DNA of 64,000 nucleotides from Salinispira sp. (GCA_965602015.1 OZ271918.1:2816001-2880000); one strand, 5' to 3'. Numbered from the stretch's first letter, positions 1-64,000 are shown. Program-made: numbers and translations. The notes: a model not told the origin generated them from the sequence alone.

Positions 1-2
1 GG

Positions 3-1061
3 GCGTACTCCAAAATGCTGTACATCACCGAGCCGGTTCACGTCATGACCCTTCCTTATTTCCTTGAGAAGATTTACACCGGCGAAATCCAGCCGAGCAT
101 CGATGAAATGGGTAGAAGTTTTCGGGAAGTTCTGGCCAAACAGGACAAGATGAGCAAAAAGGAACGGGACGCCACCGAGCTCTTTTTTACCGACACCCCT
201 GAGGATCGGGTTCGTTACGAAATCCAGATGGTCTCCCGAGACATGGGCGGACTTCTTTCGGGATCAAAAACGAAAAATCTACCGATTCTCAGCAATCAGA
301 CGCCTGCGGGAAGCCTGGAACGGCTGTTACTCGATCCGGAAACCTGCGCGGAACATGCAAAATTCTACCGCGACAGGGATATTTCCCTCTTTTACCGGGA
401 GGTTGTATCTCGTCACAAACTGGGTACCGATATCATCCGTCAGGAGATACTGCCCCATTTCGTTCTTTACCCCCTCTCGGGAAGCCGGATGATGATGTGG
501 CAGGAGCTTGACGGACCACGGAAGGACACGCCGGCGCGCTTTATGCTCCCCCTGTATTTCACTGAAAATCCCCGGGAGCAGATCGGCAACCTGCTCGGTC
601 AGTTCCGCTGGGAGATTTCCAGAAGCGCTGCCGGCGCGAATTGGATGGATCCCGTAGAAGGCGGATTGGCCGGGGCATACTACGATTACATCCAATTTTT
701 TAAGAAGAACCCTAAACTTTCCTCGGCCCATAAGGAAAAAATCCAGCAACTGATAAAAAAAACCCGCTCCGACCGGGACCGGTTCTGCAGCGACTACATC
801 ACCTGGCTGCTGTACGAATACGAAGGCAAGCTCCGGTTCAACCCGGTGGTCAGGGATATTTTTTACCGTTTTATCCATTTTAGTGCGGAAATGAGGGAGA
901 CCATGGCCGCCAAACCTCTGTACACGGACCTTGAAACAAAGTTTCAAAACCGGCTGCGCAAAGATCAGCTCAAACTCGAGAGCCGCATAAAAAAGTTCGA
1001 GAAGTCCGGCGTTCCCCTTCCTGACGAGATTGCCGCATACCGTGATTTTCTGGAATCCTGA
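3..1061 (+). CDS. Conserved hypothetical protein, 5'-truncated by the window edge (C-terminal part of a large cytoplasmic protein, possibly of the cyclic-nucleotide-binding-domain protein type of spirochaetes/clostridia)
   Basis: Frame is open from position 3 (AYSK before the Met at 15). 348+ aa with coding-like composition; the GSRMMMWQE...ARF and GL..AYYDYIQFFKKN blocks look conserved. Family is from recall only. Confidence 0.6.
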   Translation, partial: AYSKMLYITEPVHVMTLPYFLEKIYTGEIQPSIDEMGRSFREVLAKQDKMSKKERDATELFFTDTPEDRVRYEIQMVSRDMGGLLSGSKTKNLPILSNQTPAGSLERLLLDPETCAEHAKFYRDRDISLFYREVVSRHKLGTDIIRQEILPHFVLYPLSGSRMMMWQELDGPRKDTPARFMLPLYFTENPREQIGNLLGQFRWEISRSAAGANWMDPVEGGLAGAYYDYIQFFKKNPKLSSAHKEKIQQLIKKTRSDRDRFCSDYITWLLYEYEGKLRFNPVVRDIFYRFIHFSAEMRETMAAKPLYTDLETKFQNRLRKDQLKLESRIKKFEKSGVPLPDEIAAYRDFLES

Positions 1062-1070
1062 TATTTTTGA

Positions 1071-1218
1071 ACTGCCCCGAAAACAGCTGATTTTCCGGTG
1101 TTAAAACACCGTGTGAGAATGATATGCCGGAATACTTGCCGATACCTGCAGTGGAGGGCGGGCAAGTCCTGTCTGGTAAGTAATGTAGATGATTTAAATC
1201 AGCTGTTTTCGGGGCAGT
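1071..1218. mobile_element. MITE-like 148-bp element with 23-bp perfect terminal inverted repeats
   Basis: ACTGCCCCGAAAACAGCTGATTT (1071-1093) and its exact reverse complement (1196-1218). Internal IRs at 1096-1111 and 1134-1167. Related ends at 32827-32878 and 40472-40495. No clear target-site duplication. Confidence 0.6.
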
Positions 1219-1428
1219 ATGTAATAATTCCCCGCACTGAAGCCCGACCACTGTATTTTCCCTTCGATTTGTGATATATTTTCAAAATATCACGGAGATA
1301 CCACACTTATCACGTTATGTGAATTAACTGCAATTATATTTCATAATGTGAACTTTTTTTGTTGTCGGCTGCAGGATAAGCTGAGTACTTTAGTGGGGTT
1401 ATAAAACGGAGTTCCGGAGGAAGCTTGT

Positions 1429-2706
1429 ATGAAGAAAAACACTGTAGGAATCAGCGATATCGCGCTGTACGTGCCGTCGCCGAAAATCACCCTCGACACG
1501 ATATTTTCGACACGGGTTCAACAGGATCCGGACTTTGAACGCCGTCTGAGACGGGCCATCGACGTCACCGGTCAGAAAGCCATACGTTTTCCCGATGTTT
1601 TTGAAGACAACGCCACTATCGCCGCCAATTCTGCCAAGCGTCTGCTAGATCAAAACAACGATCTGAACCTCGATAATGTCCGCTATCTTACGGTGGGAAC
1701 CGAGACCAGCGTTGACATGAGTAAACCGATTTCCGCCTATGTGGAAGGGATGCTCCAGAGGGCCGGGTACAAACTGCCGACCAAGCTCAGCAGCTTCCAG
1801 GTGCAGCACGCCTGCGCCGGTGGAACCCTGGCCATGCTCTCGGTTTCGGCCCTCTTAAAGGCCAGCCCGCGGGAACATGAAGCGGGCATGGTTATCTGTT
1901 CAGATATTGCCCGTTACGACGCCCCGTCCACCGCCGAAATTACCCAGGGAGCGGGTTCCGCCACCCTTCTTATTGAAAAGAATCCCAAACTGGTCGAACT
2001 GGACCTGGAAACCCAGGGCTATTCCTCGTCGGATGTCGATGACTTTTTCCGGCCCCTGGGGAGCACCACCGCCAAGGTCAAAGGCCGGTACTCGGTAGAG
2101 TGTTATCACACTGCCCTGGACGAGGCCATGGCGGATCATGCGGAACGCCGCGGTATGGATCTCAAGGAAATCATGGGCGAAACCGATATGTTCGTCTTCC
2201 ACGTTCCCTTCGCCCAGATGGCGGTCAACGCGATTAAGCGGCTATTGAACCAGCACCTGGATCTCAGGGAACATGAGGCGGAGAATTTCCTCAACGCCAG
2301 GGGCTTTTATCGGGCTCTGGACGCCACCGCACAGGTGGGCAACATTTACACCGGTGCCATGTATCTCAACCTGGCAGCGCAGCTGGCGGAAAATTACCGG
2401 CTCTACGGCAAAGACATCGTTGGAAAGAAAATCCTGCTCACCAGCTACGGAAGCGGAAATACCATGATCGTCATGTCGGGCACCGTGTCTTCCCAGGCGC
2501 CGGCTCTGCTGGAAAAACGCAACATCCATTCCCAACTGAACCACGATCGTGCCGCCTCCTGGGACGAGTACGAGCGCTGGATTCAGCTGCCCAACGATCC
2601 CGAAACAATTAACGGCATGATTCGGGAATCGAAGCTCCCCGAGGATATCTTCGTACTCGAGGGAATACGGGAAGACGGTTACCGCCAATACAGCTTCAAA
2701 AGATAG
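1429..2706 (+). CDS. mvaS: Hydroxymethylglutaryl-CoA synthase
   Basis: GTETSVD..K, HACAGG (catalytic Cys), TQGAG, DFFRP, FHVPF, GNIYTG, SYGSG motifs; GGAGG RBS upstream. Confidence 0.95.
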   Translation: MKKNTVGISDIALYVPSPKITLDTIFSTRVQQDPDFERRLRRAIDVTGQKAIRFPDVFEDNATIAANSAKRLLDQNNDLNLDNVRYLTVGTETSVDMSKPISAYVEGMLQRAGYKLPTKLSSFQVQHACAGGTLAMLSVSALLKASPREHEAGMVICSDIARYDAPSTAEITQGAGSATLLIEKNPKLVELDLETQGYSSSDVDDFFRPLGSTTAKVKGRYSVECYHTALDEAMADHAERRGMDLKEIMGETDMFVFHVPFAQMAVNAIKRLLNQHLDLREHEAENFLNARGFYRALDATAQVGNIYTGAMYLNLAAQLAENYRLYGKDIVGKKILLTSYGSGNTMIVMSGTVSSQAPALLEKRNIHSQLNHDRAASWDEYERWIQLPNDPETINGMIRESKLPEDIFVLEGIREDGYRQYSFKR

Positions 2707-2713
2707 GACATTC

Positions 2714-5266
2714 ATGAGCAACTCGGACATCTCGAAATCACCCGCAGAGAGCAATCCTGCGGGTGAAAATTTAGGGGCCCGCAAGCAGGCTCACATCGAT
2801 ATCTGCGTAGATCCCCGTCAGCCCGTCGAGGGCGGACGAGGCATGTACGACCAGGTTAGTTTTCTTCACCGCAGCCTTCCAGAAATAGACGTCCATCAGA
2901 TCGACAGCGGCGTGGATTTTTTGGGAATCCGGCTGTCTTCCCCGGTACTCATTTCCTGCATGACCGGCGGCTCGGATGAGGGGTACCAGCTGAACCGCAC
3001 CTTGGCGCGAACAGCCCAACAGCTGGGATTTGCCGTGGGTACCGGGAGCCTTCGCATACTCCTGAGAAAGCCCGAAGTAACCGATCACTTCCGGCTGAAG
3101 GAACTGGCCCCCGATGTGCCGGTAATCGGAAATATCGGCGCGGTTCAGCTTCCAGAGCTCTTCGGCGACGGCGGCAGCGAAATAAAGCGCTTCCTGAAAA
3201 TTATTGAGTCCCTTGGCCTGGACGCCCTGGCAGTCCACCTCAATCCCGGACAGGAGATTTTCCAAAATCACGGGGACCGGAACTTCCGGGGCCTGGTAGA
3301 CCACATAGCCCGGCTGGTTGGGCTGTCTAAGCTTCCGATAATTGCAAAGGAAACCGGCGCGGGCATCGGGCCCGCGGAGGCCGAAACCCTCTTTCGCGCC
3401 GGTGTCCGCTATGTGGATATCGCCGGCGCAGGGGGAACCAACTGGATGTCCGTTGAGGCAATCCGGGAAACCCCCGAGGCCCTTGAAGATGAGCTGGGTG
3501 ACTTTGCACACTGGGGCCTGCCCAGCGCCGTCGCCCTATCGGCCGCGGTAGAGCGCTGCACATCCGCCGGGGTTATTCCGTCGGACGGCGGCATAATCGC
3601 CTCGGGGGGCATTCGAAGCGCCGTGGATTTTGCCAAATCCGTCGCCCTTGGAGCTGATATTGCCGGGGCAGCCCTGCCGTTTATCAGGGCAGCCAAGGAA
3701 GGCGGGTTCGACGGCGCCGTGGCATACGGCGAACGCCTTATGCGGGGAATCCACAAGGCCATGCTGCTCAGCGCTTCCCCGGACATCCCGGCTCTGCGCC
3801 GGGCCCCGCTTATCTACAGCCGGGAATTTACTTATCAGAAGGATCAAATCCTCAGCGCTTCCCGGTCGGTCAACGTGGGCCGGGCTGTCCCTGACGCCGT
3901 TTTATCCGGGCAAACAGAATCCGCCGGTCATACAGGTTCGGCGGATTTAGCCGAGTCCGCGGAACCCGGCAACAACGCATTGGCAGACCGGAAATTCCGC
4001 AAATACTCAATCGCCCGGCGCCGCGAGCTGCTTTCTTCCGACCGGTCTCTTGCCCTGGACAGCGAGGACTTTGCCGCCAGCGGCCACAGTTCGGCACTCC
4101 TCGATCTGGCAGACGTCATGGTTGAAACCGCCGTCGGGTTCATGCCCGTGCCTCTTGGCATTGCCCGGAACTTTATCATCGACGGAGAGACGGTTCACCT
4201 GCCCATGGCCGTGGAAGAACCCTCGGTAATCGCCGCAGCCAGTTACGCCGCGAGCATAATCGGCCGTCACGGCGGTTTTCGAACTGAAGCCGACGAACCC
4301 TTGCTCTCATCCTATGTCTACCTGAGCCTGAAGGGTATTCCCGGAGATGAAGACATTGACCGGGTATGCAAAACGGTTATTCAGGCCGAGCCCGAGTTGG
4401 CAGATGAACTACAGGATATTCTCCAGCCCATGACCCGCCGCGGCGGGGGATACCGGGGGCTGGAGGTCAGCTGGCTGCCCGACAGCCGCTGCCTTCGGGT
4501 CGAAATAACCATAGACGTGCGGGATGCCATGGGCGCCAATCTGGTCAATACCGCCGCGGAGGCGGTGACCCCACTGCTTGAGGAATTGACCGGGGGCACC
4601 AAACTCATGGCGATACTCAGCAACCAGGCGGAAATGCGCACCGCGGCCGCCGAGTTCACCCTGCCCTTCGGCGCTCTTCAGCGGGGACGCTTCAAAGGCC
4701 GGGAACTGGCCGAGCGCATAGTCCGGCTGTGGGAAATAGCCGATGAGGATCCCGCGCGGGCGGTAACCCACAACAAGGGAATCATGAACGGCATCAGCTC
4801 CCTGGCCCTGGCCACCGCCAACGATACCAGGGCGACAGAAGCGGCTGCCCACGCCTGGGCGGCCCGGGACGGCCGTTACCGAAGCCTCAGCCGATACTGG
4901 ATAGAAGGCGAGACCCTCAGGGGCAGGCTTCATCTGCCCCTGGCCTTCGGAACCGTCGGCGGAGGCATATCATTTCACCCGGTAGCCCGGAGCGTGCTAA
5001 AAATCCTTGGAAGCCCCGGGGCTCCGGCGCTTTCCCGCTATGCGGTAGCCCTTGGGCTTGCCCAGAATTTCTCGGCGGTCTCAGCCCTGGCAGGCGAGGG
5101 CATACAACAGGGACACATGAGACTGCACGCCGGCAGGCTTGCATTTTCCGCCGGCGCCCGTGGCGAAGAGATAGCCCGGGTCTCCGCCGCCTTGCAGGAA
5201 TCCGGCACCTTCAACGCCGAAGAGGCCAAGCGACTGCTCTCGGAGCTGCGTGGAGACGGGAAATGA
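2714..5266 (+). CDS. fni-mvaA: Fusion of type 2 isopentenyl-diphosphate isomerase (N-terminal ~380 aa) and class II HMG-CoA reductase (C-terminal ~425 aa)
   Basis: IDI-2 motifs RKQAHI, MTGG, HLNPGQE, KETG, GAGGT, SGGIR; HMGR motifs EEPSV, DAMGAN, THNKG, QQGHMRLH; one 850-aa open frame. Confidence 0.92.
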   Translation: MSNSDISKSPAESNPAGENLGARKQAHIDICVDPRQPVEGGRGMYDQVSFLHRSLPEIDVHQIDSGVDFLGIRLSSPVLISCMTGGSDEGYQLNRTLARTAQQLGFAVGTGSLRILLRKPEVTDHFRLKELAPDVPVIGNIGAVQLPELFGDGGSEIKRFLKIIESLGLDALAVHLNPGQEIFQNHGDRNFRGLVDHIARLVGLSKLPIIAKETGAGIGPAEAETLFRAGVRYVDIAGAGGTNWMSVEAIRETPEALEDELGDFAHWGLPSAVALSAAVERCTSAGVIPSDGGIIASGGIRSAVDFAKSVALGADIAGAALPFIRAAKEGGFDGAVAYGERLMRGIHKAMLLSASPDIPALRRAPLIYSREFTYQKDQILSASRSVNVGRAVPDAVLSGQTESAGHTGSADLAESAEPGNNALADRKFRKYSIARRRELLSSDRSLALDSEDFAASGHSSALLDLADVMVETAVGFMPVPLGIARNFIIDGETVHLPMAVEEPSVIAAASYAASIIGRHGGFRTEADEPLLSSYVYLSLKGIPGDEDIDRVCKTVIQAEPELADELQDILQPMTRRGGGYRGLEVSWLPDSRCLRVEITIDVRDAMGANLVNTAAEAVTPLLEELTGGTKLMAILSNQAEMRTAAAEFTLPFGALQRGRFKGRELAERIVRLWEIADEDPARAVTHNKGIMNGISSLALATANDTRATEAAAHAWAARDGRYRSLSRYWIEGETLRGRLHLPLAFGTVGGGISFHPVARSVLKILGSPGAPALSRYAVALGLAQNFSAVSALAGEGIQQGHMRLHAGRLAFSAGARGEEIARVSAALQESGTFNAEEAKRLLSELRGDGK

Positions 5267-6294
5267 ACCGCGGGGTACGAGCATCCGCCCATCCCAACCT
5301 GGCATTGGTTAAATACTGGGGAAAAAAGGATACGGAAAAAAATCTCCCGGCAACCGGCAGCCTGGGAATAAGCCTTGACTCCTTTGTTACGGAAACCCGG
5401 GTACGCGCAATGGAAGGCTCGGGCGGCGCTGCTTCCGCGGAATTTGACGGCATCCGGAGCGCTGCCGGACTCTCCTGGACCATCAGCATAAACGGTGAGC
5501 TGCAGTCCGGCGGCAACTTTCCGCCCTTTTTCCACAAGCTCGGAGAACTGTACGCCGGGCCGCCCATGACCCTGAATGTGGAAAGCAGCAATAACTTTCC
5601 CACGGCAGCGGGCCTTGCAAGCTCAGCCAGCGGCTTCGCCGCACTGGCCGGAGCCGCGTCGTCCGCTCTGGGACTGGACCTCAATCCGGCTGAGCTCTCG
5701 TCTCTGGCCCGAATCGGCTCGGGGTCGGCGACCCGCTCGGTATTCCCCGGTTTTGTCGCCTACCCCGAAGGGGCTTCCCGGGCCGAACAGCTGTTTCCCG
5801 CAGAACATTGGCCCGATCTGCGATGCATCATCGTCCGGGTGAGCGACGGGACCAAGGCTGTGTCCAGCCGCAAGGCCATGGAGGCAAGCCGAAGCACTTC
5901 GCCGTATTACGGTTCCTGGATAGAGGACAGCAGGAAGCTCTACCGCCGGGGCATTGAAGCCCTTGAACGCCGGGACATTGAGGCCCTGGGACCGGTTATG
6001 CGCAACAGCTATCTGCGTATGTTTTCCACCATGTTCAGCGCCGCAGAGCCCCTGATTTATTGGCAGCCCGAAAGCCTGCGCATTATCGCCCTCGCCGAAG
6101 ATCTTCGCAGAAAAAATATTCCGGTCTACGAAACCATGGATGCGGGCCCCCAGGTTAAGCTCATAACCCTGGCGGAATTCAGCGACCGGATACTCGAAGA
6201 ATTACGACATACCGGAGCTCACCGGGAGCTGTATGTGAGCTCGGTCGGCGGCGGACTGGAAGTCATCCCGGAGGATCATGATGGAAAAAGCTAG
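5263..6294 (+). CDS. mvaD: Diphosphomevalonate decarboxylase
   Basis: NLALVKYWGK, PTAAGLASSASG, GSGSA.RS, MDAGP motifs; ATGA overlap with the upstream gene. Confidence 0.95.
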   Translation: MNRGVRASAHPNLALVKYWGKKDTEKNLPATGSLGISLDSFVTETRVRAMEGSGGAASAEFDGIRSAAGLSWTISINGELQSGGNFPPFFHKLGELYAGPPMTLNVESSNNFPTAAGLASSASGFAALAGAASSALGLDLNPAELSSLARIGSGSATRSVFPGFVAYPEGASRAEQLFPAEHWPDLRCIIVRVSDGTKAVSSRKAMEASRSTSPYYGSWIEDSRKLYRRGIEALERRDIEALGPVMRNSYLRMFSTMFSAAEPLIYWQPESLRIIALAEDLRRKNIPVYETMDAGPQVKLITLAEFSDRILEELRHTGAHRELYVSSVGGGLEVIPEDHDGKS

Positions 6295-7285
6295 GGAAAT
6301 CCGCGCAGAGGCGCCGGGCAACCTGCTGATTAGCGGGGAATACGTCATTCTGGAAGACGGCGGCCAAGGCCTGGCAATGGCGTGCGGGCCCCGGGCCACC
6401 GGTCGCAGCTGGGCGGGACGAACCGAATGGTCGGTCATTCACGCAATCACAGGAGAAGGCGCCATAAGCCTGAATACCGCTACCGACGTCAGCGAGCCGC
6501 CGTTTATTATCAAGGCCTTCCGCTCCCTTCAGCGGCAGCTGAGCGAGGCAGGTCATCCCGCGCCGGTTCTCGAACTGGAGATCGACACCCGCAGCTTTTA
6601 TCACCGGGGCCGAAAACTGGGGTTCGGAAGCTCGGCGGCGGCGACAGTTATCCTCAGCGCACTGATATGCGCAGAGAGCCTCCCGGCCGATAAACTCAGC
6701 CGCGATGCAATCCGCCACATGGCAGTAAACGCCCACCGTGATGCCCAGGGTAAGCGGGGAAGCGGCTACGATATCCTCACAAGCTGCTACGGCGCATCGG
6801 GTGTGTTCACCGGCGGGGAGGTTCCCGGGTGGCAGCCCCTCGAAATTAACCACCCCCTGTACAGCATAAAAAAATTCAGCTTCCCCGGTCCCAAGGAGGT
6901 GGACAGCCGTGATGCGGTCCGCCGGTATATGGGCTGGAAAGAAAGCGCCGACGAGTACTACAGCAGTTTTATCCGGCGGTCACAGGAACTGGTACACAAT
7001 CTCTCCTCCAGCACGAGCGAGGAAGACCTCATCAGAAACATCAACGAATCCCGGCTGCTTTCCGCCGAACTGGGTGATTCAATCGGAGTGGAGAGCTGGA
7101 TTTCTCCCCCGAGCCCCTTCTATGAGCGGGCGGCATGGAAGGGCAGCGGTGCGGGAAATGAACTTGGCTTGCTGTTCCTGAGCTCCGCAAGTACATCTAC
7201 GGTGCCCCAAGAGTACGCCCCCCTCGAAATGAGCGATTCGGGGGTTTGCTTGTTCAGTCCCGAAGGCAGTGCTATACTTCAGTAG
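6278..7285 (+). CDS. mvaK2: Phosphomevalonate kinase (GHMP kinase)
   Basis: APGNLLISGEY, KLGFGSSAA, AH..AQG..GSGYD, SGAG motifs; position in the MVA operon. Confidence 0.85.
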   Translation: MMEKAREIRAEAPGNLLISGEYVILEDGGQGLAMACGPRATGRSWAGRTEWSVIHAITGEGAISLNTATDVSEPPFIIKAFRSLQRQLSEAGHPAPVLELEIDTRSFYHRGRKLGFGSSAAATVILSALICAESLPADKLSRDAIRHMAVNAHRDAQGKRGSGYDILTSCYGASGVFTGGEVPGWQPLEINHPLYSIKKFSFPGPKEVDSRDAVRRYMGWKESADEYYSSFIRRSQELVHNLSSSTSEEDLIRNINESRLLSAELGDSIGVESWISPPSPFYERAAWKGSGAGNELGLLFLSSASTSTVPQEYAPLEMSDSGVCLFSPEGSAILQ

Positions 7286-7324
7286 CGCTGCCCGGCAGCC
7301 CAACGAACCGCCACAGGAGCATCC

Positions 7325-8368
7325 ATGGCAGCACACGCCGAACCCGTCGAACCTCCGTTGCAATTCTCCAGTTCGGGAAAACTCCTTTTATTCGGTGAAC
7401 ACGCCGCGGTTTACGGCTATCCGGCAGTCGGCGTCAGCCTCGATTGCAGCCTGACCCTGGAAATCAGCCCATCGGATGACCGCGGAGGCACTGCGGCGTT
7501 CCCGGGACTCACAGCCCCGGAACGCGATCTGGCGCTTGCGGTTATGGCAAAGGCGGCTGAACTATTGCCTGAGCTGTCCATACCTTCCGGCGTATACCGC
7601 TTTTTCGGCGATGTGCCCCGCTCCTCTGGCTTCGGTTCCTCGGCGGCCCTGTGTGTAAACCTGGCGCGTTATCTTGTGCACCTTGCCGAGGCGCAGAGCG
7701 CCGATCTGCAGCACCTGCTGCCGAAATTCCAGCATGCAAGTCAGTGGCCCCGGCAGGAGCAGCGGCAGTATCTGCTGTGGTTCATCGCCAACGAACTGGA
7801 AAAGGTCTTTCACGGCTCTCCCTCAGGCATCGATACCGGACTTGCCGCCCTTGGCGGCATTCAGGCGTTCTTCCCCCGGTCGCGCAAACTGCCGGATTCC
7901 ATGGCCCTCTCAAGCGCCGGCGACGGCATATACCTGGTATACGCAGCGGTTCCCCGTCAGGGCAACACCATGGGCTTGGTGGGAGATCTGCAAAAAGCCA
8001 TGCTTGAAGAGACGCCGCGGGTTGTTCAAGCCATGGAAGCGTTGGGTGAGCTGGCTCACCAGGCCATAGAATGTTTTCAGAACTGCGCAGCGGACACCCA
8101 AACCGCATCTTTAGGCGCCTTGGCCGTCAAGGCCAGGGACAGACTGGAAACCCTGAACCTCAATACCGATGACATGGACAGAATTCTCGACCGGGGCCAA
8201 CGCCTGGGCAGCCCGGGCGGCAAGCTCAGCGGAGCCGGAGGGGGAGGCGCCTTTTACCTCTACGCCGCTTCCAGGGAAGCCGCCGGCGAGCTGCAGGAGC
8301 AGCTGACGGTGTTCTGCCGGCAGAAGGCCCTTGAGCTGAGCCAGCCCCTGCGCATCCTCAAAATCTGA
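7325..8368 (+). CDS. mvaK1: Mevalonate kinase (GHMP kinase)
   Basis: GKLLLFGEHAAVYG, GFGSSAA, E..FHG.PSGID, KLSGAGGGG motifs; CAGGAG RBS. Confidence 0.9.
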   Translation: MAAHAEPVEPPLQFSSSGKLLLFGEHAAVYGYPAVGVSLDCSLTLEISPSDDRGGTAAFPGLTAPERDLALAVMAKAAELLPELSIPSGVYRFFGDVPRSSGFGSSAALCVNLARYLVHLAEAQSADLQHLLPKFQHASQWPRQEQRQYLLWFIANELEKVFHGSPSGIDTGLAALGGIQAFFPRSRKLPDSMALSSAGDGIYLVYAAVPRQGNTMGLVGDLQKAMLEETPRVVQAMEALGELAHQAIECFQNCAADTQTASLGALAVKARDRLETLNLNTDDMDRILDRGQRLGSPGGKLSGAGGGGAFYLYAASREAAGELQEQLTVFCRQKALELSQPLRILKI

Positions 8369-8392
8369 ACACAAGCCGCATGGCGCGGCTTT

Positions 8393-9154
8393 TTACACAT
8401 GCAGTCTGCGACGCACCCGGTCGCTGTGGCTCACCAGATATTCGATAATCCAGTACAGCGCGCCGAGGGGAACGAGGCTCGCCGCGACGATCAGGCCCCA
8501 CCCGAAATACTCGCCGGACAGCAGAAACGAGCTGACAAGGGCGTCGATTATTACCACATACGCGCTCATCCAGAGAAACAGCAGGGGACCGCGGCGGACA
8601 GATCCCGGGGGCTGGAGGGTATAAAAGAACGCCATAATCACCCCCAGGGTCGCCAGGGTCAAAAGGCCGCCGAAATCCACCGCCCAGTTCAGCATGTGGT
8701 CCGCATCGACCTGATCGACATACAACAGATATCCCCAGGTGGCCAGGGCATTGAGAAGCATCAGGAGCCAGAATCTCCGTCTGCGGCGGGCGCGCCGGCG
8801 GGATGGCGGACCAGGTTTCGCATTGAGGTAAAAAACCAGCGAAGGCATGCTGATATACAGGAATAACAGCCCCAAGGCACCGACTACGAGAATCGACCAG
8901 CTCGCCCGCTGATTTATCAGCAAATCGACAATAAGAGATATTGCGGCGGGGACAAAAACTACGCCGGCGGTCACCAGGGCGATAATCCAGGGCCGTTTGC
9001 GCACCCGCTCAGCGACTCCTTCATAGCGCAATTCGGGCCGGGCAAGCACATCTGCGGGCACTTCCGGGCGTGATTCCTGGAGAGGGCTGCCGCACAGGGG
9101 ACACAATGGATGATCGCCTTTTACCGCAACAGCGCAATCGGGGCAATAGTTCAC
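8393..9154 (-). CDS. Membrane protein with N-terminal zinc ribbon (DUF6320-like)
   Basis: CPDC...CPLC, then about 6 hydrophobic segments; C-terminal RRRLHV; 4-bp overlap with the upstream gene. Confidence 0.75.
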   Translation of the reverse strand: MNYCPDCAVAVKGDHPLCPLCGSPLQESRPEVPADVLARPELRYEGVAERVRKRPWIIALVTAGVVFVPAAISLIVDLLINQRASWSILVVGALGLLFLYISMPSLVFYLNAKPGPPSRRRARRRRRFWLLMLLNALATWGYLLYVDQVDADHMLNWAVDFGGLLTLATLGVIMAFFYTLQPPGSVRRGPLLFLWMSAYVVIIDALVSSFLLSGEYFGWGLIVAASLVPLGALYWIIEYLVSHSDRVRRRLHV

Positions 9155-10482
9155 TGTTCACTCCTCGTGAAGTTCGTCTGGATTTCAACCTGGTGGCCGT
9201 GTTTTGCGAGAAACCGGAAAAACCGGGTCTCGATAGGGGTTTCGCCGATCATCTTGCCGAAGCTGATCGACAGCACATCGCCGCAGCTCACCACGCTGAC
9301 CGCCTGCTTCATCACCGGGCTGGGCGGAGGGTAAAAGTCCACCCAGGCGATCCGCTCCATCCATTGTTCCGGCAGAGCGAAGGCGCCGATGTTGGAAAAG
9401 CTGGTGGTGAACCTGCTGTCGCCCTGACGCTGATAGCTGAGTGACAGCACCAGGTTCTTGATAATCAGGGGGATCATGCGTACCGGCAGGATCCTCTCGG
9501 TACGGGCGTGCCGGGCGAAATGCCGCCGGAGATTCTGCCGGTGCTTTTCGCCGCGCATATAATGGTGAACGTAGGCGCAGATTTCTTCGAATTTGTACTC
9601 CCCCAGCCTCAGGTCGATTTCCGGATCCACATAGACGAAAAAATTCCTCATCGTCCGGCTTCCGAACAGGCCGCGAAGATTCACCGGAACCAAAATGCGC
9701 ACCGGCCGGGAGAGGCGCCTGGGGGTTCGCCGGTTCACCCGCTGGAGGGCCAGCCAGTAATCCTGAAAGGCCATAAAGAGGACCGATACCAGGTACTCGG
9801 TGAGGCTCACACTATGGATTTGGGCTGCACTCCTGAGCGATGAAAGAGCGAGGTGTCCGCTGATGATGCGGTACTCGCCCTTGGAGAGTTTCCTGAATGG
9901 CAGATGAAAGGCCCGCTCGGGAAGCGCTTTGAGCGGCGCGCCTTTGAGACCGTAGTCGAGATACGAATCCTGCCACTCGTCCTCCGGCGGGGCTCCACCC
10001 TCAAGCTGATCAATCGTGGGCGGAGCGGCGGGATCGTTCTTGGCGTGTGAAAGGGCGAAGCGGATTTGCAGGTATTCATACACCAGGGTTCGCAGGAACT
10101 CCATGGCTCCCATTCCGTCGGTGAGAACATGGCTCACTTCAAGGGAAATGCGCCGCCCGTAGACCCGAACCCTCAACAGCTTTCGGTCCTTTATCAGGCT
10201 TGTGTAATCCATGCAAGGCCAATAGCGGTCGTGGGTGAGAAAGTCGGAGAAGTCCTTGAGCTCTTCAAGGTAGTACCAAAACAGACCGCGGTGGAGTTCG
10301 ACCGAGAAGTAGGGGTAGCGTTTTCTGGTGCGCTCCAGAGCCAGCTGCAAATCTTCGAGGACCAAATCGTCTTTCATCACCGCAGAAAGCCGAAAAAGAC
10401 TGGTGAAACGCTGCGACAGCACCGCCGGCCAGATTTTGGCGGAGTGATCGAGGGGATACCAGGCGGGCCGCTGTTCCTTCAT
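9151..10482 (-). CDS. Alcohol acetyltransferase-like / condensation-domain CoA-dependent acyltransferase
   Basis: HxxxDG motif (HVLTDG), WYPLD N-terminus, PVNLR...S.TMRNF, FSNIG. Confidence 0.8.
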   Translation of the reverse strand: MKEQRPAWYPLDHSAKIWPAVLSQRFTSLFRLSAVMKDDLVLEDLQLALERTRKRYPYFSVELHRGLFWYYLEELKDFSDFLTHDRYWPCMDYTSLIKDRKLLRVRVYGRRISLEVSHVLTDGMGAMEFLRTLVYEYLQIRFALSHAKNDPAAPPTIDQLEGGAPPEDEWQDSYLDYGLKGAPLKALPERAFHLPFRKLSKGEYRIISGHLALSSLRSAAQIHSVSLTEYLVSVLFMAFQDYWLALQRVNRRTPRRLSRPVRILVPVNLRGLFGSRTMRNFFVYVDPEIDLRLGEYKFEEICAYVHHYMRGEKHRQNLRRHFARHARTERILPVRMIPLIIKNLVLSLSYQRQGDSRFTTSFSNIGAFALPEQWMERIAWVDFYPPPSPVMKQAVSVVSCGDVLSISFGKMIGETPIETRFFRFLAKHGHQVEIQTNFTRSEQ

Positions 10483-10497
10483 AAGAGGGAGTATAGC

Positions 10498-10539
10498 AAA
10501 AAAAACGGCGTCCGCGGGATATAATCCTCGGGACGCCGT
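10498..10539 (-). terminator. Rho-independent terminator downstream of fbaA
   Basis: ACGGCGTCC...GGACGCCGT stem followed on the minus strand by a T8 run. Confidence 0.65.
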
Positions 10540-10611
10540 CGGTAAACCGGGGAATTACCCCGGCCCCGCAGGGCCGTCGCCCGCAATGGAGCGGCGGCAT
10601 TGACGGGAAAA

Positions 10612-11685
10612 CTAGAAGTCGAACTTGTTAACAGCGTTGAGGTCGTCGAAGGCCTGATACATGCGCTTGGCCACGCCCTTCTCCCCGAGGTGGAGCCACC
10701 CGCGGGGGTCGATTTTCTTTTTGTTGGGCTTGTCATCCCCTTCGGGGTTGCCGATCTGGGTCTGGAGGTAGGCTGAGTTTTCTTCGACGTACTTGACGAT
10801 GGGCTGGGTAAATGCCCACTGGGTGTCGGTGTCGATGTTGAACTTGATTGCGCCGTAACCCACAGCCTCGCGGATTTCTGCGCGGCTGGAACCCGATCCG
10901 CCGTGGAAGACGAAATTAACCGGCTTTGCGCCCAGGTTGCGCTCCTTGGAGATGTAGTCCTGGCTGTCCTTCAGGATTGAGGGCTTCAGGACGACGTTTC
11001 CGGGCTTGTACACCCCGTGGGTGTTGCCGAAGGCGGCGGCTACGGTGAACTTGCCCACGTTTACCAGGGCGTCATAGCTCTGAAGAACCTCCGCCGGCTG
11101 GGTGTAGAGCTTGGAATTATCGACGTCGCTGTTATCCACCCCGTCTTCTTCGCCGCCGGTGATGCCCAGCTCGATTTCCAGGGTCATATCGATTTTTGCC
11201 ATGCGCTCGAGCATTTTAGCGGATATTTCCAGGTTCTCTTCCAGGGGCTCTTCGGAGAGGTCGAGCATGTGAGAGGAAAACAGGGGTTCGCCGTGCTGAC
11301 GGTAGAATTCCTCGCCCTCGGCTACCATTCCTTCCACCCAGGGGATGAGTTTCTTGGCGGCGTGGTCGGTGTGAAGAATTACCGGCACTCCATAGAGTTC
11401 GGCCATGCGGCGGATGTGATATGCGCCGGCAACCGCACCGGCGATGGCGCCGCGCTCATTGGTGTTGTCGACAAACTTGCCGGCGTTAAAAAGGGCTCCG
11501 CCGTTGGAAAACTGAATGATTACCGGGGCCTTTGCTTCTTTGGCTGACTGCAGTGCGGCGGCGATGGTATTCGAGCCGATGACATTCATTGCGGGAAGGG
11601 CGCATTCCTGCTCTTTGCAGTATGCGAGGACCTCATCGAGCTGGGCTCCGGTGATGACACCGGGTTTGAGCTTGAGATTTGCCAT
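10612..11685 (-). CDS. fbaA: Fructose-bisphosphate aldolase class II (type A)
   Basis: HTDH, SSHMLDLS, TGGEEDG, GNTHGVYKPG, FHGGSG, NIDTD, DPR motifs. Confidence 0.97.
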   Translation of the reverse strand: MANLKLKPGVITGAQLDEVLAYCKEQECALPAMNVIGSNTIAAALQSAKEAKAPVIIQFSNGGALFNAGKFVDNTNERGAIAGAVAGAYHIRRMAELYGVPVILHTDHAAKKLIPWVEGMVAEGEEFYRQHGEPLFSSHMLDLSEEPLEENLEISAKMLERMAKIDMTLEIELGITGGEEDGVDNSDVDNSKLYTQPAEVLQSYDALVNVGKFTVAAAFGNTHGVYKPGNVVLKPSILKDSQDYISKERNLGAKPVNFVFHGGSGSSRAEIREAVGYGAIKFNIDTDTQWAFTQPIVKYVEENSAYLQTQIGNPEGDDKPNKKKIDPRGWLHLGEKGVAKRMYQAFDDLNAVNKFDF

Positions 11686-11769
11686 GGGATACTCCTGATT
11701 AGCGATTTTGTATGAAAACTGCCCTTATTTTACGCTTCACGGCAGCTTTGTCAATGACGGGGGAGCCCC

Positions 11770-11922
11770 CCCGGCATGCGCCATGCCTCGGCATACACCA
11801 GCTCCCGGCGGGCGGCAGTCCCCTACATCCAACAAGCCCTGGCGAGCGCCAGGCCCCGGCGAGCGGCAGCCCCCGGAATGTACCAGTCCCCGACATGCGG
11901 CAGGCACCGGCGTGCGGCGCTC
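11770..11922. repeat. Degenerate tandem array, 9 x 17 bp (consensus approx. CCCGGCRWGCGSCAGKC)
   Basis: Units start at 11770, 11787, 11804, 11821, 11838, 11855, 11872, 11889 and 11906, with an exact 17-bp period and no indels. Confidence 0.8.
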
Positions 11923-12005
11923 CCCCGACCGGCGGGAACAGACCAGCTGGTTTTTTACCGCGGCACCCATTGCCAGGTAGGAGACGCTTCTCTATATTAC
12001 GATCC

Positions 12006-12821
12006 ATGAATCAGGACCAAGTAAAAGAACAGCTTCTCCGCCTCGAATCCGAGGTTGAGGAGTTCAAGGTGATATTTTCCGGCAAGACAAGCAAAAAGGT
12101 TCACGGGCTCTACCATCCGGACACCCGGGAAATCATAATACACAACCGGAACTTCACCCACGACTCCGCGCTGATGTACACCGCGATCCATGAATTCGCC
12201 CATCACATCCATTTCACCGGTAGCGACAGCCCGGTGAGCAACCGGGCCCACACCACCGCGTTTCGAAGCATTTTCCACCGCCTGCTGCAGAAGGCCGAAT
12301 CCATGGGGATTTATGAAAACACCCTGGACCGGGTAGATGAACTGCAGGAGCTGGCCCGATCCATGCGCCAGCGTTTTATCCAGACCAACGGTGAACTGAT
12401 GAAGGAATTCGGACACGCCCTCATGGAGGCGGAGAAACTCTGCCGCAAACACGGTGCCCGCTTCGAGGACTTCGTCGAGCGGGTGCTGCAGCTGCCAAAA
12501 TCCACCGCCAGCACCCTCATGAAGGTCAAAGCCCTCGACCTGCCTCCGGATCTCGGCTTTGAAAACATGAAAACCCTGGCCGGGGTTCGCAACAAAGACG
12601 CCCGGGGCGAGGCCATAGAGTCATTTCGCCAAGGGTACTCGCCGGACATGGTGAAGCAGGGAATCAAGGAGCGGAGTCCCGTGAGGGAAATCGATCCCCA
12701 GAAAAAACTCGAAAGCGAGAAACGGCGCATTGAGAAAAGCCTGACCAGCCTGCGCAGCCGGCTGGAAGAAATTGAACACGAACTGGAACGGATGATGTAT
12801 ACTGAGGAACAGGGAGTATAA
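12006..12821 (+). CDS. Conserved hypothetical protein with a zincin HExxH motif (SprT-like N-terminus) and a C-terminal coiled coil
   Basis: HEFAHH plus downstream AH..F. The ORF-track extension to 11712 is only the translated 17-bp array; likely start MNQDQ at 12006. Confidence 0.75.
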   Translation: MNQDQVKEQLLRLESEVEEFKVIFSGKTSKKVHGLYHPDTREIIIHNRNFTHDSALMYTAIHEFAHHIHFTGSDSPVSNRAHTTAFRSIFHRLLQKAESMGIYENTLDRVDELQELARSMRQRFIQTNGELMKEFGHALMEAEKLCRKHGARFEDFVERVLQLPKSTASTLMKVKALDLPPDLGFENMKTLAGVRNKDARGEAIESFRQGYSPDMVKQGIKERSPVREIDPQKKLESEKRRIEKSLTSLRSRLEEIEHELERMMYTEEQGV

Positions 12822-12825
12822 TATC

Positions 12826-13134
12826 ATGAGCTACGTAGAATCAGTGGAGTACAGCAAGGTTGACGGGACGCGCGCTGACCGCCATCTGCGAATCTACGCC
12901 CTTTCCACATGCGCCTTTTGCGAGAAAGCAATGAACTTTCTCAAAGAGCAAAACTATCAATTCGAATATCTTTTTATGGATCTCATAGACCGGGAAGTCA
13001 AACGGAGCATAAAGTCTGAACTCAAGGAGAAACACGGCAGCATCCCCCTCTTTCCCTTGCTGGTAGTCGACGGTGAAACCGCCGTCTCGGGATTCACCGA
13101 AGAAAAATGGCGGGAGCTTCTCAATCTTGGCTAA
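12826..13134 (+). CDS. Glutaredoxin-like protein (NrdH-type)
   Basis: CAFC redox motif, FP.LVVDG...SGF. Confidence 0.85.
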   Translation: MSYVESVEYSKVDGTRADRHLRIYALSTCAFCEKAMNFLKEQNYQFEYLFMDLIDREVKRSIKSELKEKHGSIPLFPLLVVDGETAVSGFTEEKWRELLNLG

Positions 13135-13471
13135 GAAAGAAAAAACCAGCGAACAGGTGGACCGCTTCGTCAACCAGGTTGCGGACAAGCAGGGCTGGGT
13201 TCTCAACAAAGATAAAGAGTTCCTCAACACCATCAAGGAAGGCCTCAAAACGACCCACAACCGGGAGGGATACTTCCTCTGCCCCTGCAGGGACGGTTCG
13301 GGGGTGAAAAAAGAAGATGAGGATATCATCTGTCCCTGCGTGTACAATGTTCCGGATCAAAAAGAATACGGCCACTGCTTCTGCGGCCTGTTTTTTGACC
13401 CGGAGTACCAGAAGAACGGCGGGGAATTCAACCAGATTCCCGACCGCCGCCCCGAAGATCTCTACGATTAA
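13127..13471 (+). CDS. Ferredoxin-thioredoxin reductase catalytic-subunit family protein
   Basis: CPC...CPC...HCFC cysteine pattern; TTG start at 13127 with GGGAG RBS, overlapping the glutaredoxin stop. Confidence 0.88.
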   Translation: MAKKEKTSEQVDRFVNQVADKQGWVLNKDKEFLNTIKEGLKTTHNREGYFLCPCRDGSGVKKEDEDIICPCVYNVPDQKEYGHCFCGLFFDPEYQKNGGEFNQIPDRRPEDLYD

Positions 13472-13508
13472 CAACCTCAGGCCGCGGCGTCTGCCCGGGG
13501 CGTGGACT

Positions 13509-14621
13509 TCAGAGTAACCCGTCCAAATCAGACAGAAACTCATTCACTTCTTTTTCACCGCTGTCCCAGCTGGTCATCAGCCGATAGGAATCCTCATCCC
13601 AGGCATAGAATTTGTATTTCTGTTGTAGCTTTTCGGCGATGGCCGGCGGCATAATGACAAAAACCGCGTTGGCTTCGGGCTCCTGCTTGAGTTCGAGCCG
13701 GTGGCCCGCGGCGGCGAATTGTTCCCGCCGCCCGTCGATTCCCTCTGCCAACCGGCTGGCCAGGGAGTTCGCGGCGAGGGCGTTTCGAAGCCAGAGCGAA
13801 CCGCCGTACATCGCATCAAACTGAGCGGAAATGTAGCGCATTTTGCTTGCCAGCTGGGCGGTCTGCTTTCGGTAGAAGGGCAAGTCGCCGTTTTCCCCGC
13901 AGCCGTTCATCAGAACGATGCCCTCGCCGAACATAAGACCGTTCTTTGTACCTCCCAGGGAAAGGGCGTTAACCCCGGCCTCCACCGTCATGGCGGAAAG
14001 TATTTCCCGCCCCCGCTGAGTGAGGGCCGAGTCGGACAGGCTCTCCCAGCCGGGCTCCCGTTGGACGAGAATTCTGGCGACGGCATTGGCAATGCGGGCC
14101 CCGTCCATATGAAAAAGCAGGCCATGCTCCCGGCAGACCCTGCCGATTTCCTGCAGCTCTTCAACGGTATATACCCGGCCAAGCTCGTTGCTCTGGGTAA
14201 CCGACACCATGGCCGGCTGGACGCTGTGGACGAAACCCAGCCTGCCCAACATAGAGGGAATGTCGGCGGCGCTGATCTTGCCCCCGCTTTCCGGGAGGAA
14301 TTCGATTTTCATTCCGCCCATGGCTTCAAGGGCCCCGCACTCATCTTCTTCTATATGTGAGGTCCTGGGGGCCAATACCGACTGATACCCCTTGAGCAGA
14401 CTGCGGACCGCTACCACATTGGCGGCGGTGCCGTTGTAGACGAACCAGGTCCGGCTCGTACTGCCGAACAGCTCGGCCATGAGCCGGTGGGCAGAGGCGG
14501 TAAAATCATCGTCTCCGTAGCTGATGCGGTGACCGGCCCGGTTGGCGCCGTCCAGCGCAGATATGACCTCTGGATGTACGGAAGAACAGTTGTCGCTTGC
14601 AAAATAACGGGAGATTTCCAT
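13509..14621 (-). CDS. ltaE: Low-specificity L-threonine aldolase (PLP)
   Basis: FASDN, YG.D, NGTAAN, H...DECGA, HMDGAR, GGTKNG, SKMRY. Confidence 0.9.
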   Translation of the reverse strand: MEISRYFASDNCSSVHPEVISALDGANRAGHRISYGDDDFTASAHRLMAELFGSTSRTWFVYNGTAANVVAVRSLLKGYQSVLAPRTSHIEEDECGALEAMGGMKIEFLPESGGKISAADIPSMLGRLGFVHSVQPAMVSVTQSNELGRVYTVEELQEIGRVCREHGLLFHMDGARIANAVARILVQREPGWESLSDSALTQRGREILSAMTVEAGVNALSLGGTKNGLMFGEGIVLMNGCGENGDLPFYRKQTAQLASKMRYISAQFDAMYGGSLWLRNALAANSLASRLAEGIDGRREQFAAAGHRLELKQEPEANAVFVIMPPAIAEKLQQKYKFYAWDEDSYRLMTSWDSGEKEVNEFLSDLDGLL

Positions 14622-14654
14622 GCCCGAGAGTATATAACGCAAGGGCTTCGGCCG

Positions 14655-15899
14655 TCACATGCCTATCTGTGAATTGAGATATTCCCGGAACTTTTTTGCG
14701 TGACGGTTTTCCGAGTCGATATCCAGGACGGCGTCGCAGTCGGCTATGGCGCCGCTGTAGTCACCCAGGGAATGGTAGAGCTGGCTGCGCGACAGAAGGG
14801 CGTCTTCGCTGCGGGGATTGTGCTCGATGCAGCGGTTGAATTCCTGGATGGCTGCCCGGTCATTTCCCCGCTGCCTGAGGCATAGCCCCAAATACAGCCG
14901 CGCCCGCTCCCCTTCAGCGCTGATTTTCAGGGAGGAGCGGAAGTCTTCTTCGGCCGCCTGATACTCCCCGGTGGCAAAGCGCGCCATACCCCTGTGGAGA
15001 AAGACCATGGCCATTATGCTTTCCGGCGCGCTCTCGTCGAGAATTCGGCTGTATATGCTTATGGCCGACTCGTAATGGTGGGCGTTATGGGCGTAGAGGG
15101 CCTTGAGAAGCTGGCTCTCCTGGGTCTCCGTAGAAATGCTGTTGAGCAGTGGATGATCGGGAAATGAGCCCAGGCTGTCGGGTTTCACCGGAGGCAGCTG
15201 TTCTCCGCCGACCATTTCATCGTGTTGAACCATGGACATAAAGGCCACTCTCCGGCGGTCCAGCTGATGCTGAAGCTCCCGCTGATAGACCCGTATCTCG
15301 TGAAAAATCATGTCCGATAGGGAGAGATTCGCGTTTAACGCCGCCAGCTTCCGCCTGAGATTGGCGTCGAACGGGGTAATCTGGGACTTGTATACCATTT
15401 CGTGTTCGACCTCGGCCCAGGCATCTTGAAGAATGGTCCGGAGCTGCACTTCCGCAACCAAATTGCCGCTTAAATGAAAGCTCTCAACCACGTCGCCGGG
15501 CAGCTCGATAAGAAAATGAAGGGAATCGTAGCCGAATTCCTTGAAAGAAAACTCGGCCCCTTTTTTTTCCCGTTCGGTGATGGTGAAATTCTCATCGAGG
15601 AGTTTCTCGGCAGATTCCAGGTCGTCGAGAAAGGGGCAGACAATTCTCAAGCCCAACACATCGCTGATCAGGAGGGTGGTGTCGCCGTTCACCTCGCCCA
15701 TGCGTTTCTGGATTTTCGCATAATAGCTGGCGAAGCTCTTTACCCGGTATTTCACCGTCGCCCGGATTCTGCGCTGCTCCAGCAGCACCCTCAGCCGGCG
15801 ATGGAGCTCGTACATGGCCCGCTCAAAGCTGTCCGCATGCTCCAGATATTCCTGCTCGAGCTCCATTTTGGATTTCGGGGGTAGGCTGACGTGAATCAT
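14655..15899 (-). CDS. RelA/SpoT-domain small alarmone synthetase with C-terminal TPR repeats
   Basis: RVKS..S...K, D.LGLRI, GY.SLH, EVQLRT..Q.AWAE.EH; TPR-like helical C-terminus. Confidence 0.88.
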   Translation of the reverse strand: MIHVSLPPKSKMELEQEYLEHADSFERAMYELHRRLRVLLEQRRIRATVKYRVKSFASYYAKIQKRMGEVNGDTTLLISDVLGLRIVCPFLDDLESAEKLLDENFTITEREKKGAEFSFKEFGYDSLHFLIELPGDVVESFHLSGNLVAEVQLRTILQDAWAEVEHEMVYKSQITPFDANLRRKLAALNANLSLSDMIFHEIRVYQRELQHQLDRRRVAFMSMVQHDEMVGGEQLPPVKPDSLGSFPDHPLLNSISTETQESQLLKALYAHNAHHYESAISIYSRILDESAPESIMAMVFLHRGMARFATGEYQAAEEDFRSSLKISAEGERARLYLGLCLRQRGNDRAAIQEFNRCIEHNPRSEDALLSRSQLYHSLGDYSGAIADCDAVLDIDSENRHAKKFREYLNSQIGM

Positions 15900-15906
15900 C
15901 TGCTTT

Positions 15907-16749
15907 TTATTCTACCACATCGCGAAAGGTTTTTGATTCCAAATCATCGATATTTATGATGGACAGGAAGCAGCCCTGAAAATACCCGCTGTCGGGATCG
16001 GAGATGATCTGAGGAATCATGTAACAGACAAACACCCTGCCGCCGTAGGCAATTTTGGTGACGGCGGGCTCGGGACGGAATTTCGTGCCGAAGCGTCTGG
16101 GTGCCCGTGAAGAGTCGAATATCGAGAAGAATCCCTCGAGTCTTTCCGGATCAAGCAGGAAGCTGGAGGCCGGGAGGTTCTGGATGTCTTCAAGGGCACA
16201 GCCCAGGGTCTTGAGAATGTTGATATTCGCATAGCGAACCCCGCCCCGCTCGTCCAGAAGGCAAAAACCCTGATTCATATGCTCCAGCAGGCGCTGAATC
16301 TGAAGCTCCTGGGCGCGGATCCGCCGTTCGGTACGGAATTTGTACATGGCAATGGAAACGGCAGTTGAGAGCTCCCGGTCGGTGAAGGGTTTTGCAAGAA
16401 AGCCGAAGGGCTGGGTTTCGGGTATTCGCCGGAGGATATCCTCCTCTATGACGCCGCTGACATAGACCACCGGAACATCATAGCGGTCCCGAAGAAGGGT
16501 TGCCGCCGAAATGCCGTCAACGGTGCCGTTGATCTCGATATCCATAAGAACCAGGTCGGGCTTATGCCGGTGCATTACCGCTTCCAGCTCATCAGCCCGG
16601 TCAACCACCGCTTCGACGGAATACCCCAGGCGCTGCAGACTTCGCTGAAGGGCGGCGGCGATAATGAACTCGTCTTCCACTATGAGGACGCCGGTTTTTA
16701 TCCCTTCTGTTTCGAGTTCAGTATGCGCGCCCGCCATAGGCATATCCAT
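15907..16749 (-). CDS. Response regulator receiver + PAS domain protein
   Basis: IVEDE, LMDI, KPF receiver motifs; C-terminal PAS-like segment; no DNA-binding output domain visible. Confidence 0.85.
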   Translation of the reverse strand: MDMPMAGAHTELETEGIKTGVLIVEDEFIIAAALQRSLQRLGYSVEAVVDRADELEAVMHRHKPDLVLMDIEINGTVDGISAATLLRDRYDVPVVYVSGVIEEDILRRIPETQPFGFLAKPFTDRELSTAVSIAMYKFRTERRIRAQELQIQRLLEHMNQGFCLLDERGGVRYANINILKTLGCALEDIQNLPASSFLLDPERLEGFFSIFDSSRAPRRFGTKFRPEPAVTKIAYGGRVFVCYMIPQIISDPDSGYFQGCFLSIINIDDLESKTFRDVVE

Positions 16750-16797
16750 CGGCCGCCTCCCCCGGACCGGTCCGCGGTCCTGGAAACCACTATTGTA

Positions 16798-17907
16798 CTA
16801 CACGTTGAATTTAAAATGTATCACATCGCCGTCCTTGACGGGATATTCCTTTCCTTCCATTCGCAATCGCCCAGCTTCGCGGATTTTCTGCTCACTGCCC
16901 AATTCGAACAGGTCTTCGCAATGGTAGACCTCAGCCTTAATGAACCCCTTTTCAAAATCAGTGTGGATTACTCCCGCTGCCCGGGGCGCTTTATCGCCTT
17001 CATGGAATGTCCATGCCCGAACCTCTTTCTCGCCGGCGGTAAAATAGGTGCGAAGACCCAAAAGTCCGTAACCTTCATGAATCAGGGCGCTCAAACCGCT
17101 TTCCTCCAGGCCCATATCGGCGAGAAATTCGCTGCGCTCCTCCTCGGTTTCCAGATCGGCAATTTCCCGTTCAAGCTGGCCGCAGAGCACAACGACCCCG
17201 GCGCCTTCGGTCTTCGCGATGTCCCTCACGGTTTTTACATAGTCGTTCTCTTTCCCGATTCCGTCTTCATCGACATTGCAGAGGTAGAGCATTTTTTTCA
17301 TGGTGATGAGATGCATATCGTAAATCAGGGCCCGCTGCTCTTCATCGAGATCAAGGCTGCGGGCGGGTTTGCCCTCTTCGAGGACGCTTTTGAGCATGTC
17401 GAGGATTGGGGCCAGGGACTTGGCGGTGGTCTGCACCTTTTTGTCCGCCGACCGGCTCTCCTTCTCCAGGCGGGCCCGCCGTTTGTCGACGGTTTCCAGG
17501 TCCGCGAGAGCCAGTTCGATATTGATGGTTTCGATGTCGCTGGCGGGGTCGATGGCATTGTCCACGTGAACGATATCTTCGTTTTCGAAGCAGCGCACCA
17601 CATGTACGATGACCCCGACTTCCCGGATATGGCTGAGGAACTTATTGCCCAGACCCTCCCCCTTGCTGGCCCCTTTGACAAGACCGGCGATATCGACGAA
17701 CTCCACCACCGCGGGGATGATTTTCTGCGGGGGGATTATTTCGGCGATGCGCTTGAGCCGCTTGTCTGGCACCGCCACCAGGCCCACATTCGGTTCAATG
17801 GTGCAAAAAGGATAGTTCGCGGCCTCGGCAGGGGCCGAGGTCAGGGAAGAAAATATGGTCGATTTGCCGACATTAGGCAGGCCGACGATCCCGCAATTCA
17901 GGGGCAT
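16798..17907 (-). CDS. ychF: Redox-regulated ATPase YchF
   Basis: [43 protein letters not shown]-terminus. Confidence 0.98.
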
Positions 17908-18068
17908 GGAGTCTCCTTCATCCGGGACCGAACCCGGCGTATTTAACTATTATAATTCAGGCATGTACCGGTTTGAAAAATTGCTGCAGTGTACCGCGTT
18001 ATGCCGGCCTTATCAATAATGCCGCCCGACTTATTGACTTTATATATGATAATTTATATATATAGTCT

Positions 18069-18407
18069 GTGAATAGAATACTACAGGAATCGACGAGTTT
18101 TGACGATCTTGCCCGGGATATTCAGTCATCCCGCATGCTGCTCGCCTACTTCTCCGCTCCGGATTGCGGGGTATGCGGCGCGTTAAAACCAAAAATCATA
18201 GAAATCCTCGAAGACTACCCTGATATCGAATCCCGGTATATCAACGTCCGGGTTCAGAAAGAAGCGGCCGCCCAGCACAGTATTTTTTCCCTTCCGGGTA
18301 TCCTGGTGTTTGCAGAAGGCCGGGAGAGCATCAGGGAGGCACGCTTCGTCCACATAGATCAGCTGAGGCAGGCTATTGACCGGATTCACCGGATGGTGTT
18401 TGCCTAG
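18069..18407 (+). CDS. Thioredoxin family protein
   Basis: CGVC motif followed by LKP; thioredoxin-fold size; GTG start. Confidence 0.8.
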   Translation: MNRILQESTSFDDLARDIQSSRMLLAYFSAPDCGVCGALKPKIIEILEDYPDIESRYINVRVQKEAAAQHSIFSLPGILVFAEGRESIREARFVHIDQLRQAIDRIHRMVFA

Positions 18408-18472
18408 GGCTTCTACCGGGAGACCCTTAGCCGATACAATGCAAGCGGGGGGCGAATCTGCATTACTACGAC

Positions 18473-19144
18473 TTGGTACATCCGGAGAACCTCAGTCCCG
18501 AGGCCTTTGACTATCTCCTTTCCCGGGGCTGGTATCCCATGCGCCAGGCGATATTTACCACGTCGCACATCGAAAGCCCGGAAGGCCAGGTCCGGCAGGT
18601 CCACTGGCTGCGCTATCCGGTGGCTGAGATTACTCAGCGCCAGTCCCACCGTCGTATCCGCCGGCGCAATGGGGAATTCTCCGTTGAACTGCTCGACCCC
18701 TTCACTCACTCCGATGAGCTCGACGAGCTGTATTCCCGCTATCTCGACTCGGTGGATTTCGACGGCTACCCCACCATTGCCGCGGCGAGCCTGAATCCCG
18801 GAGAGGCAAACATCTACAGCAGCCGGGCCTTTCTGGTAAGGGATAATCAGCGGATTATTGCATGCGGGCTTTTCCATCAGGGAGACCGGGCACTGGCCTC
18901 CATACTCCATTTCTACGATCCGGGCTACCGGAATTATAGCCTGGGAAAATACCTTATTCTTCTGACGGTGGATTACTGCCGCAACAACGGCATCAGCTGG
19001 TACTACCCGGGCTATGTCATCCGGCAGGATGGCAGGATGGACTACAAACTGTTTCTCGGCCGGGGCCTGGCCCAGTATTACGACCCGGCTCCCCATCCGA
19101 TGAACGGGACATGGCGGAAATTCGAACAGTCAATTTTGGACTGA
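18473..19144 (+). CDS. Arginyl/leucyl-tRNA-protein transferase family (ATE/Bpt-like)
   Basis: L..GW, LY..Y, FYDP.Y...SLG, YY.GY...MDYK; start codon uncertain (TTG 18473 or CTG 18458). Confidence 0.8.
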   Translation: MVHPENLSPEAFDYLLSRGWYPMRQAIFTTSHIESPEGQVRQVHWLRYPVAEITQRQSHRRIRRRNGEFSVELLDPFTHSDELDELYSRYLDSVDFDGYPTIAAASLNPGEANIYSSRAFLVRDNQRIIACGLFHQGDRALASILHFYDPGYRNYSLGKYLILLTVDYCRNNGISWYYPGYVIRQDGRMDYKLFLGRGLAQYYDPAPHPMNGTWRKFEQSILD

Positions 19145-19152
19145 CGGCGGGC

Positions 19153-19689
19153 CTATTGGCTTTCATCCAGGTACATCCGGTATCCCCGCTCTTCCAGGCT
19201 TTCTATTTTTTCCCTGACCTGCCCCTCCAGGTCTTCCCGGTAGGCATGTATCTTCGAACGGACCGCCGGGTCCGCTGACCCCACAATCCGGGCCGCCAGC
19301 AGACCGGCGTTCTTGGCACCATTAATCGCCACCGTCGCCACCGGAATGCCCCCGGGCATCTGGACGATGCTCAACAGACTGTCCAGACCGTTGAGGCTCC
19401 GGGTCTTCACCGGCACCCCGATTACCGGAAGGCTGGTGAGGCTTGCCACCATTCCCGGCAAATGGGCGGCCCCGCCGGCGCCGGCGATTATCACCCGAAG
19501 GCCCCGTTCCTCGGCCTGCCGCGCGTAGTCGTACATACGCCCCGGCGTACGGTGGGCCGATACGATGGTCAGCTCATAGGACAGACCGAGCTCATCGAGA
19601 ACCTGGGCCGCATCCTTCATAACCGGAAGGTCTGAATCGCTTCCCATAATAATCCCCACCAGCGGGGAATTGCCGTCTTTGCCCGTCAT
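19153..19689 (-). CDS. purE: N5-carboxyaminoimidazole ribonucleotide mutase
   Basis: [34 protein letters not shown]. Confidence 0.98.
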
Positions 19690-20909
19690 GACTTATCTCC
19701 TTCAATCCTCACGGTCCGCTCCAGCCTGGCAGCCCGGCTCAGCGCAGACTCGAGGGAGTCGTCGAGTACCGTGAAGTGTCCCATTTTGCGGTTCGGACGC
19801 ACATCCCGTTTGCCGTACCAGTGGAGGAATGCGTTCTTTTCCGCCAGAAGTTCATGGTATCCCCGGATCTGCGGCGTGCCTTCAGCCCCCGCAGCTCCCA
19901 GCAGGTTCACCATGACCGAGGGCCGGATCAGCTCGGTAGAGCCCAGGGGTAAGCCGCAGACCGCACGCAAATGCTGTTCGAACTGACTGGTAACCGCTCC
20001 CTCGATGGTCCAATGACCCGAATTGTGCGGCCGGGGGGCGATTTCGTTTATGAGTATGGCTCCCGATGAGTCGAGAAACAGCTCCACGGCGAAGATGCCG
20101 ACGCCGTTCAGGCTCTCAACGGCGGCCACCGCAATCTCCCTGGCGCGCAGCGCCCGGTCCTCGGGAATCCGGGCCGGGGCGCAAACCGAATTACAGATCT
20201 GGGTGTGGGGATCGAACACCATCTCGATAACCGGATATACCCGGGTCCGGCCCGACGGGCTTCTGGCCAGGAGCACCGCCAGCTCCACCTGGAAATCCAC
20301 CAATTCCTCGAGCATAGACGGACCGGGCAGCAGGGGGTCATCGGGACGGGAGATTTTCGCCACTCCCCTGCCGTCATACCCCCCCCTTCGGGTTTTTTGA
20401 ATGCAGGGCAGCCCGAATTCCGCCAAGGCGGCCCTGGCTTCGTCGCTGTTGGCCGATGGCGCCGATGTGAGAGATTGGGCTTCAGGGGAGCCGCCGCTAT
20501 TCCCGAGAATCCGAGGTCCGGCGAATTCCGTAAATCGGGGAACCGGCAGTCCCGCATCGGAAAGAAGCCTTTTTTGTCGGAGCTTGTCCTGGATGTTCAG
20601 AAGGACGGCGGGATCGGGCAGGATTGTGCTGCCCGAAGCCTGTATGTTCTGGAGCTCCGCGGCGTCTATATGCTCGATTTCGTAGGTGAGAACATCCGCC
20701 CGGTCGGACAGTCGCCTGAGGGCATCGCCGTCGGTCAGGGAGCCCTGGATGCAGTGATCAGCCAGTCCGAAGGCCGGCGGATGAGGGGAAGGGTCGAGGA
20801 CCACCGTCGTAATGCCAAGGCGCCGGGCTTCCCAGCACATCATCCGTCCCAGCTGTCCGCCGCCGATAATGCCGAGAACCGGCCCGGGGTAGCGCGTAGT
20901 CCCGTCCAT
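19686..20909 (-). CDS. purK: N5-carboxyaminoimidazole ribonucleotide synthase
   Basis: [40 protein letters not shown] before ATG 20909. Confidence 0.96.
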
Positions 20910-21011
20910 GGGGCTGCCTCCTGATACTGGCAACTATGATAAATATTTCCACCGGCGTCAACGAAGTCGATTTTCTGGACAGGGAACCGGGCTGACAATA
21001 GAATAGTAAAC

Positions 21012-22346
21012 ATGGCGGATAAAATCCTCATCGGTCACAGCAACATGGATCTGGACTGTTTCGGATCCATGGCCATGGCCCGATACCTGTACCCCGAACA
21101 TCAGCTCGTGAGAAGCGGGCGCATCCACCCCGTCGCGAAAAACCTGTACACCATATACCGGGAACATCTCTCGATGATCAGCGCCAAGGAACTCAAAACC
21201 CTTGATGTATCGGAAATTGTCGTGCTCGACACCCGGCAGTTCGACAGGGTGAAGGAATATTTCCGGTTTATGCCGAACTTCGACGGGAAGATAACGGTGT
21301 ACGACCACCATGACCAGACAGTCTGCGATCTCAAGAATGCCGAGGTTCACTCGGCGGGCTACGGTTCGAATACCAGCATGATGGCCCTTATGCTTCGGGA
21401 ACGGAATATAGCGGTCCACGACATCGATGCGACCATAGCCTTGGCAGGTATTTATGCCGACACCGGTAACTTCACCCACGAGTCCGTAACCGAAGGCGAC
21501 TTCGCCGCGGCATCCTATCTGCTTCACCACGGAGCATCCCTCACCGCAGTGCGAAAGCTCCTGTCCAAGCTGCGGGAAGACCACCAGATGGATATCTTCC
21601 ATCAGCTGCTCAACGCCCTGGAGTTCCGGCAGATTCACGGCTTTTCCCTGATTACCAGCTACCTCAAACTCGAGGGGCAGGTAGCCGGACTTGCGGCGGT
21701 CATAGAGAGGGTATTCGAGGTGGAGGATGCCGATGCGTACATCGCGGTTTTCGAAATGGAAAAGGAACAGTCCCACCTGCTCATCGGCAGGGCGGGAAAC
21801 CGGCGCATCGACCTGAATCTGATTATGAACAGCTTCGGAGGTGCAGGCCATCCACAGGCGGCCAGCGCCCTGGTAAAAAACTCCGGCGGCTTTCCCATTT
21901 ACGGACATCTGGTGAACGTGCTGAATCAGCGCCTCAATCACGCCCTGACCAGCATTGAGCTGATGGGGCCGGCCACCACCATACCCGAGGACTGGAACCT
22001 GCTGCAAACCGCCCTCCACTTGGAGGAAACAAACAACTCCGGGGCACCGGTGATAGACAAGGACATGCGCCTGACCGGCATGATAACCCTACGGGACATT
22101 CAGAAGGGACGGCGGGCCGAGCAGATGAACGCGCCGGTAACGGCTTACATGACCCGGAAGGTAATTTCCGCTGACAACAACACCACCATCAGGCAGATCG
22201 AGAAGCTTTTCTACCAGCACGACATCGGCCACCTGCCCATCGTCCAAAACGACGTGGTCGTCGGAATGGTCACCCGTTCAGACTATCTGCGCTTCCTCCA
22301 CAAGGACTCAGAGCTTTCTCGTCTTGTGCTGCAGCCAGAGCCGTAA
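21012..22346 (+). CDS. DHH/DHHA1 phosphoesterase with C-terminal CBS pair
   Basis: GH.N.D.D..GS, DHH, DTG, GGAGH, then tandem CBS domains; 3' end overlaps the convergent gene by 39 bp. Confidence 0.85.
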   Translation: MADKILIGHSNMDLDCFGSMAMARYLYPEHQLVRSGRIHPVAKNLYTIYREHLSMISAKELKTLDVSEIVVLDTRQFDRVKEYFRFMPNFDGKITVYDHHDQTVCDLKNAEVHSAGYGSNTSMMALMLRERNIAVHDIDATIALAGIYADTGNFTHESVTEGDFAAASYLLHHGASLTAVRKLLSKLREDHQMDIFHQLLNALEFRQIHGFSLITSYLKLEGQVAGLAAVIERVFEVEDADAYIAVFEMEKEQSHLLIGRAGNRRIDLNLIMNSFGGAGHPQAASALVKNSGGFPIYGHLVNVLNQRLNHALTSIELMGPATTIPEDWNLLQTALHLEETNNSGAPVIDKDMRLTGMITLRDIQKGRRAEQMNAPVTAYMTRKVISADNNTTIRQIEKLFYQHDIGHLPIVQNDVVVGMVTRSDYLRFLHKDSELSRLVLQPEP

Positions 22347-24083
22347 TTCGCTGTCCAGCAGGGGAGACAATCGGCGCCACACTGTCTGGTGATACTGATT
22401 CAGCCATGCCAGCTCGTCGGAAGTAAGCAGCGAGGAATTGATCAGCTCCAGCTCGATTGGGCAGAGCGTGAGGGTCTCGAACATCAGGAAACCCGAAAGC
22501 TCGGGATGCTCGACCACCGCTTCGAGGTTTTCTATGCGGATGCCGTGGGACCCCTCCACGTAATATCCCGGTTCGTTCGACACGATCATTCCGGGCAGCA
22601 GTTCCTGTTTGATAAAGCGCGTACTGATGCTCTGGGGGCCTTCGTGTACATTCAGGGCAAAACCGACTCCGTGACCCGTGCCGTGGGCGTAATTCAGACC
22701 CCGGCTCCACAGGCCTTGGCGGGCCAGCACGTCGAGCTGAAGCCCGCTGGTTCCCCGGGGGAACACCGCCTGTGAAAGGGCGATGTTCCCCTTGAGGACC
22801 AGGGTAAAATGATCGATCTGGGATTGGCTTACATCGTGTATGCCGAGGGTTCGGGTTATGTCGGTGGTTCCGTCGGCATACTGACCCCCGCTATCAATAA
22901 GCAGCATGCCGTTTTGTTCCACCGGCAGGGAGCTTGTTTCGTTGACCCGGTAATGCACGATTGCCCCGTGTGCCCCGAAGCCGACGATGGCCGGGAAGCT
23001 GTCGCCGATGTACCCCTCTCCGGCGCGTCGTATTTCACTGATTTTGCCGCTAATCATCATTTCATCGAGGGGTTCGCGGTTTTCAACGCGTTTTTCTATC
23101 CAGTGAAGCAGGCGAACCATGGCCGCCCCGTCTCGCTCCATCACCGTCCTGGTGGACTCCAGTTCCACCGTCGTTTTGACCGCCTTCCACAGCTTCACCG
23201 GCGATTCCGCCGGCGCAAAGCCGTCGCCGAGCGCCTGGGCAGCCGCCATATTGATGGTGCCGGGGTCGGCGCACACCTTCCCTTCAATCTTTTCCAGTTC
23301 GGTAATAAAACCGGCATATGGCAAAACGGATATTCCGTCGGCCTCGAGCCCGGCGGCGATCTCCCTGCTCATGTCTTCGCCATGGGTAAAGAGGGAAGCC
23401 TCGTCTGGAGAAACAAGCAGGTAGGCATAAAACACCGGATTGCATTCCACGTCGCTTCCCCGGAGGTTCAACAGCCAGGCGATTTCATCCAGGGCGGTGA
23501 CCAGCACAAAATCCTCAGGCCGGTCGGCCAGCCAGAGCCTGAGCCGCTCCAATCGCCGGGAGCGGGTCTCTCCGGTATGCTTCGACGACGTTTCGTAGAA
23601 GGGCCGGGCGGGAAGAGCGGGCCTATCCTTCCACACGGCTTCCAGAGGATCGATTCCGGCAATCAGCTTCAGCCCGTACCTGACCAGCCGGGCGGCCATG
23701 GCGGAAAACATAGCCTGGGGAAAGGATTCGGCGGAGACCAGAACCTGATCGGATGCGCCGGCTCTTTTCTTGTGCCGGGCGGCGATCCATTCCTCGATTT
23801 CCGGAGTATCGGGCAGTCCCATCTTCATTAACTCAATCCCGGTTCCGGCCAGAACCTCGCCGGCCTCCAGGAAGTATCTGCCGTCGGTCCACAGGGCTGC
23901 TCCGTCCAGGGTTACGACGGCGGTGCCGGCGGAACCGTGAAATCCGCTAATCCACGCCCGCCCTTCCCAGCGAGGAGCCACGTACTCGGACATGTGGGGG
24001 TCGGTGGACGGGATAATCAGGGCATAGGCGTTTCGGTTTTCAAGCTCGGACTGAACTGCGCGAATCCGCTGCGTAATGTTCAT
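22308..24083 (-). CDS. Xaa-Pro aminopeptidase (M24B)
   Basis: DPH.SEY, TDGRY, DSGGQY.DGTTD.TRT, HGTGHG, HEGP, NEPGYY, GIRIEN; start MNITQ at 24083. Confidence 0.93.
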
Positions 24084-24218
24084 GGGGCCTCCAGGTGCGC
24101 TATTTTTAAAGAAAGGGCTGTTATTGTAATACAGGGCATGATTTCTGTCCAACTTGTGGACTCAATACATTGGCGGCTGGTATCAATTAATACTTATATT
24201 CAATATATTAAACAGCAT

Positions 24219-26318
24219 ATGAAAAACATGAAGCTCACTACTAAAATCGCGCTTATTTTCGGGGTAATGGGATTCCTGCTGCTAAACCTTGCGGGGATGA
24301 ACTTCTACACATCCCAGTTGGTGCAAAGCGGCTACAGAAATCTGTTGGACGGCGCCATGGCAAAATCCGTGGCGGTGGCTAATATATCCTCCCGGATGCA
24401 GGAACTTCTCGCCCTCGACTCCCGATTCGATTTCACCCTTGAAACCAGCTATCACGTCAATGCAGGCCGGGTTTTCCGGTGCCTGCAGGATGAAATAGAC
24501 CGGCTGCGCTCCATAGAATCCGCCATGGCTTCAGGATCGCCTGATGAAAACGCCCTGGAGCAGGTGAACAAGCTCGCCGCTGAGGCCTCCAATTTCCGCA
24601 ATGTGAGTGACGAGATTTATGAAAAAACCCTGGAGAAGGGACTAACCCGGAACGAAGGGCTGTCGGGCAGCCTGGAGACCGCCGCAGCATCCCTCGGCGA
24701 TCTGGTAACCCGACTCGGCGGCTCGGAGCTGGAAAACCGGGTTCTCGCCCTGCGCCTTGCCGAGCGGACGGTCCTGCTGGACCGCAGCGAAGAAAATTTG
24801 TCTCTCCACGGTGGAATCCTCGACAACCTGTTCATCCTCGCGGCGAACCTCCGGGGGCCGGAAGCCGACAGGCTTCAGTTGACCGCCGCATTGGAAAATT
24901 ACCGCGGTGCATTTAACGCCCTGATGAGGTTGCAGGACGATCTGGATTTTCTCTACGACCGGAGGCAGCAGATTCTCACTCTCACGACGGTTTCCCTCGC
25001 CGGGGAACGGCTGCAGGCAGAAGAAACCCTGGCGGAAGCCACTGCCGGGATAGAACAGCTCATCAGCTCCCTAAATGTGTTTTTACTGTCGGTGACCGGC
25101 GCGGTCCTGCTTCTCGCGGGGGTAATCGCTGTGTTCATTACCCGGGCAATTCGCCGGTCGGTTCAAAAGGCCCTTGAGAGCGCCGAGTACCTGTCCAGGG
25201 GCGATTTTACTCATCGGGTAAAAAGCGACCGGAACGATGAGCTGGGAAGGATCATTTCGGGAATCGGCACGGCGGTGAGCAACCTGTCGGTCCTCATTCG
25301 GGAATCCGCCGATCTGGCCAGGGGAAGCGGTGAGCTCAGCCGGGAACTGGCGGCAAACAGTGAGGAAAGCCAGGCGGCCATCATCGAAATACAGGCGAAT
25401 CTCCGTTCAATAAGCGCGATGGCTGAAACCCTCCGCAGCTCAAGCGGCCACAACCTCGATTCAGTCCGGAAGATAGACGAGAGCATTCAGGAGCTCAACG
25501 GCCTGGTGGAGCATCAGTCTTCGGGAATTATTCAAACCACTGCCTCCATCGAGGAGATGATTGCCAATATTCAGAACGTCAGCGGCATTTCCCGCCAGCG
25601 CTCCGAGGGCATCAACACGCTCCTGGAAATGACCAGGAAAAACGGGGTTGAGATTCAGAACACCAACAGCACCGCCGAAGAAATTTCCGGCCTGGCGAAA
25701 AACATCATGGATATCACCTCGGTCATTAACGGAATTGCCGCCCAGACGAATCTTTTGGCTATGAATGCCGCCATCGAGGCGGCCCATGCGGGCGATGCCG
25801 GACGGGGCTTTGCGGTGGTTGCCGATGAAATCAGGAAACTCGCCGAATCAACCGGAGCCAATGCCGGACAGATCAGCCAGATGCTGAAACACATTACTGA
25901 GAGGATCCGCACGGTGGCATCGAGCTCTCATGAAAGCGCGAACACCTTTTATACCATCGAAGGTGAAATTCAAAGTTTTACCCATTCGTTCTCCGAAATT
26001 GTCAGTGCGATGAACGAAATGTCCGTGGGCTCCACCCAGGTTCTCGAAGCCTCCCAGTCGATGAAGGATGAGCTGGAAGCCCTGTCTAGGCGGAGCAGGG
26101 GAATCAGCGGAGAAACCCGGAACATCTTCGACAGCAGCAGGTCCATGGATGACCAGGTATCCAACATCACCCGGGGCATAGAAGAAATCACCCTGGCCAT
26201 CGGTCATATTTCCGACGGATCACAGCAGGTAGCCGTCATCGCCCAGGAAAATCTCCGGGGGATGAGCGGTATCGAAGAGAAACTGGCGAGTTTCAAGCTC
26301 GAAGAGAAGGCAGTGTAA
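24219..26318 (+). CDS. Methyl-accepting chemotaxis protein (periplasmic helical sensor, HAMP)
   Basis: Two TM segments, HAMP (DELG), [32 protein letters not shown]; start 24219 or 24228. Confidence 0.93.
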
Positions 26319-26968
26319 TGGGCGAGAGCATTAACGCGGTAATTTTTGATCTTGACGGCACCTTGCTGTATACCCTGGACGATATCCGCAATGCGCTCAA
26401 CCATTCCCTGGAGCTTCACGGCTACCCGCCGCTGGATTTGCAGAAGGTGAGAAGCCTTGTGGGTCACGGTCTTGTGCAGCTTGCCCGGGATGCCCTCCCT
26501 CAGGGGACCGGGGAGGAAACAGCCGATGCGATCTACCGGGAACTGGCGGAACATTACGCCGCCGACCCGGTGGGAGTCAGCCGCCCGTACCGGGGCATTA
26601 TTCCCATGCTCGACACTCTCAAGGACCGCGGTCTGCCGATGGCGGTGTGGAGCAACAAGGATGAGAATCTGGTAAAAACAATCTGCGGAAAGCTCTTTCC
26701 CGGGTATTTTACGGTCTGCGCCGGCCGCCGCCCGGGTCTCCCGGCAAAACCCGCCCCTGAGGCCGGGGCTCAAATCCTGTCACTAATGGGGCAAGAGCGG
26801 GAGTCGGTGCTCTACGTGGGAGATTCGGAAGTTGACGCCATGACGGCGGCAAACAGCGGCATGCCGTTTATGGCTGTGGGCTGGGGCTACCGTGACCGGG
26901 AGTTTTTGGAGCAGAGCGGCGCCCGCTGGATCATCGACGAGCCCGCCGAACTCCCGATTCTTATTTAA
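26318..26968 (+). CDS. HAD-family hydrolase (phosphoglycolate phosphatase-like)
   Basis: FDLDGTL, SNK, KP.P, YVGDS..D. Confidence 0.9.
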   Translation: MGESINAVIFDLDGTLLYTLDDIRNALNHSLELHGYPPLDLQKVRSLVGHGLVQLARDALPQGTGEETADAIYRELAEHYAADPVGVSRPYRGIIPMLDTLKDRGLPMAVWSNKDENLVKTICGKLFPGYFTVCAGRRPGLPAKPAPEAGAQILSLMGQERESVLYVGDSEVDAMTAANSGMPFMAVGWGYRDREFLEQSGARWIIDEPAELPILI

Positions 26969-27040
26969 GCCCGGCACCGAACCCGATGTAAGCCGGGCGC
27001 CGTATCTGAATTTATCCGGGCCCATGCCGGAAGATATCGG

Positions 27041-28252
27041 CTACCCGGCTGCAGCAGTATAAAAGCGGTGAACAGTCAGCTCTTCATACGCTGTCCCCGG
27101 ACGGAGAATGCACTCGGGGAATCCCGGCTGATTCGGCGAATCCGGATAGTACTGGGCCTCGAGGCACACGCCGGACTGACGGGGAAAAGAAGCCCCGGAC
27201 CTACCGTTTTCTTCATTGAGATAATTACCGGTGTAAAACTGAAGCCCCGGTAGGCTGCTGTAGACTTCCATAACCCGGCGTTCGCCACCGGGGACATCTT
27301 CCGGGGCATAATCAAGGCGCGCCGCCAATCGCGGGCGATGCCGGTCCGCAAGCTCGGCCAGATCACGGGGAACGACGCCGGCGCTTTCCAAGCCCTCCGC
27401 TGAATTGCTCCCGGCTGAAATCAATTTGAGGGGCGCCTGGCTCCGGTCGATCTCGTAGCAGTGGTCGTAGCCCGAGGGCATCAGGGGTTCCAGATCTAGC
27501 CCGCCGGCCATGGGACGCCGGTAGATTCTCGAGGAAAGTTCGACGGGGTAGCTCAGATCCATCATGCCGTTTCCGCAGCCGGCGTCCGCCAGGGTGCCGG
27601 TGGGAATACCGCTCCCGTCCACATCCACATAGCGCCTGGAGGGAATGGCGATCCGATGCCCCCTGAGGCTCCCGGCCCCTTCTCCCGCCAGGTTCCAGTA
27701 AGCGTGATTGGTGAGGTTGACCGGGGTCGGGGCATCGCTTTCAGCCTTGTAGTGCATAAACAGGTAGCTCTCGCCATCCTGACCCGCAGCCAGAATGTAA
27801 CTGACCCGGGCCGTCAGGTTGCCGGGGAAACCGCCGTCGCCGTCGGGACTGAGGATCTCAAAGCTCACACCGGCATACCCCCCCTGAGGATCTTCCACCG
27901 GGAAGGGCGTCCAGCGCCGGTAAGCAAGGTTGGCCGAGCCGCTGTGCAGGCTGTTGGGTCCGTCGTTGGCCTCCAGTTTGTAGTCCGTGCCGTCGATACG
28001 GAATGATGCGCCGGCGATCCGGTTCGCATACGGCCCGGCGGTTGCACCCATGAGCGCGATCTGGTTCTCATAATCTACCAGCTTGTCAAACCCCAGGCAG
28101 ATTTCCCGTCCGCCCCAGCGAAGGGACAGAATGCTCGCTCCGTAGTCCGTCAGGCTGAGGGATTCGATGACCCCGGGGGCGTCATTGACCTCCCAGCGGT
28201 CTATGCCTTCCCCTCCGCCGGTGGTGCCAAAACGCAGTCTCGATAGCTTCAT
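27041..28252 (-). CDS. galM: Aldose 1-epimerase (mutarotase)
   Basis: G.YANRI, SLH.G, GFPG, NLTNHAYWNL, YDH, QFYTGN, CLE.Q..PD. Confidence 0.92.
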   Translation of the reverse strand: MKLSRLRFGTTGGGEGIDRWEVNDAPGVIESLSLTDYGASILSLRWGGREICLGFDKLVDYENQIALMGATAGPYANRIAGASFRIDGTDYKLEANDGPNSLHSGSANLAYRRWTPFPVEDPQGGYAGVSFEILSPDGDGGFPGNLTARVSYILAAGQDGESYLFMHYKAESDAPTPVNLTNHAYWNLAGEGAGSLRGHRIAIPSRRYVDVDGSGIPTGTLADAGCGNGMMDLSYPVELSSRIYRRPMAGGLDLEPLMPSGYDHCYEIDRSQAPLKLISAGSNSAEGLESAGVVPRDLAELADRHRPRLAARLDYAPEDVPGGERRVMEVYSSLPGLQFYTGNYLNEENGRSGASFPRQSGVCLEAQYYPDSPNQPGFPECILRPGTAYEELTVHRFYTAAAG

Positions 28253-28312
28253 GTTCCCTCCTGGCTTCAGGCTCGGCCGCCTTTGTCCACCAATACGCCC
28301 GGCCGCTTAGAC

Positions 28313-28342
28313 AAAAAAACGGCAGCGTCGGGTGACGCTGCC
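28313..28342 (-). terminator. Rho-independent terminator after the DHODH-like gene
   Basis: GGCAGCGTC/GACGCTGCC stem with a T7 run on the minus strand. Confidence 0.7.
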
Positions 28343-28400
28343 TTAATTATACGAAAAATTGCGCCGCCGCAGGCAGAAATTCCTGTGCGGCCCCTTCGAA

Positions 28401-29414
28401 TTAAATGAGATTCGGCCGTTTTACATAATCGTTGCTGCGAAGAAGCATACGGACGTATTGGGCCCGGCGGTAAGCCATCTTGTCTTCGTTGTTGCGCTCT
28501 GACAGTTTGCCCCGGAAGTCGGCTATTGAGGCATACCCTTTTTTATCCATCCACTCCTCAATGCCTTTGAGTATGACACCGATGTGGTCGAGCTTGTTTT
28601 TGTACACTGCGCTGACAACCTGGAATGAGCCGGCGCCGGCGAGAAGCATGGAAAGAGCGTCATCACCATTGTGAATTCCGTTTGAGGCGCATATGTCTGC
28701 TTTCACCTTGTCCGCCAGCATGCCGACGAAGCGAAGGGGAAGGCGGTTATCTTCCGAGCTGGACAGGTTCCAGGGATACCGGCTGCTTTCTTTATCGATA
28801 TCGATGGACGGATGGAAGAAGCGGTTAAACAGCACCAGTCCGTCCGCTCCGGAATCCGCAAGTTTGGTAATGAACTGAACCGGGCTTGTATAATATGGGC
28901 TCAGTTTGACGGAAACCGGAATCTTGACGGCCTTCTTAACCGCAGCGATGGCCTCAAGCTGATCCCCTTCTATGTCCGCCGCCGGGTCCAGCCGGTCATT
29001 GGGAATTGCGAAAAAGTTGAGTTCGAGTCCGGCAACCCCGGTGTCCTCGAGCTTTTTGGCCCATTCGGCCCAGGTCTTGGTGTTGATTGCGTTCAGGCTG
29101 GCTATGACCGGGATGTTCACAGCTTCGACAGCCCGCTGTGTCCACATGAGGTGCTCGTCGGGACCCGCATGCTCAACCTCGGGGAAAATGCTCTGCATCT
29201 CCGCATGCCAGTTATCGTACATGTGAAGATCTTCATCGTGGCTCTGTTTTTGAAACTGGATCTGCTCTTCGAAGAGGCTTTTTATTATGAGGGCTCCGGC
29301 TCCCTTCTCTTCGATTTTCCGGATTGCATCCATATTGGACGTCAGGCTACAGGCTCCAATGATAAGCGGATTATTCATCGGAATACCCATATAGCTCGTA
29401 TGCAATTTCGACAT
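28401..29414 (-). CDS. Dihydroorotate dehydrogenase-like FMN protein
   Basis: Y.G....NP, KSLFEE, IASLN, ELN, VKLSP, LFNRF; lacks the catalytic SCP motif. Confidence 0.85.
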   Translation of the reverse strand: MSKLHTSYMGIPMNNPLIIGACSLTSNMDAIRKIEEKGAGALIIKSLFEEQIQFQKQSHDEDLHMYDNWHAEMQSIFPEVEHAGPDEHLMWTQRAVEAVNIPVIASLNAINTKTWAEWAKKLEDTGVAGLELNFFAIPNDRLDPAADIEGDQLEAIAAVKKAVKIPVSVKLSPYYTSPVQFITKLADSGADGLVLFNRFFHPSIDIDKESSRYPWNLSSSEDNRLPLRFVGMLADKVKADICASNGIHNGDDALSMLLAGAGSFQVVSAVYKNKLDHIGVILKGIEEWMDKKGYASIADFRGKLSERNNEDKMAYRRAQYVRMLLRSNDYVKRPNLI

Positions 29415-29540
29415 GGTCGCTCCTTAACGATTTTGGTACAAGGACATTCTAGGGCCATGGTAGTGCAAAGTCAAATACATTGGACCCGGCGGCAACATAA
29501 GATTGTTGATTTCCCGGTCCCCGGCGGGTATAGTGCACTC

Positions 29541-30395
29541 ATGGATCATCCCCTCATTCGATTTAAAAACGTCTCCTTTTTCTATCTGGATAAAGACGCC
29601 CCTCAGGACTTGAAGCAGCTCAGCGAGGACGACCTCAACTTCGTTTTCCAGGATTTGGATATTGATCTGCCGGCGGGAGTGCTCAGCGTAATCGGGGAAA
29701 ACGGCATCGGCAAGAGTACCCTCATGCTCCTGGCGGCCGGCAGGCTATTCCCGGTGAACGGGTCGGTGGAAATTCTCGGAACCGACAGCGCGGAATTCAG
29801 GCAGGCTAATCAGACCCCCGCCCTGGAAGCCCGTCGGAATGCCCTGGCTTCGGTGCTGTATCAGAACATGGAATTCGAAAGCAATGATTCCCTCGGGGAC
29901 ATGATTGACGGGGTGTTTTCCGGAGGGCTTCACGAGGAAGCAGCCAGCTGGGTGCTCACCGAAAGCCGTTCGGTATTCGAACTGGATAACCTTCTCTCCC
30001 GGCGCTTTCAGGAGCTTTCGAAGGGTGAAATGCAGCGGGCCCTCATGGCGATCGCCGTGGCCTACGGCTCCTCCATCCTGTTTATGGACGAACCGGTCTT
30101 CGCACTGGAGGCGTATCAGAAAGAAAAATCCCTGGAATTTCTGAAGAATTACAGCCACCGGACCAGCCGCAGCCTCATTTATTCGGCTCACAACATCCAT
30201 CTGTGCAGGGATTACGCCGACAACACCCTGCTGATGCGAAAGGACGGCAACTTCGTCCTGGGCGCTGCAGCGGATGTCTGCCAGAAAGACGTCCTGGAAG
30301 CAGCCTACCAGGTACCCATGGATTTCCTTCACAAGAAGGAACGGCTGTACCGGGACATGCTGCTCAAGGGAAGTCAGGGCCCCGGTTCCAACTAA
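29541..30395 (+). CDS. ABC transporter ATP-binding protein (orphan)
   Basis: Walker A GENGIGKS, signature LSKGE, Walker B FMDEP, H-loop; likely start MDHPL at 29541. Confidence 0.85.
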   Translation: MDHPLIRFKNVSFFYLDKDAPQDLKQLSEDDLNFVFQDLDIDLPAGVLSVIGENGIGKSTLMLLAAGRLFPVNGSVEILGTDSAEFRQANQTPALEARRNALASVLYQNMEFESNDSLGDMIDGVFSGGLHEEAASWVLTESRSVFELDNLLSRRFQELSKGEMQRALMAIAVAYGSSILFMDEPVFALEAYQKEKSLEFLKNYSHRTSRSLIYSAHNIHLCRDYADNTLLMRKDGNFVLGAAADVCQKDVLEAAYQVPMDFLHKKERLYRDMLLKGSQGPGSN

Positions 30396-30400
30396 AAATA

Positions 30401-30444
30401 AACCACGCGCAAACCACGAGCAAACTCAGAGCAGACCAAGGGCG
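30401..30444. repeat. Short degenerate tandem repeat, about 4 x 11 bp (AACCACGAGCA)
   Basis: aaccacgcgca, aaccacgagca, aactcagagca, gaccaagggcg in the convergent intergenic gap. Confidence 0.5.
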
Positions 30445-30488
30445 AATCCAGCTAGGGGCGGAAAACGAGCAGACCGGGTGACTCGGTA

Positions 30489-31823
30489 TTAGAGCTGGCT
30501 CCGGGTCCGTTGCCGAAGGCGAAAAATCTCCGAGAGCGAACCCTTCAATGTCATGGCTCCCAGGCGCTTCATACGGGCCGACGCGATAAATGCAAGGATG
30601 AGCATCCCTGTTACCCCCGCAAAAAGAACTCTTTGACTCCCCAGCCCATCCAGCCCTGCAGGACCCTGCAGTATGTCCAGGGCGATTCCCGCGGCATTGG
30701 AACCGATCACCCCGCTGATTCCCGTCACAAGAAAATATAAAATACCGTAGCTCATCTGCTGCTGTGGGCTGATCATCCCGAAGAAGTAGGTCTGAACCGT
30801 ATTAAAGGCGCCGGCTATCCCCATGTTGGCCACAAAGAAAAACACCACGGTGTAGGCCACTACCATCCATCCCGACAAGCGCCCGGTGAGCACCGCAGCC
30901 AAGGATGCGCCAAGCATGAGTATGATCCAGATCATCAACATGGGTTTCGCCCCGACCTTGTCCAGGAATCTCCGGCTGAAGAACCCCATGGCAATGGCGC
31001 CGAAGCTGCCGGCCACCGTCAGATACAAAACCCGGTTGTCCGGAAAGGCGTAGATGTCTTTTACATAGACGAGAATAAAGGGCCGAAGAATACCCAGCAC
31101 CATGCTCACAAAAATAAGGGCAGTGAAATATCGCCGGAAACTTTCTTCCGAGAGAATGTCCCGTATACTCTGAATGAGGCCGTGGTCCACGTGCCCCTCG
31201 GGCCGGGATATTTCAGGTATTCTTGACAGGCTAAACACCGCCAAAAAGCCCATGCCGACCCCAAGGGAGAAACTGATGAAGTATCGGATAAACGGGGCTT
31301 CTTCTCCCAGGAATGAGGCCACAGCCAGGGTGCCCAAGAGGATGGCAACATCGGTGACAATTCGGGATTGCGACAGAAATCGCCCCCGGTCATTTCCGTG
31401 ACTCACTTCGGTAAGCACCGGGGAAAAGCTGACTAGGCCGGCGCCCCGCACCATCTGGAAGAGCAGATAGCCTCCGACCACCATGGCGATGGCCAAAGCT
31501 TCCCTTCCAGGAGCAGAAAGGATCACCAGGGGGGCGAACACCACGGGCAAAATGGTGAAATACCGGGCGAACCACGCCCAGGTGAACCCCCTGACTATGC
31601 CGATCCGCGCGGACAGGGCCCGGCCGAGGGGCATAATAAAATACGACAGGTGAAAAAACGATGACACAAAACCGACCAGGGTCTTGCTCGCTCCCAGTCG
31701 AATAATAAACAGCAGGATTACATTCCCCGCCAGGAACTGAAAGGCGAAACTGTTAATAAATGAAAAGGCCATCCACCAACGGCGGCCTTGGGCCTGATCT
31801 TCTACGCTGTAATGGGGTTCCAT
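30489..31823 (-). CDS. MFS transporter
   Basis: About 12 hydrophobic segments; RGRF and DKVG.K loop motifs. Confidence 0.85.
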   Translation of the reverse strand: MEPHYSVEDQAQGRRWWMAFSFINSFAFQFLAGNVILLFIIRLGASKTLVGFVSSFFHLSYFIMPLGRALSARIGIVRGFTWAWFARYFTILPVVFAPLVILSAPGREALAIAMVVGGYLLFQMVRGAGLVSFSPVLTEVSHGNDRGRFLSQSRIVTDVAILLGTLAVASFLGEEAPFIRYFISFSLGVGMGFLAVFSLSRIPEISRPEGHVDHGLIQSIRDILSEESFRRYFTALIFVSMVLGILRPFILVYVKDIYAFPDNRVLYLTVAGSFGAIAMGFFSRRFLDKVGAKPMLMIWIILMLGASLAAVLTGRLSGWMVVAYTVVFFFVANMGIAGAFNTVQTYFFGMISPQQQMSYGILYFLVTGISGVIGSNAAGIALDILQGPAGLDGLGSQRVLFAGVTGMLILAFIASARMKRLGAMTLKGSLSEIFRLRQRTRSQL

Positions 31824-32001
31824 AGGGTCACTGTACCCTTGCCGGTTCGGTCTGTCCAGAACGATGCCTGCGCGGGCGCACAGGGTTGAACAAAGCCGGA
31901 TGTTACCCAGCCCTGCCTCTCCACGTTGCTGATGAGTTCGGGGCAGACCGGCGCAAAGATCATCTTGTATAAACGTTGATTTCCTACATTCAGCTACCGG
32001 G

Positions 32002-32412
32002 CTATAGGGTCAAGAGCACTCCGGCCCCGATCATCATCAACAGACGGTAGCCCCCGTCAATGAGATATACCACCGGTTTGGTAAGGCGGAACGCACCGTT
32101 GTTTATCTCAGACGCGGTGATAAGTCCGAGGCTCAGCAGAGCAGCCACGGCGATTCCACCGAGTATCGTATCAACTCCAGCAAGGTTGAGAACAGTTCCC
32201 AGGACATACACAGACAGGGAGTTGGCGAGCAGCCCGAATACCATGGCCTTCCCTGGATTGGCGTTTTTCATATCTTCATCAGTGATACCTTCGGCTTCCT
32301 GCCATATTTTGAAAAAAACCTTGGGACTGTACCAAACCATGCCTAGTATCAGGGACCATAGGATCCCCCCGGCAAGACCAAGCCAGTTCACAATAAATAG
32401 TGATGCGTCCAT
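32002..32412 (-). CDS. DUF1761 family membrane protein
   Basis: VNWL, G.VWYSP..F...W, IDGGY; GGAGG RBS before ATG 32412. Confidence 0.8.
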   Translation of the reverse strand: MDASLFIVNWLGLAGGILWSLILGMVWYSPKVFFKIWQEAEGITDEDMKNANPGKAMVFGLLANSLSVYVLGTVLNLAGVDTILGGIAVAALLSLGLITASEINNGAFRLTKPVVYLIDGGYRLLMMIGAGVLLTL

Positions 32413-32597
32413 AGCTACCTCCAAAATCTCTTCAGAATCCGAAAGTAAATATTACTGATAAGACTAGCTTAGTTCGAAAATCCGTGGCCTGCAATAGCTG
32501 CCGGAACTCAGTATCTGCGGCTGGTTTTCCTAAGCCGTTTCTCTGTGGTCCACTTCCCTTCTCTAAAGCGCCCCGCAAAGCTTCTGAACCAAAGCAG

Positions 32598-32625
32598 TTG
32601 ACGAAACCGCAAAAATCCCTATAAT
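32598..32625 (+). promoter_or_regulatory. Sigma70 promoter of tRNA-Pro
   Basis: TTGACG-N16-TATAAT, 37 bp upstream of the tRNA. Confidence 0.75.
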
Positions 32626-32662
32626 TGGGCTCTCAAAACGGACGGAGCTCGTCTCCGGCCAT

Positions 32663-32736
32663 CGGGCTGTAGCGCAGTGGTTTAGCGTACTTGTCTGGGG
32701 GACAAGGGGTCGGGAGTTCAAATCTCCCCAGCCCGA
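32663..32736 (+). tRNA. tRNA-Pro(GGG), CCA not encoded
   Basis: Acceptor stem CGGGCTG/CAGCCCG, anticodon stem CTTGT/ACAAG with loop CTGGGGG, T-arm GGGAG-TTCAAAT-CTCCC. Confidence 0.95.
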
Positions 32737-32741
32737 TAATT

Positions 32742-32780
32742 AAGCTCACGAGGTTAAATTGCGCCTCGTGGGCTTTTTTT
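32742..32780 (+). terminator. Rho-independent terminator after the tRNA
   Basis: GCTCACGAGG/CCTCGTGGGC stem followed by T7. Confidence 0.8.
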
Positions 32781-32826
32781 ACATGGGCCTGTCTAAACGG
32801 TATCCGACTGGAAAAAAAACACCGTG

Positions 32827-32878
32827 TATCATTCTCACACAATGATGTACTACTCAAAAATCAGCTGTTTTGGGGGCA
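32827..32878 (-). repeat. Partial (left-end) copy of the 1071-1218 element
   Basis: Reverse complement matches 1073-1094 at 21/22, and the 14-mer GTGTGAGAATGATA is identical at the same 16-nt spacing. Confidence 0.7.
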
Positions 32879-32965
32879 CTCAATACAGCTTGCCTTCCCC
32901 GGCGAAATTCCCGATGTTTGTCTCAAAGAAACCCAGCTTTGCAAATCCCGGCGTAAGGAGCATTA

Positions 32966-34357
32966 ATGGACCATTTCGACGTTATCTGGATAGGAACGGG
33001 ACAGGCCACCGCCACCGCCGTACCGCGGCTGTCTGCGGCGGGAAAAACCGTCGCTGTCGTGGAGCGGGGACGATTCGGCGGATCCTGCGTGAACTACGGC
33101 TGTACGCCGACCAAGACTCTGGTAGCAAGCGCCAGGGCTGCCCACATGGCCCGCAGGGGTCCGGATTTCGGTATCGGAACCGGTGAGGTCACCGTTGATT
33201 TCCAAGCGGTAATGAAGCGCATGAACGCCGTAAGAAACGAGGGATCTGAAGGACTTGAGTCCTGGCTCGAGGGAATGGACGGGGTGGCATTGTATCGGGA
33301 CCACGCCCGATTCATCGATGATCACAGCATCGCCGTCGGCGACGCAACCATCAGCGGCGACACCATGGTCATTCACGTAGGCGCACGAGCAATTGCTCCT
33401 TCCATCCCGGGAATAGAAGAAATAGAATGGCTGGACAGCGCCGGTCTGCTGGATTTGGCATCCCTTCCTAAGCACCTTTTGGTGGTCGGGGGATCGTATA
33501 TCGGGCTTGAATTCTCGCAGGTTTTTAGGCGTCTGGGCAGTCAAGTGACTGTTCTTGAGCGGGGTTCCCAGATAATGTTCCGCGAGGATGAGGATATCGC
33601 CGCATCGGCAAAGGACTTTCTCCAGAGAGAAGGCATTGTAATAAAAGAGAACTCCGAGATAACCCGGCTGGAAAAAACCGCAGCCGGGTTCACCGCCTTT
33701 GTAAAAGCGGACGGTAAGGATGAATCAATAGATGCGAGTCACCTCCTGGTAGGCGTGGGAAGGGCTCCGAACAGCGATTCCCTCGATCTGGGCAAGGCCG
33801 GGGTACACGTTGATGAGCGTGGATACATTACTGTAGACGAGTTCGGGCGCAGCAGCGCATCCCACATTTATGCCCTTGGAGATGTAAACGGACGAGGTGC
33901 CTTCACCCACAGCTCGGTGAACGACGGCCAGGTATTTCTGGACCATTACTTTCGCGGGGGGGACCGACGAATCCCCGACCGTCACCCAATTTATGCCCTG
34001 TATACCGACCCTCCCCTGGGCAGAATCGGGATAAACGAAAAAGATGCCGGAAAATCCGACGGGGAATACCTCATGGCAACCATGCCAATGTCGGGAATAT
34101 CCCGGGCCAGGGAAAAGTCCGAAACCGCCGGCCTGGTTAAAATCATAGTGGACAAGGAAAAAAACACCATAGCCGGAGTCTCCCTCCTCGGCGTGGGCGG
34201 AGATGAAATAATCAGCATGTTCGCGCCTCTTGTCTATGAGGGAATCTCCGTGGACAGTTTCCGGAAAATGGTGCTTCCCCACCCAACGGTCGCCGAACTT
34301 ATGCCCTGGGTTCTCGACAACCTGGCTCCCCTGAGCCAAAACGGAGCTGAGTCATGA
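32966..34357 (+). CDS. Class I pyridine nucleotide-disulfide oxidoreductase (MerA/RclA-like, no C-terminal CC)
   Basis: GGSCVNYGC.P.K, GGSYIGLE, GR.PN, ALGD, HPT..E. Confidence 0.88.
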   Translation: MDHFDVIWIGTGQATATAVPRLSAAGKTVAVVERGRFGGSCVNYGCTPTKTLVASARAAHMARRGPDFGIGTGEVTVDFQAVMKRMNAVRNEGSEGLESWLEGMDGVALYRDHARFIDDHSIAVGDATISGDTMVIHVGARAIAPSIPGIEEIEWLDSAGLLDLASLPKHLLVVGGSYIGLEFSQVFRRLGSQVTVLERGSQIMFREDEDIAASAKDFLQREGIVIKENSEITRLEKTAAGFTAFVKADGKDESIDASHLLVGVGRAPNSDSLDLGKAGVHVDERGYITVDEFGRSSASHIYALGDVNGRGAFTHSSVNDGQVFLDHYFRGGDRRIPDRHPIYALYTDPPLGRIGINEKDAGKSDGEYLMATMPMSGISRAREKSETAGLVKIIVDKEKNTIAGVSLLGVGGDEIISMFAPLVYEGISVDSFRKMVLPHPTVAELMPWVLDNLAPLSQNGAES

Positions 34358-34854
34358 GCGGTCCGAAAAACCGCATCGTGCCCGGACCTGGCCAGGAGTC
34401 GGTGTGGGATTATCCCCGGCCTCCTAAACTTGAAGCAAGCGCCAAACGAATACAGGTTTTTTTCAACGGGATGGAGATCGCATCCAGCAGCAGGAGTTTC
34501 AGGCTCCTGGAGACCAGCCACCCGCCGGCATACTATCTACCAAGGGCGGATGTCAAAATGGAGTATTTCCGTCCGGTGTCCAACCGGAGCTTTTGCGAGT
34601 GGAAAGGCCAGGCCTCCTATTTCACCGTCAGCGTCGCGAACGAAAGCGCCGAGGCCGCAGCCTGGACCTACGAGAACCCGTCGCCGGACTATCTGCCGCT
34701 CAAGGGTTATGTGGCTTTCTATCCGGGCAAAATGCAGCGCTGTCTGGTGGACGGAGAACAGGCTGTTCCCCAGTCAGGAGGGTTTTACGGCGGATGGATC
34801 ACCAAAGACATCGTCGGCCCTTTCAAGGGAGAGCCGGGAACCATGTTCTGGTAA
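34354..34854 (+). CDS. DUF427 family protein
   Basis: ESVWDYPRPP, LETSHPP.YY, CEWKG.A.Y, FYGGWIT, GPFKG. Confidence 0.9.
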   Translation: MSGPKNRIVPGPGQESVWDYPRPPKLEASAKRIQVFFNGMEIASSSRSFRLLETSHPPAYYLPRADVKMEYFRPVSNRSFCEWKGQASYFTVSVANESAEAAAWTYENPSPDYLPLKGYVAFYPGKMQRCLVDGEQAVPQSGGFYGGWITKDIVGPFKGEPGTMFW

Positions 34855-34875
34855 AAACCGCTTCCCGAGGTTCCG

Positions 34876-35949
34876 TCAGCCCGGGCAGTCCTTGATGTAA
34901 CAGAAATCCGGTCCATTGGCGGATTTGCTTCGAAGGTGGATCGATCCGCCGCGGCAGTAGATCCATTCAGAACAATCCTCGCAAAGACCGGTTTTTAGCC
35001 AGCTTTTATCCCGATACTCCTCAAAGCCCTCCTGCCAGACCTTCAGGAAATTATCGGTGAAGATATTTCCCTGATAATACTCCGGACCGTTGTTGTTGCA
35101 GCCGGTGATGGTGCCGTCGCACAGAATTGATGCGATGTTGATTCCCGACCGGCAAAAAAACGGCTCATCCCTGACCTGGGTATCCAGATCGAATGGCAGG
35201 TAGCCCTCGCAGCTGAAGGTGAGGTTTATTCCCCGGTTTTTATAGGCTTTGCGGTTTTCGGCAATCCATCGGACCAGTTGCCGGGACTGATCGAAATCGA
35301 GCTTCAGCTCCGGACGGGTTTCCGCCCGGCCCTTGGGAAAAATCCGGAAAAGGCGGTGACTGTTCATCCGGTTCTCCAGGAGAAAATCAGTTATGTCGTT
35401 CAATTGTCCCAGGTTTCCCGGCCACACGCAGGTTACCGCGTCCCTGACGGCGATATCGCTTTGGCCGATCAGGTAAATCGTCTTCACGATCCTGTCATAG
35501 GCTCGGGAGGAATTCCTGATGAAGGATGTGGATTCCCGGTTGCCGTCGAATGAAACGGTAATGCTCGCGATGCCATAGTCGGTCAGGGTTTGCAGCCGTT
35601 TTTCGTTCATGCTGATTCCGTTGGTGACCATTCCCCAGGGAAAGCCCCGGTCAGACAGGGCCTTGGTAATGATTGTCAGGTCCCGGTGGATTGTCGGTTC
35701 GCCCCCGGTGAGCACGATAACCGGAAGCGGGGAAAAGGTCCTGCAGAGGTAGTCCATGATTTTGATCCAACTGTCGGTGGTCAGCTCGTTCATGGACGGC
35801 GAACTCTCGCAATCCGAACCGCAGTGGACACAGCTCAGGTTGCATGTCCTTGTCAGTTCAAAAAACAGATAGCGGAGACTGGAATCCCGCATTTCTGAAG
35901 CTGTATAGAGATGATAAAGCCGTTGTCGGAGGGCAGCCATAAGCCCCAT
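34876..35949 (-). CDS. Radical SAM/SPASM maturase (rSAM/lipoprotein system; splicease-like)
   Basis: CNLSCVHCGSDC, TGGEP, TNG, S.DG; SPASM cysteines (CRSG, GC, CEDC...CRGG...C). Confidence 0.88.
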   Translation of the reverse strand: MGLMAALRQRLYHLYTASEMRDSSLRYLFFELTRTCNLSCVHCGSDCESSPSMNELTTDSWIKIMDYLCRTFSPLPVIVLTGGEPTIHRDLTIITKALSDRGFPWGMVTNGISMNEKRLQTLTDYGIASITVSFDGNRESTSFIRNSSRAYDRIVKTIYLIGQSDIAVRDAVTCVWPGNLGQLNDITDFLLENRMNSHRLFRIFPKGRAETRPELKLDFDQSRQLVRWIAENRKAYKNRGINLTFSCEGYLPFDLDTQVRDEPFFCRSGINIASILCDGTITGCNNNGPEYYQGNIFTDNFLKVWQEGFEEYRDKSWLKTGLCEDCSEWIYCRGGSIHLRSKSANGPDFCYIKDCPG

Positions 35950-35952
35950 CGG

Positions 35953-36363
35953 TCACCGTTCTTCCATGGTTACATCGATGGAAATATCTTCATCGCCATC
36001 GATGTCTTCCCGGGAAATAGTCCTGGTTTCCGAATCGAAATCCCCGAGATTCGCCGGGCCGTCGGTATCCCTCAGGGCAAGCGTGTAGCTGGTTTCGTAA
36101 TAATCTTCAATCATAAAATCCGCCTCGCCGGCCCAGTCGGTTTCGGTTTGCAACATCAGAACGTCGGGATCGTCGGCGGGCCTAACGGTTACCTCTAAAC
36201 CGGGAATGGGTTCGCCGTCCACATTGCGCGCGGTAACCGTACCGGGCTTCATCTCGTAGGGAACCCCGTACATGATCTGATAAATGACCCCGTAACAGGC
36301 GGTGAGAATCAGGGAAAAACTGCCCACCGCTATGAATCTCATGAGACGGTATATTTTATTCAT
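35953..36363 (-). CDS. Radical SAM-associated putative lipoprotein with YG motifs
   Basis: Signal peptide with lipobox LTA-C followed by YG, then MYGVP; acidic beta-rich body with D.DGP.N.G; 3 bp upstream of the rSAM gene. Confidence 0.82.
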   Translation of the reverse strand: MNKIYRLMRFIAVGSFSLILTACYGVIYQIMYGVPYEMKPGTVTARNVDGEPIPGLEVTVRPADDPDVLMLQTETDWAGEADFMIEDYYETSYTLALRDTDGPANLGDFDSETRTISREDIDGDEDISIDVTMEER

Positions 36364-36473
36364 ATTAACTCCCCCGGTGAAGTATACACCGTCCAGTTAT
36401 GCACTTCAATGAGGTTCCTGCGCGATCGATAAAACCTGTTCCCCATCCCGTCATATCGGTTTACAGTGGCAGT

Positions 36474-39400
36474 ATGGCGTATCTCACTCCCCGTTTTATA
36501 ATAAATAACCATGTTGAAGGCAGGAAAAACGGTGAAATGCGGGTCATTTCCCTCTTCCTGGACATCTCGGGTTTCACTGCGATGACCGACTCCCTTATTT
36601 CACGGGGCAAGTCGGGAACTGAAACTCTTTCCCAGATAATCAATTCGGTATTTAAACCCCTTCTATCGGTGGTGTACGCCGCAGGAGGGTTCGTCACCAC
36701 CTTCGCCGGGGATGCGTTCACCGCGGTTTTTCCCCTGGAAGGCACAGCTGTTCTGTCCGGTCAAAACAATCCGGACGCAAAACAGGTGCTGGCCGCCGCT
36801 GCGGCAATGCTCAGGCAGTTTCACGACAAGCCCCTTCACCGGACGCCTTGGGGAGAATTCCTTCTCAAGGCAAAGGTTGGGATAGGATGCGGATCTGTTC
36901 AGTGGGGTATTCTCCAGGATGATGATTCGGCAGGATATTACTTCCGGGGTCCAGGCATCGATTCGGCCGCGGAAGCCGAGCATCACTGCCAGCCCGGCGA
37001 CCTGGCCATTACAGCAGACCTCGAAGTCGATATATCGGAGGCCGGCTCTGAGCTGCCCCGCCAATTGGGTAATTACCTGGTGCTCAAACCGGATTTTTCC
37101 CGGGCAGCCTCCGCTGAGGGCGGGCTCTCCAACGATGCCCGTGCTGCCCTGGAGATCGGATTCCCTCAGGAGACCGCATCGCTTTTTATGCCGCTGCGCT
37201 TTCTCCCGGGAGGCAGCGGAGGGGAATTTCGGGAAATCGTAAGCGTGTTTATTTCTTTCGACGACCGTTCGATAGACCTGGATACCCTGTTTTCTTCGAT
37301 TACCCGCAATGTCCAGCGCAGCGGCGGGTATTTTAACCTCATCGACTTCGGCGACAAGGGCGGTGTAGCCCTGGTGCTTTTCGGCGCTCCGGTCAGCCTT
37401 GAATTCCCGGTACAACAGGCCCTGGATTTTACCTGGAATCTGCGAACCGAGGTGCCGGAGCTCCGGATCGGCATCTCCCGGGGTCCCTGCTATGCTGGCT
37501 ATGTCGGATCTGAATTGCGGAGCACGTATACCGCACTGGGAGGAGTAGTTAACCTCTCTGCCCGCTTGGCCATGTCAGCCGAAGGACCAGAGATCCTGGT
37601 GCAGGAGTCGCTCATCCGGGAAGTGTCCGAGGGTTACGGGTTTGAAGCGCTCAAGCCGCTCACACTGAAAGGTTTTGCCGAACCCCAGCCGCTGGCCAGG
37701 TTTGTGAAGCGCGAGCACGTTGCGTCGGGTTCCCGGGAGACCGGTGTGGGAAGAAGGACGGAAAACGAGCTTCTCAGCGATGCAGTTCAAAGGCTGGCTC
37801 AGGGCTACGGATTCGGCACAATTATTGTCAGCGGCGAGGCCGGCATCGGGAAGAGTCAACTGCTGTCCGATGTTATGTCGGGACTCGATGAGGCTGACCG
37901 ACCTCATACAATTTTTCTGCGCTATGACGATCTCAACCGGGGATTTTTGCGCCCTGTTGCGGACTACATCGGAGGAGTGCTGGAAGAGTACCAGATTGAC
38001 GATGCCGGCCGGAGTCCTGAGCAGATGCAAAAGGCATTCGAAAAGCTTCGTCTGGATTTACAAGCCGGGGACGGAGTCCCGGATTTTCTCATTAATGAGA
38101 TGAATCGCGCCCTCCCTCCGCTGATGTCCATGAAGGACGAATGGTATCCCTCTGAACCTTCGGGAGCAATGTCGGATTATTCACAGCTCGATTCCCAGGC
38201 CCAAAGCGACCGGGTTTTGGAGGCGCTGATCGCGGTCTTCTCCCTCATGGCCATTGGCAGTCCGCGGCTGATCGTCGTGGAAAACGCCCAGGACATGGAC
38301 GAGAGTTCGATAGAGCTGTTCAACCGATTACTGTCCAGGGCGAAGGAACTGCCGATATCGCTGCTTTTTCTCACCCGAAACGAGGATTTTTTTGCCCGCA
38401 TGACGGTTCCCAAATCCCAGTTCATCAGGCTTCAGGCCTTCACCCGGGATGAAATCGCCGAACTGGTCAAGAAGCGCTTCAAACTCAGCGGCAGCGGAGA
38501 TCTCATCGATTTTCTGGCGACCAGAACCGACGGAGTACCCCTCTACCTCCAGGAGTTACTGCGCTATCTCAGAGAGAAGGGACTGCTCTACACCGAGGCC
38601 GAGACTGTCCGCTTAAGAAGCGTCGATGCATCGGTACTGCCCTCCTCCCTAGAGGCCCTCATTCTGAGCCAAATTGATCGGCTTCCCCAAAAGACGAAGG
38701 CGGTGCTTTCCGCCGCTGCGGTTCTCGGACAACGGATTGAGCACCCGGTTCTGACCGAGATGATAGCAATCCTCAATGCTTCCGGCGACAAAAGCCTTCC
38801 GGCGGGGCAACAGGAGAACAAAGATATACTGGATGCCCTGGCCAGCGCGTCTATACTCAATGCCATTGACGACGGGGTCAGCGAGTTTACCAAAAGTCTG
38901 CTGCGGGATTCGCTGTACAAACTCCAGTTCGACCGGCGGCTTCAGGAGTTGCACGGAGCTGCTGCGGACAGCCTCCTGAGCTGTTATCCCGAAGACGCTG
39001 ACAGATCGGCACAAAAGGCTTACCACCTGGAACGATCCGATCGACCCGACGAGGCCAGGAAATTCTATCGGTTGGCAGCTGATGCCGCCTTGTATAATTA
39101 TCAGAACAGTCAGGCCATGCGCTACCTGGAATGTATTCTCGAGCTGTCGAATGACGACCGGGAAAAGGCGGAGGTCTACCTGGATATGGCTAAGATTCTC
39201 GAAGTCACCGGCGACTGGGATCAGGCCCGGAGGCGACTGGAACTTGGGGTCGGGCTGGCAACCATTTCCGGCGAAGAGGGCATGTATCAACAGTTTTTCT
39301 CCATGCTCGGCCAGATCAGTTTCCGAAGGGGAAACACCGGTCAGGCGAAGTCCTATTTCGAAAAGGCCCTTCGCCGGGGCGAATATGACCAGGTGACCGA

Positions 39401-40469
39401 GGCCATGGTGGAAGTCCGACTCGGTCTGGCGCGTTCCCTCATGCGGGAAGCCCGCAACGCAGAAGCGCTCTCCCGGCTTTTCGAATCCCGGGATCTCGCC
39501 AGGGAAAAGGGATACCGGGCCAAGGAGGCCCAAATCCTCTATCACCTCGGGCAGATTTACCGAAGCAGCGGCGAAAGCGAGCGGGCAGTCGAGGCCCTCG
39601 AGGAATCCCACCGGATGTTCGTCGAACTCAACCTCATCCGCGAAATAGCGAATCCTTTATACGATCTCGGGCAAATATATATGAACAGCGGCCGGCTGGG
39701 AGAATCTCGCGAGACATTTTCAAAGATTCTGGAAACCTACAGCCAGATCGGTTATAAAAGCGGACTGGCAGCCGCCCTCATTAATCTAGGCGCCATTGAA
39801 GACCAGGTGGGTAACTTCCAGGCGGCCAGTGACCATTACCGCCGATCCCGGAACATCGCCCAGGAAATCGAGGAAGCCCCGGCTCTGGGCTATGCCCTCT
39901 TCTGCCTGGGTTCAAGCGCGTACAAGGCGGGGGAGTATACCCAGGCAATCTCCTATCTGAATGATGCGTTCAAAATATTCAGGGATATCGACCTGCGGAC
40001 CTATTTCAGTTACCCACTTTCATACCTGGTCGCCACCAATGTGCGGATGGGCGAGGTTGATCAAGCTCTGGATGAGGCCCAGGAACTGCTAAAAATAATT
40101 CATGAGCTCGGTGAAGACGGTGAACACGGAAGGATTTTCCTATCCCTCGGGGAACTTTTTGAGCGCAAGCTTCCCCTAAGCGATAAAAACAAGCAGTCGG
40201 TAAAGCACATCGCCCGTCTGGCGGGAATGAAATTCGTCAGCGCCCAGGCATTGTATCGCAAGGCCATTGAGGAATCCCGCAATCCTAAGTACATAAACAC
40301 CCTCATTCCCGCCCTCTACAGCTACGGGCGGGTACTTATGGCATCCGCCGACCATGCGAAACGGGAAAGCGGTAGGACATATGTGCAGAGGGCGGTACGG
40401 GAGTGCAGAAGCGCCGGATGGGAGAGCTATCTGGGCAGAATCCTCAAGCAATTTCCGGAGATTGAATGA
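36474..40469 (+). CDS. Tandem class III adenylate cyclase domains + STAND ATPase + TPR (soluble-adenylyl-cyclase-like)
   Basis: FLDISGFT and AGDA (domain 1); DKG and YT.LG..VNLSARL (domain 2); Walker A GEAGIGKS; G.PL; long TPR C-terminus. Confidence 0.9.
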   Translation: MAYLTPRFIINNHVEGRKNGEMRVISLFLDISGFTAMTDSLISRGKSGTETLSQIINSVFKPLLSVVYAAGGFVTTFAGDAFTAVFPLEGTAVLSGQNNPDAKQVLAAAAAMLRQFHDKPLHRTPWGEFLLKAKVGIGCGSVQWGILQDDDSAGYYFRGPGIDSAAEAEHHCQPGDLAITADLEVDISEAGSELPRQLGNYLVLKPDFSRAASAEGGLSNDARAALEIGFPQETASLFMPLRFLPGGSGGEFREIVSVFISFDDRSIDLDTLFSSITRNVQRSGGYFNLIDFGDKGGVALVLFGAPVSLEFPVQQALDFTWNLRTEVPELRIGISRGPCYAGYVGSELRSTYTALGGVVNLSARLAMSAEGPEILVQESLIREVSEGYGFEALKPLTLKGFAEPQPLARFVKREHVASGSRETGVGRRTENELLSDAVQRLAQGYGFGTIIVSGEAGIGKSQLLSDVMSGLDEADRPHTIFLRYDDLNRGFLRPVADYIGGVLEEYQIDDAGRSPEQMQKAFEKLRLDLQAGDGVPDFLINEMNRALPPLMSMKDEWYPSEPSGAMSDYSQLDSQAQSDRVLEALIAVFSLMAIGSPRLIVVENAQDMDESSIELFNRLLSRAKELPISLLFLTRNEDFFARMTVPKSQFIRLQAFTRDEIAELVKKRFKLSGSGDLIDFLATRTDGVPLYLQELLRYLREKGLLYTEAETVRLRSVDASVLPSSLEALILSQIDRLPQKTKAVLSAAAVLGQRIEHPVLTEMIAILNASGDKSLPAGQQENKDILDALASASILNAIDDGVSEFTKSLLRDSLYKLQFDRRLQELHGAAADSLLSCYPEDADRSAQKAYHLERSDRPDEARKFYRLAADAALYNYQNSQAMRYLECILELSNDDREKAEVYLDMAKILEVTGDWDQARRRLELGVGLATISGEEGMYQQFFSMLGQISFRRGNTGQAKSYFEKALRRGEYDQVTEAMVEVRLGLARSLMREARNAEALSRLFESRDLAREKGYRAKEAQILYHLGQIYRSSGESERAVEALEESHRMFVELNLIREIANPLYDLGQIYMNSGRLGESRETFSKILETYSQIGYKSGLAAALINLGAIEDQVGNFQAASDHYRRSRNIAQEIEEAPALGYALFCLGSSAYKAGEYTQAISYLNDAFKIFRDIDLRTYFSYPLSYLVATNVRMGEVDQALDEAQELLKIIHELGEDGEHGRIFLSLGELFERKLPLSDKNKQSVKHIARLAGMKFVSAQALYRKAIEESRNPKYINTLIPALYSYGRVLMASADHAKRESGRTYVQRAVRECRSAGWESYLGRILKQFPEIE

Positions 40470-40471
40470 CG

Positions 40472-40495
40472 TGCCCCCAAAACAGCTGATTTAAA
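40472..40495 (+). repeat. Partial (right-end) copy of the 1071-1218 element
   Basis: TGCCCCCAAAACAGCTGATTTAAA matches the reverse complement of 1193-1216 at 23/24. Confidence 0.7.
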
Positions 40496-40581
40496 GACGC
40501 TGATTTGTTCTCTACTTGGCAATCGTTGGCTTTTCATCGGAGATCGGAAGGCTTTGTGCTCTCCCGGTTCCCCGGACGGAG

Positions 40582-40796
40582 TTAATCGTCCGGGTCATCA
40601 ACGCTTTCCCCGATGAACCGAAGCTGTTGGATGTTTTCCATTTTCTCTTCAAGGCCCTTCAACTGGGCCCGTTCCTTGTCTGACAACCCCAGAGCGTGAA
40701 TTTCGAAATCAGGAAGTGCGTCATACCTCGCCTTAATGGTCCTGAATGACGCCAGATGCGGAAATTCGAAATTTTTTTTCCGGCTGATGTAGAATT
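40582..40796 (-). pseudogene. Possible start-less gene remnant (~70 aa)
   Basis: Open frame FYISRKKNFEFPHLASFRTIKARYDALPDFEIHALGLSDKERAQLKGLEEKMENIQQLRFIGESVDDPDD*, protein-like but with no start codon at its 5' end. Confidence 0.3.
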
Positions 40797-40855
40797 ATAA
40801 TCGTGAGTATCGTCTTTCTGGTAAATACTGTTGGCGAAAGCCGAAGGAGAAAGAA

Positions 40856-41206
40856 ATGAAGTACATGTTCCTGCTCTACGACAAGCCGGAAATCGACCCC
40901 AAACTCGAGGAAGAGGAAATGCCTCTGTGGTTCGAATATACAAAGAAACTGCAGGACGCCGGGGTGCTCATCGGAGGGGAAGCCCTTGAAGGAATCAGCA
41001 CTGCAACGACGATCCGGGGTAAGGCCGCCAAGGGCTACGAAATGTTCGACGGTCCCTTCGCTGAGACCAAGGAGGTCCTCTCGGGATATTACATCATCGA
41101 TGTTGACAATCTGGACGAAGCGGCGAAGTGGGCGTCACAGGTTCCCCACGTGGCTCACGGAGGCACGGTGGAAATTCGCCCGGTGTTCGAAATGCCCGAC
41201 GAGTAA
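40856..41206 (+). CDS. YciI/DGPF-family protein
   Basis: MKYMFL, DGPFAETKE..SGYY, VEIRP; AGGAG RBS. Confidence 0.92.
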   Translation: MKYMFLLYDKPEIDPKLEEEEMPLWFEYTKKLQDAGVLIGGEALEGISTATTIRGKAAKGYEMFDGPFAETKEVLSGYYIIDVDNLDEAAKWASQVPHVAHGGTVEIRPVFEMPDE

Positions 41207-42439
41207 ATGGGCGGCGGCATTGCGGATTTTGCCAGAGAATCCTACTCACGCCTCTTTTCTTCCCTGTATTCCCGGTTCCGGGACATGGAGTTGGTTGAAG
41301 ATGGGATTCAGGATGCCATAGAAAAGCTTCTTGGCCGGCGGGGGAATCCTCCACGGGATACCCTCGCCTGGCTCTACACTGCGGCGAAAAACCGCATCCT
41401 CGACACCCTTAAAAGCAAGGCGGCACAGTTGGTGGCATACGCCGAGGAAATACACGGCGGGAGTGAAAGCGGAACTGATCCCTTCCAGGTTGATGAACAG
41501 CTTCGTCTCATGTGCCTCTGCTGTCATCCGGCTCTGGGTGAGCGGGTACAGATACTACTCACCCTGAAGCTGGTGGCCGGCCTCACATCCGGGGAGATTG
41601 CCGCCGCCCTGGTGATGAAAAAAAAGAGCGTCGAACAGGCACTTACCAGGGCAAAGGAAAAAATAAGGATAGCCGGCATACCATTCCGGACTCCCGAGGA
41701 CGGCGATCTGACCGATCGTCTGTCGGCCATTCGGAAGACGGTGTATCTCATGTTTAATGAGGGGTACCACAGCAACTCGGGGCAGGGGACGCAACGGCCC
41801 GACCTATGCAATGAAGCCATCCGCCTCGCCCGGCTGCTTGTGACCCTGTCGGGAGCCGATTCCCATCCTTCGCTATCTCTTCTGGCATTACTGCTATACC
41901 AGAACTCCCGGAGAAGAGCCCGCTTCAGCGACGATGGAGAGCCAATTCTCTTAAAAGATCAGGACAGGAACCTGTGGGACAGGGACCTGATTCGGGAAGC
42001 ACATGAACTGTTTGAAGCCCTGCTTCCTGCCACCCCCAATAAGCCGAACGAGTATTTCTTCCAGGCGGCCATAGCCAGGGAGTACGCCAGAGCTCCGGGG
42101 TATGAGGAGAGCAATTGGCCGCAAATCTGCCGGCTCTACGCCGATTACTACTACGCATACCCAAACCCCGTCGTGCTGCTTTCCTGGATTGGCGCGGAGT
42201 CCCAGCGCAGCACTCCCCGCATCGCCCTGGAACTCATGAAAAAGTTCGATCTACATACCCACTTGAAGGATTACCGCTGGTTTTACTCAGTCCGGGGCGA
42301 GCTCCGAGCCAAAACCGGCGATGCGGCCGGCGCATCAGCCGATTTATCAAGGGCGCTCTCACTCGCGGTAAATCCCGGGGAGCGGCGGCTATTGGAACGG
42401 CGCCTGGGGGAAATCGACGAGACTCTTGCTAAACGCTAA
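41207..42439 (+). CDS. ECF sigma factor with C-terminal TPR-like extension (ECF42-like, DUF6596)
   Basis: AWL...AKNR..D, CCHPAL, YLMFNEGY, LC.EAIRLAR, QDR.LW; directly follows the YciI gene. Confidence 0.9.
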   Translation: MGGGIADFARESYSRLFSSLYSRFRDMELVEDGIQDAIEKLLGRRGNPPRDTLAWLYTAAKNRILDTLKSKAAQLVAYAEEIHGGSESGTDPFQVDEQLRLMCLCCHPALGERVQILLTLKLVAGLTSGEIAAALVMKKKSVEQALTRAKEKIRIAGIPFRTPEDGDLTDRLSAIRKTVYLMFNEGYHSNSGQGTQRPDLCNEAIRLARLLVTLSGADSHPSLSLLALLLYQNSRRRARFSDDGEPILLKDQDRNLWDRDLIREAHELFEALLPATPNKPNEYFFQAAIAREYARAPGYEESNWPQICRLYADYYYAYPNPVVLLSWIGAESQRSTPRIALELMKKFDLHTHLKDYRWFYSVRGELRAKTGDAAGASADLSRALSLAVNPGERRLLERRLGEIDETLAKR

Positions 42440-42471
42440 GCATCTCCAAGCTGCGGGCTTACTAAACCCCA

Positions 42472-43368
42472 TCACTCCCCGTGGACCCGCACGAGAATAT
42501 TGCCCTTTTTCCTGCCGCTTGCCACGTAGGCATGGGCCTGGGCAACGCCTTCGAGGGTGATTTCCCGGTCGATGATTGCAGTTACGTTTCCTTCTTTCGC
42601 CATTTCAAGAAGCTCTTCCAGTTCAGTGTTTATCTCTTTTGTGGGCCGGCGCACGCTGCCGATCTGTCCACCGGGATTGATGAGCTGTTTAGCCTGTTTC
42701 CTTGATAGTTTGCCCACCGCATCGATGAGGATGTCTACCCGTTGTTTTTTCCACTCGTCTTCCCGATAATCCAGCAGCCTGTCCATACCAAGACCCCGAA
42801 CCGCCGCAATGCTCGAGCTGCTGCACACACCGGTGACCCGGGCTCCCCTATGTTGGGCCAGTTGAGCGACGTAGCTCCCAACCGAGCCGGAGCAGCCATA
42901 TACCATAAGGCTCTTCCCTTTTATGCCGGAAAGCCGGCCCAGAATCTGCATTGCGGTCATGCCGCCCACCGCAAGGGGAGCCGCCTTTTCGAGGGCAAGG
43001 GCTTTGTCTACCTTCGCAAGAACCCCGCTTCTGCTCCTGGCGGGTACGCAGAGGTATTCGGCGTTTGCCCCGTATCGCAAACCCGTCGCGGTGCCGGCCA
43101 CCCGGTCTCCCGGAGAAAAATCCCCTACCCCGTCCCCGACTGCTTCGATTGTCCCTGAAAACTCCACTCCCGGAATATCCATGGCCTTGAATCCGAACAA
43201 AGCGCCGAGCACTGCGGTCAGTGCCCGGGGCATATTGTGCATAATTACGTCACCCCGGGTGACCGTGGCGTACGCCATCTTAACCAGCAGCTCTCCTTCG
43301 GACGGTTCGGACCTGTGGAAGTCCCGCAGCCTCAAAGCTCCGTTCCGGGTTCCGTCAATTGCCTTCAT
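42472..43368 (-). CDS. Zinc-independent MDR oxidoreductase (quinone oxidoreductase-like)
   Basis: PG.EFSG, GANAEY, G.SGSVGS, G.KKG. Confidence 0.88.
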   Translation of the reverse strand: MKAIDGTRNGALRLRDFHRSEPSEGELLVKMAYATVTRGDVIMHNMPRALTAVLGALFGFKAMDIPGVEFSGTIEAVGDGVGDFSPGDRVAGTATGLRYGANAEYLCVPARSRSGVLAKVDKALALEKAAPLAVGGMTAMQILGRLSGIKGKSLMVYGCSGSVGSYVAQLAQHRGARVTGVCSSSSIAAVRGLGMDRLLDYREDEWKKQRVDILIDAVGKLSRKQAKQLINPGGQIGSVRRPTKEINTELEELLEMAKEGNVTAIIDREITLEGVAQAHAYVASGRKKGNILVRVHGE

Positions 43369-43380
43369 ATCAATCTCCTA

Positions 43381-43432
43381 AACTTACAGTGTAAACTTGC
43401 ATGAGATATACTTTATATATACACTGTAAGTT
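43381..43432. promoter_or_regulatory. Paired TetR-type operator sites
   Basis: 13-bp perfect inverted repeat AACTTACAGTGTA (43381-43393) / TACACTGTAAGTT (43420-43432) in the divergent MDR-TetR gap; each arm is itself near-palindromic. Confidence 0.75.
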
Positions 43433-43462
43433 AGTCAAGCATTTTATCAAAGGAGACATTCG

Positions 43463-44140
43463 ATGGCGAAAACCCGCAAAGGCAGAGCCCGGGCAGGTCT
43501 GAGTCGGGAACTGGTTGTGGCGGCGGCGGTCGAGTATGCCGACCGCTTGGGGATAGATGCCCTATCGATGAGAAAGCTCGCAGGTGATTTGGGGGTGGAG
43601 GCGATGAGCCTGTACAACCACGTGAAAAACAAGGAAGCCCTCACCAAGGCAATGCTCGATGTGGTTACCGGAAAGTTTTCCCTGCCGGAGGAACCACTGA
43701 CATGGAGGGAATTTTTATTTGAAAGGGGCGAGTCGATGTACCAGGGCCTGGTGGAGCACCCCTGGTCTTCAATGACGCTTATGTCCACCTTTTACGACGG
43801 GCCGTTATTTTTGCAGTTTATGGACCGGAGTTTCGGCTTTTTGGAAGATGCGGGCTTCAGCCTCGACAGAGCGGACTGGATACTCAATGCGGCGGACAGT
43901 TTCACTTACGGCTTTGTACTGCAGAAAATCAATTTCCCCATAGCCGACGAGAACATGGGTGCGGTCGCGGAAGCATCCCTGGACCTGGTGCCTCCGGACA
44001 GCCTTCCGCATCTGAATCGCCTCACCGCCATGGTTGCCCGGGGAGAATACGACGGCTTGTTCGACTACCACTTCGGGCTGTCGGCATTGGTGCGGGGTTT
44101 TGACGAACCCGGGCGGTCAGCCGGCACTACTGGGCGGTGA
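43463..44140 (+). CDS. TetR family regulator (TetR_C type)
   Basis: LSMRKLA..LGV.AMSLY.HV.NK helix-turn-helix. Confidence 0.93.
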   Translation: MAKTRKGRARAGLSRELVVAAAVEYADRLGIDALSMRKLAGDLGVEAMSLYNHVKNKEALTKAMLDVVTGKFSLPEEPLTWREFLFERGESMYQGLVEHPWSSMTLMSTFYDGPLFLQFMDRSFGFLEDAGFSLDRADWILNAADSFTYGFVLQKINFPIADENMGAVAEASLDLVPPDSLPHLNRLTAMVARGEYDGLFDYHFGLSALVRGFDEPGRSAGTTGR

Positions 44141-44897
44141 AACCCCCGTCCACCGTCAGGATGTGCCCCGTGAGAAACACCGGTGCCTCGCTGAGAAGCC
44201 AGAGGGCTACAGATGCGACCTCTTCGGGTTCGGCAATCCGGCCGATGGGGTGGCCTTCACCGTAGGCTTTTTCTATCTCAGGACGGCCTCCGGTGCTCCG
44301 CTTAAAAATGTCGGTCCGCACGGAGGCCGGGGCGATGGCGTTTACCGATACTCCCCGGGACGAATATTCCAGGGCGGCAGTGCGGGTGAGTCCGTTGACC
44401 GCGTGGCGGCTCGCATTGTAGGCGGATCGGCCCGGCCGGGCCACCGATCCGCATATGCTCGACATATTCACAATTCTCCCGCCGCCGTTTCGCAGCATCA
44501 TGGCCAATTCCCTCTGCATGAGCAGAAAGGTCCCCCGGAGATTAATGTCGAGAATGCGGTCGAATTCCTCTATGCTCGTTTCCAGAATCTCGGCCTTTTC
44601 CCCGTCGATACCCGCATTGTTAAATGCCCCGTCCAGGACGCCGTGCTGATCCCCGATGTGGCGGAACAAGCGGTCGAGGTCTTCGACCTTTGAGCTGTCC
44701 GACGGGTGAAACTCAGCGGTGTATCCGAAGTCCCTCAATTCATCCTGGAACGCATAACCGAGCTCCCGCCGCCGCCCGGTAAATATCAGCCGGGCGCCTT
44801 TGGCTGCAATGAGCCGGCAGGCTTCCCTGCCGATACCCGAAGTTCCGCCGGTAACCAGAATGACCTTGCCAGTAAGAACGGCTGCAGACCTGCTCAC
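44127..44897 (-). CDS. SDR family oxidoreductase with atypical YxxxR catalytic motif
   Basis: TGGTSGIG, NNAG, SS, YNASR, P.GR...PEE, DGG; GTG start overlaps the AfsA-like stop (GTGA). Confidence 0.88.
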   Translation of the reverse strand: MSRSAAVLTGKVILVTGGTSGIGREACRLIAAKGARLIFTGRRRELGYAFQDELRDFGYTAEFHPSDSSKVEDLDRLFRHIGDQHGVLDGAFNNAGIDGEKAEILETSIEEFDRILDINLRGTFLLMQRELAMMLRNGGGRIVNMSSICGSVARPGRSAYNASRHAVNGLTRTAALEYSSRGVSVNAIAPASVRTDIFKRSTGGRPEIEKAYGEGHPIGRIAEPEEVASVALWLLSEAPVFLTGHILTVDGGFTAQ

Positions 44898-46099
44898 AAG
44901 ACGGCCTCTTCGGGAACCTTGCACGAGCGTTTCAAAAAGAGCTCGAGTGCCTCGCTCTCAAACTCGTCGCCGAATACCAGGCGCTGACCCCGGCTTCCCG
45001 CCGATATAAGCGTGGCGCTCCCGTTTGCTGTGCCGAGCCCTGAGATGAGCAGAATAAACTCGCATGCCCCGCTTTCCGGCAGCTCGCCGCCGGATCCGAG
45101 CTTTATTTCGGCTCCCGACAGGTTGATCAGATTCACTTCCCGTTCGATCCAGCGGCTCTGGGGATCCGTTCTGATAAGCAGACTGTAATCCCGGTGATCC
45201 GCGGGAATAAAGGGCAGCGAGCGCAGTTCATCGCGCTTCATACGCCGTATCCGCCGGAATACCCCGGTTCCGATATTGCTGCCCGCGCAGGTTACCACTC
45301 CGCTCTTTTGTCCGTTCTGATGGATTGATATATCCAGGCTGACGAAGGACCACACGCCCCGGTGCAGCTTTTTCCGGGTCAGTTCTGCTCTCAGTACCAC
45401 CGGAGCATAGAGCTCGAGAAAACCGCTGAACCGGGCTTCCAACACGTCGAGTATCATGTGGGAGCCCTCCAGGGGGACCGCCCCGTACTGGTGACCGCAG
45501 GCGATGATCATCTGGCGGCATGCTTCAAGAAGCATAATTCCCGGCACGTGCTCGTTGGGATGCTCAAAAAAGAAGGGGTGGCTTGTCTCCACAACCATGT
45601 TCGCCAGATACACTTCTTCCCGATATCCGGCATCGCCCTTCTCGACTATGGCGGACACCTCAGCCTGCAGCGAGTTGTCCGTGTAATACTCCCGTTTGTC
45701 GGCGGTTTTGATTATCCGGTTCAAAAGATCATCGTCGGGAATTTTTTTCAGATAGCGGGTTCCCGCGGCATCGCATTCACCGCCGTAATGGTCGTCCAGA
45801 TGACCCGCGAGGTCTTCATTGAGCGAAATCCGGACCGCCTCATACTGTTCCCGGCTGAGTTTCATTACCCCCAGGATTTCCCGGTGGGCATACACCGGCC
45901 CATCGCCCAGGAGTCCACCCGATTCGACCAGCCGGTACACCGAATACAGGGCATCTTTTTCTTCAGTGTTGAGCCGGGACGCCAGGGTATCCATTTCATC
46001 AGGAGAAATGCTCTTCGGGAGCATTCTCCTGAGATTCGCCAATAATACATTGCTTTCGCGGTTTTTATGGACCAACCGCCGGTCAACAAGCCTATCCAT
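44894..46099 (-). CDS. AfsA-related hotdog-domain protein (A-factor/butenolide biosynthesis family) with a degenerate PilZ-like C-terminal domain
   Basis: N-terminal RRLVHK....NVL and [23 protein letters not shown] match the AfsA repeat signature. The C-terminal RxxxR...NLINLSGA beta domain as PilZ-like is inference. Confidence 0.8.
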
Positions 46100-48140
46100 C
46101 GCCTTCCTCCCCGAGCGAGAACTGATCGCAGATGCCTTCGAGATCCCTGGAAACCGCGGTGTTCGATTCCGAAGTTTTTCTCAGTTCCACAAGCATGGCC
46201 GAGATATCTTCGTTACTCCGGTGCTGCTCCAGGGTTGCGCCGCGGATGTAGTCCGACATGTGGACCAGATCGGCCATGGCATTCTCAATGTGCCGGCTCT
46301 TGCCGTTGACGTTATCCATCAGCTCTTTAATGCTGTTCGTGGCGTCAACCACCGATGAAACCGAAGCGAGCACCTCGTCGGTTCCCGCCCGCTGCTCGGT
46401 CATGGCCGACGACACCAGATCGATGAGCCCGGTGGTCTCTTCAATACCCTTGAGAATGCTTCTGAAAGACCGACCGGCTTCTTCGGTCTGTTCGACGCCG
46501 CTTTCAACGCGGTCTGACATCTGTTGAATCTGCTCGTATATTTGACGGGACTGGGACGAACTGCTTTCGGCGAGTTTGCGTATTTCCGACGCCACGACGG
46601 CGAAGCCCCGGCCGGCCTCGCCGGCATGGGCGGCCTCTATGGCGGCGTTCATCGCCAGGAGGTTTGTCTGTTCGGATACGTCGGCGATTATTTTGACGAA
46701 CTCCGCAACCCGGACCGCGCTTTCCCTGATGACCCGGATCGATTCGATGCTTTTCCCCAGCTGCTCTTCACCCTCCCGGGCAGTATTCCCCAGCTTCTGG
46801 CCCAGCTCATTTGCCAGGTCGGTGTTTTTGGCGACCGAGGCGATGTTGCCGGCCATCTCGCTCATGGCGCCGGCGGTCTGCTCAATAAACGACGACTGGT
46901 TCTCCACATCAATCCTGGCCCGGTCCATATCCTGCTGCATCTGGGCTATGAGGTCCCGGACGAGGGTTACCGAGCCGGATTGCTCCTCTGCGCTTGACGA
47001 TATCTGCCGCACCGAACTGACGACCTCGTGCATCGCTGCCGAAGCCTGTTCCGCGGCGCTGTCCATGCTGACCGAAGAAAGGGATATGCGCTGGCTTCCT
47101 CCGGCCACGCTGACGAGAATGCTTTCAAGGGTCCCCATGAAGCGGTTTATCAGGTCTGACAGCTCACCGACCTCGTCGTAGGCGGTAATAAACAGCCGTT
47201 CGGTGAGACGGTCCTTTCCGTCGAGAATTCCCCGGATTTTCCGCTGCTGAAGCCGGAGCTGAAGGGTTATTTCCCTGGCGTACACGGCAATGACGATTAA
47301 CACGATGGCGGCAATGGCGATAAAGCCGAGATACACGCCAAAGCGAACCGCCCTGCGGCGGGCTTCCCCGGCTGCAATAATCCGCTCAAATGACGGCGCC
47401 GGATCCAGCCGGGAAAAAAGGCCGTCGAAGTTAGCCCGGGCTGCCTGCATATTGCCCCCTGAGGCCAAAATCTCCGCGCTTACCGTGGATTCGATTTCCC
47501 AGGCGAAATAGAGCTTGGGAATGAAATAACTCACGGCGTAGAGGGCCAGGAGGCTGCCGATGAGCACGGTTTTCGCCCGGAGCCCGCCGGACTTCCTCAC
47601 CTCGCCGATGCTGGTTATTTTCATCACGCTTCGGACCGGGGTCAGCACCTGATTGTTGAGGGATATCTGAACGAAGGCATACACGACGGAACTCGAAAGG
47701 GTAAAAACCAGCTGGAACCACAGGCGGGGACTGTCGGGATTGGAAAACAGTCCCCGGTTCCATGCGAAGAGCAGGGTTCCCAGGAAAAAGCTGATAAAGT
47801 TCAGCAGGAAAATAAATGCCGGGAGGGCGAACATGCGCTTTTTCGCCAACTTCATTTCCTCAGCCGGCGCTCCTCCGCCGGACAGTAGTCGGCGGTAGGT
47901 TTTAGTAATGGGCAGGGTGTAGGCGTATATCGCTCCGGAAAAAAGCAGGAGGATGGGTATAACATTCACCAGCATAAATGTGGAGAAGTAGCTCCACAGT
48001 CCGCTCAACGGATCGATGCCGATAATTGCCTGTTCGATTACGTGGTCGGTAATCGTCAGGATGCTCAGGGGCAGCAGGAACACCAGTACGGTATTTCTTA
48101 CTATCCTGATGGAGACATTGCTTTTTTTCATCTGGGTCAT
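46092..48140 (-). CDS. Methyl-accepting chemotaxis protein, about 6 TM segments
   Basis: Multiple hydrophobic helices, HAMP (DEVGEL), [27 protein letters not shown]; 8-bp overlap with the AfsA-like gene. Confidence 0.93.
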
Positions 48141-48157
48141 AGACTCTCCGGCCCGGC

Positions 48158-49216
48158 CTACTGAATGTAGGCCAGGGCTATTTCGAGGCTGTCAGGAAAG
48201 TTGGAGAAGCCCAAAAGCCTTCCCTCGGCATCGGCGGTCCAGGAATTCACGGTGTGCACCCGGTAGATTTTCCCCGTGCTAAACACCCGCCACTCTTCGT
48301 AGAGAATGACGTCGGCCCGGTTTCCTTCACTGACTATGAAGCGCTCGACAAAAACCGGCTCCGCGGTGCCCCCCAGGTTGCCCACAAAACTGAGAATTTC
48401 ATTTTTACCCTCGTAGGAACCCGCAAAGGGATAACTCTGAGGATCTCCCTTGAAATACACTGCGGCATCATCGGACAAGAGTTCGAACACAGCGGGAATA
48501 TCGCCGGCGTAAAACAGATCGTAGAGGGTGTCGACTTTTTCAGCGACGCCGTCCACATTAACGCCGATTTCATAGGAATCGTCGGGGTTGCGGATGTCGG
48601 TAAAAAGCCGTCCGTCGGCATTGCCGCCGAATGCCCGGGTCCATGCCTGGGTGTCGTAATACATCCTCGCTTCGCTTATATAGCCGCTGCGGCCGAAGCG
48701 GAAAAGGAATACGGTCTCAAGATCGATTTCGGCCCCGGTAGATACCACCTCCGCGCGTATTTGAACGTGGCTGCTCACGTAATCGTTCTCGGCGAGCTGA
48801 TACTGAACGTCGACCTCCCGGATATCAAGTTCCCTCCACAACTGTCTGAAGTAGCGGTCAACCTCGCGGCCTCCGCTGTATTCCCCCGAAAGGGGCACCC
48901 GCCCCCCGGCGAGGCCGGTGATGGTAAGTTCGGAGCCCCGGACGAAAAACCGGGATGTGAGAAAGTGCTCCCGGGAATAGAGCTCGAAAAACAGCCTCAG
49001 GTAATGCTTACGGGCCTGGTAAATCCAATCCGGCGAAAGGGTCCTGCTGGCGCTTTCCGTCCTGACGCTCATGTCCATGACGCTTCCCGGAGGAGGCGGA
49101 AGCTCGGAAATCTCCATCTGGTGGTCCGGGTCCATAAACGGCTCGGTACACGAGCTGATAAAAACGGCTGCAATGACAATACATGCTATACGAAAAAATG
49201 TGCTGGCGGTGTTCAC
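48158..49216 (-). CDS. Lipoprotein with two SnoaL/NTF2-like domains
   Basis: GTG start with CAGGAG RBS; lipobox FISS-C; two repeats of P..G.Y.G...V..(F/Y), ending YYDT and FPDS. Confidence 0.75.
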
Positions 49217-49300
49217 GGTATTCTCCTGTATTTTTACTTGCAACTGCCGCGGGTCGGCAGTTTCCTCAATGAACCCTAACTCCGTTGTCTTGTGCCGTAT

Positions 49301-49332
49301 ATAGCAATGTATTGCTAGCAAGATCTTGCTAT
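49301..49332. promoter_or_regulatory. Tandem overlapping palindromes TAGCAA-N4-TTGCTA (candidate operator)
   Basis: TAGCAATGTATTGCTA (49302-49317) and perfect TAGCAAGATCTTGCTA (49316-49331) in the divergent promoter region. Confidence 0.6.
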
Positions 49333-49417
49333 GCCAAAATCAGGGAAAATTTGAATAGGCGTGAAAAAATAGCTATATTCTGACCAGACTATATTTGAGT
49401 TTTTTGAAGAGAATGCT

Positions 49418-51022
49418 ATGAAACCACTGTTGGAAAGAGTTTCGGATATTTACTCGTCGGAGCATCCCCAAATTCGCATAAAGGCCAGGACCATGCTTGT
49501 CATCGCACTGGCGTCCTCTGCCCTGCTTATTATCAGCCTGGCAATTCGCCTCATAACGGGTAACTTCGCGGTAGCCCTGCTGGGGGCATCGGCGCTGGCG
49601 GCTATCTGGACCGGAATGGGTTTTCTGTTCAGGGGCAGGGCGGTTGCTGCCAGCAATATTCTTCTTATTGCCGCGGGCACGGGGGCTTTGGCAATTTCCT
49701 ATGAAGGGGTGAGCGGCGATCCGGCGGCGCTGTACTCCGTGGCCTTATACGCAATGATTCCCCTGTTTTCCATCGTGTTGTTCGGCATGAAACGCTATCA
49801 GTATTTTATCATCCTCGGCGAAACCGTCGCGGTGTACGTCCTTGCGCTCATCGTGAAGATCCTCCCCATGGGGCTGGAAACCGCGCAAGTGCTGGGGCCC
49901 GTAATCGGTTCTTCCCTGGTGTTCCTTACCCTCTTCGCATTCCTTTTGGTCGCCAGTCGAAATTCCGAGCGCCTCATCGCAGATGTGGCCCGGCAGGCCG
50001 AAGAACTGCAGCTGCAGATCAACAGGCAAAACGCCTTGCTTGCAAATGTGGAAAAGAGTCTTGATACCGGCAGCGCCCTCCGGGAAAAAGCCGGCTTATC
50101 CCAGGAAATGACTGCAAAAATCAGCGCCAGCCTTGAAGAAATGGGAAAACACACCCACAGCCTTCGGGAACAGGCGGAACTCACCACCAGGTCCCAGCAT
50201 GCGGTAACTCAGGCAAATGACTCGGTGAAAAACCAGATGAGTGAACAGAGCGCGGCGGTAACCGAATCTTCCGCATCAATAGAACAGATGTCGTCGAACA
50301 TCGCATCCATATCCAACTCCGCCCGAGAGAAAAAACAGTTCGTCGACCAGCTCAATAAGCGGCTGTCCGACGGTGAACGTTCAATGGCCCAGACCCGTCA
50401 ACTCATCGAACAGATGAATACATCCATGAAAAGCATGCTGGACATTATCACAGTAATCGAGGATGTTTCGGACCGCACCAACCTGCTGGCCATGAACGCA
50501 TCCATCGAGTCGGCCCATGCGGGGGAACAAGGTCGGGGATTCGCTGTGGTGGCTCAGGAGATCCGCAAGCTCAGCGAGGAGACCCGGGTGAACTCGGCGA
50601 ATATCCGCTCTTCCATTGAGGAAAACCGGGAACTCATGGGCCAAACCCAGGAGGCCATCCTGGCCAACAGCGAGAACTTCAAAGCGATAACCAGTGAGGT
50701 CGTACAGGTTAGCCAGGCATTTCAGGAGATCCTCTCATCGACCCAGGAATTGCAAACCGGAACCATGGAGATCGTACAATCCACCGTTCTGCTCAAAGAC
50801 GGACACGATCAGGTCGATCGTGCCCTGGAAACCATGGAGACCACCATCGCTTCCACCGGCGAGAGCATACAGAAAATCGTAGAATCGGCAAAACTGATCG
50901 GAGAACGCATCGGTGACATCACCCGCACCGCCGGCACCATTCGAGGCGCTGCAGAAGATGTGTCCCGCATCGGCTCGGAAAACCTCGAAGCCGTCGAGAG
51001 CCTCAGAGAAGCCCTCCAGTAG
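49418..51022 (+). CDS. Methyl-accepting chemotaxis protein, about 6 TM segments, no periplasmic domain
   Basis: N-terminal ~180 aa hydrophobic; [33 protein letters not shown]. Confidence 0.92.
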
Positions 51023-51063
51023 GTGCATTGGACGTTTTCTCCATCGGATAGTATATTATCAGT

Positions 51064-51249
51064 ATGAAAGTAGAACACAATCCCCTCATACAGAATCCTG
51101 CGGCAGCCGCACCGGAAGTCAAGCAGGAGGTAAGCGTGGATGTTTTAGATAACACTCTCGACATGGCCGCCGAACAGGCTTCACAACTGATCAAGATGAT
51201 GGAAATAAAAGACCCCATGGTCGGTCAGATGGTGGACATTGAAGTATGA
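51064..51249 (+). CDS. YjfB-like small putative motility protein
   Basis: 61 aa; V.VL...LD......QLI.M...G..VD pattern. Confidence 0.7.
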   Translation: MKVEHNPLIQNPAAAAPEVKQEVSVDVLDNTLDMAAEQASQLIKMMEIKDPMVGQMVDIEV

Positions 51250-51301
51250 TCGCACAACCCTGACCGTTTGAGAACGGACAAGACCCCTAAAGATGCAGAT
51301 G

Positions 51302-51332
51302 CCGCCGGGACACATGTTCCGGCGGTTTTTTT
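51302..51332 (+). terminator. Rho-independent terminator
   Basis: CCGCCGG/CCGGCGG stem followed by T7. Confidence 0.7.
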
Positions 51333-53049
51333 ATCCGCCCCCGAGGCGGGCTGCCAGGCTCCGCAGTTCGTCCGCCGAGGATGCGGCGAGAATTTGCTGC
51401 CTGGTTTCCCCCAGCTCCCGTCGGGACAGGCCGCGGATCCGCTCCTTGATTTCCGGAACCGAAACCGGAGCCATGCTGAACTCATCCAGCCCAAGCCCGA
51501 GGAGCAGCGGGAGCGCCAGGGGATCTCCCGCCATTTCCCCGCACATGCCGACCCAACGCTCGCGGGCGTGGGCGGCCTGTAAAACCATGTCGATAAGCCG
51601 GATGACCGCCGGTTGAAAGTAGTCGGCCAGGGGGGCAACCCGTTCATTTGTCCGGTCGGCAGCGAGGGTATACTGGGTCAGATCATTGGTGCCGATGCTG
51701 AAAAAATCCACATGGGGGGCGAAAAGATCCGCGGCCAGGGCGGCGGAGGGAATCTCAATCATTATCCCCAGCTGGGGACGGGCGTTGTGTTCAATTCCCG
51801 CATTGCCAAGTTCGGCGAGCAAATCGCCCACTATCTTTCTGAGATAGATGAATTCCTCGAAGTGGGCGATCATGGGAAACATTATCCGCAGGTCGCATCC
51901 GGCGCCGGCTCGAAGAACTGCTCGGAGCTGGGGAAACAGGAGTTTTTCCGGGTGGGTCAGGGCCAGCCGGACGGCCCGTTCGCCCAGGAAGGGGTTCTGC
52001 TCCGCCGGCATTTCAATACTCGGCAGCTGCTTATCTCCCCCCACATCGAGTGTCCGTACGACGATAGGACGCGTGCCCATTTCGGCAAAAATCTCCCGGT
52101 ACTGGCGGTATTGCTCTTCCTCGCCCGGCAGGGACGGACGCTCGAGAAACAGAAACTCCGTGCGAAACAGCCCCACCCCGTCGGCACCGAACTCATTTGC
52201 CTGCTTGGCGTCATTAAGGTTTCCGATATTCGCAGCCACTTCTATGGTGCTTCCGTCGGCGGTGGTAGCAGGCTTCCTGGCAAGGGCCTTTAGTTTTTGC
52301 CGGTGCTCGCCAAACTCCTTGGCCATTCGCCGGTATTCCTCCTCAACCTGCTCGTTGGGATAAGTAATGACCGCGCCGCTGCTGCCGTCGACGGCGATGC
52401 GGCTTCCGTTCTCAGCGTGAATTTCGCCGATGCCGACCACCGCGGGAATGCCCAGCCCCCGGGAGAGAATGGCCGTATGGCTTGTGGCGCTTCCCAGCCT
52501 GGTGCAGATAGCGAGGGAAGTTCCCGGTGCGAGATGGGCGGTGTCAGTTGGGGTGAGGTCGTCGGCGAGGATTACCGAGGGCTCGGAAAGGTCGGCCAGG
52601 CTGGCATCCTGCACATCCAGAAGAAGGGCCAGCAGGCGGCGGGCCAGGTCCTGAATGTCGGCAATCCGGCCTTGAAAATACTCATCCTCGATTTCGCCAA
52701 ACTCGGCGCAGAGCTGATCGGACACAACTTCTACGGCGTGGGCCGCCCGGTAAGCTTCATCGGCGACCAAACGGCGGATTTCTTCTCCGTAGGACGGATC
52801 TTCGAGAAACTCGAGCTGGATTGCGAATACTTCCACCTCTTCATAGCGCTCCCGCTCCTCCATCAGTTCCACCAGACCGGAAATGTCGCTGGAGGCCCGG
52901 GTCATGGCCGCCTCCAGCCTGTCCTGTTCGGCCTGGCGGTCCCCGGAGAGATCGCGCAGTATCAGTGACTTGAGGTCCTGCTTTACATAGTTAAAAACCG
53001 GACCGACGGCAATGCCCGGACTTGCGGCAATTCCTTTGTATTCGGTCAT
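51331..53049 (-). CDS. ptsI: PTS enzyme I (PEP-protein phosphotransferase)
   Basis: SHTAI phospho-His, GLFRTEF, RTLD.GGDK, SIGTNDL.QY, CGE. Confidence 0.96.
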   Translation of the reverse strand: MTEYKGIAASPGIAVGPVFNYVKQDLKSLILRDLSGDRQAEQDRLEAAMTRASSDISGLVELMEERERYEEVEVFAIQLEFLEDPSYGEEIRRLVADEAYRAAHAVEVVSDQLCAEFGEIEDEYFQGRIADIQDLARRLLALLLDVQDASLADLSEPSVILADDLTPTDTAHLAPGTSLAICTRLGSATSHTAILSRGLGIPAVVGIGEIHAENGSRIAVDGSSGAVITYPNEQVEEEYRRMAKEFGEHRQKLKALARKPATTADGSTIEVAANIGNLNDAKQANEFGADGVGLFRTEFLFLERPSLPGEEEQYRQYREIFAEMGTRPIVVRTLDVGGDKQLPSIEMPAEQNPFLGERAVRLALTHPEKLLFPQLRAVLRAGAGCDLRIMFPMIAHFEEFIYLRKIVGDLLAELGNAGIEHNARPQLGIMIEIPSAALAADLFAPHVDFFSIGTNDLTQYTLAADRTNERVAPLADYFQPAVIRLIDMVLQAAHARERWVGMCGEMAGDPLALPLLLGLGLDEFSMAPVSVPEIKERIRGLSRRELGETRQQILAASSADELRSLAARLGGG

Positions 53050-53128
53050 CCTCGCTCCGCCCTCTATTATATAAATGTAATGTATAAAAGAATGTCTGTT
53101 TTACACGGCTGTCGTATGCGGATATCCG

Positions 53129-53398
53129 TTATTCCTCGCTACTGGCGAGAAACTCGCCAAGGGCGTCGGCAGCTTTTTGCTCGTCCGGACCGTCGAGGGT
53201 CAGTTCTACCTGATGGTCCTGGGCGCAGGCGATTTTCATCACCTTTACCAGACTCTTTGCGTCGACCTGTTCACCATCCCGGGTGAGGTTTCGAATCCTG
53301 ATGGTCGCATCGAAGGATTTTGCGAGTTTAACGAATTTGCCCGCCGGCCGGGCGTGAAGCCCGACGGCGAACAGCACGGTATGCGTGGCGGTGATCAT
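53129..53398 (-). CDS. ptsH: Phosphocarrier protein HPr
   Basis: GLHARPA, DAKS, GPDE. Confidence 0.95.
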   Translation of the reverse strand: MITATHTVLFAVGLHARPAGKFVKLAKSFDATIRIRNLTRDGEQVDAKSLVKVMKIACAQDHQVELTLDGPDEQKAADALGEFLASSEE

Positions 53399-54693
53399 GC
53401 GCCCTCCCGCTTGATGGTTTTCTCCTGAAGGGTTCTCAGATGATATATTGTGGTGGTCGTATCGATATCCACATCGGAGTAGGTTACCGGTTCGCCGGCC
53501 TTTACATCGTTTTTTATCACCGCATTGGGCGCGAGGCCCAGGGGCAACAGGTCCTGTTCTGCAGCGATCTTCGAACTCTCAATCATGCCGTACACCGTAA
53601 ACCCTCCGAGGGCGTCGATGACGTCACCCGCCTTGAGGTCTTTCTTGGCATAGGTGACGGTTTCGCACACCGGATGAATGTCCGTGGCGATGGTGGTTTC
53701 GTTGTTGAGCACGGCCCGGGCGATGGAGACCGGGGTTTCAAGACTGGTTAGATGATAAGGCCGGTAAAGAGCCCAGTAGGGCCCGGGACCCATGCTGAGG
53801 TATTTCAGGTCACGGGCGAGCTTCGGATGGTCGGTTGTAAATATGACAAATACTCCCGGCGCAATTCCCCGGCAGTATTCCACCACCTGGGTTTTTGAAA
53901 GAACTCCGCCGTCTTTTTTCGGTATAAAGACGTCCTGCAGGGTTTTTGGGCCCGCCTCGGGACCGTGCATCCCCCGGACGTCGGGAACGAAACCGATTGC
54001 GTTGCCCAGACTGGTCATTTCAACCATGGTTTTGGTTCCATCGACAAAACTGGAGAGCATTTTCGGGTTCATTTGCTGGGCCTTCGCCTTCTCGGCGAGG
54101 GTTTCGGGGTTGCCGCTCCGGTCCAGAGGATTATTTTTTCCCTTTCCCGCGGCGACGACTTCAAAGCCAAGACCCACGGCAAAATCGTAGAGTTCCATGG
54201 TGGTTCCCGGTTCGTCGCCGGCGGTGAGGGTGTAGACCACGCCGGCGGCCCTGGCCATTTTCCGGAGGATGTACCCCACGGTGGCGTCGGTTTCCACATT
54301 CATCTGCAATACATGCTTTCGGTTGAGAATGGCCTCGTAGGCGATTTGCGCGCCGATTTCCGGTATGCCGGTGGCTTCGACAACGATATCAAGATCGGGG
54401 ATGCGGCTGATAATTCCCGCATCGGCGGTTCCCACATGTTTGCCGTCCCGAACCGCCTGACTTGCTGTGGCCAGATCATCTGTGAGAATATAATCGCTTT
54501 TTTCAAGACGCATGGATTTGAGTACGGCTTCCGGGCGCCCGGGCACCACATCGGCCACGGCAAATGCCCGCATACCGGTCATCAGCTCCATTTGGCAGGC
54601 AAGTCCTTCGCCCATCTGTCCGGCCCCGACTAACCCGACCTTTATGGTTTTTCCCTGTGCGGCGTAATCCCGCAAGGATTTTATCAGTTCCAT
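53395..54693 (-). CDS. NAD(P)-dependent oxidoreductase with C-terminal SAF domain (COG4091 homoserine-dehydrogenase-like)
   Basis: GAGQMG, NVE.D.TVG, GDEP, GKGKNN, SFVDGTK...EM, RPYHL, SAF tail. Confidence 0.85.
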   Translation of the reverse strand: MELIKSLRDYAAQGKTIKVGLVGAGQMGEGLACQMELMTGMRAFAVADVVPGRPEAVLKSMRLEKSDYILTDDLATASQAVRDGKHVGTADAGIISRIPDLDIVVEATGIPEIGAQIAYEAILNRKHVLQMNVETDATVGYILRKMARAAGVVYTLTAGDEPGTTMELYDFAVGLGFEVVAAGKGKNNPLDRSGNPETLAEKAKAQQMNPKMLSSFVDGTKTMVEMTSLGNAIGFVPDVRGMHGPEAGPKTLQDVFIPKKDGGVLSKTQVVEYCRGIAPGVFVIFTTDHPKLARDLKYLSMGPGPYWALYRPYHLTSLETPVSIARAVLNNETTIATDIHPVCETVTYAKKDLKAGDVIDALGGFTVYGMIESSKIAAEQDLLPLGLAPNAVIKNDVKAGEPVTYSDVDIDTTTTIYHLRTLQEKTIKREGA

Positions 54694-54694
54694 C

Positions 54695-55060
54695 TCACGC
54701 TCCTGTAATCTCGACCACTGAGCCCGGCCCAAGATCCGGCACCGGCTGCTGGGGGAGGTTGATGTCTCCCTGCATTTCCGCTTCCGCTAGTCCGTTGAAT
54801 TTCAATACAAGGTGGCCGAGGTTGGCCAGATTTTCATTGGCCACCGGACCCACTGCCAGTACCGGAAAGGCGGTTCCGTTGATGACAACCGAATCGCCGA
54901 CCACCACGGGAGATGCGGGCTTATCGGTGGTGGAATGGACAAAGGCGGTTTCCTGCAGCTCTTCGGGAGCATTAACGGCGAAAAAAACCAGAATGCCCTC
55001 GTCGACAAATTCCTGAGCGAGCTCGCCGACGGACTGTATCTCAGCGCGGTATTTCGTCAT
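54695..55060 (-). CDS. srlB: PTS glucitol/sorbitol-family EIIA
   Basis: APEEL....F.H, AVG.VA..NL..LGH.VL.F.G. Confidence 0.9.
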   Translation of the reverse strand: MTKYRAEIQSVGELAQEFVDEGILVFFAVNAPEELQETAFVHSTTDKPASPVVVGDSVVINGTAFPVLAVGPVANENLANLGHLVLKFNGLAEAEMQGDINLPQQPVPDLGPGSVVEITGA

Positions 55061-55123
55061 GACGTCTCCTCGACATCCCAATAAGGTATGAGGCAATGCT
55101 TTATTTCATCAAAGTTGTGCGAT

Positions 55124-55152
55124 AAACGGCCGGGACTACACCCCGGCCGTTT
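55124..55152. other. Intra-operon hairpin between the EIIB and EIIA genes
   Basis: AAACGGCCGGG/CCCGGCCGTTT 11-bp stem. Confidence 0.55.
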
Positions 55153-55164
55153 TTGACTTGTCGC

Positions 55165-55662
55165 CTACTCGACGGGTTTGATATTCTCCGGCTTGACGCC
55201 GGACACGAAGTTTTCTTCGGTGATGTATTTCATCAGCGGCCCGGAAGGCGTTGCTGCGTGAATATCAATGGTCGGTATGCCCTTCATGGGGTACACGCCG
55301 ACCCGGGCGGTTCCGCCGCAGTCTATAACCGCTGCGGCGATTTCTCCGAAATCCGCCTTTGATTTGAATCCGTCAAAGGGTTCAGCTCCGGTGAGGTCTG
55401 CCAGTCGCTGGGCCACGGGATGGATGCCCCCACCGGTAACTGAGTATATCAGTCTCCGCGTACTGTTGGGGGCGATGGTCAGAGGACCACCCCATCCCTT
55501 GGTTCCAGCTTCTACCACGGCGGCCTTGAAGCCTTCACCGGGTTTGATGTCCGGTGCGGGCTTGGCGGGGCCGGCGGAGCTGGCTGCGGACGATGCGCTC
55601 GCCGCAGGTTTTTCAGGCGCGGATCCGATTAATGCTTTTTTTACACTGTCCCAGAATCCCAT
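55165..55662 (-). CDS. srlE: Stand-alone glucitol-family EIIB (SrlE N-terminal half)
   Basis: GWGGPL, VTGGG.HP.A, DGFK, IDCGGT.R.GVYP, SGPL..YI.E..FVS.V. Confidence 0.88.
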   Translation of the reverse strand: MGFWDSVKKALIGSAPEKPAASASSAASSAGPAKPAPDIKPGEGFKAAVVEAGTKGWGGPLTIAPNSTRRLIYSVTGGGIHPVAQRLADLTGAEPFDGFKSKADFGEIAAAVIDCGGTARVGVYPMKGIPTIDIHAATPSGPLMKYITEENFVSGVKPENIKPVE

Positions 55663-55679
55663 TTCCTACTCCTGTTTCC

Positions 55680-56222
55680 TTAGGCGTACATTCCGATGCT
55701 GGCTGCCCATGCGAGCAACACGGCAATTGGACCGGTGATCATACGGCTGAAAAGCACCGCAGGCACGCCGATCTCGACGGTATATGGCTCAGCTTCTCCC
55801 AATGAGAGGCCTACGGGAATAAAGTCACAACCTACCTGGGGGTTGATGGCGAACAGTGCGGGCAGGGCGTTTTGGGGGGCGATGTTTCCCCGTCCGATTT
55901 CAACACCGATGAGGGTACCGATAATCTGGGCAATAACCGCTCCGGGCCCCAGCAGCGGGGAGAGAATCGGGAATCCGACGATTATCGAGAGCACCAACAG
56001 ACCGACGAAACTGTTCGCCAGACCGGTCAGACCTTCGGAAATCCAGTTACCAACTCCGGTGGCCAATACGATACCGATGATCAGGGAGATAAATGCCATG
56101 AACGGCAGGACGTTCTTCACGACCTGATCTACCGAATCACGACCGGCCTGATACAGCTTTGCAACGACGCCGCCAACCGCGCGGCCGATGACTTCAAGTA
56201 CTTTTGCTACGGGATTTGCCAT
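55680..56222 (-). CDS. srlE: Stand-alone glucitol-family EIIC2 (SrlE C-terminal half)
   Basis: [43 protein letters not shown]. Confidence 0.88.
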
Positions 56223-56232
56223 ATCTTCCTCC

Positions 56233-56760
56233 TCAGTCCTTCTTCCACATGATGGCGGTGATACGCTCGGTAACAATACCGCGGATAAAAATTACCACCA
56301 AACCGATCAACAGGTAGCGGATCGCCAAATCACCCAGATTAAGACCCAGGGTGGTTATACCGGCGGCGATACCGGACCATACAAAAATCTCACCGGGATT
56401 GATGTGAGGGAAGATACCCAACGGAGGATGCACGTAGGATACCGCCGCATCGTAAAACGCCGGTTTGAACTTTTCGGGCAGGAACCGACCCATGGTGTAG
56501 GCCATCGGGTTGGTCAGAAAGAAGACCGACAGGAACGGCAGCAGGATGTACCGGATGGGGTAAAAAAGAATCCCGTCGCGGGCGGCCCATTCACCGACCT
56601 TGTTGATCTTGTCCGGACCGATCAGCGCGATAAGGGTGTTTACCGCGGTCATCAGAACGATGAGCAGTGGGATGATTCCAGTCACCAGGCCTAAAAACGT
56701 GTTTCCGCCTTCCTGGAATACCCCGATAAAATTATTCGCGAAGTTAGCTAAGGCTTCCAT
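56233..56760 (-). CDS. srlA: PTS glucitol/sorbitol-family EIIC
   Basis: NPM....G.FLPE..KP.FY, H...G.FPH.NPGE.FV..GIA.G. Confidence 0.92.
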
Positions 56761-56829
56761 AGCTCCTCCTATAATTTTTTTCCCGTCAACGACGGGGTTT
56801 GCACTGTGTTATGAGCCTGCCTGAATCCC

Positions 56830-57336
56830 TTATGCTCCGGCAGCCACTTCATTTTTTTTGCCTGATCCGGCCTCTTTGGCCTCTTCTGTTTCTTTGGCCT
56901 CTTCTGTTTCTTTGGTCTCTTCTGTTTCTTTGGCCTCTTCCGCTTCCTCAGCCAGCCTGCGGTCATGTCGGGCGATGAACTGAGCGGCGTTCATAAATGC
57001 GCTCCAGAGTTTCTTAGATACGCCGGGGACCGGGTCGTCCTGCTCGAACCTGCTGAGATGAAGTCCTTCGAGCTCGGGCACGTCCTTCAGGTTCGCGAAT
57101 ACCGTAAATCCCGTCAGGCTCTGAGCTCTGACCACATTACGTTCATCGTCGCAGACCAGAACTCCGTATTTTTTCAGGGTCCAGTTTCTGCCGCTTTGGC
57201 CCACCGCCGTCGCCGGCCCCAGCTTGCGCAAATTCGCCACCTGCTGATGAAAACGCTTGGTCTGCAGCAGGGAGAGAATGAGTTGGAGCATCCACACAAA
57301 GGCGAAGGCCAGGAAAAACAGTGACATGGGTCTCAT
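56830..57336 (-). CDS. gutM: GutM-like activator with an acidic repeat tail
   Basis: N-terminal TM with W..Q..L...Q, G.TVFA motif; ATGA overlap with the upstream regulator. Confidence 0.8.
   Translation of the reverse strand: MRPMSLFFLAFAFVWMLQLILSLLQTKRFHQQVANLRKLGPATAVGQSGRNWTLKKYGVLVCDDERNVVRAQSLTGFTVFANLKDVPELEGLHLSRFEQDDPVPGVSKKLWSAFMNAAQFIARHDRRLAEEAEEAKETEETKETEEAKETEEAKEAGSGKKNEVAAGA
56873..56940. repeat. Coding tandem repeat, about 3.8 x 18 bp (EEAKET)
   Basis: TCTTTGGCCTCTTCTGTT units at 56873, 56891, 56909 and 56927 (partial). Confidence 0.9.
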
Positions 57337-58313
57337 TTTTGACTCCTATCCGTACAATCTGTTCCGGCGGGGGCCTTCTTCAGAAGCTCGCCGGCGGTGT
57401 CGCTGTCGGTGACAAGCACATTGACATAGCAGCCCGCCACCGCCGCCCGGATGGCGTCGACCTTTTTCCGTCCGGCGGCCACGCCGATTACCCGGGGTAT
57501 ACTTCTCAGCGCCGCAATATCCATACCGATGACCCGGCGGTTAAAATCCAGGCTGAGCATCTCGCCCTCTCCATCCAGCTGATGAGCCAGAATATCTCCC
57601 ACCGAGCCTTCCTTGGCAAACTGGTCGAGGGTGCGCCGGTCTATCAGCTTCGCCTGCAAAAGGGAATTGATTGCCGGATCGATGGAACCGATACCGACAA
57701 GTGCAAGGTCGCAGCCACGAGCCAACTCGATGCTCTGCCGAATCACCGGCTCCGCAAGAAGGGCCTCTGCCACTTCAGGCCGACGAACAACCAGGGGAGC
57801 GGGAAAATATCGCTCGGCGGCCCCGGTCTTTTCGCCAAGTTCGCGGACTATTTCGCTGCCGTTGGCCGAAGGATCATCAAGGGAGGCGGCGCCGGAAAGC
57901 TGCACCACCGTCACACCCTTCAGGCTTTGGGGCTCAAGCTGGCGGATGACGTCGCGAATCGTCCGGCTCCAAGCCATACCCACTGTGAACCTGTCCTTGA
58001 GGGAATCAGCAAGACATTCGGCCCCGGCCTTGGCGAGAACCGTCAGGTTCAAATCAGGGGATTCCAGGCTCTGAACCACCCGGGCGTCCGCCAGGGAAAA
58101 GTGATGAATCAGCCGCTGTTCAAGGCCGGTCTGCCGGCTAATGGGGTATGCGATACGGATATCGACAATCTTTTGACTCCGGGCTTCGCTGATCATCTTT
58201 GAAACCATGGAGCGCGATTTCTTTATCCGCCGGGCAATATCAGCCTGACTCAAGCTGTCGAGAAAGTACCATTTGGCTACCTGTACCAGCACTTCGCTCT
58301 GTTTCATCGGCAT
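57333..58313 (-). CDS. SorC/DeoR-family sugar-binding transcriptional regulator
   Basis: VA.WY....SQ..IA....SR..VS HTH, W..T, G.VGDI, A.G..K..AI.AA, LVTD; start 58313 or 58307. Confidence 0.92.
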   Translation of the reverse strand: MPMKQSEVLVQVAKWYFLDSLSQADIARRIKKSRSMVSKMISEARSQKIVDIRIAYPISRQTGLEQRLIHHFSLADARVVQSLESPDLNLTVLAKAGAECLADSLKDRFTVGMAWSRTIRDVIRQLEPQSLKGVTVVQLSGAASLDDPSANGSEIVRELGEKTGAAERYFPAPLVVRRPEVAEALLAEPVIRQSIELARGCDLALVGIGSIDPAINSLLQAKLIDRRTLDQFAKEGSVGDILAHQLDGEGEMLSLDFNRRVIGMDIAALRSIPRVIGVAAGRKKVDAIRAAVAGCYVNVLVTDSDTAGELLKKAPAGTDCTDRSQK

Positions 58314-58339
58314 TCACAAATGTGAATCGTTATTCACAT
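58312..58339. promoter_or_regulatory. Overlapping palindromes, candidate SorC-type operator
   Basis: ATTCACA-AA-TGTGAAT (58312-58327) and ATGTGAAT-N4-ATTCACAT (58320-58339) at the start of the PTS operon. Confidence 0.6.
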
Positions 58340-58517
58340 CTGGTATTACGCTAAACCCCAATAACAGCGCTGTCAAGGAAATATTTTACAAGCCTGCAAT
58401 TTTTTTCTAAATGCCGTTCGGTTATTGATAATTTTTTCTCTATACATGTGGCGAATAATGAGCTTTTTTGTGATTTTGGCGAATATTAGCGTGTATGGCT
58501 GCGGGTACGCCGGCGGG

Positions 58518-59444
58518 CTACAGAAGCTGTTCGGCGCTGTGCGCGTCGGTTATCAGGGCTGTAACCCATCCGCCCTTGAGAACCGCGCGGATTGCACCGG
58601 TTTTAGCGTCGCCGCTGGCAATGAGAACAACATGGTCGAGCTTCTTCATTTCTTCCAGGGGAATATGGAGGATGCGGTCCGTCACTTCCCGGTTTACCGC
58701 CTGTCCCTCTGCATCGACGAAGGAGAAATTTATTGCCGCCACCGCCCCTGCCTCGCCCATGGTTTTTAAGTCGGCGGACGTAAAAATGGCATTTCGGGCC
58801 ATACTCGACTCAACTTCGATTCCCGAACAGCTCACCAGCCCAACATCAATGCGGTCCCATATTTCCCTTACCGATGCGAAACCTCGGCTGTCGTACAGGC
58901 TCCTGCATAGTTCAGGACTATCGTTGACTGCCGGAGCATTGACCAGGAAGGCCCGGCCTCCGAGCTTGTCTGCAAAAATCCGGGCAATACTGTTGGGGTA
59001 AATTCCGGTTTCGACGGTTCCCATGGCTCCCACCATGGGAATAACATCGGTTTCAAGTGGCGTGGGAACAGAGAGCGCTTCTCCCACGGCCTTCATGGTC
59101 TCTCCCCAACTCACTCCGAGGGTTCCGTGCATAGGCAGTATTCTCGGGAGCATCTCCCGCAAAGCCCCGGCGAGATTTTGCCGGTCAAGATCGTCGCCCT
59201 GATAACCCGGCGTAATAAGACATTCGTTTAGCCCGTAGCGCTTTTCGATTGCGGCTTCAAGCTCATCGAAGTTGTCTTTTACTTCGGCGATGCTGATTTT
59301 GACAATGCCCGATTCCCGGGCCCGGGACAAACCCCGGGACACCGATGCCACGGAAACGCTGAGTTTTTTTGCGATTTCACTCTGGGAGAGTCCGTCCATG
59401 TAATAGAGGCGTGCGATTTTATGTTCCAGCTTTAAATCCGACAT
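58518..59444 (-). CDS. Second SorC/LsrR-family sugar-binding regulator
   Basis: IARLYY..GLSQ.EIA, SWGET, A.G..K..AI...L, LITD. Confidence 0.92.
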   Translation of the reverse strand: MSDLKLEHKIARLYYMDGLSQSEIAKKLSVSVASVSRGLSRARESGIVKISIAEVKDNFDELEAAIEKRYGLNECLITPGYQGDDLDRQNLAGALREMLPRILPMHGTLGVSWGETMKAVGEALSVPTPLETDVIPMVGAMGTVETGIYPNSIARIFADKLGGRAFLVNAPAVNDSPELCRSLYDSRGFASVREIWDRIDVGLVSCSGIEVESSMARNAIFTSADLKTMGEAGAVAAINFSFVDAEGQAVNREVTDRILHIPLEEMKKLDHVVLIASGDAKTGAIRAVLKGGWVTALITDAHSAEQLL

Positions 59445-59580
59445 CTTGACCGTCCGTAATTAGTATACTATTGACCGCTGGCAATTTCTTTCATGTATTG
59501 CAATTTTTTTCAGATGCAATTACCTTATAGTCAAAAGAAAAATCCCCGGAAGCATACCCCGATGGTCGAGGAGCGTAAAT

Positions 59581-60585
59581 ATGGCCAAGAAAAATACCGG
59601 ACAAACCGGCAAAGGCAGACTTGCCGAGGCGGAAATCTCCAAGGATTTGGCAGCTCACATGCTGGCTCGAATGTATGAAATCCGCAACTTCGAGGAGAAG
59701 GTCGCGTATTTTTTCAGCCGCGGCATGATACACGGCACCACCCATCTGTACGTGGGGGAAGAAGCCACCGCCGTGGGCATTATTTCCGCCCTGCGGGACG
59801 ACGACTGGATATCATCAACCCATAGGGGTCACGGACACACCATCGCAAAAGGTATAGACCTGAACCGGATGATGGCCGAATTGTTCGGCCGCGAGACCGG
59901 TTACTGCAAGGGCAAGGGCGGATCGATGCACATTGCCGATCTGACCCGCGGAAATCTGGGAGCCAATGGAATAGTCGGCGGCGGCATCCCGATCGCCACC
60001 GGCGCGGGCATTACCAGCAGGCTCAAGGGCCTGGACCGGGTATCGGTGTCCTTTTTCGGAGACGGGGCCATCAACGAAGGGAGCTTTCACGAATCGGTGA
60101 ACCTCGCCTCTGTCTGGGACCTTCCGGTGCTGTATGTTTGCGAGGACAATCAGTACGGAATGAGCATGAGCAGGCACAAGAGCATCAACCTTCAGGATTT
60201 GGCTGAGAGGGCAAAGGCTTACGGCATTCCGGGCAAAACGATAGACGGCAATGACGTTGTTCTTGTGTACAAGGAAGCCCGGGAAGCTCTGCAGCACGTG
60301 CGGAAAACCGGCCCCTCCCTCCTGGTATGCGAGACCTACCGATACCTGGGCCACTCAAAGAGCGACGCGAACCGATACCGCAGCAAGGAAGAGATTAACG
60401 AGTGGAAGAAAAAAGACCCCATCCCGAGATTACGGAAGGACATGATAGATAGCGGCATGTTCGGCGAAGACGAACTGGACGCCATCGAAAAAAAAGCCCA
60501 GGAAGACCTGGAGGCCGCAGTCGAGTTTGCCACAAACAGCCCTGAACCGCCGGTGGAAAGCCTGACCGACGACGTGTACGCCTGA
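59581..60585 (+). CDS. TPP-dependent dehydrogenase E1 alpha (AcoA/PdhA-like)
   Basis: STHRGHGH, GKGGSMH, GDGA.NEG, YR..GHS.SD. Confidence 0.93.
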   Translation: MAKKNTGQTGKGRLAEAEISKDLAAHMLARMYEIRNFEEKVAYFFSRGMIHGTTHLYVGEEATAVGIISALRDDDWISSTHRGHGHTIAKGIDLNRMMAELFGRETGYCKGKGGSMHIADLTRGNLGANGIVGGGIPIATGAGITSRLKGLDRVSVSFFGDGAINEGSFHESVNLASVWDLPVLYVCEDNQYGMSMSRHKSINLQDLAERAKAYGIPGKTIDGNDVVLVYKEAREALQHVRKTGPSLLVCETYRYLGHSKSDANRYRSKEEINEWKKKDPIPRLRKDMIDSGMFGEDELDAIEKKAQEDLEAAVEFATNSPEPPVESLTDDVYA

Positions 60586-60607
60586 GAACCCCCGGAAGGA
60601 GTCATAA

Positions 60608-61600
60608 ATGCGAGAGATAACATACGCAGAAGCAATAAAAGAGGCCATGAGCATAGAAATGCGCAAAGACGAGAACGTATTTCTCATGGGCGAAGACATC
60701 GGCGTGTACGGCGGGGCCTTCGGCGTCTCGGTGGGGATGATTGAGGAATTCGGCGAAGAGCGGATTCGCGACACGCCCATCAGCGAGGCGGCAATTATGG
60801 GAGCCGCCATCGGAGCGGCGATTACCGGCATGCGGCCAATTGCTGAGATTCAGTTCTCGGATTTTCTCACGATTTCCATGGATCAGCTGGTAAACCAGGC
60901 GGCGAAAATCCGCTACATGTTCGGCGGCAAGGCAAAGGTGCCGCTGGTGGTACGGGCTCCCGCCGGCAGCGGCACCGGGGCCGCAGGACAGCACTCCTCG
61001 AGCATGGAGGCCTGGTATGCCCATGTTCCCGGGCTGAAGGTCGTAATTCCCTCGAGTCCCGCGGACGCCAAGGGACTTCTGGCCGCCGCCGTGGCGGATG
61101 ACAACCCGGTGGTTTTTCTCGAACAGAAACTGTTGTACCGGGTAAAGGGCGAGGTGCCCGAAGAACCCTACAGCATCCCCCTTGGCGTCAGCGATGTTAA
61201 GCGGAAGGGAGATGATCTCACCGTGGTCACCTGGGGCAGAATGGTGAACCGCTGCCTCGAAGCAGCCGAAGCGCTGTCGGAAAAAAATGTATCAGTTGAA
61301 ATCATCGATCCCCGGACCATCCTTCCCCTGGACACCGCGCCCATCATCGAATCGGTCAAAAAAACCGGCAGACTGCTCATCGTTCACGAGGCTGTACAGA
61401 CCGGAGGTTTCGGCGGCGAAGTTGCCGCACGGATCGCCGACTCAGAGGCGTTCTGGTATCTGGAAGCGCCGATAAAGCGCCTGGGCGGTTCGGATACCCC
61501 GATTCCATACAATCCGAAGCTTGAGGCGGCGGCGGTTCCCACCCCGGAGAAAATCATGGCGAAGTGCGAGGAACTGGCGGCCATGGGCCGGGGGGCGTAA
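60608..61600 (+). CDS. TPP-dependent dehydrogenase E1 beta (AcoB/PdhB-like)
   Basis: GEDIG..GG.F, DTPISE, QHS, PGLKV, D.RT..PLD. Confidence 0.93.
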
Positions 61601-63055
61601 ATGGCAACGGAAATAATTATGCCCAAAGCCGGAGTGGCCATGGAAGAGGGCACCATCGTGCAGTGGCTTGTACAGCCCGGCGATGAGGTGGAGACCGGAG
61701 ACATTATCCTGGAGATCGAAACCGACAAGGTCAGTATGGAGGTGGAAGCAGAAGTCAGCGGATACTTCCTCGGTGCAACCCGGGAGCCCGGCGACGTGGT
61801 CCCCGTGACCCAAACCATCGGATACATCGGCAAAAAGGGCGAGAGCATGCCCGCCGCCGGTAACGATGAAGGTGGTGCAGGTAGCGGTGGCGCAGGTAGC
61901 GGTGGCGCAGGTAGCGCTAGCGTCGGGAAGAGCGGCGAAATTAGCAGCGAGGTCAGCGGCGCCGGCAGCACCAAGGCCCCAGCACAGAGCGAAAGCACCG
62001 ATGGCCCGATAGCCTCAGGAGAGGCCGCCGCGCCCAGAATAGCCGCCAGCCCGGCAGCCGTTCGACTGGCAAGAGAGAAGGGCGTCCGCCTCGAAGATGC
62101 GCTCAGCGGCAGCCTCCCCCTGCACTCACCCGATATTGAGGTCGCATCCTCAAGCCGCCGGGATTCTGGAAATGAACCCAGGATGAGCAGCCTTGCCCGC
62201 CGTGAGCTTCAAAGAAGCGGGCATGACGCCGCAAGCCTTACGGGCAGCGGATCCGGCGGAAGAATACTGCGCCGGGACGTCAACGAACAGCTCTCGGGCA
62301 TCATGGCAATGCTGGAGGGGTTGGGAGGTTTCGTTCCTCCGGCGGATGTGCCGGTTCACCTACATGAGGGCGATACGAGCCAGCCCCTCAGCGGCATCCG
62401 GAAAGTGACCGCCCAGAGAATGATAACCAGCCAACTCACGATTCCCCCCACAACCCTGCATTGCGAGGTAAAGGCGAATCAGATTTCCAGCTTGAGGGCC
62501 TCACTCAAGGCCGACGGGATTGCACTATCGGTGAATGTGCTGCTGCTGAAGGCCGTAGCCCGGGCTCTCCGGCAATGCCCCTGGATGCGGGTCAGCATGT
62601 CGGAGGGGCAGGTTATACAGCGGGAAGCGGTAAACCTCGGCATGGCGGTGGCCACCGATCGGGGCCTTCTAGTTCCGGTGATCAGGCATGCGGACCGCCT
62701 CAGCCTGGTGGATTTGGGCGAGGCAGCTTCGGATCTTGCGGATAAAGCCCGGAACGGCAGACTTTCCATGGACGACATGAGCGGCGGCGTATTCTCGGTC
62801 AGCAATTTGGGTATGTACGGAATCACCACCTTCACCCCGGTGGTCAATCCGCCGGAGGCGGGGATTTTGGGCATAGGGACCATACGCAAACAGCTCGCAA
62901 GGGACGAAGTCAGCGGGGAAATCGTGGACCGTCAACTCATGGATTTAAGCCTCACCCTGGATCATCGGCTCATCGACGGCGCCCAGGGAGCCCTGTTTCT
63001 AACAGAGCTCAGGGAGCTTCTTGAGGCTCCGCTGAAACTGCTGGCCGGAGGATAA
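61601..63055 (+). CDS. Dihydrolipoamide acyltransferase E2 (AcoC/PdhC-like)
   Basis: Lipoyl ETDK, two subunit-binding-like segments, DHRLIDG catalytic motif. Confidence 0.93.
   Translation: MATEIIMPKAGVAMEEGTIVQWLVQPGDEVETGDIILEIETDKVSMEVEAEVSGYFLGATREPGDVVPVTQTIGYIGKKGESMPAAGNDEGGAGSGGAGSGGAGSASVGKSGEISSEVSGAGSTKAPAQSESTDGPIASGEAAAPRIAASPAAVRLAREKGVRLEDALSGSLPLHSPDIEVASSSRRDSGNEPRMSSLARRELQRSGHDAASLTGSGSGGRILRRDVNEQLSGIMAMLEGLGGFVPPADVPVHLHEGDTSQPLSGIRKVTAQRMITSQLTIPPTTLHCEVKANQISSLRASLKADGIALSVNVLLLKAVARALRQCPWMRVSMSEGQVIQREAVNLGMAVATDRGLLVPVIRHADRLSLVDLGEAASDLADKARNGRLSMDDMSGGVFSVSNLGMYGITTFTPVVNPPEAGILGIGTIRKQLARDEVSGEIVDRQLMDLSLTLDHRLIDGAQGALFLTELRELLEAPLKLLAGG
61871..61915. repeat. Coding tandem repeat, 3 x 15 bp (GGAGS linker)
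   Basis: GGTGGYGCAGGTAGC x3. Confidence 0.9.
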
Positions 63056-63112
63056 TCCGTTTATTCTGGTCCGCCGGACGGGCCCATGGTATATTTCGGT
63101 CAGGAGCCGTTG

Positions 63113-63859
63113 ATGCCGTATATTTCCATATCTCTTATTATCCAGATAGCGCTGGTCATCCATGCAATCCGCAACGGAAAACAGATGTTCTGGATTTTCC
63201 TCATTATATTTGTTCCGCTCATCGGCAGCGTGGCCTACGCCGTAGTCGAGCTGCTGCCTGACCTGCGCGACCGCCACCGCAGCACCCTTCAGCGGGGGGC
63301 AAGTCAGCTCGGGGAGATGGTAAACCCCGGCGGCAAAATCAAGGAACTTGAAAAGCAAAACGACCTGTCCCCCACAGTGGAAAACATGCGGGCCCTCGCA
63401 ACGGCATATCTTGCGGCCGATCGTGCCGCAGATGCCCTCCCCTTACTGGAAAAAAGCGCAAACAGCCCCCTGGGTCCCGACTCCCGGAGCCTCAGCCTGC
63501 TGGCGGAAGCGTGCTTCAAGCTGGAACGTCCGAGAGAAGCCCTGGAACACATCCGGGCTGCCAAAGAGAGTGCCGATCGGCAAGACGATCCGGACAACAG
63601 CCTGCTGGAGGGGCGGATACTCGAGGCGCTTGGCAGCAATGACGAAGCCGCCGCCTGCTTCGAATCGGCTTCGCGCCGGGGAAGCGGATTGTACTACCAG
63701 TTTGCCTACGGCGATTTTCTGCGTCGTCGGGGAGAGACCTCGAAGGCCGAGGAAATTTTTTCCAAAATAGAAGCGGATTACTCCCGCATGCCCGCATACG
63801 CGAAAAAGCTCAACCGCCGCTGGCATCAGGAAGCGCAGAAGGCGCAAAAGGGCAGCTGA
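63113..63859 (+). CDS. Membrane-anchored TPR protein with PLDc_N-like N-terminus
   Basis: HA...G...W...I.F.P..G..AY N-terminus, then TPR-like repeats; CAGGAG RBS. Confidence 0.8.
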   Translation: MPYISISLIIQIALVIHAIRNGKQMFWIFLIIFVPLIGSVAYAVVELLPDLRDRHRSTLQRGASQLGEMVNPGGKIKELEKQNDLSPTVENMRALATAYLAADRAADALPLLEKSANSPLGPDSRSLSLLAEACFKLERPREALEHIRAAKESADRQDDPDNSLLEGRILEALGSNDEAAACFESASRRGSGLYYQFAYGDFLRRRGETSKAEEIFSKIEADYSRMPAYAKKLNRRWHQEAQKAQKGS

Positions 63860-64000
63860 TTATAACCGGGTCATGGCATTTTTCCAGTCGGTATGAGTGC
63901 GCCTGATAAACTCAAGCATCACTTCCCTGCTCTCCCGGGTTTCGGGAAAGAAATCAAAAAAGAACCACACGTGAATCATCTTCTCGTACTCCCAGAAAAC
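63860..64000 (-). CDS. 3' end of a probable alpha/beta hydrolase (esterase), truncated by the window edge
   Basis: Open frame VFWEYEKMIHVWFFFDFFPETRESREVMLEFIRR...L*; Y..M.H.W resembles the catalytic-His segment of HSL-type esterases. Confidence 0.6.
   Translation of the reverse strand, partial: VFWEYEKMIHVWFFFDFFPETRESREVMLEFIRRTHTDWKNAMTRL

Follow-up and report, generated by a model that had tools for sequence, protein, structure and literature searches.

A putative AfsA-like synthase encoded with a chemoreceptor in Salinispira and other spirochaetes

The window analysed here is a 64,000-nucleotide stretch of the genome of Salinispira sp., a free-living spirochaete (GCA_965602015.1 OZ271918.1:2816001-2880000). 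In order of transcription, its minus strand contains genes that appear to encode a 351 residue SnoaL-type lipoprotein with a double NTF2 fold (48158..49213); a 682 residue chemoreceptor, MCP1 (46092..48140; MCPsignal E 3e-35); a 401 residue AfsA-like synthase (44894..46099); and a 256 residue short-chain reductase, SDR (44127..44897; adh_short_C2 5e-60). The lipoprotein frame is open from TTG 49321, and GTG 49213, behind AGGAG, is the most likely start. Packing is operon-like: a 17-bp gap separates the lipoprotein and MCP1 genes, the MCP1 and synthase genes overlap by 8 bp, which suggests translational coupling, and, with GTG 44897 as the SDR start, the synthase/SDR junction TTGTGA is a GTGA overlap. 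An earlier sequence-only reading had described a tight four-gene unit with a chemoreceptor in its middle, and frames and junctions are as it claimed, as is a second chemoreceptor gene, MCP2, transcribed divergently from the unit (49418..51022, plus strand; 534 aa, MCPsignal 1e-31). At the other end, a TetR regulator gene (43463..44140, plus strand) converges with the SDR gene, their ends overlapping by 14 bp, and diverges from a zinc-type reductase gene (42472-43368). Scans for promoters and terminators returned numbers close to those expected by chance (6 vs 4.4 and 11 vs 8.9).

The synthase consists of an N-terminal LVHK segment, an insertion of ~130 aa, a hotdog domain extending to residue ~277 and a PilZ-fold domain. 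Its proposed AfsA signature was confirmed by Pfam, PF03756 matching residues 160-271 at 88.5 bits against a cut-off of 24 (E 5e-25); the score on the ScbA/BarX equivalog model NF041195 was below cut-off (60.7 bits vs 200). Conservation of catalytic-type residues is high among 93 full-length relatives, with E192, R195 and Q261 kept in all and H184 and Q196 each in 92. The E192/R195 spacing is that of E78/R81 and E240/R243, reported as essential in ScbA, a correspondence drawn from motif spacing inside the Pfam domain rather than from a direct ScbA alignment (PMC13454427, in excerpt). Pfam finds a single AfsA stretch, and neither Pfam nor the structural model has two tandem hotdog repeats: rather than having the classic two-domain form of ScbA, the protein is one hotdog fused to a PilZ-fold domain, and because each chain carries one hotdog, the modelled enzyme probably acts as a homodimer. 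A sequence search of solved structures found no match at E 1. FabZ-type hotdogs are the best fold matches to model residues 2-277 (1u1z, Z 13.7, rmsd 2.6, 135 aligned), as is to be expected because, according to the excerpted PMC13454427, there was as of that paper no crystal structure of the ScbA family and ScbA itself had been modelled on FabA/FabZ.

The C-terminal domain (residues ~289-401; 44897..45235, minus strand) has a PilZ barrel fold, with Z scores of 9.5-9.8 to the PilZ domains of YcgR (5y6g, Z 9.6, rmsd 4.7, 109 aligned), MrkH (5ejl, Z 9.8, rmsd 2.5, 98 aligned) and PP4397, and homologues of the synthase have Pfam PilZ matches of up to E 3e-10. PilZ domains that bind c-di-GMP do so through the motifs RxxxR and D/NxSxxG. 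The window synthase has neither; among the 93 relatives RxxxR is in its canonical place in one, D/NxSxxG occurs in 52, and no protein has both. With these motifs absent, c-di-GMP control through this domain was rejected, and the domain is probably a structural or docking surface rather than a c-di-GMP switch.

The SDR is a dedicated orthologue: its sequence shares 56-59% identity with the synthase-linked SDRs of two related genomes (G002, G005) and 33-54% with those at other loci of the synthase family, compared with at most 33% for paralogues in its own genome. An alignment of 12 partner SDRs shows YxxSR instead of YxxxK in 7, which makes it a clade trait rather than decay. Elsewhere, 36 spirochaete synthase loci include a HAD in 13 and a partner SDR in 12, and 11 proteobacterial loci include a flavin oxidoreductase in 7 and a partner SDR in 6, so that the family appears, judging from gene content, to be accompanied by the enzymes that a phosphorylated butenolide would be expected to need for its tailoring. 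At the window locus there is neither a HAD phosphatase nor a flavin oxidoreductase, and a search of the window genome (G000) with a profile built from 10 family HADs gave no match at E 0.01, for which reason phosphate release there is unexplained; unrelated HADs could serve as the phosphatase.

MCP1 comprises a six-helix membrane sensor (~residues 9-306), a HAMP-like linker and the MCP signalling domain. Hydropathy marks 5 segments in MCP1 and 6 in MCP2, in agreement with the earlier description of both as polytopic; the accompanying 'little or no periplasmic domain' holds as little, not as none, the predicted MCP1 model (six long helices, pLDDT 85.6) having an outside loop of ~55-60 residues between helices 5 and 6. 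No Pfam family exceeds its cut-off over the sensor domain in 15 MCP members, and fold searches with the MCP1 sensor gave nothing above background (best Z 7.2; Foldseek best E 0.9), a result that does not in itself make the fold novel; MASE10 is a weak atlas lead only (score 0.80). Downstream machinery is at hand, as the genome has two CheA clusters, one of which also contains CheW-CheR-like, CheX and response regulator genes, and the spacing from DExG to the MCP1 tip (180 aa) is that of 9 of the 10 other measurable MCPs of this genome. A paralogue of MCP1 is encoded at 475356-477359 of the genome.

A chemoreceptor beside a synthase carries little weight alone, because this 3.87 Mb genome has 30 MCP genes over cut-off; it exceeds chance because in other families, too, the synthase has a neighbour of the same MCP subfamily. 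Ten synthase-linked MCPs, together with one from genome G126, form a single clade (support 96/99) that includes none of 25 other family members and is drawn from five families of spirochaetes, in three gene arrangements. The linkage of MCP, AfsA-like synthase and (in part) SDR, whose conservation the sequence-only reading had made decisive for its proposal, accordingly recurs well beyond the window. MCP and synthase genes are adjacent on the same strand in the window genome and in G002, G005, G713, G189, L015 and L021, divergent across an SDR in G627, and convergent across four genes in G700; a decayed junction remains in G028. Three of these genomes (G713, G627, G700) came to light by their synthase alone, and their MCPs fell inside the clade. 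Among sampled genomes the clade occurs only in synthase carriers; G126 has two synthase genes, both elsewhere in its genome from the clade MCP. In a sample of the class, 10 of 401 genomes carry the synthase, 6 of these with a clade-type MCP at the locus. Homologues P0005 and P0166 have Salinispira pacifica and Spirochaeta lutea as their recorded sources. Synthases also occur without a sensor (G361, G161, G236, G195, G256), and the six-helix MCPs of G361 and G161 lie outside the clade. A single origin of the MCP-linked synthases is merely not rejected, at support 78/90 and 80% of bootstraps. Gene order is common to kin, and transfer of whole cassettes would give a clade as well.

Other neighbours are less constant. 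The lipoprotein has the double domain ascribed to it (SnoaL_2 in two stretches, E 2e-13), and 9 of 12 aligned homologues have a signal-like N-terminus ending in Cys (2 are truncated, 1 lacks it). Its gene is present in just 2 of 99 genomes of the order, each time directly upstream of the MCP, which makes it an accessory rather than a core member of the module, and a candidate for binding, carrying or turning over a product outside the cell. Inclusion of MCP2 in the module was not upheld: it has no close orthologue in the 99 genomes (best other matches 19-30% identity) and is missing from the G002 and G005 loci, and we regard it as a bystander. The TetR protein is ruled out as an ArpA/ScbR-type receptor by a score of 17.8 bits against the ScbR cut-off of 150 and by its absence from the other synthase loci compared, where tblastn matched only the window genome's own loci; it is probably paired with the zinc-type reductase encoded divergently from it. 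A membrane LuxR and its partner gene of unassigned function, which adjoin the module in G002 and G005, were rejected as a second receptor because 36 of 99 genomes have the partner gene, which in the window genome is 300 kb distant.

Beyond this clade the synthase pairs with other sensors. In other spirochaetes it lies beside Ser/Thr-kinase-PP2C hybrids, histidine kinases and HAD phosphatases, the commonest partner being a kinase-AAA-GAF-PP2C protein of a mostly soluble type (14 of 36 loci, as judged from similarity of the kinase domain), and an exported PDC-type protein, pointing to a ligand outside the cell, occurs at 4 of the 36. Such exchange of sensors between synthase branches is as expected of a ligand-receptor relation. 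Proteobacterial members lie in acaterin-like enzyme sets, often without a receptor; tblastn of plasmids with a proteobacterial relative found no match. The sequence-only reading mentioned neither these other receptor types nor the PilZ-fold fusion, the single hotdog and the lack of a linked phosphatase.

We estimate a probability of about one half for the reading we consider best, in which the unit makes a diffusible butenolide-type product that is sensed by its own co-encoded chemoreceptor. By analogy with AfsA-family enzymes, a 2-acyl butenolide phosphate would form in the hotdog domain by condensation of a triose phosphate, DHAP or GAP, with a 3-oxoacyl-ACP drawn from fatty-acid synthesis, and its acyl ketone would likely be reduced by the dedicated SDR. 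An unlinked phosphatase would then strip the phosphate, in what is the weakest step, and the lipophilic product would leave the cytoplasm, to be bound, carried or degraded outside by the SnoaL lipoprotein where there is one. Binding to the six-helix membrane domain of MCP1 would signal through CheA-CheW-CheX-CheY to the flagellar motors, and cells would collect near, or move away from, others of their kind. The lactone-signal chemotaxis first proposed for this locus is retained in the AfsA match, the conserved linkage and the membrane-embedded sensor; it loses MCP2 as a member and the lipoprotein as more than an accessory. Of the outcomes that the sequence-only reading had named as refuting it, none of the testable ones occurred. 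This reading must be tempered by a styrolide-negative Pseudomonas mutant that showed no major change in swarming (PMC7154651).

The absence of a linked phosphatase at the window locus makes a reporter inside the cell a real rival, though an unlikely one. The ligand, perhaps still phosphorylated, would stay in the cell or membrane and report 3-oxoacyl-ACP and triose phosphate to a metabolism-linked taxis, consistent with the lack of a family HAD in the genome, the mostly soluble type of the commonest partner elsewhere and an MCP sensor that lies mostly within the membrane. Exported partners, both the SnoaL lipoprotein and the PDC-type proteins, fit an outside ligand better, and the HADs at 13 of 36 loci likewise count against an internal one. 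Known AfsA-family products, moreover, are released molecules (PMC7756379, in excerpt).

It is rather improbable that synthase and receptor are co-regulated without sharing a ligand, the product being an acaterin-like metabolite for defence or surface activity and the MCP sensing some other cue for the time or place of its production, such as a precursor, a lipid or a lactone from a competitor. Of 15 genomes of the order that matched the wider six-helix sensor family, 11 gave no synthase, and because of this the domain is not butenolide-specific; the often receptor-free biosynthetic sets of proteobacteria and the sensor-less synthases of five genomes point the same way. Against co-regulation alone, the receptor clade is confined to synthase carriers and the link has been kept through three arrangements, of which the convergent one cannot share a promoter.

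We give very little credence to a protein-protein adaptor, in which a FapR-like, acyl-thioester-sensing hotdog would dock through its PilZ-fold domain on the MCP or on CheR/CheA and pass on fatty-acid status with no small molecule involved: the FapR hotdog match (Z 11.4), the PilZ fold kept family-wide without nucleotide motifs and the overlap of the two genes suit it, but the invariant E-x-x-R, the dedicated reductases and phosphatases, and the swapping of partners among unrelated sensor architectures fit an enzyme better. Least probable is a FabZ-like dehydratase or thioesterase that remodels acyl chains with the SDR for an MCP sensing membrane state, to which the FabZ fold matches and a 62% homologue (P0002) named 3-hydroxyacyl-ACP dehydratase in one source would point, since those matches are expected on the grounds given above, Pfam gives AfsA and not FabA (the latter only below cut-off in one homologue), and the Arg of E-x-x-R is invariant.

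Should the favoured reading hold, it would supply a ligand for an orphan family of membrane sensors and link a dedicated autoinducer directly to flagellar steering. AfsA hormone chemistry has been known chiefly from the control of transcription in actinomycetes, and a three-gene unit here names a candidate signal together with its candidate receptor; for this phylum we found no such signal in the literature. More tentatively, spirochaetes may share a widespread, undescribed butenolide-type chemistry, in which one hotdog-PilZ synthase family serves interchangeable receptors (six-helix MCPs, kinase-PP2C hybrids, PDC-protein/histidine kinases) and the present operon would serve quorum taxis, with flagella steered on the cell's own hormone through a new class of membrane-embedded lipid-signal sensor. 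The favoured reading would also give a lead on this synthase in a second family of spirochaetes, probably Leptospiraceae, where 37 of 76 sampled genomes carry it. Literature searches, with most subscription journals outside coverage, found no pairing of an AfsA synthase with a chemoreceptor, and nothing on AfsA/butyrolactone in Spirochaet* or on A-factor biosynthesis in Leptospira; AfsA with PilZ gave only unrelated work among the matches listed. The sole match to AfsA, MCP and butyrolactone together was to unlinked genes on a Pantoea ICE. PF03756 itself occurs in 12 phyla, the products of distant homologues being left open in the excerpted PMC8209734.

Among known systems, AfsA-ArpA, ScbA-ScbR and SabA/SabP/SabD of Streptomyces likewise combine an E-x-x-R AfsA enzyme, a reductase and a receptor gene beside the synthase (PMC13500789, PMC7756379, both in excerpt). 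They differ in that ScbA has two repeats, whereas the window synthase combines a single hotdog with an insertion and a PilZ-fold tail; in that their receptor is a TetR repressor acting on transcription, whereas that of the window is a chemoreceptor with motility as its predicted output; and in the linked phosphatase of the SabA/P/D-type butenolide system, which the window locus lacks. Acaterin (AcaA-AcaB-AcaC) and styrolide (StoB-E) of Pseudomonas also rest on a Gram-negative AfsA-like synthase with an SDR and a fatty-acid 3-oxo thioester, and the order synthase-flavin oxidoreductase-SDR(-SDR) is acaterin-like in 7 of 11 proteobacterial family loci and partly so in spirochaete G700; no receptor was identified for them (PMC7154651), whereas the window locus lacks a flavin oxidoreductase and includes an MCP. 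The AfsA-like PBS release domain of the gladiostatin/gladiofungin polyketide synthase, also from outside Streptomyces, condenses 3-ketothioesters with DHAP in vitro, but unlike the window synthase it is part of an antibiotic assembly line with, in the excerpted sources, no receptor (PMC7756379, PMC7756420). Taxis on a self-made signal has precedent in AI-2, sensed by LsrB/Tsr in E. coli and TlpB in H. pylori, and in the S-signal of Vibrio parahaemolyticus, with aggregation or dispersal as the outcome (PMC8632791, PMC5056481, PMC4488943, in excerpt). In E. coli, AI-2 acts with LsrB through the general receptor Tsr (excerpted PMC8632791), whereas MCP1 belongs to a dedicated receptor clade, encoded with a secondary-metabolite-type synthase of other chemistry.

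Four consecutive minus-strand genes of the window encode a SnoaL lipoprotein (48158-49213), a chemoreceptor (MCP, 46092-48140), an AfsA-like synthase (44894-46099) and an SDR (44127-44897), and a second MCP is transcribed divergently (49418-51022, plus strand). An ORF check of the window agrees with the positions that the sequence-only reading gave these five genes and with its claimed junctions (17-bp gap, 8-bp overlap and GTGA overlap), and Pfam supports its domain calls (two SnoaL_2 stretches, the MCP signalling domain in both receptors, PF03756 and SDR). Named homologues come from spirochaetes. The genome (G000, a single 3.87 Mb contig) contains one PF03756 gene by whole-genome search and 30 MCP genes above cut-off; a single MCP neighbour is then weak proof, so linkage was examined across genomes. 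The window locus has neither a HAD nor a flavin oxidoreductase, and the HAD that accompanies the synthase family elsewhere was not found in G000. Elsewhere the window carries a mevalonate pathway cluster (1429-8368, plus), in which one 850-aa gene joins HMG-CoA reductase to an FMN-dependent domain that is probably a type-2 IPP isomerase; a 1356-aa class III cyclase-AAA-TPR protein (36399-40469, plus); a gene with a YCII domain and, after it, an ECF sigma factor gene that carries a DUF6596 extension (40856-42439, plus); and a sorbitol/glucitol PTS cluster that includes an enzyme I of its own together with an HPr-like gene and an SAF/DRL oxidoreductase (51331-57336, minus).

The PF03756 match spans just residues 160-271 of the synthase's 401. 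A predicted model (pLDDT 86) has three parts: a putative single FabZ-type hotdog formed by an N-terminal LVHK segment and residues ~160-277 (1u1z, Z 13.7), a ~130-residue insertion without a match of its own, and a predicted C-terminal PilZ fold (YcgR, Z 9.6; MrkH, Z 9.8), a domain that Pfam also detects in homologues. Searching with a profile yielded 116 representatives at E <= 1e-30, and in an alignment of 93 proteins (375-445 aa) E192, R195 and Q261 are kept in all 93, H184 and Q196 in 92. The two PilZ c-di-GMP motifs co-occur in 0/93 of these proteins, and both are lost in the branch holding the window synthase. The E192/R195 E-x-x-R has the same spacing as the ScbA pairs E78/R81 and E240/R243, reported essential (PMC13454427). 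The hotdog and kept E-x-x-R make AfsA-like action likely, yet the synthase falls below the ScbA/BarX equivalog cut-off and is not a canonical ScbA; the earlier claim of an AfsA-like synthase stands to that extent. That the protein is instead a dehydratase, as its FabZ-type fold might suggest, is very improbable beside the invariant E-x-x-R.

The MCP-synthase module is real and conserved, with linked loci in families f1, f53, f98, f108 and f112. The MCP lies directly upstream of the synthase in G000, six other loci (G002, G005, G713, G189, L015, L021) and, truncated, G801; it is divergent across an SDR in G627 and convergent across four genes in G700. Four aligned linked MCPs are 28-52% identical. 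In G028 (family f6; L012:7850-8650 = G028:C103) the module is decayed: the MCP, from which a large internal part is missing, overlaps (TGATG) the first ~55 synthase codons, and the rest of the synthase is gone. Two counter-cases, G361 and G161, have a synthase with no sensor next to it; the six-helix MCPs of both lie outside the linked branch.

The N-terminal ~300 residues of the window MCP match no Pfam sensor family and no solved structure above background. A predicted model contains six long helices, five exceeding the hydropathy threshold. Its predicted loops are basic after helices 2 and 4, and helices 5 and 6 are joined by one of ~55-60 residues, which would fit a chain that crosses the membrane six times and has a small loop outside. 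This sensor family is broader than the synthase (15/99 genomes of the order, 16/401 of the phylum). In a tree of 36 full-length members, built without duplicates, truncated pieces (G801, G028, L014) and G393 (unrecovered by the wider profile), the 10 synthase-linked MCPs, one of them (P0175) counted as linked solely because its contig has the same length, 272,061 bp, as that of synthase and SnoaL homologues, form one branch (96/99) with the MCP of G126, whose two synthase genes lie on other contigs; none of the 25 other rows enters it. G713, G627 and G700 were found through the synthase search and their MCPs then fell into this branch. Kin are non-independent and a travelling cassette would equally give such a clade, so clade and linkage show a kept partnership, not ligand binding. 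In cytoplasmic length the window MCP agrees with most MCPs of G000; we take its class to serve the CheA-CheW-CheX-CheY flagellar system, not the second cluster (CheA/CheB/CheR/CheD) that G000 also has. A distant six-helix paralogue (G000 genome 475356-477359), with no synthase linked and outside the linked clade, offers a natural specificity control. At three MCP-containing synthase loci there is a ~120-aa protein (L021:5264-5617, L014:4278-4646, L182:6382-6744), with a weak SpoIIAA-like match in one.

The window SDR is 56-59% identical to those of G002 and G005 and <=33% to its own-genome paralogues, identities that mark it as a dedicated orthologue; its YxxSR is clade-wide. The SnoaL gene occurs in 2/99 genomes of the order, upstream of the six-helix MCP in both, and was not found in the complete genome G002, so that, although part of the window unit, it is accessory and not a conserved module member as had been proposed; 9 of 12 homologues have a lipoprotein-like N-terminus, and one is recorded from a myxobacterial family. 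Cross-genome comparison places the divergent MCP, also a proposed member, outside the module. The convergent TetR (43463-44140, plus) and the LuxR pair near the module in G002 and G005 were rejected as module parts. A membrane-anchored LuxR-type regulator is paired with a 183-aa protein (L010:6668-8010; G000 genome 2560387-2561676) that has no Pfam match and occurs in 36/99 genomes of the order.

The synthase family is found in 4/99 genomes of the order (three with an intact gene and one with a remnant), 10/401 of the class, 5/20 of the order of G189 and 54/401 of the phylum, including 37/76 of family f29, which is probably Leptospiraceae (one f29 synthase is 55% identical to P0053, recorded as such). 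Flanks were read for a chosen subset of loci, f29 contributing just 3 intact ones. Among 36 spirochaete loci (many on short contigs, and two genes split over two contigs counted twice), neighbours within 5 kb are a kinase-type sensor (14), HAD (13), partner SDR (12), six-helix MCP (7), LytB-like protein (7), PDC-type exported protein (4) and SnoaL (2); 11 loci classed as proteobacterial by gene content and recorded names have a flavin oxidoreductase (7), second SDR (7) and partner SDR (6). Rows of the synthase tree group according to partner for the proteobacterial, kinase-linked and MCP-linked sets, needing 2 changes against 13 after shuffling. A single origin of the MCP-linked synthases was not rejected but had weak support (78/90, tree without G713, G627 and G700). 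At the loci read in f29 and relatives (L093:532-8285, L095, L094, L022) the synthase is packed closely with an SDR, HADs or both and with a Ser/Thr kinase-AAA-GAF-PP2C protein of ~1,800-1,900 aa; the L093 synthase retains E-x-x-R with its LVHK and EHPNEH motifs replaced. Directly next to the synthase at several loci (L008:1771-2691, L015:9272-10234, L186:8289-9197, L082, L086, L088, L090, L092) lies a protein of ~300 aa that matches LytB/IspH weakly and might be a redox enzyme for tailoring.

Our preferred reading, given a probability of about 0.5, is that synthase, SDR and a phosphatase make a butenolide-type product sensed by the co-encoded MCP. The synthase would join 3-oxoacyl-ACP and triose phosphate into a butenolide phosphate, the SDR would reduce it and an unlinked phosphatase remove the phosphate; the product would leave the cytoplasm and be read within the membrane by the MCP, whose output would bias swimming toward or away from kin. 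This chemistry rests on AfsA, acaterin and the gladiostatin PBS domain (PMC7756379). An internal metabolic reporter is possible but unlikely, co-regulation without ligand coupling somewhat less likely still, and a hotdog-PilZ adaptor improbable.

Cells that steer by a signal they make themselves are already known, with AI-2 and the Vibrio S-signal as examples (PMC8632791). AfsA homologues have been noted in 12 phyla, with their function left open (PMC8209734, the main text of which does not mention 'chemotaxis' or 'Leptospira'). A literature search mostly outside subscription journals, with sources available in part, found no AfsA-PilZ fusion, AfsA-chemoreceptor pairing or spirochaete system. 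The proteobacterial loci share the gene order of the Pseudomonas acaterin/styrolide clusters, whose AfsA-like enzymes are needed for butenolide production (PMC7154651). Consecutive asparagine-synthase-like, synthase, oxidoreductase and SDR genes (L040:4563-12412, which adds FabH-like and PPTase genes, and L044:2660-8287, its synthase recorded from Burkholderia ambifaria) resemble the styrolide set. L029:5404-13631, also proteobacterial, has a synthase-flavin oxidoreductase-SDR-SDR row directly adjoining paired luxI and luxR genes; a desaturase and an exporter of MMPL type are also present there. In Streptomyces, as here, a synthase gene adjoins a receptor gene (PMC13500789), and the MCP-synthase module is apparently an undescribed variant of this known synthase-receptor theme.
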